This document shows positions 1-49,468 of a stretch of 49,468 nt of DNA, piece by piece; position 1 is the first letter of the stretch, and the number at the start of each line of letters is the position of its first letter. Position numbers and translations under genes: made by a program. Below the pieces are notes generated by a model that saw only the letters and a list, made by a program, of their open reading frames with translations, was not told the origin of the DNA and did no database searches. Location of the stretch: the NCBI GenBank assembly GCA_003661605.2, contig QMWL02000001.1, positions 1 to 49,468 of the forward strand, in the 5' to 3' direction. This DNA comes from an archaeon (GTDB lineage: Archaea > Thermoproteota > QMWL01).

Positions 1-1811
1 CCTACACAGGCGCCTTCGGTGCTAACGTTCGCTTCATCCTATACAGACTCCGACGCATCGCAGGGCCGCTTCAAGTAATCGGCGTCTCTGCAACCGTCCG
101 AAATCCCAGCGAGTTCGCCCAACAGCTCATTGACGCACCCGTCTACGTTGTCGAAGAACGAGGAGGTCGACGCAGCGCTCTACACGTAGTGGTCCTATAC
201 CCAGAGCTGCTCGGTCAAACCCGTTGCGTCCTCGATGTTGCCACACGCCTCGTTCGTGCTGGTCGAAAAACCCTCGTGTTCGCTAACACCCAACAGTATG
301 CTGAACGCCTCACTTACCTCGCACGAGAAGAGGGGCTTGCTAACGCAGACGTGCACCGGGGAGGTCTTCCGCCAGAACTCCGCCATCCTGTTGAGCGCGC
401 GTTTGCCGCCACCCCGCCCGCTATCAACCCGCTTTTTTGCACCACTACCCTAGAGCTGGGTATCGATATCGGTGATCTCGACGCCGTTGTTACTCTCATG
501 ACCAGCTACACACGCTTCCTGCATCGCGCAGGAAGAGCAGGACGCCGACCCAATCGAGAAGCAATCTGTGTTCTCGTTCTTAACCCAGAAGACCAGTTGG
601 GCTACTACTACAGACTTAACCCTCATGATTTCTTCTCTGATGTAGACCCTGCGTTCATAGCACCCAAGAACCGCTTTATCGCTGAACGGCAGCTAATCGC
701 TGCTGCCTCCGACAAACCACTGCGACCTTATGAAGTACCCGATGCCTTCAAACCAGTAGTTGAAGACTTGCTATCGCGTAACCTCCTGCGCCGCACCCCC
801 TCCGCCTTCCTGCCCACGCGTGAGGGTAGACGACTTCTTAGGAGGTACAACATCCGCGGGTCAGGCTCTCGTGTAACCATCTACTGTGGCGATCAAGTGC
901 TGGGCGAACGCGAGCTACCCATTGCCATAAACGAGCTATTTCCAGGAGCGATATACCTGATACGCGGTCGCTTCTACCGTGTAGAGCAACTAAACCTATC
1001 GCGAGACGGCGAAACTGGCATCGCTATCCTCAAACCGGATCCGCAGGCTAAAGGACATGAGACACGCGCTCTAGCTACAGAAACGATCGAGTACTTCCGT
1101 CCACTAACTGAGCCAAGGTACGCGTGGAAAACCCTCGTAGCCTACGGGGAGATGCGAATCAGAATATCGGTACACGGATTTGTTGAAAGAGACCTCAGAA
1201 CTGGCACCGTTCGTCGAGCCGCTCGGTTTGAATCCCCCACTTCTTACTGCTTTGATACACTTGGTCTGGTCTTTCGTGCACCCCCGCCCGTTGCAGCTTA
1301 CAACGATCGAGCAATAGAACGGCTTTCACGAGAACATCGCATGCCAGAACACGCCATACCTCGTAGCATTTTAGAGGCAGTCTCTCTTCGCGACCTACTT
1401 GGGTTGGGCGGTGCGTTTCACGCTGTTGAACACAGCCTCATAGAAACAAACAAGCCTCTTACAGGAGGCGGAGAAGTAGGTGGGCTAAGCCTCGGCACAA
1501 CAGGCGTTATCGTCATTCACGATGCAGTACGCGGCGGCTCCGGCGCTGCTGAACTTCTCTTCCGACACTTCGAAGAAGCCGTTCGCCGCAGCCTCTTTGT
1601 ACTCTCCCACTGCATATGCAAACGACTCGCAGGATGCCCCCGCTGTACACACTCCTTCAAGTGCGGGAGTCGAAACTACCCACTCTTCCGACTCGGTGCT
1701 TTAGAGTCGCTCCTGCAGGTCCGCAACCATGTGCCTTCTGAATTCGACTTCTCAGAGTTCTTAGGCATGGAGGGACTAGTCGACCTACCTACGCGCTCCT
1801 ATGCGGCGTAG
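1..1811 (+). CDS. Superfamily 2 DEAD/DEAH-box helicase with a C-terminal DUF1998/MrfA-type Zn domain. The 5' end is cut by the window edge.
   Basis: Frame +3 is open from nt 3, upstream of the listed M at 189. It reads ...VIGVSATVRNPSEF (SAT motif III). Later motifs are TTTLELGIDIGDLD (motif V), FLHRAGRAGRR (motif VI), and a C-terminal AFHAVEHSLIE...CPRCTHSFKCGSRNYPL Cys cluster typical of DUF1998. Confidence 0.8.
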   Translation, partial: YTGAFGANVRFILYRLRRIAGPLQVIGVSATVRNPSEFAQQLIDAPVYVVEERGGRRSALHVVVLYPELLGQTRCVLDVATRLVRAGRKTLVFANTQQYAERLTYLAREEGLANADVHRGGLPPELRHPVERAFAATPPAINPLFCTTTLELGIDIGDLDAVVTLMTSYTRFLHRAGRAGRRPNREAICVLVLNPEDQLGYYYRLNPHDFFSDVDPAFIAPKNRFIAERQLIAAASDKPLRPYEVPDAFKPVVEDLLSRNLLRRTPSAFLPTREGRRLLRRYNIRGSGSRVTIYCGDQVLGERELPIAINELFPGAIYLIRGRFYRVEQLNLSRDGETGIAILKPDPQAKGHETRALATETIEYFRPLTEPRYAWKTLVAYGEMRIRISVHGFVERDLRTGTVRRAARFESPTSYCFDTLGLVFRAPPPVAAYNDRAIERLSREHRMPEHAIPRSILEAVSLRDLLGLGGAFHAVEHSLIETNKPLTGGGEVGGLSLGTTGVIVIHDAVRGGSGAAELLFRHFEEAVRRSLFVLSHCICKRLAGCPRCTHSFKCGSRNYPLFRLGALESLLQVRNHVPSEFDFSEFLGMEGLVDLPTRSYAA

Positions 1812-2708
1812 TAATCGGCAAAACGCACACAGGTCGCCCGTGGTCGGATAGCCGCACTCCTTGCAAGCACGCACCTCCTCTTCACCAAATCTGCTTTCCA
1901 GTATTGGAAGACAGCGCGCGATAAAGCCGCGCACCATCATCATAGTAATCCCAGGGCTTCGCTTCTCTACGATCTCTAGAAAGCGCCCCACAACCTTTGT
2001 TGGCTCTTCTGCCCCGTAAGGACAGCGTATGTCCGCATACCTGATGCCCAAAAACCGTGCGTACGCCGCAATGTCGTGCTCGGGCGTTTCTAGAAGCGGA
2101 CGGATTCGAGCCACTAGGCCAGCGCGAGCAAGTAACATAGGCTTCAACCGAGCAAGATATGCGTAGTTCGCATGAACGACATTATTTACGATAAACACAG
2201 CGAAGTCGTTCAAGTGGTGTCCCGTAGCCAGCTTTGTAACTCCCATTTCCAACGCCATCTTGTTCAAGACGTACCGGCGAACTAGTCCGCACACCGCGCA
2301 TTGAGGACGTCGCACGCGCTTCGCAGCCTCCTCCACCGTAAACCCATACTCTTTCTTCAAAGAAAGCACACGATACACTAACCCTAGCTCGCGAAACGCC
2401 TCCACTACCCGTTGCAAGCACACACGCGAATAGTTCTCTGCCGAAATCCCCAGGTCAATGTGAAGACCGCACACTTCAAACCCCACCCGCTCACCCAATC
2501 GACTCAGTACATACAGCGCCACCATGCTATCCTTACCACCTGAAACCGCCACCCCTATCCGATCCCCCTCCCTAACCATACCATAGCGCCGAAGCGTTCG
2601 TTCAACCCGCCGCTCAAAGAACTCCAGAAAGTGCTCTCTGCACAACCACAAGTTCGCATAACGCAACCGAACCGCTGCCTCTTTACCACACACTCGGCAA
2701 GTAGCCAC
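1785..2708 (-). CDS. TtuA/NcsA-like tRNA 2-thiolation PP-loop ATPase
   Basis: PP-loop motif VSGGKDS. N-terminal CRVCG...LCREH and C-terminal CKECG...CAFC zinc-finger pairs. Central Cys residues fit an Fe-S site. The 3' end overlaps the helicase 3' end by 27 nt (convergent). Confidence 0.75.
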   Translation of the reverse strand: MATCRVCGKEAAVRLRYANLWLCREHFLEFFERRVERTLRRYGMVREGDRIGVAVSGGKDSMVALYVLSRLGERVGFEVCGLHIDLGISAENYSRVCLQRVVEAFRELGLVYRVLSLKKEYGFTVEEAAKRVRRPQCAVCGLVRRYVLNKMALEMGVTKLATGHHLNDFAVFIVNNVVHANYAYLARLKPMLLARAGLVARIRPLLETPEHDIAAYARFLGIRYADIRCPYGAEEPTKVVGRFLEIVEKRSPGITMMMVRGFIARCLPILESRFGEEEVRACKECGYPTTGDLCAFCRLLRRIGARR

Positions 2709-2744
2709 TACGTACGTGATTATGCACCTTAAGGAAGCTTCTCC

Positions 2745-3890
2745 TTGGCCGCGTGTGAAGCTAGAAACGTTATGACGCTCTCAAAACCTATTGTTAAATC
2801 GGTGGTATCTATCAGTCGGTGTTTGAAGATACTTGAATCGGATCTGAAGCACGGCGCGCTTAAACTGGTGGTAGAGTTCCCTGAGGACGTGCGTGATCTG
2901 TGGTTGCTCATTCGACCCGGTGATCTGGTTTTTGCTCGTACACGGCGGAGCGTAAAGATTGGCGGCGCGCGAGCAGAACGACGTCCGATGGTACTCGGTA
3001 TTCGCATAGAGAAGGTTGATCTGGAGTTAGATGCTTGCTGTTTACGCCTACTGGGGCGTGTAGAGCATCATCCAGAGGGGTTTGAAGTGAAGGGCTACCA
3101 TGCGTTTTCCGTGCGACCAGGTAGCGTTGTAACGATCGTTAAAGATCGGTGGACCGACACAGACCTTCAGCGTCTTAAACGCGCTATTGAACGGCGGGAA
3201 GTTCCACCCATTTACATTCTCGCAATCGACGACAGCGACTACGCCTTAGCCATAGTTCAAGAAAACCGAACTTCCATCGTTGATGCTGGTTCGCTTCCTC
3301 CCGCTACGGAATACGTAGATTTGGTGAAGCGCGCCGGTTTTCTAATAGATCGGATCAGTGAACTGGTTAAGCAGCGCGCCGGCCCCGTTGTCGTCGGGGG
3401 ACCTGCAATTCTCGTGGATGCAGTTTTCAAAGCGGTGCGTGAAAACCTTCCCTCTTCCGTTCCCGTCATAAAAACAGGTCTCAGCTCAGGTGGTGAGGCT
3501 GGCGTATACGAAGCTCTTCGACGTCAAGAGGTTCGACAAGCTCTCGCAGAGCATAGGGCTCTCATGGAGCAACAGCTTGTGGAGGAGTTTCTTGCTGCTC
3601 TACGTCGCGGTGAGCCCATCGCTTATGGAATCGATCTCGTTGAGCAAGCTGCTCTATCAGGAGCAGTAAAACACCTTCTCGTCTCCAACACACTCTTCAC
3701 GAAGCCAGAAATTCTCCCCCGGCTTCTATCGATCCTAGATGCTGTCGAACAGCATCGTGGCGCGGTTACTTTCATCACAATGCATCGTGAAGCGATTCAG
3801 ACCTTAGATGGCTTCGGAGGCCTGTTAGCGTACCTCCGCTACCCCTTACCCTCTACGTATGCGGGCACAGGTTCTGGTAACTCAATTTGA
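2745..3890 (+). CDS. pelA: Pelota (Dom34) mRNA surveillance / ribosome rescue factor
   Basis: The N-terminal LKILESDLKHGALKLVVEFPEDVRDLWLLIRPGDLV pattern, an eRF1-like central domain and the overall length fit Pelota. The true start may be the in-frame TTG at 2823, which would give MKILE.... Confidence 0.85.
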   Translation: MAACEARNVMTLSKPIVKSVVSISRCLKILESDLKHGALKLVVEFPEDVRDLWLLIRPGDLVFARTRRSVKIGGARAERRPMVLGIRIEKVDLELDACCLRLLGRVEHHPEGFEVKGYHAFSVRPGSVVTIVKDRWTDTDLQRLKRAIERREVPPIYILAIDDSDYALAIVQENRTSIVDAGSLPPATEYVDLVKRAGFLIDRISELVKQRAGPVVVGGPAILVDAVFKAVRENLPSSVPVIKTGLSSGGEAGVYEALRRQEVRQALAEHRALMEQQLVEEFLAALRRGEPIAYGIDLVEQAALSGAVKHLLVSNTLFTKPEILPRLLSILDAVEQHRGAVTFITMHREAIQTLDGFGGLLAYLRYPLPSTYAGTGSGNSI

Positions 3891-4486
3891 TACTCACGAA
3901 CGCCCAGTAGGTCAGCGAGTCCTGGCGTCAGTAGAGGATGGTGGTTAACACAAGGGTATGCGAAGGGTAGTAGCACTTCATGCTCGCAGGTTCCTCGTTT
4001 ACCTCTGAACCGCACCCACGGATACACTTTGATCTTGCTAAGAGACCTCCCCTCACATACTTGCATTGCGATAAAGACCGCGCCATCTATTGAGAACTGA
4101 TAAGGACCTAAGTGAGCTGTAGAAGCCTCAGGTATGCGCTTTGTGATTAGTTGGTACGTTCGCCTGCGTGGGGGATTATCGCCTAGAATCCCTCCTACTA
4201 TAAGAACGCGGTTTCGACATAGTTCGGGAGTTAGCGGTCTCTTAGCCTGCGGGTCCAGAATCACTATGTCTGCTATATCCTTCCACTCTGTGACACTAGT
4301 AGCTGTTACAGTACCGAGCCTACTTAGTATGCGCCGATCCTCCTCTCGGCGAACATTCGCAAACACGATTCGCTTCGCTAGTTTCGCAGCATGTTGATAT
4401 TCCAGTAGTAGCCACGAGCCCAGCTCGGCTTCGCAGTGCTCGATCACTATCTGCAACAGCGTACCCTCTACACGTTTAACTACCAT
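3839..4486 (-). CDS. Predicted SPOUT-class SAM-dependent RNA methyltransferase (YMR310C/YGR283C, PF04252-like)
   Basis: IVIEHCEAELGSWLLLEYQHA and VGGILGDNPPRRRT match my recollection of the IIEHME..SEW..LEY and GGILGD.PPRDRT signatures of this family. The 3' end overlaps pelota by 52 nt (convergent). Confidence 0.55.
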   Translation of the reverse strand: MVVKRVEGTLLQIVIEHCEAELGSWLLLEYQHAAKLAKRIVFANVRREEDRRILSRLGTVTATSVTEWKDIADIVILDPQAKRPLTPELCRNRVLIVGGILGDNPPRRRTYQLITKRIPEASTAHLGPYQFSIDGAVFIAMQVCEGRSLSKIKVYPWVRFRGKRGTCEHEVLLPFAYPCVNHHPLLTPGLADLLGVREYQIELPEPVPAYVEGKG

Positions 4487-4512
4487 AAGCCTATGCTCAG
4501 CGCGTTAGCAGC

Positions 4513-5499
4513 ATGGAACCACTACATCTCATCGCCAAGACTGTAGTTCGAGTTCAGCCTCCTTATCGATTCGATCTAACCGCTGCAGCGTACAGCTTCC
4601 CGTGGCAATTTGATGGACACCGCCTACTACTCGCTTCGTGGGAGGAGGGACTAGCTACCGTTGCTGAAGTCGGACCACAGCAGGAAGAGTGGCTTCCTAT
4701 CTCTATCTATGCCAACGTGCAGCTTAGCGGTCGCGAGCTTCGCCGCATGGTGCAAGACCTTGTTTTTGGAATAGGCGCGAAGGAGGATCTCACTTCCTTC
4801 TATCGCAAGATTCGAAACGACCCACTCCTTAGGGATGTAGTAAATAGGTTTCACGGTATGCACATGCGCGCACGCCCAGACCTCTGGGAGGCTCTCATTA
4901 TCGCAATTCTCAACCAGAATACAAGCTTCGTGAGAGGCTGGTCCATGATCGCTAACCTGTACGCAAGCCTCGGGCATAGACTACTCCTCCCTGATGGTCG
5001 CAAAACGATCGCTCTTCCACGACCTGGTGAAGTTCTCGAAGCAGGACCCTCTGCTTTGAAGAAGTGTGGTGTTGGTTACCGCGCGCAGACACTCATCGCC
5101 GTAGCTGAGGCCTTAGAACAGGACCAGATTCAAACCGGCCACCTTCGCCGCGCTTCTGACCATAAGGCTCTCGAGGAGCTGCTTAGCATTCGTGGAATAG
5201 GCGCTTACAGCGCTTCTCTAGCTCTGCTTATCGCGCACCGTCGCTATCGCATGCTTCCGATCGACCGCTGGCTTACGCGAATAATCCCCCACTTCTACCA
5301 CATACCCAAACCCGTCCTCACGCGTAAGGAACTCGATGAGTTCGCTACGCGTCGATGGGGAAATTGGCGAGGCCTATCTGTGTTCTTCATGACGATCGTA
5401 ACGGAGGCCCGTACTGCAAGGGAGCTTCTGGGACAAAGGAAGCCTCTATCTAGATTAACGCCCTTGACGCTCTGGCAGCGCTTGCCCGCTACCAGTTAA
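4513..5499 (+). CDS. HhH-GPD superfamily DNA glycosylase (AlkA/Ogg-like)
   Basis: LWEALIIAILNQNTS, a helix-hairpin-helix LLSIRGIGAYSASLALL, and a downstream catalytic-type Asp in LPIDRW. An AlkA-like N-terminal domain is present. Confidence 0.75.
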   Translation: MEPLHLIAKTVVRVQPPYRFDLTAAAYSFPWQFDGHRLLLASWEEGLATVAEVGPQQEEWLPISIYANVQLSGRELRRMVQDLVFGIGAKEDLTSFYRKIRNDPLLRDVVNRFHGMHMRARPDLWEALIIAILNQNTSFVRGWSMIANLYASLGHRLLLPDGRKTIALPRPGEVLEAGPSALKKCGVGYRAQTLIAVAEALEQDQIQTGHLRRASDHKALEELLSIRGIGAYSASLALLIAHRRYRMLPIDRWLTRIIPHFYHIPKPVLTRKELDEFATRRWGNWRGLSVFFMTIVTEARTARELLGQRKPLSRLTPLTLWQRLPATS

Positions 5500-5995
5500 T
5501 TCCGATACGATTGTAGGTTTCACGCGGATACTTTACCTCCACAATCATGTTTACCACGTCCGCCCTGTCAATAAGTTCAGGTGGAGCATACCTCCCTGTT
5601 ATCACTACATCAGTTCCCTCCGGTACTTCGTCGAGAAGCTTGAGAACCTCCTCGGTGCTAACAAGCCCCACGTAGCAAGCAAGAGCTAGCTCATCCAGCA
5701 CCAGTAGATGTGGTCGTCGCTTCAGGCATTCTCGCGCAAAGAGCAAGCCTTTACGTGCCAGATCCCGATCCTCTTCGCTTGGATTCTCTAAGTCAACGAA
5801 CTCTGGACGACCAAACTGGTAAATTTCGTACTCTGGAGCAAGACGCTCCCGTATTTTGTACTCACCAATGTCCTTCCGTCCCTTCATGAACTGAATGACA
5901 ATAACTTTCAATCCATGTCCCACGCATCGTAAAGCAAGCCCTAACGCGTTTGTGGTCTTACCCGCCCCCCTGCCTATATACAGGAAAACGACCAC
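5489..5995 (-). CDS. cobA: Cob(I)yrinic acid a,c-diamide / cob(I)alamin adenosyltransferase (CobA/CobO/BtuR type)
   Basis: P-loop GRGAGKTTNALGLALRCVGHGLKVIVIQFMKG and DELALA are typical of the CobA family. Size is 168 aa. Confidence 0.8.
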   Translation of the reverse strand: MVVFLYIGRGAGKTTNALGLALRCVGHGLKVIVIQFMKGRKDIGEYKIRERLAPEYEIYQFGRPEFVDLENPSEEDRDLARKGLLFARECLKRRPHLLVLDELALACYVGLVSTEEVLKLLDEVPEGTDVVITGRYAPPELIDRADVVNMIVEVKYPRETYNRIGINW

Positions 5996-6044
5996 ATGAA
6001 AGGTATAGTGCTACAATAAAACTGCTTTCTATTCCTCGATTAGG

Positions 6045-8405
6045 TCACGCGCACACAGGACACGCACGTTCAGCACCTACATCTAGTTCCAAGTATCCTG
6101 ATTCAGGAGCGGGCGCTCCTCCCACGTAGAGTACTTGCTCGCCCTTACTCCCATACCTGTAGACGGTAATGCCCTTGCATTTCAGCTTGTACGCTAGGAG
6201 AAACGCTCTCTTGACATCCTCAGGAGCTGCTTCGTAGGGTAGGTTTATCGTTTTCGAAACCGCGTTGTCTGTGAACTCCTGAAACGCTGCTTGCATACGC
6301 ACATGCCACTCGACATCGATTTCAAGCGCTGTCTTAAACACCTGTCGTGCCCACTCAGGAACCTCAGCTCCTCTAAGCGTTCCCGTTTTCGCTATTTGAC
6401 GCATCAGCTCTTCACTATAGAAGCCCTCCTCCTTCGCAATCTCTTCAAAAACAGCATTAGTTTCAAACAAGCGTGCACCACCGAGAACCCGTCTAACAAA
6501 CGAGAGTGCAAAAACAGGTTCTATACCGCTTGAAGTGCCTGCAATTATACTAATGGTGCCTGTGGGCGCTATTGTTGTCGTTGTTGCATTCCTAATTCCA
6601 TACCTCCTAACCTCTTCACGTATTCGATTCCAGTCCAAAGAATACTGTTTCTCCTCGTCATCCGCTTCAAAAGGCATACGCCCCTTCTCATAAACCGACC
6701 CCTTGAACGCTGGGAAGGGACCTCGCCTCTTTGCTAACTCAATTGATGCAAGTTTACTGTGGTAGTTTATGAACTCCATAATACGCCGTGCCAAGCGAAG
6801 CGCTTCCTCACTATCATAGGGTATGCGTAGCTTGAAGAGTAGCTCCGCCCACCCCATCACTCCTAACCCTATCTTTCTAGTGCGTAACGTAGCTTCCTCG
6901 ATCGCTGGTACTGGGTAGTTGTTAGCATCGATTACATTATCTAGAAAGTGCGTAGCGATGTGGACAACTTCCCTCAGCTTTCGCCAATCTACCTCATACC
7001 GTCCATCTGGGGTCTTCTTTACCATCAGGGAGAGGTTTATCGACCCCAGGTTGCATGATTCGTGAGGAAGTAGCGGTTGTTCTCCACAAGGGTTAGTTGC
7101 CTCTATCTTACCCAGATGCGGCGTTGGATTGTGCTTATTGATGTGATCGATGAATAGAAGTCCTGGATCCCCAGTCCTCCAAGCGTTGAACACAATAATA
7201 TCGAAAAGGCTCCGTGCCTTGACTCTCCGAACGGTCTCCTTTGTCCTCGGGTTTACAAGAGCGTAATCATCGTCATTTTCAACAGCCTTCATGAAAGCAT
7301 CGTCTACAGCAACCGAGATGTTGAAGTTCTGGAAAGATACCAAGTCTGCTTTCGCCTGAATAAACTCCTCAATATCTGGATGGCTGATGTGAAGTACCCC
7401 CATGTTAGCACCCCGCCGCTTCCCTCCTTGCTTAATCACCTCCGTTACTACATCGAAAATACGCATGAACGAAACAGGTCCCGATGCGACCCCTTTTGTA
7501 GTTCCCACGATGTCTCCTCTGGGTCGTAAGCGAGAGAAAGAAAAACCAGTCCCTCCTCCACTTTTTTGAACAAGGGCCATTTCCTTTATTGCCTCAAAGA
7601 TGCTATCTATAGAATCGTCAACTGGAATAACAAAACACGCGCTAAGTTGTCCTAGTGGGGCACCTGCATTCATCAGCGTAGGCGAGTTCGGGAGGAAGTA
7701 CCTGTTGAGCATGACCTGCGTAAACGTATCTATCGTTTCCTCATATAGACGATCCCATTCCTCATCTAGTATCTGAAGAAGCTGATTAAAGTCGACTTTC
7801 ATGTACCCCTGTTGACCTAATCTATTGTAAGCTCGCTTAAGCATTTTCAGATCATATTCATTTATTTTTGCACGCTTTAACTTATAAGTAACCTCTCCTG
7901 CTCGTCGAGATGGTTGTTTACCCTCTTTATCGTAAACTCGCTCGTGGTATATCACATCAACTAATCCAATGTGTCGTGCTACTCGTTCAACCATCTGTTT
8001 GGGGGTCTCGATAATTTTACCCCTCTCATCTCTCAGTAAGTACCGGCTTCTGAGTACAGTAATGGCATTTACAGTAAGCTTCATGTCATCGACAACTCCT
8101 AAGAATCGCTTTATCTCGCGAATTTCGCTTCTTTTCTGTCTGTATAATATGTACGCTTTAGCAACTTCATAGAGCCCGTTTTTCACAAGAACTTGCTCAA
8201 CGGTGTCCTGTATCTCCTCAACATGTGGTCTTTTCTCTACGAAACGCTGCTCTAGACTCTCAACTACCTGATCTGCTAGCCTCTCTGCTAGCTGCTGATC
8301 GTCTCTCCCTGTGGCGCAAAGTGCTTTGTAGATAGCACGTACAATGCGCGCTCGATCGAAGGGAACGATTCGCCCATCTCGTTTTACAACCTCTTGTATC
8401 ACCAT
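6045..8405 (-). CDS. nrdJ: Class II adenosylcobalamin-dependent ribonucleotide reductase
   Basis: N-terminal ATP-cone-like VVKRDGRIVPFDRARI. Active-site ATNPCGEQPLLPHESCNLGSINL. TIAPTGTISIIAGTSSGIEP. C-terminal CPVCA. 786 aa with no intein-sized insert. Confidence 0.92.
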   Translation of the reverse strand: MVIQEVVKRDGRIVPFDRARIVRAIYKALCATGRDDQQLAERLADQVVESLEQRFVEKRPHVEEIQDTVEQVLVKNGLYEVAKAYILYRQKRSEIREIKRFLGVVDDMKLTVNAITVLRSRYLLRDERGKIIETPKQMVERVARHIGLVDVIYHERVYDKEGKQPSRRAGEVTYKLKRAKINEYDLKMLKRAYNRLGQQGYMKVDFNQLLQILDEEWDRLYEETIDTFTQVMLNRYFLPNSPTLMNAGAPLGQLSACFVIPVDDSIDSIFEAIKEMALVQKSGGGTGFSFSRLRPRGDIVGTTKGVASGPVSFMRIFDVVTEVIKQGGKRRGANMGVLHISHPDIEEFIQAKADLVSFQNFNISVAVDDAFMKAVENDDDYALVNPRTKETVRRVKARSLFDIIVFNAWRTGDPGLLFIDHINKHNPTPHLGKIEATNPCGEQPLLPHESCNLGSINLSLMVKKTPDGRYEVDWRKLREVVHIATHFLDNVIDANNYPVPAIEEATLRTRKIGLGVMGWAELLFKLRIPYDSEEALRLARRIMEFINYHSKLASIELAKRRGPFPAFKGSVYEKGRMPFEADDEEKQYSLDWNRIREEVRRYGIRNATTTTIAPTGTISIIAGTSSGIEPVFALSFVRRVLGGARLFETNAVFEEIAKEEGFYSEELMRQIAKTGTLRGAEVPEWARQVFKTALEIDVEWHVRMQAAFQEFTDNAVSKTINLPYEAAPEDVKRAFLLAYKLKCKGITVYRYGSKGEQVLYVGGAPAPESGYLELDVGAERACPVCA

Positions 8406-8443
8406 GCTTTGTTTGTAGGACTTCCTCCTTTTAACAAGTGCGT

Positions 8444-8698
8444 TTAACTATACATAGAGAGAACTCGCAGAACGCCTGAAGGAGATAGATAGTACCGCTT
8501 TACCATCCTTTCACGCGTTGTACAGACAAGACCTGCCTTTTCGAGGTTTCTCAGTAGTGCTTCCACCTCTTCCACAGCTCCTCCGTAGTGTAGGGCAATT
8601 TCCTCTGCAGTAAGCGCCCTGTCAACTGTTATGCTGTTCAAGTTATTGAGAACGCAAAGGAGGCGAAACTCGGGGTCCTCGGGCTTTCTAAAGCTCAT
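8444..8698 (-). CDS. Small winged-helix DNA-binding protein (MarR/ArsR-like fold)
   Basis: 84 aa. LTAEEIALHYGGAVEEVEALLRNLEKAGLV looks like an HTH recognition helix plus wing. It overlaps the upstream GT4 gene stop by 4 nt, so it is co-transcribed. Confidence 0.5.
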   Translation of the reverse strand: MSFRKPEDPEFRLLCVLNNLNSITVDRALTAEEIALHYGGAVEEVEALLRNLEKAGLVCTTRERMVKRYYLSPSGVLRVLSMYS

Positions 8699-9858
8699 TG
8701 TAATGCCTCTTGGTACACTTTATAGGTCTGGTCAGCAACCGCTTCCCACGTAAACTCCTGAACGCGCTTTAGCCCACCTCGAATCAAACGTGTGCGTAAG
8801 TCCGGATCTGATAATACCCGACATACTCCCCACGCGATGGATTCTGAGTCCTCTGGATATACCCAGAGCCCCGACTGTTCGTGTTCAACGATCTCCGCTA
8901 ACCCTCCTACTTTACTCACTACTACTGGGGTACCTGCTGCCATTCCCTCTAGAGCTACGATACCAAATGGCTCGTACACAGATGGCACGACTAATACCGC
9001 AGCGGCGTGAAGCAGTCCTGCTAGAAGCTCATCAGGAATAAAGCCCGTGAATCTAACACTATGGCTAATCTGAAGTTCTTTGCTCAGATCTTCCAATCTA
9101 GATCGTAGAGGACCATCTCCTACGATTACCAGCCATGCATCTGGATTCTCTCGCAGTATTTTAGGAAATGCGCGTACTAGGTACTCAACCCCCTTCTGAT
9201 GCACCAACCTACCAACAAACAGTACAACCGATGCGGAAAGAGGAACTCCCACGCGTTGAAGCGCTTTTTGTGGATCGCATCCCCGCAGCACACGTGATAC
9301 GTCGATTCCGTTCGGTATTATCCGAACCTTTTGCTCAGGCAGTTGAAAAACGGAGCATACTTCCTTTCGCATCTGATTGCTTGTTGTAATTACGTAGCGG
9401 CTTTCAAAAGCACCCCACCACTCAATTCCGTGAATTGCGTAAGAATCGGGATGATGCAAACCACCTGCACGTCCGAACTCTGTGCTATGAAAAGTAACAA
9501 TAAGAGGTATGTTTAACGCGTGCTTCAGCTCGATTCCTGAAAGAAAGCAAAGCCAGTCATGTGCATGTACGAGATCAAACTGCTCTTTCCTTGAGAGCAT
9601 GAGTGAGTACTTTGCCATGAAGTGGTTAAACAGCAACGTCCACTGTAAGAAGCCAGGGTGTCCTATCTCGACCCGAATCCTATGGATAGTCAGATTCGTA
9701 TTCAGATTCTCTACAGGTGCTGCATCAGGGAATTCGAGCGTCACTACGTGTACTGCATCTAGTCGATGCGCAAGTGCTCGTGCAAGCCCCCAGCAGTGTC
9801 GTGCGATTCCTCCAACGATTCGTGGAGGGAATTCCCATGTTAACATGAGGAGACGCAC
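8695..9858 (-). CDS. GT4-family (group 1) glycosyltransferase
   Basis: N-terminal MRLLMLTWEFPPRIVGGIARH and the C-terminal E-x7-E region VPSVYEPFGIVALEGMAAGTPVV. Confidence 0.8.
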   Translation of the reverse strand: MRLLMLTWEFPPRIVGGIARHCWGLARALAHRLDAVHVVTLEFPDAAPVENLNTNLTIHRIRVEIGHPGFLQWTLLFNHFMAKYSLMLSRKEQFDLVHAHDWLCFLSGIELKHALNIPLIVTFHSTEFGRAGGLHHPDSYAIHGIEWWGAFESRYVITTSNQMRKEVCSVFQLPEQKVRIIPNGIDVSRVLRGCDPQKALQRVGVPLSASVVLFVGRLVHQKGVEYLVRAFPKILRENPDAWLVIVGDGPLRSRLEDLSKELQISHSVRFTGFIPDELLAGLLHAAAVLVVPSVYEPFGIVALEGMAAGTPVVVSKVGGLAEIVEHEQSGLWVYPEDSESIAWGVCRVLSDPDLRTRLIRGGLKRVQEFTWEAVADQTYKVYQEALQ

Positions 9859-9922
9859 GGTGCCTCTCGATACGGTTCAATAAATCGATAGGGAGTTATG
9901 ATACTCTTTCCTGACAGATAAG

Positions 9923-10219
9923 ATGCCGAAGGATCTGTGGAAGGTTTGCGACTTAACTGAAAGCATATCCATAATCCTAGAACATCTCGCCAATAATGAG
10001 AACAACGTCTCACTTACGAAGAGAGCCCTAAACCTACGTCAGTACATATATCAGCTGGTAGATGGAGATACACATGCTGCTTTTGCAGCCCTTCAACACG
10101 TTCACGAGATTACCCGTATAGCGGCTTTCAAGATATTCGTGAGTAACGGTACCAATACTAAGCTCTGGGAACGTCTTCTTCGCGAGTGTGAACAACTGTA
10201 CATGGAGCTACTTTCCTAG
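9923..10219 (+). CDS. Hypothetical small alpha-helical protein (98 aa)
   Basis: ATG-initiated ORF in a region not covered by any better ORF. Predicted all-helical. Local GC is lower than the surroundings. I recognise no motif. Confidence 0.45.
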   Translation: MPKDLWKVCDLTESISIILEHLANNENNVSLTKRALNLRQYIYQLVDGDTHAAFAALQHVHEITRIAAFKIFVSNGTNTKLWERLLRECEQLYMELLS

Positions 10220-10227
10220 GCTTTAAT

Positions 10228-10575
10228 ATGAACGAGACTTTTCATACGGTTGCTCAGGAGTTAAAGCGGGTTCTCTTTGCCATTCAAGCAAGTGGTCTTT
10301 CCAACGAGTTTAATGAGGAGCTGCGTGTTGTTGCAAACACAATAACTCTAATCGAAGAAGCTGCCTCTTCAGACACGATACCTTCGTTTCGTCTTCTCCT
10401 GGCGCTTCATAAGACCTCAATCGCACTTCTATCCTTGATAGCACAAATCCCTGAAACTGCACCGCGACTATCACAAGTAGAGGCGTTGGTGTCACGTTTA
10501 CACAACGAGCTCTGTAAAACTGGCTTTTACCACATGACTGGTCGAGACTCTATGGCCAGAGCAGCAGATCTCTAA
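10228..10575 (+). CDS. Hypothetical small alpha-helical protein (115 aa), possibly a distant paralog of the upstream ORF
   Basis: Starts 8 nt after the preceding ORF. Shares an ungapped DT-x3-F-x2-L-x3-H pattern at residues 49-61 with the 98-aa neighbour. Confidence 0.45.
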   Translation: MNETFHTVAQELKRVLFAIQASGLSNEFNEELRVVANTITLIEEAASSDTIPSFRLLLALHKTSIALLSLIAQIPETAPRLSQVEALVSRLHNELCKTGFYHMTGRDSMARAADL

Positions 10576-11188
10576 CACTTAGTTCCTTTGCGTTAACGCA
10601 CCATAGATGGTAGACTCCTCGCTTAGGTCGTAAGCGTTTCAACACTCCCTTAATGCCTGAAACCAGGTCCTCTGTTGCATACGTATCCATCAAGACCAGC
10701 ACCATGTGCGGAACCAGCTGACCACTTTTCACGGTCTCTTCGAGGACCTCTTCAGGCTTGTTCGGTCGCGCCCGCGGAGCTGGGCGTCGAAGCCACATCT
10801 CCATACGCTCCACCCACTTAGCTGCCTCTCGATACGCCCTCACACCTTTCTTTCGCTCAAGGGGTAGCGCTACGACAAAAAACGCATCATTACCTTTAAC
10901 TCCTACCGTTGTGATCTTTAGATCACGCACCTTACGAAAGAACTTATCAGTACCCAACTCCTCAAGATGCTTCCTCACTGCTATCTGCAGACTAAACTCC
11001 TCTAAGGACATACCCGACTTCCACGCTATTCCGTATCGAGCAGACCATAACGCAGCCTTTAGCATGGTGACGCTCTCCTCCAAAGCAGCCCTGAAGGGAG
11101 CATCTTCAGGCGTCTCCTTTAACAACTCCTGAACCTCCTCCCACAGACGCGTCAATCTTTCTACAGGGCTACTCATACAGTGTCTCAT
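10550..11188 (-). CDS. Hypothetical protein
   Basis: The listed ORF runs to 11245, but its first about 19 codons overlap the tRNA gene at 11212-11290. The internal ATGs at 11188 or 11176 (MSSPVERL...) are more plausible starts. I recognise no family. Confidence 0.5.
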   Translation of the reverse strand: MRHCMSSPVERLTRLWEEVQELLKETPEDAPFRAALEESVTMLKAALWSARYGIAWKSGMSLEEFSLQIAVRKHLEELGTDKFFRKVRDLKITTVGVKGNDAFFVVALPLERKKGVRAYREAAKWVERMEMWLRRPAPRARPNKPEEVLEETVKSGQLVPHMVLVLMDTYATEDLVSGIKGVLKRLRPKRGVYHLWCVNAKELSVRDLLLWP

Positions 11189-11211
11189 ACAGCGCAAACA
11201 TAACTGTAAGA

Positions 11212-11290
11212 TGGTGCGCCGGGCGGGATTCGAACCCGCGATCACCGGCGCGGAGGGCCGGGGTCCTAGTCCAGGCTAGACGACCGGCGC
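11212..11290 (-). tRNA. tRNA-Gly (anticodon UCC by position) with genomically encoded CCA
   Basis: The reverse complement GCGCCGGTCGTCTAGCCTGGACTAGGACCCCGGCCCTCCGCGCCGGTGATCGCGGGTTCGAATCCCGCCCGGCGCACCA folds as a cloverleaf. Stems: 7-bp acceptor, GTCT/GGAC D stem, CCGGC/GCCGG anticodon stem, GCGGG/CCCGC T stem with a TTCGAAT loop. The anticodon loop is CCUCCGC. Confidence 0.8.
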
Positions 11291-11363
11291 TATCGGACCT
11301 ATTTCCTCTAGCTGGCTTTAACGTTTTACGGAACACCGATATAGTGGTAGTGTGTAGCGTTGT

Positions 11364-11423
11364 GGGGGATGACGACTGACACCAGGACCTAGTGTAGTGC
11401 GGAAAGCGACCACTTCTGACCCC
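11364..11423 (+). ncRNA. Candidate C/D box sRNA (2'-O-methylation guide)
   Basis: GGGGG-AUGACGA (C box, 11369-11375), 12 nt, CCUA (weak D'), 5 nt, GUGCGGA (weak C', 11397-11403), 12 nt, CUGA (D box, 11416-11419), CCCC. The terminal GGGG/CCCC stem and canonical 12-nt guide spacing are present. A GATATAG TATA-like element lies about 20-26 nt upstream. Confidence 0.45.
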
Positions 11424-11429
11424 TGAAAC

Positions 11430-11437
11430 TTTAATTA
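11430..11437 (+). promoter_or_regulatory. TATA-box-like element for tRNA-Tyr
   Basis: TTTAATTA is centred about 27 nt upstream of the tRNA 5' end at 11461 and is preceded by purine-rich GAAAC (BRE-like). Confidence 0.35.
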
Positions 11438-11460
11438 GTGTATAACCTTCTCTTCAGAAG

Positions 11461-11581
11461 CCCCCGGTAGCTCAGCGTGGCAGAGCGGCCGGCTGTAGTC
11501 TCGCCCTCTGGGCGCGATCGAGTAGCCGCCGCTCGGGCAGAAACCGGCAGGTCGGGGGTTCAAGTCCCCCCCGGGGGACCA
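11461..11581 (+). tRNA. tRNA-Tyr (GUA) with a 44-nt intron and encoded CCA
   Basis: Acceptor CCCCCGG/CCGGGGG with C1-G72, the archaeal Tyr identity pair. D arm GCTC-AGCGTGGCA-GAGC. Anticodon stem GCCGG/CCGGC. Loop CUGUAG, then the intron, then A. T arm GGGGG-TTCAAGT-CCCCC. Discriminator A followed by CCA. Confidence 0.85.
11499..11542 (+). other. tRNA-Tyr intron at the canonical 37/38 position (bulge-helix-bulge)
   Basis: The 4-bp helix C93-U96 (11493-11496) pairs with 11537-11540. It is flanked by 3-nt bulges AGU (11497-11499) and AAA (11541-11543). Splicing leaves a 7-nt loop CUGUAGA. Exact cut sites are inferred from BHB symmetry. Confidence 0.6.
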
Positions 11582-11584
11582 CTA

Positions 11585-12499
11585 CTATCGTTTATGCGCT
11601 GCGCCGATCATTTCCTCTATGCTTCCATAGCCATGCCTCCTCATATACGACCGTATACCTGACAGAATTCTCGGTACAAGCTGTTCAGGCTGCTCCTTCG
11701 AAAATGCTGTTCCTATCCCTACACAGCGTGCACCTGATAAGATGAACTTCACAGCATCTACCCAACTTTCCACACCTCCACATCCTATGATTGGCTTCTC
11801 CGTTACCTCGTATAGTGTGTACACGCACGCCAGTGCGATGGGACGAAGTGCAGGCCCTGACATCCCCCCATAAGTTACCGATAGAACTGGTCGGACAAGT
11901 TCCACATCGATGTCAGTCGCTGCAATGGTGTTTGTTGCTGTAAATCCAGCAGCACCTCCATCTTCAGCGGCTTCAGCCATCTCTATGATACGCGATGGTT
12001 CAGCAGGTAGCTTCACGATTACGGGTTTTCCAGAGGCTCGAGCCACCACTCTTACCGCTTTGCGCAATAGGTCGTAGTTCGTAACAAAAGTTCCTCCCAC
12101 CTCTTTCACATGTGGACAGGACACGTTTAGTTCAACAGCTAGCAAGGGAAGCCTACGAAGTAGCCTCCCCACCACCTCTAGCTCTTCCAGACTTGTGCCG
12201 AAGATGCTGGCGATAACAGGAACCCTATTACGAAGTAAGGTAGTTATTTCCCGGATCATATGCTGCGCACCTGGGTTAGCCAGCCCCACGGCATTCAACA
12301 AACCAAACCCGAGATCTGCTACTACGGGGTTTGGATTACCATGCCATGCGTTCAGCGAAAACGACTTTGTTGTAACCGCGGCTATCCCGGATCGAAAAAC
12401 GCGTAGCATTCCATCTGCTGATAAGCCCAGAATCCCTGCAGCTAGTACGAGCGGATTACGAAGTCTACGGCCGACGAGAGTTACCGAAAGTTGAGCCAC
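11585..12499 (-). CDS. pyrD: Dihydroorotate dehydrogenase, catalytic subunit (class 1B type)
   Basis: NPLVLAAGILG, TTKS, ELNVSCPHV, and ATNT...GGMSGPALRPIAL motifs. Confidence 0.88.
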   Translation of the reverse strand: MAQLSVTLVGRRLRNPLVLAAGILGLSADGMLRVFRSGIAAVTTKSFSLNAWHGNPNPVVADLGFGLLNAVGLANPGAQHMIREITTLLRNRVPVIASIFGTSLEELEVVGRLLRRLPLLAVELNVSCPHVKEVGGTFVTNYDLLRKAVRVVARASGKPVIVKLPAEPSRIIEMAEAAEDGGAAGFTATNTIAATDIDVELVRPVLSVTYGGMSGPALRPIALACVYTLYEVTEKPIIGCGGVESWVDAVKFILSGARCVGIGTAFSKEQPEQLVPRILSGIRSYMRRHGYGSIEEMIGAAHKR

Positions 12500-12542
12500 A
12501 CATCCTTCCTTAGCATTAATTAAACAGTTTGAGACCGCCTCT

Positions 12543-13733
12543 GTGAAGGCTTACGTCTTCGACACTACCTATGGTCTATTCCTCGTCGATGAGGAGGGCA
12601 ATCACATTTACTCTATACCTTATCCTAAAGACCCCAAACAGGTAGCTGAGCGTATTCGCCACCTCGCCACAGGAACACCCGTAGAGGAGCTTGTCCGTCT
12701 TATTGAACCGTTCAAAAACACCTATGAGGCTTTTCGTTTCGAGCGCGATGAGGTAGCGGAAGCCGCGCGCAAAGCTCTTGGTGTGAACGTTGAGGTCGAA
12801 TCTCCGAGTCCCGTTGGTGTTAGGTTCCGACAACAACTACTGGACCTCGTTGTATCCAACAAATGGTTCCCAACACCCGCTGAAGCACTTCGCTTCGCAC
12901 ACGAAGTAGCATCTACTCTCTCCATCGAACAAATAGCGCGGGAAGTTATGCGTCGTGATGTCCTTGCTATTCAGGTGGTTAAGTACATTGATAGTTTAAA
13001 CGAAATAATTAACATGTTAACTAACCGTCTTGTAGAGTGGTACGGTGTTCATTTTCCAGAACTCTACAAAATAGTAGATGACCGCGAACTGTTTACACGA
13101 ATCGTCGCCGAGCTAGGAACACGTGACAACTTCACTCCCGAGAAAATTCGAGAGATTGTCGGAAGCAAGGATAAAGCAGACGCGATACTTCGAGCAGCAG
13201 ACCGATCTGTAGGTGCTCCTCTAAGAAAACCTGATACTGACCGCATCGTTAACACCGCGCATCTAATCCTCGATCTTTACAAGGAACGTGAGCGTTGTGC
13301 GGACTACCTCGACTCCATCATGAACGAAGTTGCTCCCAATATCCGCGAGCTGGTTGGAACAACGATAGGTGCTCGACTAATCGCACTAGCTGGAGGGCTT
13401 GATAAATTGGCGCGTCTTCCTTCGAGTACAATCCAGGTTCTTGGTGCAGAAAAGGCGCTCTTTCGCGCTCTCCGCCGCGGAGGTAGACCTCCCAAACACG
13501 GGGTGATATTCCAGCACCCCTGGATTCACGGATCCCCTCGTAGAATTCGAGGTCGTATCGCGCGCACCCTTGCATGTAAGCTATCAATAGCAGCTCGTCT
13601 TGACTACTTCGGCGGCGAGTTTCAGGGACCTGAACTACGGAAAGAGGTGGAGGAGCGTGTTAGAAAGCTCCGCGAGCAGTATGCACGCGAACGCCTAAAG
13701 CCTACGCGTCGGCGAAGGCGAAGAAAGCGATGA
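12543..13733 (+). CDS. nop5: Nop56/58 (Nop5) C/D box sRNP core protein
   Basis: GTG start. NOP domain LGAEKALFRALRRGGRPPKHGVIFQHPWI. Basic C-terminal tail RRRRRRKR. Directly followed by fibrillarin. Confidence 0.92.
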   Translation: MKAYVFDTTYGLFLVDEEGNHIYSIPYPKDPKQVAERIRHLATGTPVEELVRLIEPFKNTYEAFRFERDEVAEAARKALGVNVEVESPSPVGVRFRQQLLDLVVSNKWFPTPAEALRFAHEVASTLSIEQIAREVMRRDVLAIQVVKYIDSLNEIINMLTNRLVEWYGVHFPELYKIVDDRELFTRIVAELGTRDNFTPEKIREIVGSKDKADAILRAADRSVGAPLRKPDTDRIVNTAHLILDLYKERERCADYLDSIMNEVAPNIRELVGTTIGARLIALAGGLDKLARLPSSTIQVLGAEKALFRALRRGGRPPKHGVIFQHPWIHGSPRRIRGRIARTLACKLSIAARLDYFGGEFQGPELRKEVEERVRKLREQYARERLKPTRRRRRRKR

Positions 13734-14428
13734 GCGCAACAATCACCCCACACCCTGAATTCGAAGGTGTATACATAGTTGAATACCCTGATGGTACCCG
13801 CTTCATCGCAACCAAAAGCCTAGCTCGAGGTGTATCTGTCTATGGGGAGCGGGTCATTCGACGCGAAGACGAAGAATACCGTATATGGGACCCCTACAGA
13901 AGCAAGCTTGCTGCTGCTCTTCTGAAGAACCTCAAGCACTTCCCCTTCCGACTCGGCATCCGCGTTCTATACCTCGGTGCTGCTAGCGGAACCACGGTAA
14001 GCCACGTATCGGACATCGTTGGTGAAACCGGGGTAGTATATGCAGTCGAGTTCGCTCAACGAGTATTCCGCGATCTTATTCAACGTGTTGTACAGCACCG
14101 ACCTAATGTCGTTCCCATCTTCGCCGACGCACGCCTACCTGCCGACTACTCTACCTTCGTTGACGCGGTCGATGTTGTCTACTGCGACATTGCACAGCCA
14201 TTCCAAGCCGACGTTCTCGCCGATAACACAGACTACTTCCTTCGCCCAGGAGGGTCCTTCTTCCTCGCGATCAAGGCACCCAGCATTGATGTGACCGCAA
14301 AACCCTCTGAGGTTTTTGCTAAGGAAAAGCAACGTCTCGTCGAACGAGGTCTGAAGATCTTAGAGGATATCGATCTTCGCCCCTACGACGAAGCTCATCG
14401 AATGGTTGTCGGTGTTCGACCTGCATAA
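13730..14428 (+). CDS. flpA: Fibrillarin-like rRNA/tRNA 2'-O-methyltransferase
   Basis: YRIWDPYRSKLAAAL, the SAM motif VLYLGAASGTTVSHVSDIVG, and DVVYCDIAQP. The ATGA overlap with the nop5 stop indicates translational coupling. Confidence 0.95.
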   Translation: MSATITPHPEFEGVYIVEYPDGTRFIATKSLARGVSVYGERVIRREDEEYRIWDPYRSKLAAALLKNLKHFPFRLGIRVLYLGAASGTTVSHVSDIVGETGVVYAVEFAQRVFRDLIQRVVQHRPNVVPIFADARLPADYSTFVDAVDVVYCDIAQPFQADVLADNTDYFLRPGGSFFLAIKAPSIDVTAKPSEVFAKEKQRLVERGLKILEDIDLRPYDEAHRMVVGVRPA

Positions 14429-14861
14429 GGAGGATTCGGAGCGGCTTGTTCGCAAACTTATCGATATTGAAATCCAGTGGCTCAACTCCCACCTGCCCCA
14501 TCAACGAAAAACCATCGATGAGCTACTACAGGAAGACCCTCCCTACTACGTAACCGTTCGAGGCGAGCACTCCTACATTAGCCATAGCGACGTTGAAAAT
14601 GTTGCCACGCTTCTCCCCCCAGAACTTCGCCCTCACGTTCGCTTCCCCATCGTAGTACTTCGCGACCTGTCCAAGGGGGAGGGAACGCTGGTAGTATCAG
14701 GGTCTGATCACGATCGACGCTTCGTTGCAGCTCTGCTCGAAATTCCTTACAGAGGCGATGGTGAGTTGATCGTTTACTGGCCTGAGGTGCAGAAGCTGGC
14801 TAATCTGCTTGGAGGCTTGCTCTGCATAGGCTTCAGAGTTTCACGAGAAGAACCGCGTTAA
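14406..14861 (+). CDS. UPF0216/DUF61-like archaeal protein
   Basis: LNSHLPHQRKTIDELLQEDPPYYVTVRGEHSYISHSDVENVATLLPPELRPHVRFPIVVL matches my recollection of the DUF61 pattern (LN.HLP..R.SL..LL....P.V..RDGS.H.F...EL..LA..LP......LRLPIV). TTG start overlaps the flpA 3' end by 23 nt. Confidence 0.55.
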   Translation: MSVFDLHKEDSERLVRKLIDIEIQWLNSHLPHQRKTIDELLQEDPPYYVTVRGEHSYISHSDVENVATLLPPELRPHVRFPIVVLRDLSKGEGTLVVSGSDHDRRFVAALLEIPYRGDGELIVYWPEVQKLANLLGGLLCIGFRVSREEPR

Positions 14862-15518
14862 CCGCATTTGTGCGTGTTCCTCGACTAGGCGCTTCGCGGG
14901 TAAGTAGCTCCACCGCGTGAACCGCGGAAGGTGACGGTAACGCTTCCACCAAAGTTTGAGGAACTTTAGTGTTTTAGGATCCGTACAGTAGCCAGATCCA
15001 AAATCGCCATACCTCTCCTGTAACAGCAGTACGTGTCTCTCCCTTACAGTCTTTGCAACAATCGACGCTGCTGCTACTATCGGGTAGCGCGCGTCAGCTT
15101 CATGCTCGCTTACGATAGCAACGTCTTGTGAAAGGAAGCTTCGAATCGTCTCTGCAAACCGCTCTGGGTTTACATCCGCTGCGTCAACATAAGCTCTATC
15201 GGGGCTAAGCTCATTTATAATGGAAGCAAAGATTTTCGCCTCCAGTAGATTTAGCTTAGTAAGACGCTTTTGCCGCTCAACATATAGATCGATCTCGGTG
15301 GGATACACCACCCTAACCGCTACAGCTTCACACACATCAATTATCCTATCATATAGCACCTCTCGCTCCTCAGGACGTAACTGCTTCGAATCCCTAACCC
15401 CTAGCTGTCTTAAGAATTCCAGTTTGCCTTCCCTGACTAGCACTCCTGCTACGACTAGGGGACCGATAACAGGTCCTCTCCCTGCTTCATCAATGCCTGC
15501 TATTCTCAGATCACTCAA
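14841..15518 (-). CDS. rnhB: Ribonuclease HII
   Basis: IAGIDEAGRGPVIGPLVV active-site motif. The listed ORF extends to 15581 but overlaps the upstream gene by 70 nt. The in-frame TTG at 15518 gives MSDLRIAGIDEAGRG, the usual N-terminus. Confidence 0.9.
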   Translation of the reverse strand: MSDLRIAGIDEAGRGPVIGPLVVAGVLVREGKLEFLRQLGVRDSKQLRPEEREVLYDRIIDVCEAVAVRVVYPTEIDLYVERQKRLTKLNLLEAKIFASIINELSPDRAYVDAADVNPERFAETIRSFLSQDVAIVSEHEADARYPIVAAASIVAKTVRERHVLLLQERYGDFGSGYCTDPKTLKFLKLWWKRYRHLPRFTRWSYLPAKRLVEEHAQMRLTRFFS

Positions 15519-16200
15519 CCGTGGCGTGACGACGGCGCAGATCCTCCTCTGTGGCTCGCAGCACACGCATAAGCTCCGCAATAACTGCGTCTAAGAAGAC
15601 GAGTGCGGAAATTTCGAAAAGCGTGCCTAAAGGCGCTAGCTCCCCTCGAATACCTAGTATCTGGCGCGCGTTATAGTTCGACTCCGAGGCAAGCTTTGTA
15701 CGCCCTCTAACCACAACCGTATAGTCGGCAATTTTTGCGAGATCCGATTCAGGATACGATGTTACCGCAATTACTTGAGCACCTACCTCCTTAGCGGCCC
15801 GAGCAGCACTAACTACACTTGCGGTCCTTCCCGAACCCGATATTGCAAACAAAACATCCCCCCGCTGAAGCGCGGGGACAATAGTATCTCCAAGCACGTA
15901 TACTGAGAAGCCTAGGTGACTTAACCTGATAGCAAAAGCCCTTCCTACTAGACCGCTCCTCCCGCTGCCAACAACCAAGACCTTCCCACCTCGCGCTTTG
16001 GTTATGATGAGGATGTCTATCAGCTGCTTGACTTCTCTTTCATCAACCTCAGAAAGAACGCGCCGTACCAAGCGTAAGATCTCACGCCATGCTGCTCGAT
16101 AAGCAGGTAAATCAGGAGGAGGGGTTTCTACAAAGGGACGAAGCCCCACCTCTGAAGCCTCCCCTTTCCCCTCCTTATGAGTACGCTTTCCTCCCAACAC
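15511..16200 (-). CDS. SIS-domain sugar-phosphate isomerase (6-phospho-3-hexuloisomerase-like)
   Basis: VLVVGSGRSGLVGRAFAIRLSHLGFSVYVLGD...DVLFAISGSGRT is the SIS/PHI pattern. It carries a basic N-terminal extension of about 35 aa. Confidence 0.7.
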   Translation of the reverse strand: MLGGKRTHKEGKGEASEVGLRPFVETPPPDLPAYRAAWREILRLVRRVLSEVDEREVKQLIDILIITKARGGKVLVVGSGRSGLVGRAFAIRLSHLGFSVYVLGDTIVPALQRGDVLFAISGSGRTASVVSAARAAKEVGAQVIAVTSYPESDLAKIADYTVVVRGRTKLASESNYNARQILGIRGELAPLGTLFEISALVFLDAVIAELMRVLRATEEDLRRRHATVE

Positions 16201-16230
16201 GTCGCAGTCTCTCCCTTTTACAGCGCTGTA

Positions 16231-16854
16231 TTAAGTGTTGAGAGCGCTCCTAGAACGCTCGATTGCAGGTAGTATCATGTTAAGAATCCGTTGGGGCAGC
16301 GTATCTCGATTTTCTAAAGTAACTTCGAGAACTACTGCTCGTGGATGTCGTTTAATCTGCAAAATAAGCGGGTGTCGCGCACGATAATGCAAAGTTCCTA
16401 GCACCACCTTCCCACTTCGTATTGCATCCTCTACAGCTCTCACAAACCGCTCTGAGGTCAATTCCATAGGTCCAACCTCGTCTACAACTACAACATCTGC
16501 ATTCTCAACTGCGCGTTGGATTGCGCGAACACCGACATTGTTAAGATCGTCAAGGTTGACACGATACCTTCCGATGCGAGGACCGCTGGTTCTGGTTGCA
16601 TCAGCCAGCGTTCCTGTATCACCTGTCATCAGATCCTTTATCTTAAAGGCAACTCTAAATCCTCCGAATCGAACTTCCGAAGAAACCATTCCACCTACTT
16701 GATATCCTCGTTTCTTCAGCTCGTCTACAATATGCATTACAACGGTAGTTTTCCCTACTCCTGGTCTACCTGTGAGGAAAATTAGGTTTCGCAACCCCCT
16801 ATTTCCACTCCTCATTTTATGAATATCTGCAATAGTGTCGGTGATGGAGTTCAT
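16231..16854 (-). CDS. THEP1-type nucleoside-triphosphatase (NTPase_1 family)
   Basis: IFLTGRPGVGKTTVV P-loop, GGMVSSEVRFGGFRVAFKI, and VVDEVGPMEL (Walker B). The start is probably the internal ATG at 16815 (MRSGNRGLRNLIFLTG), which removes the overlap with trm1. Confidence 0.8.
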   Translation of the reverse strand: MNSITDTIADIHKMRSGNRGLRNLIFLTGRPGVGKTTVVMHIVDELKKRGYQVGGMVSSEVRFGGFRVAFKIKDLMTGDTGTLADATRTSGPRIGRYRVNLDDLNNVGVRAIQRAVENADVVVVDEVGPMELTSERFVRAVEDAIRSGKVVLGTLHYRARHPLILQIKRHPRAVVLEVTLENRDTLPQRILNMILPAIERSRSALNT

Positions 16855-17971
16855 CGAGCTTACAGAAGGTGCAGCGCGTCTGTACGTACCTCGTGCTGAA
16901 GTACCTACTCGCCGATTACCTGCCTTCTACAATCCTGCAATGCGTGTTAACCGAGACATCGCTGTTGCAATTGCACGCGTACATGGTCAGCGTAGGCCTC
17001 TCCTCGTATGCGAGCCTCTTTGTGGAGCTGGGGCTCGTGCTGTCAGGTATGCCTTAGAGGCTGGGGCACGAGTAGTGGCAGCGGATGTTAATCCACAAGC
17101 GGTTGAAATCGCTAGACACAATGCTCAGCTAAACAAGGTAAGTAATCGTGTTTATGTTGAGCACTCAGATGCGAGACTTCTCCTTCATCGCTACGCATTT
17201 CGCAACGAAAGGTTCTCCATCGTCGATGTCGATCCCTTTGGGTCTCCAGTGCCATTCCTTGACGCTGCTGTTTGTGCCACTCTAGCTGAGGGCATACTTG
17301 CTGCTACCGCTACAGACACTGCTGCTCTCTTCGGAACCTATCCGACCAAGTGCGTTAAGAAATATGCAGCGAAGAGCATACGGGCACCTTTTTCGAAGGA
17401 AATCGGTTTACGGATTCTCCTCGCTGCCGTCGCGTGGGCTGCTTGCCGACACGACTGTGGAATCGAACCACTATGCGCCTATACTGAACGCCATTATGCG
17501 CGTGTCTACGTTCGCATACTACCTCGCCCAGGTGCAGTCACGCGTACTTCGAAGAACATCGGACGTCTGATGCTATGCTCATCTTGTGGATACTTCTCTC
17601 CTCTTCGTGGTATAATCGGTCCTCAACCTTCTACGTGCCCTCACTGTGGAAAAGCGCTATCTGTGGCTGGACCCCTATGGATCGGACCTTACGGCGATCC
17701 GCGCTTCTGCGCTGAAGCCGTTAAACAAGCTCCTTCTGCTGAAGCTGTTAAACTACTCAAATCCGTATTAGAGGAAGCTGCTACTCCACTAGGAGGTTAC
17801 CACACACATCATCTTGCTGCCAAATTGGGCAAACCACCACCCTCTTCTAGGCAAGTTGTGAAACTTCTAAGGGAACGTGGGTTTATCGCTACAGTAGCGC
17901 ATTACGATCCTAGGGTAGTTAAGACAGACGCGTCCTTTGAAGAAGTCGTCGCTTTGCTCTCCTCCCTCTAA
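16835..17971 (+). CDS. trm1: tRNA (guanine26-N2)-dimethyltransferase Trm1
   Basis: FYNPAMRVNRDIAV, DVDPFGSP, and a C-terminal Zn cluster CSSCGY...CPHCG. The likely start is ATG 16844 (MEFIELTEG). Confidence 0.9.
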   Translation: MSVMEFIELTEGAARLYVPRAEVPTRRLPAFYNPAMRVNRDIAVAIARVHGQRRPLLVCEPLCGAGARAVRYALEAGARVVAADVNPQAVEIARHNAQLNKVSNRVYVEHSDARLLLHRYAFRNERFSIVDVDPFGSPVPFLDAAVCATLAEGILAATATDTAALFGTYPTKCVKKYAAKSIRAPFSKEIGLRILLAAVAWAACRHDCGIEPLCAYTERHYARVYVRILPRPGAVTRTSKNIGRLMLCSSCGYFSPLRGIIGPQPSTCPHCGKALSVAGPLWIGPYGDPRFCAEAVKQAPSAEAVKLLKSVLEEAATPLGGYHTHHLAAKLGKPPPSSRQVVKLLRERGFIATVAHYDPRVVKTDASFEEVVALLSSL

Positions 17972-18560
17972 AGCCTAGGGCGAGTATAAACAGCTCTCGA
18001 CTTCCCTTTCGAGTCGCCTTTGGAATCAAGCGAATGACTCTAACAAACTGTCGCTGAAGCTCTCGCTCAAACTCCGCCAACCTCGGATACTCAAAGACCT
18101 TCACGAAGAACGCACCACCTCTTCGCAAACATCGTTTAGCGATGTCCAAGGCTTCAAAAGCTAGTTCAAGCGTTCTCTCTGCATCCACTTCCCAATTACC
18201 TGACAGCTTAGGACTCAAATCAGATAAAACAGCATCCGCCCGCCCTCTAGCAAGCCACTGAAGCTCGCGTTTAACCCGATGCTCTCTCACATCCCCCACT
18301 ATCGTTCTTACGTTAGGCGCTGGTGGAGTTGTCTCTCTCAAGTCTACCCCTACTACACACCCTGCTTCTCCTACCTCCTCAGCTGCTGCCAGTAACCAGC
18401 CCCCTGGGTAGCATCCGAGATCGATAACAAACCCTCCGCGAGGAATAAACCGATACTGATCGAGAACCTCCCGTAGCTTATAGTAAGACCTGCTGGGCTT
18501 ACCCTCTTCTTTCGCTAACCTTCGGTAAATGTCACGGCGCCGCCACTCTCGATATGCCAT
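17919..18560 (-). CDS. rlmE: 23S rRNA U2552 2'-O-methyltransferase RlmE/FtsJ
   Basis: SRSYYKLREVLDQYRFI, VIDLGCYPGGW, VLSDLSPKLSG, and FFVKVF. The 3' end overlaps trm1 by 53 nt (convergent). Confidence 0.88.
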   Translation of the reverse strand: MAYREWRRRDIYRRLAKEEGKPSRSYYKLREVLDQYRFIPRGGFVIDLGCYPGGWLLAAAEEVGEAGCVVGVDLRETTPPAPNVRTIVGDVREHRVKRELQWLARGRADAVLSDLSPKLSGNWEVDAERTLELAFEALDIAKRCLRRGGAFFVKVFEYPRLAEFERELQRQFVRVIRLIPKATRKGSRELFILALGFRGRRAKRRLLQRTRLS

Positions 18561-18563
18561 ACG

Positions 18564-19175
18564 CTAGAACGCGTAAACGCCTGTTTCCTCGGTCAGCCAC
18601 CTATTAAGTCGCGGACATCGCTCAGGCACTATCGGACCACTAGGAGAGCATCGATAGTGTTCTGTACAGAGGAAACAAGGCACATCTAGCACATAGTCTA
18701 TCTCTTCTGGTAGTGGGTTTATCACATACACCTTCACTCGGCGCCGCCTCTTCCCTCTTTTCACAACCTGGAACTTCTCCACGACTCGGTGTTCGCTGAT
18801 AAGCTGCTTAAGCGCCTCCTCAAAGAGCTCGCGTTCACCGTACTCATCAATATACAGTTCCTTCTCAGGTATTCCACTCGCTCCAGCATCTCGAAGTCGT
18901 GCGATCAAATCATGCGCAATTTCCTCGATTTTTCGCATTCTTTCCTCCATGCGCCGCCGTGCTTCCTCCTCACTTGGAGGACGAGGTACGCCGATTACCT
19001 CGCGAATAATGCCCTCTTCCCTCTTCGGCTTCTCTTTCTTTCTCTCCTTCTTCGGCTTCTTTTTCTCCTTAGCCTTCTTTTTGACAGGCTTCTTTGCTTT
19101 CTTAACGGGTTTCTTCTCCTTCTTCTTTGCTTTCTTTGTTTTCTTTCGCGCTTTCTTACGCGTTCTCTTACTCAA
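18564..19175 (-). CDS. TFE-beta / RPC34-like protein (winged helix plus 4-Cys domain) with a poly-Lys N-terminal extension
   Basis: C-terminal VPCFLCTEHYRCSPSGPIVPERCPRLNRWL resembles the RPC34/TFE-beta Fe-S motif (PC..C.....C...G.I.P..C.....WL). A WH-like region precedes it. The gene lies immediately next to tfb. Residues 1-55 are about 60% Lys. Confidence 0.55.
   Translation of the reverse strand: MSKRTRKKARKKTKKAKKKEKKPVKKAKKPVKKKAKEKKKPKKERKKEKPKREEGIIREVIGVPRPPSEEEARRRMEERMRKIEEIAHDLIARLRDAGASGIPEKELYIDEYGERELFEEALKQLISEHRVVEKFQVVKRGKRRRRVKVYVINPLPEEIDYVLDVPCFLCTEHYRCSPSGPIVPERCPRLNRWLTEETGVYAF
19011..19175 (-). repeat. Low-complexity AAG/AAA (Lys) codon tract; polypyrimidine on the + strand
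   Basis: Encodes MSKRTRKKARKKTKKAKKKEKKPVKKAKKPVKKKAKEKKKPKKERKKEKPKREE with a reiterated AKKPVKK unit. It generates spurious F/L-rich antisense ORFs on the + strand. Confidence 0.7.
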
Positions 19176-19180
19176 CGAAG

Positions 19181-20077
19181 CTACACGTAGATGGTGACAT
19201 CAACGTTCTCAAGTATCTCCTTGTACCGGTTTCGAATCGTAACCTCCGTGACCCCTGCGGTGCTTGCGATCTCTCTCTGAGTTGGACCTTTCAAAGAGTA
19301 TGCAACAATCGCTATGTAAACAACCGCTGCAGCCATACCTGTCGGTCCCCTACCACTCGTAAGCTTGAGAAAACGCGCTTCATCAAGGATTCGTATCGCT
19401 AGATCCTGGACTCGCCCATCGAGTTCAAGAGCTGTGCAAAGCCGCACGATGTACTGCTGAGGATCAGGAGGCGGTAGCTGCAATCCCAACTCACGAACGA
19501 TGTACCTGTAGGCGCGCCCGACCTCTTTTCGAGACTCTGAAACTGCATCAGAGATTTCTTGAAGCGTCTTTGGGATATTGTGCTGACGACACGCTGCATA
19601 AAGCACCGCACCCGCTACTGCCTGCGGACTACCGCTTCGCGTAAGCCGCCTGTTTGCAACCTTCCGAAGAATGTACGCCGCCTCTTCCAACACATCTGCT
19701 GAAAGCCCTAATCGGTTGCAAGCGGTCTTTAGCAACGTAAGAACGTTGTATACATTCCGCTCTGGAGCGCTTGATTGCCGAATACGCTGCTGCCATTTCA
19801 CTAGCCGCTGATACTGCGCACGCCGCTCATGGTCCTTGATTTGCTTAACATCCTTCCACGAGATCTCTGTAGGCATTCCTCGCCCCTGCCAAACATAAGC
19901 GGAAATCGGGGACACAAGACGGCTCTCTGGCATGTCAGGCGGTCCCATCCACTCTGAAACTTCTCGAACCTCACTCTGCCGAATTACCGCCCCGCAATTG
20001 GGGCAAAACACCTCCCCTCGCTCCGAATCTACATGGAAGATCCGCCCACCACAGTAGGGGCAGATTATTCGCCTCAT
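19181..20077 (-). CDS. tfb: Transcription initiation factor IIB (TFB)
   Basis: N-terminal Zn ribbon CPYCGG...CPNCG, B-reader/linker, two cyclin repeats, and a C-terminal HTH (IASTAGVTEVTIRNRYKE). Confidence 0.93.
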   Translation of the reverse strand: MRRIICPYCGGRIFHVDSERGEVFCPNCGAVIRQSEVREVSEWMGPPDMPESRLVSPISAYVWQGRGMPTEISWKDVKQIKDHERRAQYQRLVKWQQRIRQSSAPERNVYNVLTLLKTACNRLGLSADVLEEAAYILRKVANRRLTRSGSPQAVAGAVLYAACRQHNIPKTLQEISDAVSESRKEVGRAYRYIVRELGLQLPPPDPQQYIVRLCTALELDGRVQDLAIRILDEARFLKLTSGRGPTGMAAAVVYIAIVAYSLKGPTQREIASTAGVTEVTIRNRYKEILENVDVTIYV

Positions 20078-20078
20078 G

Positions 20079-20336
20079 CTACTCCAAAAGCGTGTAAAGA
20101 CGTCCGTTAGGTGTAAACCGCTCCCGACCAGTCTCCGTTAACCGTATTCTGATGTACGGTTCGTTAACAGGACCAAAAACATCTACAACTACGCCAATCT
20201 CCTCCAACCGCTCGTTTAGAATCTTTGAGTTTAGAGGCGGTGGATCGCGATCGCAAACTGCGATACCTATTTTCCCGTCCTTTCTAATTCTAACAGCCCT
20301 TCCGATGTATAACGGCTTTCTGAGCGCAGGGAACAC
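20079..20336 (-). CDS. gar1: H/ACA RNP protein Gar1
   Basis: 85 aa. PPLNSKILNERLEEIGVVVDVFGPVNEPYIRIRL is the Gar1 core signature. Confidence 0.85.
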   Translation of the reverse strand: MFPALRKPLYIGRAVRIRKDGKIGIAVCDRDPPPLNSKILNERLEEIGVVVDVFGPVNEPYIRIRLTETGRERFTPNGRLYTLLE

Positions 20337-20366
20337 GGAGGAAGCCCCGCTATCCCCTTTTAAGCT

Positions 20367-20657
20367 TCACTTTCTTCTGGACTTCACAAGCTGCTCCGCT
20401 ATACGTAGAAGTAAGATTCGCTTCCCCCCTGACTGCTTAGGTACAAGGAAATACCCTGTCCGCTCCCACCATGTCGCTGGACGTCCTTTCTTAGGAACGT
20501 ATTCGAACTCTACCCCCAACTCCCGAAGTATACGCGCTATCTCCTCCGCTCTCGGCGCCTCCACCGCTAGCCTCCGCGGTACCCTCCGCCCTAATCGCCA
20601 AGGTAGTCTTCGATCGAAGTATGCTGGCCAGATCACCCATCGATCCTTTATCCGCAT
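20367..20657 (-). CDS. srp19: Signal recognition particle protein SRP19
   Basis: VIWPAYFDRRLPWRLGRRVP and EEIARILRELGVEFE are typical of archaeal SRP19. Confidence 0.88.
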   Translation of the reverse strand: MRIKDRWVIWPAYFDRRLPWRLGRRVPRRLAVEAPRAEEIARILRELGVEFEYVPKKGRPATWWERTGYFLVPKQSGGKRILLLRIAEQLVKSRRK

Positions 20658-20717
20658 CGCTGCTACCTGATCTCCCTAGACTATATAGCGTATACAACGG
20701 CGCTGCCTATCAGGTGA

Positions 20718-20793
20718 TGGGCCGGCGGGGATTTGAACCCCGGATCACGAGCGCCCCAGGCTCGCATCCTAGACCAAGCTAGACGACCGGCCC
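20718..20793 (-). tRNA. tRNA-Pro (GGG); CCA not encoded
   Basis: The reverse complement GGGCCGGTCGTCTAGCTTGGTCTAGGATGCGAGCCTGGGGCGCTCGTGATCCGGGGTTCAAATCCCCGCCGGCCCA folds as a cloverleaf. The anticodon stem is CGAGC/GCTCG, the loop is CUGGGGC, and the T loop is TTCAAAT. Confidence 0.88.
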
Positions 20794-20819
20794 TTCTCAG
20801 GAGGCTCTAACCTGAGGTA

Positions 20820-21611
20820 TTAAACTTTGTTTTTAAGCTCCTGGTTTTCCGTCTCCAAGCCGAGGTGTAAAAGAAGCTGCTTGAACGTGGGCTCACTAGG
20901 TGCGTTCTTGTAGGCTCTGAGGCAGCTGAGAACCTCCTGAACATTGGCTACGTCGAGTACTCGGCGTACGTGCTGGCTTACAGCTCCTGGACGTAAGATG
21001 AGAAACTGCGTGATAGCCGTGAGGTTGCGTGGACGGCGCTGAACGCTTGCAGATTCAAAGTCGATGATAACGGGTCTACCGTCTCCTGTAACAATCACGT
21101 GCTCCTTAGGATCACTTAGCTCACCATGATCGATGCCTATCTGATCTAAGCGATAGCATTGGTGAAGGAGGGTGGCGAGAACTCGGCGTATTTGCGTTGC
21201 TTCAGCCGATTGCAACCACTTCACTAGCGGCTCTCCCTCAACATACGCCATGATTAGAACGTCCTCAGAGGCAGCGTAGAGTCGAGGACCTACTCCCACC
21301 GCATTAGCTCGACGAAGCAGCTCTGCTTCATGTGCAAGCGTATCGCGAACAGCATCAGTTCTCCGAATTTTACACGCAACCCGTCCGAACTTGCTCTCAC
21401 CCAGTACTACAACCGCCTTGTGCCCTTTACCCAGAATTGTGACTTCTCCAACACGCGTAGAGCCTATGTTGAAGACTAGGGCGTGTACCCCAAGGCGCAT
21501 CAGTTGCTCCACTATACGCTTGGCATACTCCTTACTCTCTCTCGGATAAGATAGTACGATGCGAAACGGTGGTTCGGTACAGCGAGGAACGGGTACGCTA
21601 AGCGGAACCAA
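20820..21611 (-). CDS. Atypical (RIO/Bud32-like, COG2112-type) Ser/Thr protein kinase
   Basis: LGKGHKAVVVLGE...ACKIRR (Gly-rich loop plus catalytic-type Lys), IDHGELSDPKEHVIV, and VIIDFESA (DFG-like). The start overlaps the cca stop by 14 nt. Confidence 0.6.
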   Translation of the reverse strand: MVPLSVPVPRCTEPPFRIVLSYPRESKEYAKRIVEQLMRLGVHALVFNIGSTRVGEVTILGKGHKAVVVLGESKFGRVACKIRRTDAVRDTLAHEAELLRRANAVGVGPRLYAASEDVLIMAYVEGEPLVKWLQSAEATQIRRVLATLLHQCYRLDQIGIDHGELSDPKEHVIVTGDGRPVIIDFESASVQRRPRNLTAITQFLILRPGAVSQHVRRVLDVANVQEVLSCLRAYKNAPSEPTFKQLLLHLGLETENQELKNKV

Positions 21612-22989
21612 GAAGACGCGCTAACTCTGCTAAGCAGCAGCGACGTTGCCGAACCTCCTTTATCACATCCTCTCCCTCCAGTACCTTATACCCTCCCCTC
21701 AACCCTTGCGTTACATAGCGTGGTAGCGGCCCTCGACCCTCTATGCTCTTCCTAATGATCGCCTCGATTATGGTCGAAGCACGACGCCAAGGTTGAGGCA
21801 GAACTCCAAATACGCGTCCGCCTCTCGCTACTGGTTGAGGAGCAAACTCCCAAAGATGCCTCTCGAGAAAGCGGTGAACCGCTTCTGGCTTGCTAACTGG
21901 CGGTCCTGTAAGTAAACGAACTGCTGGTTTACTTAGCGCCTCTAACTCAAAAACAAGCATACACCGCCCCTCCTCTCCACACATAGCTGTCTGTAGAACC
22001 GTATATCCTCGCTCTTCCAACGCTGCTCGTAGGATGCGAAGAGTACGCCGAAGCTGTCCATAAAGTACGTCCGGGACAACATTCGCACAGTCAAAGAAGA
22101 TTCCAACGATGCCGGTGCGCCGTCGGCGTAAGGCATCTAATACCGCTACAGGAGCTACTCTTACTGCGGTCCAACCAAACGTCTCTAGAGAGGGTTTTTC
22201 TACAAGTTGCATAGCTGCATGAATAGCGCGAACAAAGGTCTCGTCACTTACTGCCGCTGCTACATTTCGTCGAGGATCTACGGGATCAATCACAATAAGC
22301 GGCTCGGGGAACACGCGCCGAATTCTATCCTCATCCACAGGGGTGAATGCTACGACCTCTCCGTATCGCCAGCTCGCCATTGCGCGGACAACGTCCCAAA
22401 AACCTCCGTAGTGTGCTACTAGTAACTCGCACAAGTATCCGCTAAAGCCTTGAAAGCGGATCTCTGCTCCATATAGGCGTCGTGCTTTCAAGAACGCTTT
22501 CAGAACCCGTACCTCATCCCGCTGCTCCTCGGTAAGGTTACGTAGTACAAACTCGGTGTGGTATGGCGTTCTATCAACAGCGGTACGCCACTCCCCCGGC
22601 TTGGTTAAGTAGCCTGGAACGAAGTTAAACCGAACACCCTCGATCCAAGCCTCCAGATATGGATGCTCTGCATACCGTTCACGCGTTCTTGCTGTAAACT
22701 TCTTGCAGAGCGCGTAAGAGACCTCAAAGACCACTGTCTGTACAGTATCCCAGTTAAGAGAAGGGTCTGCTAGCAAGAACACGTCGATGTCCACATCGCC
22801 TGCTAGCCATGTATCCTTAGCGTACGAGCCCTGTACCGACACCTCAAGTGGTACCTTTCGCTGCGCTACCGCCTCCTGTAAGCTATGAACCACCTTACCA
22901 ACGAGTGCTGCAAGGCGGGATCGCTCCTCCCCCGAAGGAACCACCTTCTGCTTAACACGCTTAACAAGTTCCTCCGGCGTCAACGCCAC
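21598..22989 (-). CDS. cca: CCA-adding enzyme (archaeal class I tRNA nucleotidyltransferase)
   Basis: VQGSYAKDTWLAGDVDIDVFL nucleotidyltransferase motif, HPYLEAWIEG, RTPYHTEF, and a length of 463 aa. Confidence 0.9.
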   Translation of the reverse strand: MALTPEELVKRVKQKVVPSGEERSRLAALVGKVVHSLQEAVAQRKVPLEVSVQGSYAKDTWLAGDVDIDVFLLADPSLNWDTVQTVVFEVSYALCKKFTARTRERYAEHPYLEAWIEGVRFNFVPGYLTKPGEWRTAVDRTPYHTEFVLRNLTEEQRDEVRVLKAFLKARRLYGAEIRFQGFSGYLCELLVAHYGGFWDVVRAMASWRYGEVVAFTPVDEDRIRRVFPEPLIVIDPVDPRRNVAAAVSDETFVRAIHAAMQLVEKPSLETFGWTAVRVAPVAVLDALRRRRTGIVGIFFDCANVVPDVLYGQLRRTLRILRAALEERGYTVLQTAMCGEEGRCMLVFELEALSKPAVRLLTGPPVSKPEAVHRFLERHLWEFAPQPVARGGRVFGVLPQPWRRASTIIEAIIRKSIEGRGPLPRYVTQGLRGGYKVLEGEDVIKEVRQRRCCLAELARLLGSA

Positions 22990-22991
22990 CT

Positions 22992-23555
22992 CTACTCTAC
23001 CGCTAGAACTTCAAAGAGCGTTGTGTAGATAGGTCCTCGTGGTGTTAACTGACTTCGCTTCAGATACACTTTCCTAAAGACCACCTCCCCGAACTCGAAG
23101 TCCTTGAAACTCTCTAGAACCTTCCTCAATCGGTCAAGCGATGGTACTGCCTTTACGCGAGCAACCGTAAAGTGAGGTACAAACTCCTTATCAGGTCGTA
23201 TTCCCAGCGGTCGCAGCGCATTCACAACTTGAGCTGCAAGCCGCTTTAGCTCCTCAGCGCCCTCGCGAACTCCTACCCATATTACGCGAGGCCGTCGCCC
23301 TCCAAACGTGCCTACACCCATCAAACGTGCTCGAATGGGATGAAATCGAATACCTTGCAACGTTTGCTTAACCCTCTCCACCAATACCGCTGGGATCTCG
23401 CCCAGAAACAGCAACGTTGTATGAAAGTACTCCGGGTTTACAAGCTTCAAGATAGCTCCCGTACCTACAAGCGCCTCTTGAAACTGTCGAATACGTTCTC
23501 TAACTGCCAGGTCTTCGACCCACACAGCTATGAAACACCGAACCCGCTGCACCAC
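22992..23555 (-). CDS. thpR: RNA 2',3'-cyclic phosphodiesterase (ThpR/LigT, 2H family)
   Basis: Two H-x-T/S motifs: FHTTLLFLGE and PHFTVARV. 187 aa. Ends 2 nt before the cca start. Confidence 0.88.
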   Translation of the reverse strand: MVQRVRCFIAVWVEDLAVRERIRQFQEALVGTGAILKLVNPEYFHTTLLFLGEIPAVLVERVKQTLQGIRFHPIRARLMGVGTFGGRRPRVIWVGVREGAEELKRLAAQVVNALRPLGIRPDKEFVPHFTVARVKAVPSLDRLRKVLESFKDFEFGEVVFRKVYLKRSQLTPRGPIYTTLFEVLAVE

Positions 23556-23620
23556 AACCTCACCTCCCTCTGTTATTATCCGTTGGGAGTTAACAAGGAA
23601 AGACCGTTAGTCTTTAGCGT

Positions 23621-24400
23621 ATGCTTAAGCCGCACGGCGTGCAACTACGTATAGCGCAAATCGCCGACCTTTCGACGGTCGACTGGTACGGTCATGTTAC
23701 TTTCATGATATGGGTTACTGGCTGTAACCTCCGCTGCCCCTACTGTTTCAACGCCGCACTACGCGACCTGAACAGCGGTCAGGCAATCGATTTAGAAGCA
23801 CTCAAACGCCGTATTTCTCGCGGTCTTTCTCTAATCGAAGCCGTGGGGGTTACAGGTGGCGAGCCCTTGCTCCAAGCTGATGCAGTAACTGCGCTCTTTC
23901 GCTGGGCTAAGGCCGTTGGACTCCAAACGTTTCTCAACTCCAATCTCACCGTGCTCTCTGCTCTCAAACCGCTTGTAGAAGAACGGCTTGTAGACTACGT
24001 TGCTACGGATATAAGAAGCCCCTCCGACCCTCACCTCTTCGCAGAAGCAACTCGCCTACCTCCTTCACTTGCTGAAGGCTGTCTAAACGAGTTTTGGGCG
24101 AGTGTACGGCTTTTACGTGACGCTGGCATCCCTGTAGAATTTCGCATAACCGTCGTACCTGAGTGGAACGACAATCCCTCCCTCATACGGCGAATGGCTT
24201 CCGAAATTGCACCCTACGCAGACCGGCTCATCTTGCAGCAGTTTGAACCAAGTCCCGGAGTACCTGAGGAGGAGTTTCGAAGAAAACCTCGGACTAGCAG
24301 GGAAGTACTTGTTCAACTAGCACGCATAGCCCTAGAGATTGGTATCGAGAAGGTCTTCATTACGACTAGAGAGCGGGGTCGGGAGCGCATCCGTCTATGA
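23621..24400 (+). CDS. Radical SAM activase-like protein (NrdG/PflA family)
   Basis: VDWYGHVTFMIWVTGCNLRCPYCFN contains the CxxxCxxC cluster, in the context typical of the NrdG2-type family. Also GVTGGEPLL. Confidence 0.75.
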   Translation: MLKPHGVQLRIAQIADLSTVDWYGHVTFMIWVTGCNLRCPYCFNAALRDLNSGQAIDLEALKRRISRGLSLIEAVGVTGGEPLLQADAVTALFRWAKAVGLQTFLNSNLTVLSALKPLVEERLVDYVATDIRSPSDPHLFAEATRLPPSLAEGCLNEFWASVRLLRDAGIPVEFRITVVPEWNDNPSLIRRMASEIAPYADRLILQQFEPSPGVPEEEFRRKPRTSREVLVQLARIALEIGIEKVFITTRERGRERIRL

Positions 24401-24945
24401 AGCTCATCCTCGTTACGGGACTGCCAGGAGCTGGTAAAACTGAGTTTGCTGAAGTCGCGCGCAGCCTCGGACTACCTGTTGTGTCAATGGGCGATGCTGT
24501 GCGAGCTGAAGCGCAACGACGGGGGCTTCCTGTTTCTCGGGAAACTCTCTCCGAGTTGGCGCACCAGCTCAGAAAAGACCGAGGTCCTGGTGTAGTTGCT
24601 GAGCTATGCCTCACCCAACTACGAAGTCTCGGCTCCTCCACGGCTGTTATTGATGGCGTACGCTCACCTGCGGAAGTTGCAGTCTTCCGCCACGCCGCCA
24701 ACAAAGTAGTTGTCGTAGGTATTCACGCAGCCCCACGCGTGCGATTTGAGCGACTCAGGTCTCGAGGGCGCGCCGACGACCCTCGCTCCTGGGAGGTTTT
24801 CCAAAATCGTGATCGGGAAGAGCTAGGCTTTGGCATAGGAGCGGTTCTCGCTCTAGCCGATGTACTCCTAGTAAACGAAAGCTCCCTTTTCGAATTCCGT
24901 CGAAAAGCTGCATGTCTTCTTCAACAGCTGGTTGAAGACCCTTAG
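24397..24945 (+). CDS. UPF0200-type P-loop nucleotide kinase-like protein
   Basis: MKLILVTGLPGAGKTEFAEVARSLGLPVVSMGDAVRAEA matches the archaeal UPF0200 N-terminus. The ATGA overlap with the upstream gene indicates coupling. Confidence 0.65.
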   Translation: MKLILVTGLPGAGKTEFAEVARSLGLPVVSMGDAVRAEAQRRGLPVSRETLSELAHQLRKDRGPGVVAELCLTQLRSLGSSTAVIDGVRSPAEVAVFRHAANKVVVVGIHAAPRVRFERLRSRGRADDPRSWEVFQNRDREELGFGIGAVLALADVLLVNESSLFEFRRKAACLLQQLVEDP

Positions 24946-24974
24946 TTGTTAATACGCTGAGCAAACCCCAGCTC

Positions 24975-25451
24975 GTGCGACGTACTACTCGACAGCCTGT
25001 TCGAACGCGAGTAGAGGCACACATCACAATATCGGTAGAGGTACGCCCCACAGAAAGTATCGACAAAGTACGCACATGCCTGTCTAACCTATTCTCCCTT
25101 CGTGACGAACCTCAGGTTGTTGAGTCTCAGCAGGAGGGCATAAAGCTACTGGTTTACGAAACCGATGACATTCACGTTCTTGACAAACTTCGTGAGCTTC
25201 TTCGTCGCCAGCAGATTCTCGACGCTTCACGCGCACAGCTTCTTCGCAGCAAATCCGATAACCAGCTCTCCTTCTTCCTCAATAAGCAAGTTGCTTACGT
25301 AGGTCGTGTGTCGTTCTCAGCCCCAGTAGGCGAGTCCGCACTAGGACCGATCCGCGTCACCATTCAATCTGATGCAATTGATCTCATCATCGACTGGCTA
25401 GCTCCTCCAACAGTCGGTGGGCGTGTAGTCGAACGAGTTGAAATCCGCTAG
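24975..25451 (+). CDS. UPF0201/DUF54-type putative RNA-binding protein
   Basis: VEAHITISVEVRPTESIDKV and LNKQVAYVGRVSF....ALGPIRVTI match my recollection of the UPF0201 family, which commonly neighbours UPF0200. Confidence 0.6.
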   Translation: MRRTTRQPVRTRVEAHITISVEVRPTESIDKVRTCLSNLFSLRDEPQVVESQQEGIKLLVYETDDIHVLDKLRELLRRQQILDASRAQLLRSKSDNQLSFFLNKQVAYVGRVSFSAPVGESALGPIRVTIQSDAIDLIIDWLAPPTVGGRVVERVEIR

Positions 25452-26211
25452 CACGCCGCAGCCCGCGCTTTCTAACCTCTACTCCTTTCATCGAGGGTTC
25501 ACTGCCTTTCTCCAAGACCTCCGTCGGCATCCTCAGATTGAAGTGTGGGAGTTAATAGACGATGGTCCTCTCGCTTTAGACGATGCAAGAATTCGGGTTC
25601 TCCGTCGTACTCAGCGGCAATTTAATGTACATGCCCCCTTCACGGAAATCGATCTTTCAAGCGCAGATCCGAGCATACGCAACTCCTCCATTAAGAGAAT
25701 CCAAAACTCCATCGCACACGCAGCCGCTCTTGACGCAGGACTAGTAGTGGTGCATCCAGTACTGCGCTATGAAACCGGATCCGCTGGAATCCACAGGGAG
25801 CTGTTTCAGGAAGCGATTCTTGAAATCAGGGACTTCGCGGTAGAACACGGTGTCGCCTTCACAATCGAAAACCTACTCCCCCGAACCAGCCCTCCGCACT
25901 CAACTCCAGAGGGCATCGCCGCTCTTCTTCACGACCTAGGTTCGAACGCGTGGCTGACGTTCGATACAGGGCACGCACACGTTGCGGGAAATCTGCAGAC
26001 CTTCCTCACACACCTCGCGGATCGCATTCTTAACATGCACATCAGCGACAACGACGGCTCGTGGGATCAGCACCGTGCTGTTGGGAGGGGGAACATTCCG
26101 TGGACTATAGTACGCAAAGCTATCGCACACATGCCTAACCTCCGTTTTCTGACTGCTGAAGTGGAAGAACAGCCCTTCTTAACTTTCTATGAAGTCGCCT
26201 CCTGGCGCTGA
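25438..26211 (+). CDS. Xylose-isomerase-like TIM-barrel protein (sugar phosphate isomerase/epimerase / AP endonuclease 2 fold)
   Basis: HAPFTEIDLSSADPSIRNSSI, LVVVHP, FTIENL, and HISDNDGSWDQHRAVGRGNIPW metal-ligand pattern. Confidence 0.7.
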   Translation: MKSASTPQPALSNLYSFHRGFTAFLQDLRRHPQIEVWELIDDGPLALDDARIRVLRRTQRQFNVHAPFTEIDLSSADPSIRNSSIKRIQNSIAHAAALDAGLVVVHPVLRYETGSAGIHRELFQEAILEIRDFAVEHGVAFTIENLLPRTSPPHSTPEGIAALLHDLGSNAWLTFDTGHAHVAGNLQTFLTHLADRILNMHISDNDGSWDQHRAVGRGNIPWTIVRKAIAHMPNLRFLTAEVEEQPFLTFYEVASWR

Positions 26212-27164
26212 CGGCTTCGACGCCACTTCTTCAGCTCCGTAAACGAAATCCCCTCTCGAGTCAGGTGGATAACCATACCATCGTATGCATACACCGTGTT
26301 TACGCCGACAGACATAGCCTCTTGAAGATGCGGTAGTGGATCTTTGTACCTCGAACTGAGGTGAGTCATCACTAGCAACCGCACACCCGCTCGTTGCGCA
26401 AACTCAGCCACTCCTCGAGCAGTACCGTGTCCCTCCGCCGCTGCGCGATCGGCGAGATCCGATGTAAAAGTCGTATCGTGTATCAGCACATCGACTCCTC
26501 TTACAAAGTCAAGATTCCCTTCGTCAACCGCAGTATCCACCAGATATGCTATGCTAAGCGGCTTCGGTGGTGGCTCCGTTACTTGCTCTGGGCGAACAAC
26601 TCTACCATCAGGAAGTCGTACGGATTTACCTTCCTTTAACTGCTTCCAAAGAGGGCCTTCCGGAACCCCTAACCGCCGTGCCTCCTCAGGTTTGAACCTC
26701 CCTGTAACCACACGCTCCTCAACCTTGTAGCCTAGAGTAGGGACTCCGTGCTTTAGCCACTTTGCGTACAAGCGGTAGCGGTGAGACTCAAAAACCAACC
26801 CTTCGGTGTAAATCTCGATGGTTAGTATTGGGAAAGTTAAGCGGAAAGCTGCACCTCGTAAAACCCCCGCAATTAGATCGCTCAAACCAGGTGGTCCATA
26901 CACTTCAAGAGGAGCTGTACGCTTCTGCATAGACATCGTTTGCAAGAAGGGGAAAAGTCCGAGAACATGATCGCCGTGTAGGTGCGTTATGAACACTCGT
27001 CGTAGCCCTGCAATACCGAGTCCAAAACCTAACACTCGTCGCTGAACGCCTTCTCCTGTATCGAACAGAAGGATCTCTCCATTAACTCTGACAGCGATAG
27101 ACGATGGATACCTACCTGGTTGCGGTATCGCCCCGCCAGACCCTAAAACGATGATGGTAAACAC
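26187..27164 (-). CDS. rnz: Ribonuclease Z (tRNA 3' endonuclease)
   Basis: IIVLGSGGAIP, LLFDTGEG, and ITHLHGDHVLGL (metallo-beta-lactamase HxHxDH), with a flexible-arm insert. Confidence 0.9.
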   Translation of the reverse strand: MFTIIVLGSGGAIPQPGRYPSSIAVRVNGEILLFDTGEGVQRRVLGFGLGIAGLRRVFITHLHGDHVLGLFPFLQTMSMQKRTAPLEVYGPPGLSDLIAGVLRGAAFRLTFPILTIEIYTEGLVFESHRYRLYAKWLKHGVPTLGYKVEERVVTGRFKPEEARRLGVPEGPLWKQLKEGKSVRLPDGRVVRPEQVTEPPPKPLSIAYLVDTAVDEGNLDFVRGVDVLIHDTTFTSDLADRAAAEGHGTARGVAEFAQRAGVRLLVMTHLSSRYKDPLPHLQEAMSVGVNTVYAYDGMVIHLTREGISFTELKKWRRSRQRQEATS

Positions 27165-27198
27165 GCCGCCACCTCACACAAACGATAACTACCTTAGC

Positions 27199-28227
27199 CT
27201 ACATGTTCCTCAGGATAACAAACCGTCGTGTAAGCCCTCCGTGAACGTACTGCAACCCTTCCCAAACGTACTCAAGATCTGCTTCTGCTGCAAGTACTCG
27301 AACTGGAAGCTCCTGGGGAGCCGCTACTACAGCGTACCCCCTATGTCTAAGAACGCCCCTGAGCTGAGTGAATAACTTCCTAAGAAGCTCCCTTAGCGTT
27401 GCCCCCCATGTAGAAGCATGCCGCCCGTAGGGCGGATCTGTAGCAACTCCGTCAGCCGATCTCACAGGCAAGTAGCGGGCGTCTCCTCGAACAACTTCCG
27501 CGTGTAAGCCATACATCTTAAGGTTCTCGATGGATCCGCGGACCATGCGTGGATCTAGGTCTACTCCTAGTGGCTTAACCCCTAGAAGAGCGGCTTCGAT
27601 GAGAACTCCTCCAGTACCGCAGAAGGGATCAAGCAGCAAGTCTCCCTTCTTGACCCGTGCAACATTTACCATCCACCGATTTGTTATGGGGTCCATCGCT
27701 GCAGGGTGCCGAAACTTTCGGTACTTAGGGCATCTTTGTTTGAAGAACTTAGCCCGAATCTCCCCCTTCTTCCTAGCCACGACCACCCACTGCTTCGATA
27801 TCACGACAAAGAGCCTACAGTCTGGTCTAGCAGCAGAGACCCGCTTTCCTGTTTGGAAAAGTATCTGCTTACCTAGTTCCTGAAGTACAGTCATTAAACG
27901 CGTATCCGCGGTTTGCTTCCGGTCGACCCTTACTCCCTCTAAGTAGTACGTTCTGCTGTCTCCCATCAATGCGTCGAAATCGAGCTGCTGCAGAGTCGAT
28001 GGAAAGGGGAGGCGAGGCACAATCTGTACTCCAATACCTACCACCCGTACCAAGGCTGCACGCTGGAGTACGATATCCGCTAACCATGATCGGGACCTAG
28101 CGATCAAAAATCTCTGATGGCTAACAACGGGTTCCAGTTCTAATCCGTATACTTCGGCTAGTGCTCGCACTTCTTCTGCTCCAAAGCTCGGTCGGTCGCC
28201 GGGAAACAGAAAGAGCAGCGTTTCCAA
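27199..28227 (-). CDS. THUMP-domain tRNA (guanine10-N2)-methyltransferase (archaeal Trm11/Trm-G10)
   Basis: N-terminal THUMP-like region, LLDPFCGTGGVLIEA (SAM motif I), and VATDPPYG (motif IV). Confidence 0.8.
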   Translation of the reverse strand: METLLFLFPGDRPSFGAEEVRALAEVYGLELEPVVSHQRFLIARSRSWLADIVLQRAALVRVVGIGVQIVPRLPFPSTLQQLDFDALMGDSRTYYLEGVRVDRKQTADTRLMTVLQELGKQILFQTGKRVSAARPDCRLFVVISKQWVVVARKKGEIRAKFFKQRCPKYRKFRHPAAMDPITNRWMVNVARVKKGDLLLDPFCGTGGVLIEAALLGVKPLGVDLDPRMVRGSIENLKMYGLHAEVVRGDARYLPVRSADGVATDPPYGRHASTWGATLRELLRKLFTQLRGVLRHRGYAVVAAPQELPVRVLAAEADLEYVWEGLQYVHGGLTRRFVILRNM

Positions 28228-28230
28228 CCT

Positions 28231-29142
28231 CTAGATACGACTCCGCACAGCACTAGCTAGTACCTCATCGATTTGAATGCACTTGGATAATGGGTGCTTC
28301 ATGCTTTCCGAAGCCGCTACGAAGGTAGCTCCCGCATCCAGTAAGCGCCTCACCGCGTTACTACCTCCTATCCAGTGAACACCCACCGCCGCCACCTCCT
28401 TCGCCCCATGTTGAAGAGCCATTTGAATCGCACGAGCCATAGTCCCCCCAGTACTCACAATGTCATCCACCACTACAACACGCCGACCTTTAATCGGAAG
28501 ATCAGTCCAGCGAACCGAGATCTTACCTGTATGAGGATCACGGTGCTTCTTCAAAGCTCCCGCTTGCGTATGAAGCGCAGCGGCCACCTGTCTGGCCCTA
28601 TCGAGGGCTCCTTCATCGGGGGCTAAAATGAACGCGTCCTCCCAGCCTTCTTTCCGAAGAAATGCTGCTACTGCTGGCGCTGCAGAAACTGCGTGTACTG
28701 GAAAGCCTGCCCGACCGATAACGCGTGGGTTATGCGGTTCTAATACGAAGACTTCAGAGACACCTACTGCGTGAAGCGCCTTTAGCACTGCTAACACGCT
28801 GATGGGTTCGCCCGGCAGTACTCGACGATCTTGACGTGCATAAGCTAGGTATGGTATGACTGCATAGACCGCTCTCGCTCCCGCTCCTTGTACTGCATCG
28901 ACTGCGATTAGCAACTCCACTAGTCGTTGATTCTGAGGCGCAGCTAACCCATACACAATGAGAACTTCTTCTCTCAGATCTGTAGGTACGCGAACGTACA
29001 CTTCACCATCAGGGAAAACCTTGTGCTCCAGCCGCACGAAAACCGCATCAAGCTGTCTCGCTACCCTCTCCCCCAGCGAGCAGTACCAGTTCCATGAAAC
29101 AACGCTCCACCTACTATCCGCTCCTTCTCCAACCACCACCAA
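28231..29142 (-). CDS. prs: Ribose-phosphate pyrophosphokinase
   Basis: FPDGEVYVRV, ARQDRR, and the PRPP-binding loop VVVVDDIVSTGGTMA. Confidence 0.88.
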   Translation of the reverse strand: MVVVGEGADSRWSVVSWNWYCSLGERVARQLDAVFVRLEHKVFPDGEVYVRVPTDLREEVLIVYGLAAPQNQRLVELLIAVDAVQGAGARAVYAVIPYLAYARQDRRVLPGEPISVLAVLKALHAVGVSEVFVLEPHNPRVIGRAGFPVHAVSAAPAVAAFLRKEGWEDAFILAPDEGALDRARQVAAALHTQAGALKKHRDPHTGKISVRWTDLPIKGRRVVVVDDIVSTGGTMARAIQMALQHGAKEVAAVGVHWIGGSNAVRRLLDAGATFVAASESMKHPLSKCIQIDEVLASAVRSRI

Positions 29143-29177
29143 CGCGCTTACAACCTACATCAAGGGTTTTAGGCAAA

Positions 29178-29819
29178 GTGCTACGATTTCCTGTGATCCC
29201 TAGAGACCTACTTCAGGAATTCCAACGGGTAGGTGCACTCCTGTCTCAATACGGGCTTGTGCGTGGATCTGGTGGGAACCTTAGTGTACGCATTGACGCT
29301 AATCGTATCGTTATCACAAGACATGGTTCGTGCTTAGAGAGTCTCCAAGAAGCAGACCTGATCATCGTCTCTATCGACGAAAAACCCCCAGCCGAGGCGT
29401 CCATGGACACTATAATTCACCAAGAGATATACAGACAAACGAATGCGCACGCCATAGTTCACGCACACCCTCCTCACGTAGTCGCGCTCTCCCTGTTCCT
29501 AGAGGATATCGAGCCGCTTGACACCGAAGGATCCCTGATCTTCGGATCCGTTAAGGTTGTAGAAGCACCTCCGGGATCTGCCGAGCTCGCAAAGCTAGTA
29601 GCAAACACGCTGCACAACCACAAGATAGTTGTTGTTCGAGCGCACGGAACCTACACAGCAACCCCAACCCTACTTGAGGGCTACCATCTCACCCGAGCAT
29701 TGGACTATTCCTGCCAAGTATGCCTCCTCGCCTATACGCTCTTTCAAGTCAGTAAGGTTCGTCGCATACTCAGGAGGTTGATTTCTAATAAGACAGGGAG
29801 GTACGATTGGGTCGTGTAA
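29178..29819 (+). CDS. Class II aldolase/adducin-domain protein (fuculose-1-P aldolase / MTRu-1-P dehydratase-like)
   Basis: GSGGNLSVR and IVHAHPPHVVALS metal-binding His pattern. The listed ORF starts at 29094 inside prs. The in-frame GTG at 29178 avoids the overlap. Confidence 0.75.
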   Translation: MLRFPVIPRDLLQEFQRVGALLSQYGLVRGSGGNLSVRIDANRIVITRHGSCLESLQEADLIIVSIDEKPPAEASMDTIIHQEIYRQTNAHAIVHAHPPHVVALSLFLEDIEPLDTEGSLIFGSVKVVEAPPGSAELAKLVANTLHNHKIVVVRAHGTYTATPTLLEGYHLTRALDYSCQVCLLAYTLFQVSKVRRILRRLISNKTGRYDWVV

Positions 29820-29865
29820 CAACACCCCCGCTAACCTTAAGCTAGCAGCCACACCCGCGCCCCGA

Positions 29866-31266
29866 ATGGAGAAACCTAGGTCCTCCGTCGTTGAACAACT
29901 ACGACCGCTCTTCCGGCCTCGAACAGTTGCAGTAGTTGGTGCGTCTCGCAAACCTGAGAAGATTGGATACCAAGTAGTGCGCAACCTGATGGAAGGCGGC
30001 TTTCCTCGGGATCGCATCTTTCCAATAAACCCCTATGCTGACGAAATTCTCGGTCTTAAGGCATATCCCTCTGTAAAAGACGTTCCTGAAGAAGTCGATC
30101 TCGCTGTTATTTGTGTACCTGCTCGTATTGTCTTTGACGTAGTGCGTGATTGTGGAGAGAAGGGCGTGAAAGCGATTGCAATGATTACAGCTGGCTTCGG
30201 TGAAGTTGGTAACGTAGAGGAAGAGCGGCGCTTGGTCGAACTAGTTCGATCCTACGGTATGCGGCTGCTAGGTCCAAACATAGTAGGTGTTTGCGATACG
30301 GTTAATCGGATGAACGCCAGCTTCTGCCAAGCGCTTCCACCCCCGGGAGATATTGCATTCATCACACAGAGTGGAGCGCTCGGTATCGCACTCGTGGGAT
30401 GGACTATCATGGAGCGCATCGGGCTCAGTGACTTAGTTAGCGTCGGAAACAAAGCTGATGTCGATGACGCAGACTTACTGGAGTTCTTCGCACACGATCC
30501 TCACACACGCGCTATCGCGCTATACATCGAAGGCGTCAAGAACGGTCGCCGCTTCTTCGAAACCGCGCGCCGCGTATCAAAGCAGAAGCCGATCGTTGCG
30601 CTAAAAGCTGGACGCTCTGAACGAGGCGCTGCAGCTGCAGCATCCCACACTGGCGCTTTAGCAGGCGCAGATCGTATCTACGATGCTGCGTTTCAGCAAT
30701 CTGGTATCATCCGCGCGTATACCATCGACCAGCTCTTCGACTGGTGCATTGCGTTAGCCTCGCAACCCCCTCCACGAAAACGTCCCGTTGTAATCGTCAC
30801 GAATGGCGGTGGTGCGGGTGTAATGGCAACGGATGCTTGTGCAGACTACGGGTTGGCTCTCGAAGATCCGCCTGACGACCTCAAGAACGTGTTCCGTCAA
30901 TACATGCCTCCCTTCGGAAGTACACGAAACCCCATTGATCTCACAGGCATGGCACGTCGAGACGAGTACTACGGAGCTGTGCTAACCGCTCTTCAGCACA
31001 GTTGGGTTGGAGCTGTAATCGTCCTTTACTGCCATACCGCCATCACCACCCCTCGAGAAGTAGCGGATGCGATCCTTGACGCAATCCGCCAAGCTAAGGT
31101 TGACAAGCCTGTAACCGTCAGCTTCATCGGAGGGGCAGAGGCTGATGAAGCAAGCGATTACCTCCGACAAAACCGCGTTCCCTGCTATCCAACTCCTGAG
31201 CGCGCAGTAGCAGCGATGGGCGCGCTTTACCGTAGAGCAGAATACCTAGGGCTCCTTCGCGACTAA
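29866..31266 (+). CDS. acdA: Acetyl-CoA synthetase (ADP-forming), alpha subunit
   Basis: CoA-binding VAVVGASRKPEKIGYQVVRNL, ITQSGALGIAL, and the phospho-His region ASHTGALAG. 466 aa. Confidence 0.88.
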   Translation: MEKPRSSVVEQLRPLFRPRTVAVVGASRKPEKIGYQVVRNLMEGGFPRDRIFPINPYADEILGLKAYPSVKDVPEEVDLAVICVPARIVFDVVRDCGEKGVKAIAMITAGFGEVGNVEEERRLVELVRSYGMRLLGPNIVGVCDTVNRMNASFCQALPPPGDIAFITQSGALGIALVGWTIMERIGLSDLVSVGNKADVDDADLLEFFAHDPHTRAIALYIEGVKNGRRFFETARRVSKQKPIVALKAGRSERGAAAAASHTGALAGADRIYDAAFQQSGIIRAYTIDQLFDWCIALASQPPPRKRPVVIVTNGGGAGVMATDACADYGLALEDPPDDLKNVFRQYMPPFGSTRNPIDLTGMARRDEYYGAVLTALQHSWVGAVIVLYCHTAITTPREVADAILDAIRQAKVDKPVTVSFIGGAEADEASDYLRQNRVPCYPTPERAVAAMGALYRRAEYLGLLRD

Positions 31267-31307
31267 ACGGTTCGGAAACCGTATTTACTACCACACAATA
31301 CATCTTT

Positions 31308-32372
31308 GTGCAAAAGAATAGAGTAGAAGCTCGCCTATACGAGAAGCTATCTGGTAATCAAGTGCGTTGCAATCTCTGCCCCCGCCGCTGCATCATACCT
31401 GACGGTGGAAGGGGGTTCTGTGAAGTTAGAGAGAACCAAGGTGGAACGCTCTACACACTTGTATATGGTCAGGTATCTTCTATGGCTGTAGATCCGATCG
31501 AAAAAAAGCCTCTCTTTCACTTCTGGCCAGGTAGCGCTACTTTCTCCATCGCTACACTCTCCTGTAACTTACGCTGCATCTTCTGTCAAAACTGGCAACT
31601 AGCTCATAGTGGTCCTGATAGCGCCTTTACCAGTTATGCTGAGCCTAGGGAGATCGTTTCACTTGCACAACGCTATCGCTGCGAATCCATATCCTACACC
31701 TACAACGAGCCTGTTATCTGGTTTGAGTACATTCTCGATGTTGCAAAGCTCGCTAAGCAGAGCGGATTACTCAACGTGCTAGTCACCAACGCCTACATAA
31801 CCGAGGACGGTGTATCCGAACTCGCCCCCTACGTGGATGCAGCAGCTGCAGACCTCAAAGCATTCACCGATCGTTTTTACCAGAAACTATGCCATGGCGC
31901 ACACTTACAGCCTGTTCTCGATGCGCTTGTTGCCATGAAAGAACGCGACATACACGTAGAGATTATCAACCTGATAATACCCGGTTGGAACGATAGCCCT
32001 GATGAAACGCGCAAACTCTGTAGATGGGTCCGCGATAACCTAGGACCAGATACCCCCTTGCACTTCTCAAGATTCTTTCCTCACTACCAGATGGTCAACA
32101 CACCCCCAACCCCCCTCAAAACTCTCATGCGTGCTCGAACCATCGCTCAAGAAGAAGGTCTTCACTACGTATTTGTCGGTAATGCCCCCGGTCTCGCTGA
32201 GGACACGCTATGCCCCAACTGCGGTCAGCCTGTAATTCGCCGATACGGCTTTGATGTTGTTGAAGTAAACCTTACTGAAGACAATGCGTGTAAGTTCTGC
32301 CAGCATCCTATACCCATACGTGGTCGGGCTCGGTCCTCTAGCTTTAGCCACCGCTTCTATCCGTTTATCTAA
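31308..32372 (+). CDS. AmmeMemoRadiSam-type radical SAM enzyme (PflA-like)
   Basis: VRCNLCPRRCIIPDGGRGFCEVREN, DPIEKKPLFHFWPGS, and CNLRCIFCQNW (CxxxCxxC). C-terminal CPNCG...CKFC. Confidence 0.8.
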   Translation: MQKNRVEARLYEKLSGNQVRCNLCPRRCIIPDGGRGFCEVRENQGGTLYTLVYGQVSSMAVDPIEKKPLFHFWPGSATFSIATLSCNLRCIFCQNWQLAHSGPDSAFTSYAEPREIVSLAQRYRCESISYTYNEPVIWFEYILDVAKLAKQSGLLNVLVTNAYITEDGVSELAPYVDAAAADLKAFTDRFYQKLCHGAHLQPVLDALVAMKERDIHVEIINLIIPGWNDSPDETRKLCRWVRDNLGPDTPLHFSRFFPHYQMVNTPPTPLKTLMRARTIAQEEGLHYVFVGNAPGLAEDTLCPNCGQPVIRRYGFDVVEVNLTEDNACKFCQHPIPIRGRARSSSFSHRFYPFI

Positions 32373-32419
32373 CGCGTCATCATAGCGTTTATTTGCTTCG
32401 ATTCTGCTAACTAACGAGC

Positions 32420-33505
32420 TTGTGGTTCCTCCGACCTGACGCCATTGCTGTCCTGAAAGATAAGCGTGCGCGCGCTAGCCTTTCCCGCTATTTTGCTATC
32501 ATGGAAAACCGCCTACCAGCTCGCTTTCGCGTCATGAAGGCCGTCTCCGTTGACTTTTCTCCAGACGATCCTCTGAAGGACCTATGGCATAAGCACGACC
32601 AAGCGCTCTCTGAATTTGTTAAGCTAGATCAGGAGGTTTGCGAGCGAGGAAAACCGGAAGCACCCGATCCAGCATCTCCCTCACTTCTCGACTTAAAGCA
32701 TGCAATCGCTTTACGCCTGCTTGAAAGCTGTCGTTTCTGCCCTCGCTACTGTGGTGTCAACCGTCGTGCTGGACAACGTGGCTACTGCCAGCTAGGTGAT
32801 CAAATCCTCGTCTCCACGGCCTTCGACCACTGGGGAGAAGAACCCGAGTTAGTTCCCAGCTTTACCGTCTTCACGATAGGGTGCAACCTCCGCTGCCTTC
32901 ATTGTCAGAACTGGACCATAAGCCAGCGCTTTGAATCAGGTACCCCCTACACCCCCAGGGAAATCGCCTTCATGGTCGACAAAGCACGTCGTGAAGGCTG
33001 TCGTAACCTCAACATGGTTGGTGGCGACCCTACCCCATGGCTACACGCTTGGCTGGAGGTCTCCAAGTACCTAAAGACTAACATCCCTCTGGTTTGGAAC
33101 TCTAACTCATACTATAGCGAAGAGACAGCGAAGCTCCTCGCTGGGTGGATAGACGTTTACCTCCTGGACTTCAAGTACGGCAACGACACTTGCGCAAAAC
33201 GCATTTCCGACGCTCCCGGCTACTGGGAAGTCTGCACTCGTAACCATCTGATAGCTAAAAAGTGGGGCGAGCTCATTATTCGAATCCTCGTCCTTCCTCA
33301 ACACCTCGACTGCTGCCTTGTTCCCATCCTAGAATGGATTGCAAATAACCTCGGTCGTGATGTTCGCGTAAACATCATGTTCCAGTACCGTCCTGAATGG
33401 CGGGCTCACGAAATACCCGAACTTCGGCGGCGATTAACACGCCAAGAAATGCAGCGTGCAGTCGAAGAAGCCAAGCGAGTAGGGCTTACGAACTACATTA
33501 CCTAA
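32420..33505 (+). CDS. Radical SAM protein, PflX-like (COG1313-type)
   Basis: CRFCPRYCGVNRRAGQRGYCQ, HWGEEPELV, and GCNLRCLHCQNW (CxxxCxxC). TTG start. Confidence 0.7.
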   Translation: MWFLRPDAIAVLKDKRARASLSRYFAIMENRLPARFRVMKAVSVDFSPDDPLKDLWHKHDQALSEFVKLDQEVCERGKPEAPDPASPSLLDLKHAIALRLLESCRFCPRYCGVNRRAGQRGYCQLGDQILVSTAFDHWGEEPELVPSFTVFTIGCNLRCLHCQNWTISQRFESGTPYTPREIAFMVDKARREGCRNLNMVGGDPTPWLHAWLEVSKYLKTNIPLVWNSNSYYSEETAKLLAGWIDVYLLDFKYGNDTCAKRISDAPGYWEVCTRNHLIAKKWGELIIRILVLPQHLDCCLVPILEWIANNLGRDVRVNIMFQYRPEWRAHEIPELRRRLTRQEMQRAVEEAKRVGLTNYIT

Positions 33506-33539
33506 GCTAATGTTAAGTACGCCTTACGGCTGCTTTTAG

Positions 33540-33794
33540 GTGGCTGAGCGAACCAAGTCATCGTCCTCCACACGCCGCTACTGCCCTGAGTGCGGCGGCG
33601 AACTTCTCTACGAACCCGAGACGCGCAACCTCGTATGCACTAGCTGCGGGCTTGTATACGATCGCTATCTTCTGATGCAGAAGCGCCGCGAGATCCGTGA
33701 AGCGATTGCTAAGTCCTTACGCGAACCTTCCAGCCCTGAACTAGAGCGTATCAAGAAGCGCCGCGAGTACCTGCAGTGGCTTATGGAGCAATAG
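33540..33794 (+). CDS. Small zinc-ribbon protein with a basic helical tail
   Basis: CPECGGELLYEPETRNLVCTSCG is a 4-Cys ribbon. 84 aa. Ends 4 nt before the GPN GTPase gene. Confidence 0.5.
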   Translation: MAERTKSSSSTRRYCPECGGELLYEPETRNLVCTSCGLVYDRYLLMQKRREIREAIAKSLREPSSPELERIKKRREYLQWLMEQ

Positions 33795-33798
33795 GGTC

Positions 33799-34566
33799 AT
33801 GGATACTGTATTCATCATCGGCATGGCAGGTTCAGGGAAGTCTCAGCTTACTGCTGCGCTCCGCACCTATCTGGATGAAGAGGGGATCGACGTACTGACC
33901 CTAAACCTCGATCCCGCCGTTCGCAACCTTCCGTACGTTCCAGATCTCGACGTACGTGACTACGTTTCCTATGATAAGCTTATGGAAGAGCAAGAACTAG
34001 GTCCTAACGCCGCACTTGTCGCGGTAATCGATCAGATAGCTTTGGAGATAGAGCGTATCGAACAACCACTCCTAGAGACTGAACCGCAGATAGTTCTCAT
34101 CGATACCCCCGGTCAGCTCGAGCTGTTTGCGTTCCGTCAGGCAGGCACATTCATAATGCAACACTTGCACGCTGAGCACAAAGCTGTGCTCTACATCTTC
34201 GACGCAATATTCTCCCGTTTGCCTCACAACTTCACCGCGAACCTCCTTCTTTCAACTGCTGCGCAGCTCGTCCACGGACTACCTCAGATCAACGTCCTTA
34301 ACAAGGTTGACATGCTTGAAGAAGAACAGGTCGAAGAGATGCTTGAGTGGGCACAGAACCCGCAGTCTCTATCAGAAGCCTTGCTCAACTTGCCAGAGCC
34401 TCGGCGCGTATACTTCACAGGAATTCATGAAGCAATCGACGAAGCAGGTCTCTACGTAGGGCTCGTTCCCGTATCCGCCCTCACTCTCTACAATATCTCT
34501 GGGCTCTACGCCGAGATCTCTCGTCTGTTTTACGGGGGAGAGATGGGGCCTAGCTACAGCCCCTAA
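33799..34566 (+). CDS. GPN-loop GTPase
   Basis: GMAGSGKS (G1), NLDPA, the GPN motif in ELGPNAALV, DTPGQLELF (G3), and LNKVD (G4). Confidence 0.88.
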   Translation: MDTVFIIGMAGSGKSQLTAALRTYLDEEGIDVLTLNLDPAVRNLPYVPDLDVRDYVSYDKLMEEQELGPNAALVAVIDQIALEIERIEQPLLETEPQIVLIDTPGQLELFAFRQAGTFIMQHLHAEHKAVLYIFDAIFSRLPHNFTANLLLSTAAQLVHGLPQINVLNKVDMLEEEQVEEMLEWAQNPQSLSEALLNLPEPRRVYFTGIHEAIDEAGLYVGLVPVSALTLYNISGLYAEISRLFYGGEMGPSYSP

Positions 34567-34567
34567 T

Positions 34568-35119
34568 ATGCACCGCGCGCTACGTATACCTCTCATCGCC
34601 ACCTTCTCAGCGCTCGCTATCGCTCTCAACTACGCCTTTGCTGCAATCCCCAACGTCCAGTTGTTCGACTTCATCGTATACCTCACTGCCTTCTCCTTCG
34701 GATTTGACATAGGGGCTGGAGTTGCTGTTGTAACATGGCTGGTATACGGGTACCTGAATCCATGGGGGTTCTTTCTCCCGATCCTTGCTGCAACTACTGT
34801 ATCAGAACCAATCTACGCCATCGCCGGAACTGCTGCGGCACGAAGCCCTCGCCTATGGAAGCAGACCCGCATCGCGGCTTTAGTTCATGCGCTCAACGCT
34901 TTGTGGACGACTCTCGTCTACGATTTGCTAACTGCCTCCGCTTATGCACTGGTTTTCCACGTTCCACTACTCGCTGCACTTCTAGCTCAAATTCCCTTCA
35001 CGATCCTACATCTAGCTGCAAACATACCTCTCTTTTCACTCACTCCTCTCATAGCAAGCTACCTCGACCGATCCCTCCCCGCTGGCTTAGTCCGTAAACC
35101 AGCTAACAGCTCTATATAG
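34568..35119 (+). CDS. Polytopic membrane protein, possibly an ECF-transporter S-component-like protein
   Basis: About 5-6 hydrophobic segments. The N-terminal IPLIATFSALAIALNYAF...IPNVQLFDFIVYLTAFSFG resembles S-component architecture. The assignment is tentative. Confidence 0.4.
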   Translation: MHRALRIPLIATFSALAIALNYAFAAIPNVQLFDFIVYLTAFSFGFDIGAGVAVVTWLVYGYLNPWGFFLPILAATTVSEPIYAIAGTAAARSPRLWKQTRIAALVHALNALWTTLVYDLLTASAYALVFHVPLLAALLAQIPFTILHLAANIPLFSLTPLIASYLDRSLPAGLVRKPANSSI

Positions 35120-35138
35120 CAACCTGAAGCATCCCGCA

Positions 35139-35639
35139 ATGAGCAACTCAACAATTGCGAGGAGGGTGGGCATCGCAGTAGGTGGTATTCTTATTGCAGC
35201 GTTTGCTCTGTTTGTAGGCTACTACTACTGGCTGTTTGCACAAAGCTACGGTAGCCATCTAGGTCGTATAGAGCGCCTCTGGAACCTCGCAGTATTCATC
35301 GACTACGGAAACGGTACAGTAGAAATACACCGATTTGCAACCGTCCCCCGCGATGAGGCAACCCCCCTTTCTCTCCTAGAGGAATGCGCTGATGTCTTGG
35401 TAATCTACTCCTTATCGCTTAAAGCAACACCCTCTAACCAGACCATGCACCCCACCGTCTTTGTATGGTCGATAAACGGTGTTAACTCAACAGGAGGGTA
35501 CTTCTGGCTCACGTACCTCCGCTCACCGAACGGTGTCTGGACCCCTCTTAGCCCCTCCGAACTGCTCGAACCACTACCAGGCAATAACTACGCAGTATCG
35601 TGGAACTACACGCAGATCTCTCCGTCTCCCACGCTATAG
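35139..35639 (+). CDS. Membrane-anchored extracytoplasmic protein, DUF4430-like (transcobalamin-like beta domain)
   Basis: N-terminal TM anchor (VGIAVGGILIAAFALFVGYYYWLF). VFVWSINGVNSTGGYFWLTYL and LPGNNYAVSWNY resemble the DUF4430 pattern (f..sInGv....yW.y.....l.dGD.i.w.y). Confidence 0.45.
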   Translation: MSNSTIARRVGIAVGGILIAAFALFVGYYYWLFAQSYGSHLGRIERLWNLAVFIDYGNGTVEIHRFATVPRDEATPLSLLEECADVLVIYSLSLKATPSNQTMHPTVFVWSINGVNSTGGYFWLTYLRSPNGVWTPLSPSELLEPLPGNNYAVSWNYTQISPSPTL

Positions 35640-35683
35640 AGCAGCCGTAGCCAAAGCCTAATACTAACCACAGTCGCGCCCTC

Positions 35684-36379
35684 GTGAGCGAGCTAACCAA
35701 GCAGATCATCCAGAAAGCGCTATCGGAGGGCAGAAAAGCCCTACTTGAGCCTGAAGCCAAACAGATTTGCCAAGAGTATGGAATTCCTGTTCCACCATTC
35801 GCGGTCGCTAAAACCGAAGAGGAGGCCGTTAAAGCGGCGGAGCAGTTTGGCTACCCAGTGGTTCTAAAGATCGTATCCCCTCAGGTTCTCCACAAAACCG
35901 ATGTAGGTGGAGTGCTCGTTAAGCTCAAGAACGCAGAAGAAGTTCGGAAAGGCTATCATCACATAATCGAAAACGTCCGTCGCCACGTTCCCGATGCTGA
36001 CATTCACGGTATACTCGTTACGAAGTTTGCAGAAGAAGGCGTTGAAGTCATCGTTGGCGCAATCAAAGACCCACAGTTCGGACCCGCTGTGATGTTCGGC
36101 TTAGGAGGCATCTTCGTCGAGCTATACAACGACGTGTCCTTCCGCCTCGCTCCCGTTAGTGAGCGAGATGCTCGAGAGATGATACAAGAAATCAAAGCAT
36201 ACCCGATTCTCACCGGATATCGTGGTCGTCAACCGTGTGACATAGAGACGATCGTAAAGATCATCAGAGCCGTATCCCAGCTCGTTACTGACCATCCTGA
36301 AATCAGCTCCCTAGACCTTAACCCGATTGAAGTATATCCTAAGGGTGCTTACGTCGTCGACGCGCGAATAGTCCTCTAG
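35684..36379 (+). CDS. acdB: Acetyl-CoA synthetase (ADP-forming), beta subunit (ATP-grasp)
   Basis: EPEAKQICQEYGIPVPPF, GYPVVLKIVSPQVLHKTDVGGV, and LDLNPIEV. GTG start. Confidence 0.88.
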   Translation: MSELTKQIIQKALSEGRKALLEPEAKQICQEYGIPVPPFAVAKTEEEAVKAAEQFGYPVVLKIVSPQVLHKTDVGGVLVKLKNAEEVRKGYHHIIENVRRHVPDADIHGILVTKFAEEGVEVIVGAIKDPQFGPAVMFGLGGIFVELYNDVSFRLAPVSERDAREMIQEIKAYPILTGYRGRQPCDIETIVKIIRAVSQLVTDHPEISSLDLNPIEVYPKGAYVVDARIVL

Positions 36380-36381
36380 CC

Positions 36382-37197
36382 CTGTCCTCCGACTACGACA
36401 CCGAAGAGCAGAAGCTCCTAAACCAGATTGCGGAGGCAGAGCGTCAGCTTTCTGAACTAGAGGAGCGAGAGCGTCAGCTTGTAGCGCTTCTTCGTGAACG
36501 CCGTGAGCAGCTTCGCAAGCTTGTAGAGGCACGTCGGTCGCTTGTAGATCAGCTACGGCAGCTTCGCGCTGAGCGAGACCGTTTAGCTAACCAGGTCCGA
36601 ACTTGCTACGAGCGCCTCCGCGAACTAGTCGCTGCTGCACGGCGGGTCCGTGCTTTAGCAAAGCTACCGCGTGATGTCCTTGAGAAGCGTATTACCGAAC
36701 TCGAGGAACGGTACTTCTACAGCATTCTGCCCCTACAGGAAGAACGAGCACTCGTACATGAAATCGAGAAATACTGGCAGCAGCTTCGTGCACATATTCA
36801 TCACGAAACGCTAACTCATCAACTGGATACGCTACGTAACCGCATTAGAGAACTTCGCAGTCGCATCTACGAAATCAAACAGACGATCCGCCAACAGCGG
36901 CAACAGATCGAGAACCTGAGAAACAAGATATCTGCAATTGGTCAGGAAGTTGACGATCTTCGTAAGCAACTCTCCGCTATCCGTCGTCAGCGCCGTCAGC
37001 TCAATAACCAGATAGACAAGCTTCGTGATCGGCTATCCGAGCTACGTCTTGAGCGCGTTGTAGAGGAGCAAGTTCGCCGTACGCAAGCTCTCAGAGAGGA
37101 AAAGCGTCGTATTGCTAAGCGTGTCAAGGAGAGGCTTCAACGCGGTGAGCCTGTATCGTTAGAGGAACTTCGTATCTACTACGAGGTCTTCGGTTAG
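36382..37197 (+). CDS. Coiled-coil protein (COG1340-like) with no canonical start codon; absent from the ORF track
   Basis: Frame +1 is open from 36343 to TAG 37195-37197. A hand read of all 285 codons found no ATG, GTG or TTG. The translation is a Leu/Arg/Glu/Gln heptad-rich coiled coil ending ...GEPVSLEELRIYYEVFG. The start shown is the CTG 3 nt after the acdB stop and is only a guess. Confidence 0.6.
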   Translation: MSSDYDTEEQKLLNQIAEAERQLSELEERERQLVALLRERREQLRKLVEARRSLVDQLRQLRAERDRLANQVRTCYERLRELVAAARRVRALAKLPRDVLEKRITELEERYFYSILPLQEERALVHEIEKYWQQLRAHIHHETLTHQLDTLRNRIRELRSRIYEIKQTIRQQRQQIENLRNKISAIGQEVDDLRKQLSAIRRQRRQLNNQIDKLRDRLSELRLERVVEEQVRRTQALREEKRRIAKRVKERLQRGEPVSLEELRIYYEVFG

Positions 37198-37239
37198 ACT
37201 ACACACTAAACTTAATTTAGGCGCTGTCGTAAGAGGTGG

Positions 37240-38358
37240 TTGCGACGCCCGCTCCACGGCCGGCTTCTGGTCCTCTGCGTCGATGAAGACGACGACTTAG
37301 GGACGAAAACTGGTCTCACCACTCCGGTCGTGGGGCGGGAAGCGAACCTGATGGCTGCTGTTCAGCTAGCTACTCGAGACCCCGAGGAAGCCGATGCTAA
37401 CGCCATATTCGAGGCAATTCGCACCTACGATCGGCTGGTGAAAGAGCTAGGTTCACGCTATGTCGAAATAGCTACGATAACCGGATCCCCTCGAGGCGGC
37501 ATTGAAGCTGCACACCGTATTCTCAACAGTCTCGATGAGGTACTTGAGCGGTTTCCAGCTGATTACATCGTACTAGTCACCGATGGCTTTGCCAGTCCTG
37601 AAGTTACGTCCCTGATATCCTCAAGGCGACCCGTCGCATCCATCCGCCGTGTAGTTATCAAGCACCATGCTTCCGTTGAGGAGACCTATCACGTCATTGC
37701 ACGCTACCTCAAGATGATCGTAGAAGAACCACGTTTCTCCCGCTACCTCCTCGGTCTTCCTGGCGTCCTCGGCTTGCTCGCTCTAATCCTGTATTTCCTA
37801 AACCTAACTCACTACTTCGCCTACACGCTCGCTTTCGTAGTCTGCACTCTCCTAGTTGTCAAAGGCTTCCACATCGATCGTGCTGCCCGTCAGTTTGCGC
37901 GCGCAGCAGCGCGAACCTTCTACTCTCCGATCTTCCAAGCTAAGCTTCTCGTCGTATCTGGGTCTCTGATACTCTTAGGTATAGGCATCTATCAAGCCAC
38001 ACAGGTAGCGATAGTGGTATACGACCCTCTACTCGGTTTCCGCGCCCTTCAGATCGCTATAGCATACTGGCTTCAAGGCGCATCCCTCTTCCTGATGCTC
38101 GCCTTCATAATCTTCTTCAGCGGACGCGCCGTCTACAAAACCCTAGGACGACACCCTCGCGCCCTCGAAAACTTCCTAGGTATCATCGCATCGGTAGTCT
38201 TCTTCTACCTATTCCTCTACCCAATATCCGAGTACTTGCTTAATCCTGATTCACCGATCCTTCCTCTCCTCCTGCGCCTTCTCATCGGAATCGCCGTTAC
38301 TGTTGCTGCAACCATACTGTTTGAACGATATATTCACCGCCGTAGCGCCGAGCAGTGA
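37240..38358 (+). CDS. DUF373-family integral membrane protein
   Basis: Soluble N-domain LVLCVDEDDDLGTKTG...TPVVGREANL...DPEEADANAIFEAIR, followed by about 6 TM helices. TTG start. Confidence 0.7.
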   Translation: MRRPLHGRLLVLCVDEDDDLGTKTGLTTPVVGREANLMAAVQLATRDPEEADANAIFEAIRTYDRLVKELGSRYVEIATITGSPRGGIEAAHRILNSLDEVLERFPADYIVLVTDGFASPEVTSLISSRRPVASIRRVVIKHHASVEETYHVIARYLKMIVEEPRFSRYLLGLPGVLGLLALILYFLNLTHYFAYTLAFVVCTLLVVKGFHIDRAARQFARAAARTFYSPIFQAKLLVVSGSLILLGIGIYQATQVAIVVYDPLLGFRALQIAIAYWLQGASLFLMLAFIIFFSGRAVYKTLGRHPRALENFLGIIASVVFFYLFLYPISEYLLNPDSPILPLLLRLLIGIAVTVAATILFERYIHRRSAEQ

Positions 38359-39128
38359 AACGAGTCGCAATCATAGGCGGCTCTGGACTAGAGCGCTTAC
38401 TTGCTGGACAACAGCATTCTCCTATATCAACTCCGTTTGGCGACGTATCGTACATAAAGCGCATAGAAGCACCCTTCCCTCTCTTCTTCCTCCCCCGTCA
38501 TGGTCCTCAGCACGCTGCACCGCCTCACGCGGTCAACTACCGTGCAAACATATGGGCAATAGCTGCGCTTGACGTCTCTCGCATTATTGCCGTTAGCGCC
38601 GTAGGATCCATGGACCCAGAGATACCTCCGGGATCCTTCGTAATACCCGATAATGCTATCGACTTCACCCGAAGACGTACTGCTACATTCTTTGAAAACG
38701 AAGCTGCTCACGTCGACATGACTCAACCTTTTTGCCCAGAGGTACGCTCAGCGTTGATCAACGCTTGCCGTGAAAACCAAGTCCGCGTCTACGACAACGG
38801 TGTTTACGTTTGTACAGAAGGACCGCGATTCGAGACCGCTGCAGAGATCCAGTTTTACCGAAGGATCGGAGGCACGGTCGTTGGTATGACTCTCTTCCCC
38901 GAGCTTCCGCTTGCACGTGAGAAGGGCATCTGCTACGCCTCTCTCTGTGTTGTAACCAACTTTGCTGCAGGAATCAGTAGCCGTATCACGGTTGAGGAGG
39001 TCTTTACGAGGATGCGGAAGCTTACAGCTACCATTCGCAGTATACTCCTCAGAGCCGCCACTCTCATCCCTGAGCAACGATCCTGCACCTGCGGAGCCGC
39101 ATTGCAACGTGTAGCGGATTTCATCTAG
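38355..39128 (+). CDS. mtnP: S-methyl-5'-thioadenosine phosphorylase (MTAP / PNP family 2)
   Basis: VAIIGGSGL, LPRHGPQHAAPPHAVNYRANIWA, AVSAVGS, TEGPRFETAAE, and VVGMTLFPE. Confidence 0.88.
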   Translation: MKRVAIIGGSGLERLLAGQQHSPISTPFGDVSYIKRIEAPFPLFFLPRHGPQHAAPPHAVNYRANIWAIAALDVSRIIAVSAVGSMDPEIPPGSFVIPDNAIDFTRRRTATFFENEAAHVDMTQPFCPEVRSALINACRENQVRVYDNGVYVCTEGPRFETAAEIQFYRRIGGTVVGMTLFPELPLAREKGICYASLCVVTNFAAGISSRITVEEVFTRMRKLTATIRSILLRAATLIPEQRSCTCGAALQRVADFI

Positions 39129-39130
39129 CC

Positions 39131-39934
39131 ATGCGAATCCCCCGTCCTCTCATACGTCTCTCTCGCGCGCTAGCCCGCTATACCGGTGTCGAAAAGCTCT
39201 ACGAGCGAATGCTCTTCGACGAAATACGCGCACACCCCGTTCCTAAACACGTCGCCATAATCTTGGATGGAAACCGCCGTTGGGCACGTGAACGCGGGCT
39301 TCCTCCATGGGCTGGGCACGAGGAGGGCGCTAAGAAAGTAGAGAAAGCTCTGCGGTGGATCCGACAGATCGGTATAAAGTACGTAACCCTATACACTCTT
39401 TCGACAGAAAACCTTCGTAGAAGCCGTGAAGAGCTGCAGAAGCTGTTTGAAATCTTCGAAAGACAGGCCCTCCGTCTGCTTAACGACAAGGAGATCCTTC
39501 GTGAGGGTGTACGGTTCCAATTCATCGGTCGTACGCACCTGTTACCGGAGCGTCTCCAGCAGCTGATGTGCGAGATCGAGAAACGCACCCAGAGTGGGAA
39601 GAACCTCACCGTAACTATTGCCATCGCGTACGGAGGTCGTGCTGAAATCGTTGATGCCGTTCGCCGTATTGCTGAGCGTGTTAAGCATGGTGAGCTTTCA
39701 CCAGAGCAAATAGATGAAGTCGTTATTGCCAAGAACCTTTACACTCGCGATATACCCGACCCCGACCTCATCATACGCACTTCAGGCGAGGAGCGCATTA
39801 GTAACTTCCTCCTTTGGCAGTGTGCATATAGTGAATTTGTATTCCTCGATGTTTACTGGCCTGAGTTCCGAAAGATAGACTTGCTTCGCGCTATACGCAC
39901 CTACCAGCTACGTCACCGCCGTTTCGGTCGCTAG
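39131..39934 (+). CDS. uppS: Cis-prenyltransferase (undecaprenyl diphosphate synthase family)
   Basis: HVAIILDGNRRWA, YTLSTENLRR, and IRTSGEERISNFLLWQCAYSEF. Confidence 0.92.
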   Translation: MRIPRPLIRLSRALARYTGVEKLYERMLFDEIRAHPVPKHVAIILDGNRRWARERGLPPWAGHEEGAKKVEKALRWIRQIGIKYVTLYTLSTENLRRSREELQKLFEIFERQALRLLNDKEILREGVRFQFIGRTHLLPERLQQLMCEIEKRTQSGKNLTVTIAIAYGGRAEIVDAVRRIAERVKHGELSPEQIDEVVIAKNLYTRDIPDPDLIIRTSGEERISNFLLWQCAYSEFVFLDVYWPEFRKIDLLRAIRTYQLRHRRFGR

Positions 39935-39935
39935 A

Positions 39936-40976
39936 TCAAACAGGGCTACGCGGGAAGCGAGACAGCACCTTTGCACCTTCTTCCGTTACCACCACATCAT
40001 CTTCAATTCGCACACCGAACATGCCTTCCAAGTACACTCCTGGCTCTACCGTAACGACATCCCCCGCTACTAATAGCTCATTCGAGTAAGGAGATAGTCG
40101 CGGCGGTTCATGTACCTCTAAGCCTATTCCATGACCAGTAGAGTGGATAAACGCCTCCCCTAGCTTTCGCTCCTCCAAGAACTTACGCGCACGTGCGTCT
40201 ACCTCAGCGCACCTCGCTCCTGCTCTTATCCCAGCGATAGCAAGCTTTTGCGCCTCTAGGACAGCGCTCCAGACCTCCTCGAAACTCTCCGGTGCTCTTC
40301 CAACAACGAAGGTGCGTGTTAGATCTGCACAGTACCCGTTAACGCGCGCACCTATATCGACAACAACAGCATCTCCTCTCTGTAGCTCCCTATCGCTTGT
40401 TCGATGGTGTGGAAAAGCGCTGTTAGGTCCTGAGGCAACAATACACTCGAAGGAGAACCACTCTGCTCCCGCTTCTCGCATTGCGCGCTCTGCTAGAGAC
40501 GCCAGTTCCCTCTCTCGAAGTCCCGGTCTCAGCCCTTCCTCTACGGCCTTCAATCCCTCCTCTGTAACTCTCACCGCTGCTTCGATTCTCCGAATCTCCT
40601 CCTCGTCCTTTCGCCGACGTACCTCGTAAACTTCCTTTGCAACGCTTACGGGCTCTATGCCCTTTCTCTGTACAACTTCCAATAAGCTGATGTCAAGAGC
40701 ATCAAACCCGATACGCCCCTGTACTTTCTCTCCAACTTGCTGCCACAGCTCCTCCCGCCGTCGCCACACGCTGAGTTTAACCCCCTCTACCTGCTGCCGC
40801 GCTCGCGCTTCTTCTAACCTCGGCACCAGAAGCCAAGCTTCGTGAGGCAGCACAAGTAGCACTCCTGCATTAAAGCCTGTCAGGTAGAACACATTCTCGC
40901 GACGCGTGAGTAGGATACCTACTGCCCCCTTTTCTCGGCTTTTTTCGAGAATGCGTGTTGCCCGATCCCACCGCAC
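39936..40976 (-). CDS. M24-family Xaa-Pro aminopeptidase / prolidase
   Basis: Pita-bread metal ligands: VVVDIGARVNGYCADLTRT, HSTGHGIGLEVHE, VTVEPGVY, and RIEDDV. Confidence 0.85.
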   Translation of the reverse strand: MRWDRATRILEKSREKGAVGILLTRRENVFYLTGFNAGVLLVLPHEAWLLVPRLEEARARQQVEGVKLSVWRRREELWQQVGEKVQGRIGFDALDISLLEVVQRKGIEPVSVAKEVYEVRRRKDEEEIRRIEAAVRVTEEGLKAVEEGLRPGLRERELASLAERAMREAGAEWFSFECIVASGPNSAFPHHRTSDRELQRGDAVVVDIGARVNGYCADLTRTFVVGRAPESFEEVWSAVLEAQKLAIAGIRAGARCAEVDARARKFLEERKLGEAFIHSTGHGIGLEVHEPPRLSPYSNELLVAGDVVTVEPGVYLEGMFGVRIEDDVVVTEEGAKVLSRFPRSPV

Positions 40977-40995
40977 GCCCTGCGTTTTCGCTCGC

Positions 40996-41586
40996 TTAAT
41001 CCGCTTTACCCTCTTGAAGCTCCTTACCCCTACTCAGTCCAAGCTGAAGTGCACGTATGCTAACGGCGTAAGGAAGAGTCGCTCGAACTGCTTTCTCTAA
41101 CGCATGCGTACTTACCGGAAGCACTCCAAGACTCTTCGCAACCCCCACCAGCAGCACGTTCGCTTGTAGCGGCGAACCCACCTCCCTCGCAGCCCACGCT
41201 GTAGCGGGTACGAAGAACACCACTCCTCGACTACGGATCTGGTCTCTAACGTGTTGGATAGCACACCCCTCTGGAAGGTGACCACTAAAAGGCTCCGATT
41301 CAGAAACAACAACCCCCGTAGGAGCAAGCATCGAAAGCCAGCGGAGCGTCTCGATAGGATCTAGACCTAAAATCAGATCCGTAGCTCCTTCTGGAATCAG
41401 CGGACTAGCTACTTCTTCACCCCACCGGATGTGAACGACCACGGATCCACCGCGTTTTGCTACACCACGTGTTTCGCAGACTTTCACATGATGACCATCA
41501 ACAAGCGCAGCGCGCGCGATGATTATACCTGTAGTTACTACTCCTTGACCGCCAACGCCGCACACAAGAACGTTGAAGACCTTCAA
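40996..41586 (-). CDS. 2-oxoacid:ferredoxin oxidoreductase gamma-domain protein (IorB/POR-gamma-like)
   Basis: MKVFNVLVCGVGGQGVVTTGIIIARAA is the N-terminal signature of the POR gamma / IorB family. TTG start in a TTGA overlap with the upstream stop. No alpha or beta subunit gene is nearby. Confidence 0.7.
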   Translation of the reverse strand: MKVFNVLVCGVGGQGVVTTGIIIARAALVDGHHVKVCETRGVAKRGGSVVVHIRWGEEVASPLIPEGATDLILGLDPIETLRWLSMLAPTGVVVSESEPFSGHLPEGCAIQHVRDQIRSRGVVFFVPATAWAAREVGSPLQANVLLVGVAKSLGVLPVSTHALEKAVRATLPYAVSIRALQLGLSRGKELQEGKAD

Positions 41587-42614
41587 CTGAAGATGCTCTT
41601 GATGTAGCTTAGCGCTTGCCCCGGCTCAAGGATACCTGCTCGAAGCTCTCGAAGTACGCGCTGCACAGACGCCCAGCGGTAGGCTGGGTACCGTTTGTGA
41701 AGGTATCGTAAGAACGGGCATCCATACGTAAACCCGCGTCCTCGAAACTCGTAAACAGTCCTTGCGATTAGGACGGTCTCGGACTTGGTGAGCGCTAACG
41801 CAGCACAAAGGTTCAGAACCCAGACCTCTCCTATTCGCTGGAGTGCGTGATAGCCTGTGGGAAGTAGGTCTCCGAAACTTACGAGAGGGATTCCCCGCTC
41901 TTGAGCAAAGGCTAGAACCCGTTCAGTAATCAAGCGCCGACACTTACCACACGGATGAAGTCTCCCCTGCACCGCTCGCCGAGCAACCTCCTCAAACCCC
42001 GGTACATCCCGTAAAACTACGTGTTCCACTCCTAACCGCTCTGCAATCTGCCGTGCACGATCCTCAACCCTACGTGGAACGATATACGGCGCTGGTGCAA
42101 CAGTTACGGCTATCGGGTTTAACCCCGCCTCCCTCGCAAGGATGAGAGCAGCGGTACTATCCGCACCGCCTGAGAGCCCTACTACGATGCTCGGTACGCC
42201 TTCCTCCTCGACCTCCAGATTAGGTCGTAACGGATAATGCTTCAATTCTCGTTCAAGAAGCGGCACTATGTGCTTTTCAAGCACATCTTTGAGACGCTGG
42301 GAAACTCGCGCTCGCTTTACACACTCCAGAGTCATGCGAATCCTCCACCGCTTTACCACAACATCCGTAAGAGCCCGTACCCCAATATTCGGTATGTCAA
42401 ACCATTTCTTCAGCTCAGCTACCGCCCACGCACCAGGACCTAAGAGCGCGGATTTATCCGGTCTATCGGGAACGAATATGAAAAGCGTGCGCGAGTCCTC
42501 ATCCACTAAAACCCGCGAAATGACAGGTCTTCCATACATAATACCAACCTTCCTGTAAATGCGCTCTCGTATACGTTCCAGAGCCTGCTCAACATCCCCT
42601 TTCCTGATGCGCAT
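41583..42614 (-). CDS. PP-loop superfamily ATP pyrophosphatase with an N-terminal KH-like domain
   Basis: VVGLSGGADSTAALILA (SGGxDS PP-loop). HPCGKCRRL Cys pair. N-terminal region with LLGPGAWAVAEL (GxxG-like). The exact family is unresolved (COG2117-like?). Confidence 0.65.
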   Translation of the reverse strand: MRIRKGDVEQALERIRERIYRKVGIMYGRPVISRVLVDEDSRTLFIFVPDRPDKSALLGPGAWAVAELKKWFDIPNIGVRALTDVVVKRWRIRMTLECVKRARVSQRLKDVLEKHIVPLLERELKHYPLRPNLEVEEEGVPSIVVGLSGGADSTAALILAREAGLNPIAVTVAPAPYIVPRRVEDRARQIAERLGVEHVVLRDVPGFEEVARRAVQGRLHPCGKCRRLITERVLAFAQERGIPLVSFGDLLPTGYHALQRIGEVWVLNLCAALALTKSETVLIARTVYEFRGRGFTYGCPFLRYLHKRYPAYRWASVQRVLRELRAGILEPGQALSYIKSIFS

Positions 42615-42635
42615 GGAGCCAACAGAACCGATCTT

Positions 42636-42643
42636 TGTTAAAA
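42636..42643 (-). promoter_or_regulatory. Putative TATA box for the PP-loop ATPase operon
   Basis: The minus strand reads ATTTTAAC about 22-29 nt upstream of the start at 42614, consistent with a leaderless or short-leader archaeal promoter. Confidence 0.3.
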
Positions 42644-42716
42644 TTGGTAGCGCGCTTTACCACACCGCTGCTGAAAACGGGTCTAATAACTTAGTAAAAA
42701 TGTATTGACGGTGTTT

Positions 42717-42725
42717 CCTATATCC
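42717..42725 (+). promoter_or_regulatory. Putative TATA box for smc-scpA-scpB
   Basis: CCTATATCC lies 20-28 nt upstream of the GTG start at 42745. Confidence 0.3.
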
Positions 42726-42744
42726 AAAATAGACTGGAGAACGC

Positions 42745-45700
42745 GTGTCTGGACGCATTCTCAGCGTCCGTGTGCGCAACTTCAAAGTATTTGGACCTCG
42801 AACCACTTGTTTCCAGCCTGCCTCTGGACTCACACTCCTTATTGGACCCAACGGTCAGGGTAAAAGCTCCCTCCTACAAGCTACTATTCTACCTCTAGGA
42901 ATCAACATACGCCGTGTTTTACGTCTGCTTGGCGTTGGTAGCGTCATCGATCTATTCCATAGGAAGGAAGACCGAGTTGCGCGAAAGATCTCCGTGGAAA
43001 TCGCTTTTGACAACGCTGACCGGTTCTTCCCCATAGATTCCGATCAAGTCGTTATCCGCCGAGTTCTCACACGGTCAGAAGGCGGTGTTGAAGCTAGCAA
43101 GTTCTACCTCAACGGGCGCCGCGTTCAAGCTTATGTCGTACAAAACCTCCTTCACCGCGCGGGAATAGACCCCACAGGGTTCAACATCGTCCCCCAAGGT
43201 GCTATCGTCGAAATCGCAAACAAAGACTCCGAAGAACTTGCTGCGTACATTCGCAGTCTTGCTGGCATTGAAGAATTCGAGGAACGGCGACGACGTGCTG
43301 AGAAGCGCCTCGCAGAGGCCGAACAGCACCTACGCGAGCTACGAGGTCGAAGAGCGGGCGAAGAACGCTTTGTCCTTACTCTATCCCGCGATCTAGTAGT
43401 TGCACAACGAAGACAGCTAACCGAACGGCTCCTCAGCATGATCGAAACCGCGCTCCTTCTCCATGAGAGGAACGCACTCAGTGCTCAGATCGAAGACCGC
43501 GAACGCCACGCTCGAGAGTTGGAGGAGAACCTGAAAGTTCTTCGAGAGCAGATCCAAGCTATACGCCAGGAGATAAACGGTCTCCAGCGCCAGCTACAGC
43601 AAACGCTACCTAGCATTGAAACCGACCTCGCACAAATCGACCTTGATCTACAACGCCTACGCGGAGAGCGTTCAAACCTAGAAGACCAAATACGTAGCGT
43701 AAACGCAGACCTAGAGCACTTAAACCAGCGAATCGATGCGGTTCGAAGAGAGAAGCAGCAAGTTAATAATGAACGTGAGGCGCGTCTTCAAGAGATCAAC
43801 CAACTGCTAGAGAAGCAAGACCAGTTAGTTAAACAGGTAGAATGCCTCGAAAAGAGTATTGCACAGCTTCGCGATCGTGAAAATTCGCTCATAAACTTGC
43901 TTTCCTCTGGTACCGGGGAGAGAACTCAGCTCGAACAACAGCTACAGGACGTGGAGAAACAGCTTCGTGAAGCGCGTAACCGCCTTTCAAGACTTCAAAC
44001 ACGCCTCGAAGCCCGAGAAGCCGTAGTCCGCGACCTTGAGTCTCGTATATCTGACATCGACCTCGAACTATCTACTCTTCGCGAACAGCTACAGGATCTA
44101 CGTGACGCTATCTCGCATCAGCAACGAGCACTAAATCTCTCTGAGAAACGGCTGACACAGCTTCGTGAACGATACGCTCGAGCCCACACTTTGCTAAACG
44201 ACGCTCGTGAAGCTCTCTCTACGGCGCGAATCCTCGTCATGTCCATCGATGCTCAACGCTCCATAGTAGAAAACCTCGCCACCGCTCAGCAAGCGCGACA
44301 GCGGTTACTCGAACTCGCACGTGCAGGCATCATACCTGGGGTTCTCGGTGTTTTACGCGATCTCATCAAAGTACTGCCTAGACACAAGCCTCTGATAGAA
44401 GCCGTTCTACGAGACTGGCTCGACGCCTATGTTGTCGAAGACCTCAACGCTGCTTCCCAGCTACTTGCTTACGCCAAGCGTATGCAAGCTGGGCGTATTA
44501 TCGCAATTCCTGTATCGCTAACAAAGCGCCTTCGCCCCCCACCTCCTCCAAAGCACCCTGCAATCATCGCTACCGCCGATAAGCTAGTACGTGCTTCAGC
44601 TCAGATACAACCCGTAGTTCGCTTTCTTTTAGGAGGCGTGGTTTTCGTTTCCTCTCCTAAAGCAGCTGCAGAGCTTGCTCAGAAGGGATACACTGCGATA
44701 ACGAGAGACGGTGTAGTGTATACCGCTAGCGCTGTTGCAACAGGGTCTCCCAGCAAACTACAGTCTCTACCTAAACTACCCATCCTCACCCTAAAGCGTG
44801 TGAAGAAACTGGTTAAACGGCTTGAACGGCTTACGGTAGACCGGAAGCGCCTCATAGCCGATCTGAAGCGCGCTATCGAAGAAGAAGAGAAGTCTATTGA
44901 AACCCAACGTCAGTCTCTGGCGAAGTTACAAGCGGACTTTGACCGCCTACAAACCACGCTACAGCGATCCGAAGCGCGCCGCGACCGCTTAGCCAAAAAA
45001 CTGGCTTCTGAACGTGCGGTTCTCGTAAAGCTAAGACGAGAATGTAATCAGACAGCAGCTAGAGTTGCAGCACTGGAAAGCCGGTATGCACAGCTGTCTC
45101 AACGTCTTGCGAACCTAAACCCTGAGCGAATTGAAAGGGAGATTCGAGGCGTTCGTGCACGCATCGAGCAACTCAAGGGTCAATTACGCAGTACGCGCCT
45201 CCAGATTGAAGATATAAGGAAAAAGATCGAGGATCTTCGCCGCATTGACTTACGGCTTCGGACGTGTGCAGAGTCCCTCTTCGCCACAGAGCAACAGCTA
45301 GGGCAGCGAAGAAACGAGCTTCAGAATAAGCGCCGCCGCCTTCTTCGCAGCCTTCAGGTCTTGGTGGATCAGGAAAAGCGTTTGGAGGAGAGACGTACTG
45401 CTCTCCTCAAGCTTCGTGAGGATGCTATAAGTGGTCGATGGCAGTTAATTGAACTCCTAAACAAGCGACAAGAGGAGTTTCAAACACTAGACAGCAAGTA
45501 CCGCTCTCTCTTGGCCGAGCAAACGCGGCTACTTACTCAGGTGAACTATGACCGCGACCAGCTCCATCGTCTCGATCAAAAGCTCCATGAATCTGCTTTC
45601 CTAGAGTCCGCTACAGAACTACTAGCCACACACGACCCTGATTTCCTCAAGAAGCTCAAAGCACTACTTCACCGCGAGTTACGAGAAATAGGTCCCGTAA

Positions 45701-46320
45701 ACGAGCGAGCTTTCGAAGAGTATAATCGTAATCTCCCCGGGTTCAAAAAACTATCTGAGCGACTTCGCGAACTAGAAGAGGAATGTAACGCCATTCGGCA
45801 GCTGATCGAGCGCATCGAACAAGAAAAACACCAGACTGTTCGAAGCATCGTTGACAGAATAAGCCACCACTTCGCTCGCTACCTGCGCGAGTTCTTCCCA
45901 AACAGTTCTGCGCGGCTCTTCTTCGAAGATCCCCAGCACCCTGCCGACTCACCTATCTCCATCCGCGTGCGTATAGGCGATAAACCCGAGATGAGCCTCA
46001 TGGCCTGCAGCGGCGGCGAGAAGGTTATCACAGCGATCTGCTTGATTCTCGCGTTTCAAGAACTATTCCCCGCCCCCTTCTACATCTTCGACGAGATCGA
46101 CGCTGGTCTCGATGCTCGTAATGCTGAGATCCTAGCTCGTTTGATCCGTCAGCTCGCTGATAGGTCCCAGGTCATAATTGTGTCTCACCGAGGTCGCGAA
46201 CTTGCACGACTTGCTGACAAGATCGTAGGCGTCTTCACCGCAGATGGAAGAGCGCACCTCGTATCCGTACGCCCCGAGCAGCTTGTCCAACAAGCAGTCT
46301 CTCCCGTCACCTCGCCTTGA
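42745..46320 (+). CDS. smc: SMC chromosome segregation ATPase
   Basis: Walker A GPNGQGKSS, long heptad coiled coils, a central hinge (about aa 520-690), signature CSGGEKVITAICLILAF, and Walker B FYIFDEIDAGLD. 1191 aa. Confidence 0.93.
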   Translation: MSGRILSVRVRNFKVFGPRTTCFQPASGLTLLIGPNGQGKSSLLQATILPLGINIRRVLRLLGVGSVIDLFHRKEDRVARKISVEIAFDNADRFFPIDSDQVVIRRVLTRSEGGVEASKFYLNGRRVQAYVVQNLLHRAGIDPTGFNIVPQGAIVEIANKDSEELAAYIRSLAGIEEFEERRRRAEKRLAEAEQHLRELRGRRAGEERFVLTLSRDLVVAQRRQLTERLLSMIETALLLHERNALSAQIEDRERHARELEENLKVLREQIQAIRQEINGLQRQLQQTLPSIETDLAQIDLDLQRLRGERSNLEDQIRSVNADLEHLNQRIDAVRREKQQVNNEREARLQEINQLLEKQDQLVKQVECLEKSIAQLRDRENSLINLLSSGTGERTQLEQQLQDVEKQLREARNRLSRLQTRLEAREAVVRDLESRISDIDLELSTLREQLQDLRDAISHQQRALNLSEKRLTQLRERYARAHTLLNDAREALSTARILVMSIDAQRSIVENLATAQQARQRLLELARAGIIPGVLGVLRDLIKVLPRHKPLIEAVLRDWLDAYVVEDLNAASQLLAYAKRMQAGRIIAIPVSLTKRLRPPPPPKHPAIIATADKLVRASAQIQPVVRFLLGGVVFVSSPKAAAELAQKGYTAITRDGVVYTASAVATGSPSKLQSLPKLPILTLKRVKKLVKRLERLTVDRKRLIADLKRAIEEEEKSIETQRQSLAKLQADFDRLQTTLQRSEARRDRLAKKLASERAVLVKLRRECNQTAARVAALESRYAQLSQRLANLNPERIEREIRGVRARIEQLKGQLRSTRLQIEDIRKKIEDLRRIDLRLRTCAESLFATEQQLGQRRNELQNKRRRLLRSLQVLVDQEKRLEERRTALLKLREDAISGRWQLIELLNKRQEEFQTLDSKYRSLLAEQTRLLTQVNYDRDQLHRLDQKLHESAFLESATELLATHDPDFLKKLKALLHRELREIGPVNERAFEEYNRNLPGFKKLSERLRELEEECNAIRQLIERIEQEKHQTVRSIVDRISHHFARYLREFFPNSSARLFFEDPQHPADSPISIRVRIGDKPEMSLMACSGGEKVITAICLILAFQELFPAPFYIFDEIDAGLDARNAEILARLIRQLADRSQVIIVSHRGRELARLADKIVGVFTADGRAHLVSVRPEQLVQQAVSPVTSP

Positions 46321-47045
46321 ACGCGCGGTTTGTGATCCCGGAGGACGCTCCCTATATCATTCTTGTACGCCCTGAGCGGATACAGCGTTCGCGCATATGG
46401 AAGATCAAGCTGCGATTCCTCCTCGAACGCTTTTGGGAGGACATGCAGGCTACTACTGGCATCGATTACGTAACCACCGGTATCGTTGTCGAGACTTCTA
46501 GCCTCATCTACTACGAGAAGGTGAAGCGTATCTTCCAACCTGACGAACCTCCGCCCCGACGCTCTCGTCGCGCTCTTGAAGACTTCATTCCTCCTCCCGT
46601 ACCTTTCCCCTACATCTCTCCCTACACGTCCTTCTTCCGCAGCCTTCCCATCAGCGAGTACCTTCGAATGATTGAGGAACTCCTACACCGCGAAAACCTG
46701 GTCGTACGCAGCGCACGCCCCTTCGTTAAGACAAAACCTGAAGACGTTCTACAGCTCATTGAGCACATCGATCGAATCGAAGCTCAGCGCTTCCAACAGT
46801 TCCTTACACGCTTCGAAACCGAGCTTCTCGGCATACTTGAAGCTCAGCCAATTGTCCTACTCTCAGAAGTGCTATCCCGATTAGGTCTTCTCAGCACTAA
46901 ACCAGATCTGTTCACCCCTCTTCTCGCGTGCCTCTTCCTAGCGTCTGAGGGGAAGATCTGGCTACTCGCGCTCGACGATGAAACGGATCTAATTATCTGC
47001 CACCCTGACCTAGCTCCAGAAGAAGAGGACGCACTAGACGGCTGA
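46317..47045 (+). CDS. scpA: Segregation and condensation protein A (kleisin ScpA)
   Basis: Called mainly from position (TTGA overlap with the smc stop, followed by scpB), size (242 aa) and a C-terminal winged-helix-like region. Sequence motifs are weak by eye. Confidence 0.7.
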   Translation: MNARFVIPEDAPYIILVRPERIQRSRIWKIKLRFLLERFWEDMQATTGIDYVTTGIVVETSSLIYYEKVKRIFQPDEPPPRRSRRALEDFIPPPVPFPYISPYTSFFRSLPISEYLRMIEELLHRENLVVRSARPFVKTKPEDVLQLIEHIDRIEAQRFQQFLTRFETELLGILEAQPIVLLSEVLSRLGLLSTKPDLFTPLLACLFLASEGKIWLLALDDETDLIICHPDLAPEEEDALDG

Positions 47046-47650
47046 TGAGACAAGAACAAGAAGTACCGAAAGACGCCCTACAACGCATCGAAGCTTGCTT
47101 GTACGCAGCAGGTCGCCCTATTGACATCGCTACCCTTACTCGAGTAGCTGGACTCTCCTCCAGGCGCATCACTCGCAAACTGGTGGCTGAGCTTGCACAG
47201 CGTTACCGCCGATCAGGCTCAGCTCTCGAAATCGCCGAGCTTCCAGGTAGTCGTTTTGTTATGCGCGTCCGTGCCCCTTACTCGGAGTACGCGCGTCGCG
47301 TTGCACGTGACCTTGTTCTAAGCCGCGGTGCAATACGAACCTTGCTCTACATTGCCTACAAATATGCGCAAGCAGGTCAACCAGTCAAACGCGCACTCAT
47401 CACTCGTGTTGTAGGACCCTCCGCTTACCGTCACATCGAGCGTCTTCGCCTGTATGGACTCATCGTAACAAAGCGCCATGGACGCACGCTTGAAATCGCC
47501 CCAAGCCCTCGGTTCTACGACCTGTTCTCACTAGACCCGCAGAAACCCCTCCTCCCTCAGCTTCGCCGCCTCTTCACAAAGGCTGGTATCACACCGCCAA
47601 GTCGTGCACCAAGCGAAGCAGGCGCATCCAGCAGTCAGAGCAAAACGTAG
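47045..47650 (+). CDS. scpB: Segregation and condensation protein B (ScpB)
   Basis: IEACLYAAGRPIDIATL is the typical ScpB N-terminus. Two WH-like repeats. The start overlaps the scpA stop (TGATG). Confidence 0.8.
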   Translation: MRQEQEVPKDALQRIEACLYAAGRPIDIATLTRVAGLSSRRITRKLVAELAQRYRRSGSALEIAELPGSRFVMRVRAPYSEYARRVARDLVLSRGAIRTLLYIAYKYAQAGQPVKRALITRVVGPSAYRHIERLRLYGLIVTKRHGRTLEIAPSPRFYDLFSLDPQKPLLPQLRRLFTKAGITPPSRAPSEAGASSSQSKT

Positions 47651-48176
47651 ATCCCTTCCGATACAGCTCGAAGGGCGAGTTTGAAAACCGCATTACACAG
47701 TCCCAGCGCTCACAGTGCGGTAACCCAACTGTATGTCCGAACTCGTGTACTACAACCTTACCCAGCTGCTGTGCGAAGAACTGCTTGTCTTCAGGCAAGT
47801 AGCGGCTCATCTCAGGTAGTGCTTCCCAGAAACTTGGGTGAATTCTAGCACTTGAGATAACTGCTGCACCCCGTGTAGCTAGTCCAAAGATGTAGTTCAT
47901 TCCTCGAGTATAAATATCAACAGAGGTTAGCAGGAGAACTACGCTACCAGGTGTCCACATCTGCTGTGGTACCGTTAGTAAGTCGTCTGCAAGATACTGA
48001 TACTTCCCACGCCAAGGCTCAACGCGCCGCCGAACTCCTGTTGGAAAACCAACCGCACCTCCGTCCACCACTCTAACAACGCTACCAACTACCCGATCAA
48101 GCGCAAGTAGAGCGAAGCCCTTCTCCTCGTTCGGAACCTCTCGTGTGTGAACTAGGACCGCGCGAAGGCTACTCAA
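47589..48176 (-). CDS. amzA: Archaemetzincin (Zn metallopeptidase)
   Basis: HEFGHTVGLPHCERWDCVMRFSNS plus CSDC, the archaemetzincin HExxHxxGxxHC...CxM signature with a second Zn site. Confidence 0.88.
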   Translation of the reverse strand: MSSLRAVLVHTREVPNEEKGFALLALDRVVGSVVRVVDGGAVGFPTGVRRRVEPWRGKYQYLADDLLTVPQQMWTPGSVVLLLTSVDIYTRGMNYIFGLATRGAAVISSARIHPSFWEALPEMSRYLPEDKQFFAQQLGKVVVHEFGHTVGLPHCERWDCVMRFSNSPFELYRKGSTFCSDCWMRLLRLVHDLAV

Positions 48177-48987
48177 CGGGAATGGGGCGTCCTATGTCAT
48201 CGCGACGAATGCGTGCGAATTCGTTGATCCGTCGGAGGATACGCAACGGTACCACGGGTCCATCTCTACAGACGCGCAACCAACCCAGCTGACAGGACCC
48301 GCAGATCCCCACACCACACTTGATGTAGCGTTCGACAGAAGCCTCCCCAGGAACTCCCGCCTCCTGCGCGAGGTCCGCCACCGCTGCGATCATCTTCTCA
48401 GGACCACACACATAGAGGTAATCGAAGTTCTTAAGATCCATATCCCGAAGCGCATCAACAACCGTTCCCTTAACACCCACACTTCCATCCTCTGTACACG
48501 CTACGTAGCGGACGGCTCTTCGACGATTAAGTTGCTGCAACCAGCGGTGGTAAATCAGCTCCTGACTAGAAGCTCCTCCCAACACCACTGTACATCGTGT
48601 TCGACGCGTTACGAACCTCCTAATTAGAGGTCGTAGCGGTGCGATACCTGTCCCCCCTCCTACAATCAGGGGCTTCTTGCTTCGGAGCGAAAACCCTCGA
48701 CCAAACGGACCCCGTATCACTATTCTATCTCCAACTCGTAATTGCCGCATCGCGCGAGTCGTATCACCTACTTCCCGAACGGTAATGCCTGAAAGCCCCT
48801 CCTCGTTGATGAACGCTAGCGACATAGGCACCTCCTCATAACCCAGTAGCCAAACCATAACGAACTGCCCTGGTGAGGCACACGCACACAACGAGTCCCG
48901 AAACAGGATCGAGGTCACAGTAGGCGTTTCTCTCACTACCTGATCGATTCTCACCACCCTTCGTGCATTATTCTGTACGTAACTCAC
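48169..48987 (-). CDS. pyrK: Dihydroorotate dehydrogenase electron-transfer subunit (FAD/NAD, 2Fe-2S)
   Basis: FNR-like fold (VPMSL, GPFG, VGGGTGIAP) and a C-terminal 2Fe-2S motif CGVGICGSCQL. Confidence 0.85.
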   Translation of the reverse strand: MSYVQNNARRVVRIDQVVRETPTVTSILFRDSLCACASPGQFVMVWLLGYEEVPMSLAFINEEGLSGITVREVGDTTRAMRQLRVGDRIVIRGPFGRGFSLRSKKPLIVGGGTGIAPLRPLIRRFVTRRTRCTVVLGGASSQELIYHRWLQQLNRRRAVRYVACTEDGSVGVKGTVVDALRDMDLKNFDYLYVCGPEKMIAAVADLAQEAGVPGEASVERYIKCGVGICGSCQLGWLRVCRDGPVVPLRILRRINEFARIRRDDIGRPIPVE

Positions 48988-49079
48988 GCCATCGCCCTAT
49001 TCCTCTCTCTATAAAGACCTACTCAAATCTCGAACTCGTTTACGCCTCCTCCAAAGCTGCGTTAGAATCAGATGATATG

Positions 49080-49468
49080 CTACCTGATAAGCACCGCGTT
49101 GATTACACCGTCTTGACCTGGTCGAGAAGTTACCCGTGCGTTCCCGAGCTCTGTCCTGATAATTGTCCCCTTTGTGATAATCTTAAGCCGGTCAAGAATG
49201 CGGTCTGCTGGATTCGAAACCACCCCCAGAATTCGCACTTTCTTACACTCTCCTGTCTCTGGATCAACGACGTTTGCATACGCGGCGCGAAGCAACCGTA
49301 TTTTTCGTCCTCCCCCCTTAGTCCGAATAAGCCTCCGAACCTCCTCTGCTGCTAGCTTTGTAAGCGTCGGATCACGCCCCAGCTCGTACTTACGCTTCTT
49401 TCGATACGGCACTCTACGCCCGCCAGTTTTCTTCCTCCGCTTATGTAGGTCGCTATGCCACTGCGGCA
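49080..49468 (-). CDS. rps8e: 30S ribosomal protein S8e; the 5' end runs off the window
   Basis: The frame continues upstream of the listed start (actually a GTG) to the window edge: ...[31 protein letters not shown].... [12 protein letters not shown] and the C-terminal GVINAVLIR are typical of eS8. Confidence 0.9.

Follow-up and report, generated by a model that had tools for sequence, protein, structure and literature searches.

The window, by which we mean the whole stretch of archaeal DNA analysed here (49,468 nucleotides), carries a real and intact gene for a coiled-coil protein, situated between an acdB-like gene and a gene for a DUF373 membrane protein (Table 1). The order of genes is GPN, two small genes, acdB, the coiled-coil gene, DUF373, PNP and UppS. 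The coiled-coil gene is present at full length, with no frameshift and no internal stop codon, and the acdB product upstream of it matches the Pfam ATP-grasp_5 profile over positions 1-221 of 221 (3.2e-91).

Table 1. Features at and around the coiled-coil gene (positions in the window)
Feature	Position	Strand	Details
acdB-like ATP-grasp subunit, ADP-forming acyl-CoA synthetase	35684-36379	+	231 aa; GTG start; TAG at 36377-36379
Antisense ORF	36311-36532	-	73 aa; from the ORF list; regarded as spurious
Incidental open extension of the coiled-coil frame	36343-36381	+	13 codons, GCLRRRRANSPLA; inside the acdB 3' end
Stop-start junction TAG-cc-CTG	36377-36384	+	acdB stop, 2-nt spacer, inferred start CTG 36382-36384
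Coiled-coil protein gene	36382-37197	+	271 codons and TAG; homology, structure model
N-terminal family motif TEEQKLLNQI	36400-36429	+	residues 7-16; gapless alignment with relatives
Central conserved motif LEERYFYSILPLQEERALVHEI	36700-36765	+	residues L107-I128; alignments A1 and A2
C-terminal tail RGEPVSLEELRIYY	37141-37182	+	residues 254-267; family hallmark, alignment A2
A/T-rich TATA-like box cttaattta	37211-37219	+	21-29 nt before the DUF373 TTG start; by eye
DUF373 membrane-protein gene	37240-38358	+	Pfam DUF373 at 5.8e-81; downstream neighbour

The initial annotation had described frame +1 as open from 36343 to the TAG at 37195-37197 and as free of start codons, and a script reading of all codons agrees: between the TAA at 36340-36342 and that TAG lie 285 codons, and ATG, GTG and TTG are absent from them. 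On both strands of the whole window, this is the only start-less stop-to-stop frame of at least 120 codons. An open run of 285 codons is expected about 0.005 times in the six frames of 49 kb (our own calculation, (61/64)^285 multiplied by about 4600 stops) and is therefore not accidental. The first 13 codons hold neither a start-type nor a near-cognate codon in the coiled-coil frame; read in the acdB frame, these codons' bases specify the conserved C-terminal end of acdB, and the extension is considered non-coding in the coiled-coil frame. The antisense ORF mentioned at the outset is indeed in the ORF list, where the other entries around it are four short out-of-frame ORFs (43-57 aa). We consider it spurious, because the opposite strand is fully accounted for by acdB and the coiled-coil gene.

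Strand composition bears on how the missing start codons are to be read. The GC skew is about -0.13 across the whole window, the plus strand being C-rich, and ATG, GTG and TTG together make up 2.4% of the codons of plus-strand genes versus 5.6% of those of minus-strand genes. From plus-strand codon usage, the probability of finding no start-type codon in 271 codons is about 0.0014; given the composition of the coiled-coil protein (40 Leu, 15 Val and no Met) it is about 0.0017, and the overall p for a start-codon-free coiled-coil frame under the strand bias is about 0.0015. The C-rich strand bias mostly explains the absence of internal start-type codons. The absence itself is real, but it is largely a by-product of the strand rather than a special property of this gene. 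Selected avoidance of internal starts was also considered as the main explanation and dropped, G-ending codons being depleted strand-wide.

Judged by sequence comparison, the protein belongs to an archaeal coiled-coil family of approximately 270-320 aa that is COG1340-like and related to Pfam PF23435 (DUF7121). Exhaustive phmmer yielded 52 matches at E<1e-3 (best 1.5e-13), many of them proteins of 280-320 aa that align end to end with the query, as when residues 7-267 aligned to 3-285 of a 294-aa protein. By BLASTP, the protein matched P0121 at 7e-22 and the DUF7121 protein of locus L004 at 2e-9, the latter itself scoring 1.3e-18 on DUF7121. The locus scan was run with the four-sequence alignment A2, alignment A1 being too divergent, and tblastn confirmed 48 family loci in GTDB genomes. 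The HMM check put forward in the initial annotation had a divided outcome: phmmer found the family, but the Pfam DUF7121 profile itself was not reached, the protein staying below its gathering threshold and DUF7121 not being among the 23 families matched at E <=0.01. Syntenic proteins from Bathyarchaeia score 68-69 bits on DUF7121 (cut-off 29), and this profile is reached at E <=0.01 by 10 of the 21 other members of alignment A3, which has 22 rows with the protein of the window included. Searches of Pfam and NCBIfam gave the window's protein only generic coiled-coil matches below the cut-offs, and a PDB sequence search returned generic coiled coils only. JGI names the family member P0130 'uncharacterized coiled-coil DUF342 family protein', which we take to be the COG1340 label.

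The family's conserved elements recur along the protein. Its N-terminal motif aligns gaplessly with TTG-SKPVEIEEKEILDKM (L015), TTG-TERSNTREHDLLTKV (L054), TTG-VEDRDSSESELLTKV (L046) and TTG-QAGQPVSEKDILEKI (L032). The central motif of the family reads LEW-x-QT-x-L-x(3)-EE-x-x-(I/L)V-x-x-I; L107, E108, L116, E121, E127 and I128 are retained here, and the family's W, Q and T have become E, F and Y, a replacement that could reflect either lineage divergence or relaxed constraint. The family members P0147 and P0153 likewise have no W in this motif. After the second long helix comes a tail with the family pattern KRGE(P/K)L(T/S)-x-EE(L/F), in which R254, G255, E256, P257, E262, L263 and Y267 are invariant in A2; relatives' tails read KRGEPLTIEELKVLY, KRGEKLSWEEFQLL and similar, that of the window QRGEPVSLEELRIYYEVFG. 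The resemblance to COG1340-type proteins proposed earlier is supported by this end-to-end homology, together with the retained LE / E..LV.EI part of the central motif and the short C-terminal tail. Length, the EE-x-LL N-terminus, the LE...L...E..(I/L)V.EI part of the central motif, the KRGE-L-EEL tail and the position upstream of DUF373 and UppS are all shared with the family, whereas the start, which in family members is TTG, GTG or ATG, reads CTG in the window.

The AlphaFold2 model of the protein (pLDDT 93.6) has helices at residues 2-92, 97-113, 118-254 and 260-270 and predicts a long antiparallel helical hairpin of roughly 20 nm. In this model the central motif sits where the chain turns from one long helix to the other, running from the last part of helix 97-113 through loop 114-117 into the first part of helix 118-254. 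The best Foldseek match was the Smc arm of Pyrococcus yayanosii (5xg2, E 6.8e-4), and the B. subtilis Smc arm 5nnv gave a query-normalised TM-score of 0.70. The arms of SMC and Rad50 are long antiparallel two-helix hairpins like the predicted fold, but these proteins also have ATPase head and hinge domains, both of which are lacking here, and sequence matches to the SMC and Rad50 models are far under their cut-offs. The likeness is generic to coiled coils and a structural analogy only.

As the synteny comparison suggested at the outset brings out, relatives, too, carry the gene between acdB and DUF373. In at least 18 related loci the gene immediately before the coiled-coil gene is an acdB homolog, and in most related loci DUF373 lies downstream; the family's conserved order is acdB or a GPN GTPase, the coiled-coil gene, DUF373 and UppS, and this core recurs in loci of Bathyarchaeia, Desulfurococcales, Acidilobaceae, Pyrodictiaceae and Methanomethylicota. 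The TATA-like box ahead of DUF373, to which comparable boxes occur at about -25 ahead of several other genes of the window, suggests that DUF373 is transcribed from a promoter of its own and that the acdB transcript would have the coiled-coil gene as its last cistron.

In automatic annotation the gene is missing, just as had been anticipated. Nothing is called across this stretch in the ENA gene calls of the same contig, a word-index search of 5.8 billion proteins found neither the protein itself nor homologs, and exhaustive phmmer over 1.84 billion cluster representatives did not find the protein itself, its best match having 33% identity. A conserved 271-aa protein is lacking from every annotation and protein database of its lineage. 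Gene finders overlook the gene since CTG occupies its start codon position, and one start-codon base is all that sets the gene apart from an ordinary one. The case shows that a single base of this kind can conceal a gene from callers based on ATG, GTG and TTG; homology-aware callers, or callers that accept CTG at tight stop-start junctions, would retrieve it.

On alignment evidence, the start can be placed at CTG 36382. The N-terminal motif at 36400 requires a start upstream of about 36400, and CTG 36382, already pointed out in the initial annotation as the first near-cognate codon, turns out to be the only one between the upstream TAA and that motif; it is also the first in-frame codon lying entirely past the acdB stop, and it aligns with the TTG start of relatives. 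In an alignment of 49 related loci, the column of this codon, which had been proposed for comparison, holds TTG in 12 and ATG in one; a canonical start is present nearby in all 49, CTG at this position being peculiar to the window. In locus L032, the first 173 codons of the open frame contain no start-type codon other than this TTG, which is preceded by 84 codons free of them and followed by 88 more. CTG accounts for 1.3% of plus-strand codons (109/8195), a rarity which makes its chance occurrence at exactly codon 36382 unlikely. The PNP-to-UppS junction of the window is built alike (TAG-cc-ATG, 39126-39133), and junctions in relatives read TAG-tg-TTG (L051, L053), TAG-gcc-TTG (L049) and TAA-ccgg-TTG (L029, L031). 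With TTG in the relatives' start column, the simplest history is a T-to-C transition in a TTG start, and the ancestral start codon was most likely TTG. A scan of genome contigs with the DUF373 protein gave no close relative of the source organism, the nearest DUF373 being at most 45% identical, and a metagenome scan with the coiled-coil protein gave relatives at 24-28% identity only.

The possibilities originally listed for initiation, namely a near-cognate start or reinitiation, ATT 36427, and a mutated start codon or an error, form the right list and can now be narrowed, ATT being disfavoured and an error unlikely. Initiation at a downstream non-canonical codon (ATT 36427 or AAG 36412) would shorten the protein by 10-15 residues, and some family members that are short by nature (P0127, P0130, P0137 and the L006 group) do begin about where ATT lies. 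The segment from CTG to ATT, however, carries the N-terminal EE-x-LL motif in register with relatives, and ATT, at 47 nt from the acdB stop, falls outside the reinitiation range measured in H. volcanii (PMC10666635). Nor is a usable Shine-Dalgarno sequence available to it, GGAGG at 36432-36436 lying downstream of it, and folding of the RNA of 36350-36470 gave no outstanding structure that might help such a start or assist CUG recognition (z = -0.78), so that we regard a downstream start as improbable. A fusion of acdB and the coiled-coil protein by programmed -1 frameshift in the overlap 36343-36376 might be read into the 13 codons over which the coiled-coil frame, the -1 frame relative to acdB, is open within the acdB end. 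This reading was rejected as very improbable: the interval 36343-36379 lacks a slippery heptamer, acdB matches its Pfam profile right to the end, and what lies upstream differs among relatives, the coiled-coil gene of many of them following a GPN GTPase or another gene and having its own start.

One base makes the entire difference, and it stands in a metagenome contig with a coverage of only about 5.6x, both of which speak for a sequencing, assembly or consensus error at 36382 with TTG, GTG or ATG as the true codon. Against this, two assemblies agree on the C at 36382 and across the whole gene; the second (ENA NODE_136) differs from the window at 12 of 11,119 positions, none of them in the gene or the junction. 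By our estimate, a random error at exactly 36382 has an a priori probability of roughly 1e-4 or less, no likelier than a rare true start variant, and we give an error only a slim chance.

If the C is genuine, the change from TTG to CTG may have abolished initiation and left an incipient pseudogene whose frame is intact only through recency. A canonical start is kept in all related loci, which makes CTG derived and singular; the W and T lost from the central motif are near-invariant in the family; and no variant is commoner in this population than the T/C transition (9 of the 12 differences between the assemblies are T/C exchanges on this strand). Near-cognate codons initiate in E. coli at roughly 1% of the AUG level or less. 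Where it has been measured, initiation at near-cognate codons has a very low efficiency (Hecht 2017, as cited in PMC10666635), which likewise favours silencing. Conversely, 271 of 271 codons are intact, many of them (CAG, GAG, GAA, CGA, TAC) one step from a stop, and the family stands in fixed synteny across Thermoproteota, where one would not expect two assemblies to carry a null allele at consensus frequency. The divergence of the gene is no higher than that of comparable deep branches: against other lineages the window locus has identities of 0.307 (coiled-coil protein) and 0.352 (DUF373), and the Methanomethylicota locus 0.305 and 0.342 in the same comparison. These values are normal for a deep branch, so there is no sign of decay in the coiled-coil gene. 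An excess divergence that appeared against Bathyarchaeia in a relative-rate comparison vanished once comparable class-level lineages served as the yardstick. The gene was searched for frameshifts, internal stops, truncation and excess divergence and none was found, the start codon being the sole lesion. We consider silencing less likely than not, though to be taken seriously.

The junction points to another reading, in which the gene is still expressed. The two genes are co-directional with a gap of 2 nt, and by inspection there is neither a GGTG/GGAGG motif within 30 nt before CTG 36382 nor an A/T-rich TATA-like box at about -25 of it. At all 18 acdB-to-coiled-coil junctions of relatives, a GTG or TTG lies between -23 and +14 nt relative to the stop, and at 15 of the 18 between -8 and +5 nt. 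Termination-reinitiation is documented in Archaea at overlaps or very short gaps, on which its efficiency depends (PMC6728339, PMC10666635), and the co-directional, tight and, by inspection, SD-free junction of acdB and the coiled-coil gene resembles the cases described (Huber et al. 2019; 2023 follow-up). Those cases restart at ATG, GTG or TTG, however, mostly in ATGA or TGATG overlaps, whereas the window has CTG. Together, acdB and the coiled-coil gene would then be a conserved pair coupled in translation, with the latter as distal cistron and codon 36382 as its initiation site, the TTG frequent in the family having been turned into CTG by a T-to-C transition. Ribosomes that end acdB at its TAG would reinitiate 2 nt further on without a Shine-Dalgarno sequence, the initiator Met-tRNA pairing with CUG through a first-position mismatch, and expression of the gene would continue, though reduced. 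What we infer here is that the mutation went from T to C, that the transcript is bicistronic, that reinitiation takes place and that CUG is actually used. We judge the chances about even that this intact gene, with its start changed from TTG to CTG, is still expressed by CUG reinitiation after acdB. That this archaeon has in CUG a working initiation codon for ribosomes reinitiating 2 nt past the acdB stop is a tentative proposal, leaning towards doubt. A variant in which C-to-U mRNA editing restores UUG is hardly credible.

Non-canonical starts have been proven for bacterial infC (AUU/AUA), Deinococcus-Thermus rpsL (CTG), Deinococcus dnaA (ATC) and plasmid RepA (CTG), so that CTG starts as such are established in bacteria (rpsL and RepA; PMC2830850). 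The coiled-coil gene is like these cases in being conserved while lacking a canonical start ahead of its conserved N-terminus, in offering just one near-cognate codon where its homologs start, and in being of the kind that automatic annotation misses or truncates (PMC2830850). It differs in that the proven cases have an odd codon conserved among relatives and/or N-terminal peptides, whereas the CTG of the window is unique to one metagenomic lineage, its relatives having TTG; moreover, all proven precedents are bacterial, and the odd start of infC has a regulatory role. A literature search for CUG starts in Archaea gave no documented case, and the review PMC7531240 makes no mention of CUG. In Aeropyrum pernix, according to a citation in PMC2830850, TTG is the dominant start codon.

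If CUG does work here, Archaea would have their first described case of a natural gene started by CUG, and reinitiation would relax start-codon stringency so that all four NUG codons are usable. Were the gene expressed, near-cognate (CUG) initiation in the archaeal system, which resembles that of eukaryotes, could be studied on a natural example, as could the question whether ribosomes that reinitiate pick their restart codon less strictly. The finding is a modest annotation and translation curiosity and no new kind of system. The comparison also brings out an uncharacterised coiled-coil family tightly linked to DUF373 and UppS across Thermoproteota, whose usual weak GTG or TTG starts abutting an upstream stop hint at stoichiometric or low-level coupled expression. 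Gene order weakly suggests that the coiled-coil protein could serve as a scaffold with the neighbouring DUF373 membrane protein.

A stop-to-stop frame of 285 sense codons lies between TAA 36340-36342 and TAG 37195-37197 and, as the initial annotation had read it, contains no ATG, GTG or TTG (start-type codons); scanning both strands, we found it to be the sole start-type-free stop-to-stop frame of at least 120 codons in the window. The low share of start-type codons in plus-strand genes, 2.4% versus 5.6% in minus-strand genes, follows from a plus strand that is rich in C and poor in G (14,598 versus 11,170), with a GC skew of about -0.13 in each 2-kb block over 1-49468, independent of gene orientation. 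In plus-strand genes TTG represents 4.9% of Leu, GTG 12% of Val and Met 0.9% of codons, and several of these genes have just 2-3 start-type codons per ~200. With a chance of ~0.0014 for zero in the 271 codons of the proposed gene, the absence across the frame is only mildly strange, the true anomaly being one missing start codon. The same asymmetry is seen in codon endings, plus-strand genes preferring C and minus-strand genes G (GTG 12% versus 26% of Val, GCG 17% versus 33% of Ala), and in Met content (0.9% versus 1.4%). It is uniform and stronger than is usual in archaea, which suggests that mutation is strongly biased in connection with replication or repair.

The proposal that the frame encodes a real coiled-coil gene is borne out by near end-to-end homologues, features common to a family and a conserved gene order. 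An exhaustive phmmer search of the translation against 1.84 billion representatives gave 52 matches at E<1e-3 (top 1.5e-13), many being proteins of 280-320 aa aligned nearly end to end; the matches come from Thermoproteota (Desulfurococcales, Nezhaarchaeales, Bathyarchaeia) and are annotated as 'hypothetical proteins'. For one matched relative JGI uses the name 'uncharacterized coiled-coil DUF342 family protein', which we take to denote COG1340, an archaeal coiled-coil group described as highly conserved and without known function (PMC1322226). The COG1340-type resemblance noticed earlier holds through the C-terminal RGEP-x-L-EEL-x-x-Y tail, common to the family, as is an N-terminal EE-x-LL motif, and in part through the central LE...L...E..LV.EI motif, in which W, Q and T of the family are E, F and Y in the window's protein. 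In Bathyarchaeia, a PF23435 (DUF7121) protein encoded directly upstream of DUF373 matches the window's product along its entire length (BLASTP 2e-9); the Pfam family DUF7121 was not reached by the window's protein at E<=0.01 but was by 10 of the 21 other members of our alignment. AlphaFold2 with the family alignment predicted a long antiparallel hairpin (pLDDT 93.6; helices 2-92, 97-113, 118-254 and 260-270), whose nearest matches in the PDB are fragments of SMC arms; this likeness is a generic one. On these comparisons, the protein joins a known, uncharacterised archaeal coiled-coil family as a new and divergent member.

Features of the window referred to in the text
Feature	Position	Strand	Remark
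tRNA-Gly(TCC)	11212-11290	-	side observation
tRNA-Pro(GGG)	20718-20793	-	side observation
acdB (upstream gene)	35684-36379, TAG 36377-36379	+	Pfam ATP-grasp_5 3.2e-91
Coiled-coil gene	36382-37197	+	proposed start CTG
DUF373 (downstream gene)	37240-38358	+	Pfam DUF373 5.8e-81
SMC-type protein, full-length, 1191 aa	42745-46320	+	SMC_N, hinge

The window is of metagenomic origin. In the ENA assembly ERZ584659 the locus lies on NODE_136 (62.7 kb, coverage 5.6), which has no gene call between acdB and DUF373, and the product was not found in the protein collections searched; the gene is indeed missing from automatic annotation, as anticipated. Scanning GTDB genomes yielded 48 loci for the syntenic comparison that had been proposed, nearly all with the order acdB or GPN-loop GTPase, coiled-coil gene, DUF373 and UppS (cis-prenyltransferase), matching the window. 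The neighbourhood at 33799-39934 is kept across Thermoproteota and Methanomethylicota as GPN-loop GTPase and/or acdB, coiled-coil gene, DUF373 membrane protein, (MTA/purine nucleoside phosphorylase, PNP) and UppS, the latter being inverted in some cases. This conservation may be a hint of cooperation between the coiled-coil protein and DUF373, possibly in membrane or lipid-carrier biology.

Since the conserved N-terminal motif TEEQKLLNQI occupies 36400-36429, the start has to lie upstream of about 36400. In the interval from the upstream TAA to that limit, the sole codon one base from ATG is CTG 36382, the first codon wholly past the acdB stop (gap 2 nt). The junction TAG-cc-CTG is built like the one from PNP to UppS in the window, TAG-cc-ATG. 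We aligned the translations of 49 related loci, taken from stop to stop, with MAFFT and marked start-type codons; at the column of CTG 36382, 12 loci have TTG and one has ATG. From start codon to LL motif the match is gap-free (TTG-SKPVEIEEKEIL, TTG-TERSNTREHDLL and TTG-VEDRDSSESELL in relatives versus CTG-SSDYDTEEQKLL in the window), and the open frame of locus L032 has no other start-type codon than the aligned TTG in its first 173 codons. All 18 coiled-coil loci preceded by acdB have a GTG or TTG from -23 to +14 nt relative to the stop of acdB, 15 of them from -8 to +5 nt (e.g. TAG-tg-TTG, TAG-gcc-TTG and GTGA overlaps). Together, the TTG column and these tight junctions place the start position of the family at 36382, upholding the CTG position put forward initially, and weak starts abutting the upstream stop are a family habit. 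As CTG makes up just 1.3% of plus-strand codons, its presence at exactly 36382 is an unlikely coincidence, and the simplest history of the start codon is TTG to CTG. Initiation at another codon such as ATT 36427, also listed initially, is disfavoured and seems improbable: some family members are naturally as short, but this codon lies 47 nt past the acdB stop, lacks a Shine-Dalgarno motif and would drop the conserved N-terminal motif.

ATG is almost never used by the family: in 46 of the 48 GTDB loci the earliest start-type codon is a GTG or TTG, and wherever acdB lies upstream in these or the eight further loci L002-L009, the coiled-coil start abuts or overlaps its stop. These habits suggest a conserved expression coupled with the upstream gene, which may be low-level or stoichiometric.

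That the base call at 36382 is wrong is hardly to be expected, as both assemblies have C there. The ENA contig differs from window 32240-43358 at 12 of 11,119 aligned positions (nine T/C on the plus strand, two G/A, one A/T), and none of the 12 falls in 36343-37197, so that the two assemblies agree on CTG. They represent two different strains or, alternatively, a single population whose consensus was chosen differently in each. With nine differences being T/C, T-to-C is the commonest change type in the source population.

By inspection, 36382 is preceded by neither a GGTG/GGAGG motif nor an A/T-rich box of the kind seen at many other genes of the window. The coiled-coil gene is therefore probably the distal cistron on a bicistronic mRNA that begins with acdB, and its translation would probably rely on ribosomes terminating at TAG 36377-36379. 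Archaea are known to use termination-reinitiation, for which genes must overlap or be separated by very short gaps (PMC6728339, PMC10666635). Known archaeal start codons are AUG, GUG and UUG (PMC7531240), CUG starts being proven in bacteria only (PMC2830850), and near-cognate codons in E. coli initiate at ~1% or less of AUG, a figure cited in PMC10666635. We see about an even chance that CUG still supports translation of the gene, with lower output. Among non-AUG codons, CUG works best in eukaryotes, which have initiation factors similar to those of archaea. Recent silencing of the gene is a more doubtful reading, and an acdB-coiled-coil frameshift fusion is extremely improbable. Identity to other lineages is 0.307 for the coiled-coil protein and 0.352 for DUF373, a Methanomethylicota locus giving 0.305 and 0.342; this is the level expected of a deep branch, with no sign of decay. 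The start-codon situation is similar to that of known non-canonical starts, whose defining support, conservation of the odd codon and experimental N-termini, the window's CTG does not share. For annotation the gene is a worthwhile find and possibly a natural example of CUG reinitiation in Archaea, though not a new kind of system.

The source organism has no close relatives in the collections searched, and the nearest homologues of its DUF373 are from Bathyarchaeia (<=45% identity); it probably belongs to a deep-branching, poorly sampled Thermoproteota lineage. The 5' end of a mechanically called ORF at 10550-11245 (-) enters the tRNA-Gly gene, so its listed GTG start is probably wrong. The SMC-type gene is the window's other large coiled-coil gene and bears no relation to the finding at 36382-37197. 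By inspection, many genes lack a Shine-Dalgarno motif and have an A/T-rich TATA-like box ~20-30 nt (about -25) ahead of their first start-type codon (e.g. starts at 12543, 31308, 32420 and 37240 on the plus strand; 5995, 9858, 42614 and 48987 on the minus strand). These genes look leaderless, including DUF373 with its box cttaattta at 37211-37219. Many putative leaderless starts are GTG or TTG, not ATG, and when starts are assigned by the longest ORF, GTG or TTG opens about two thirds of the genes in the window.
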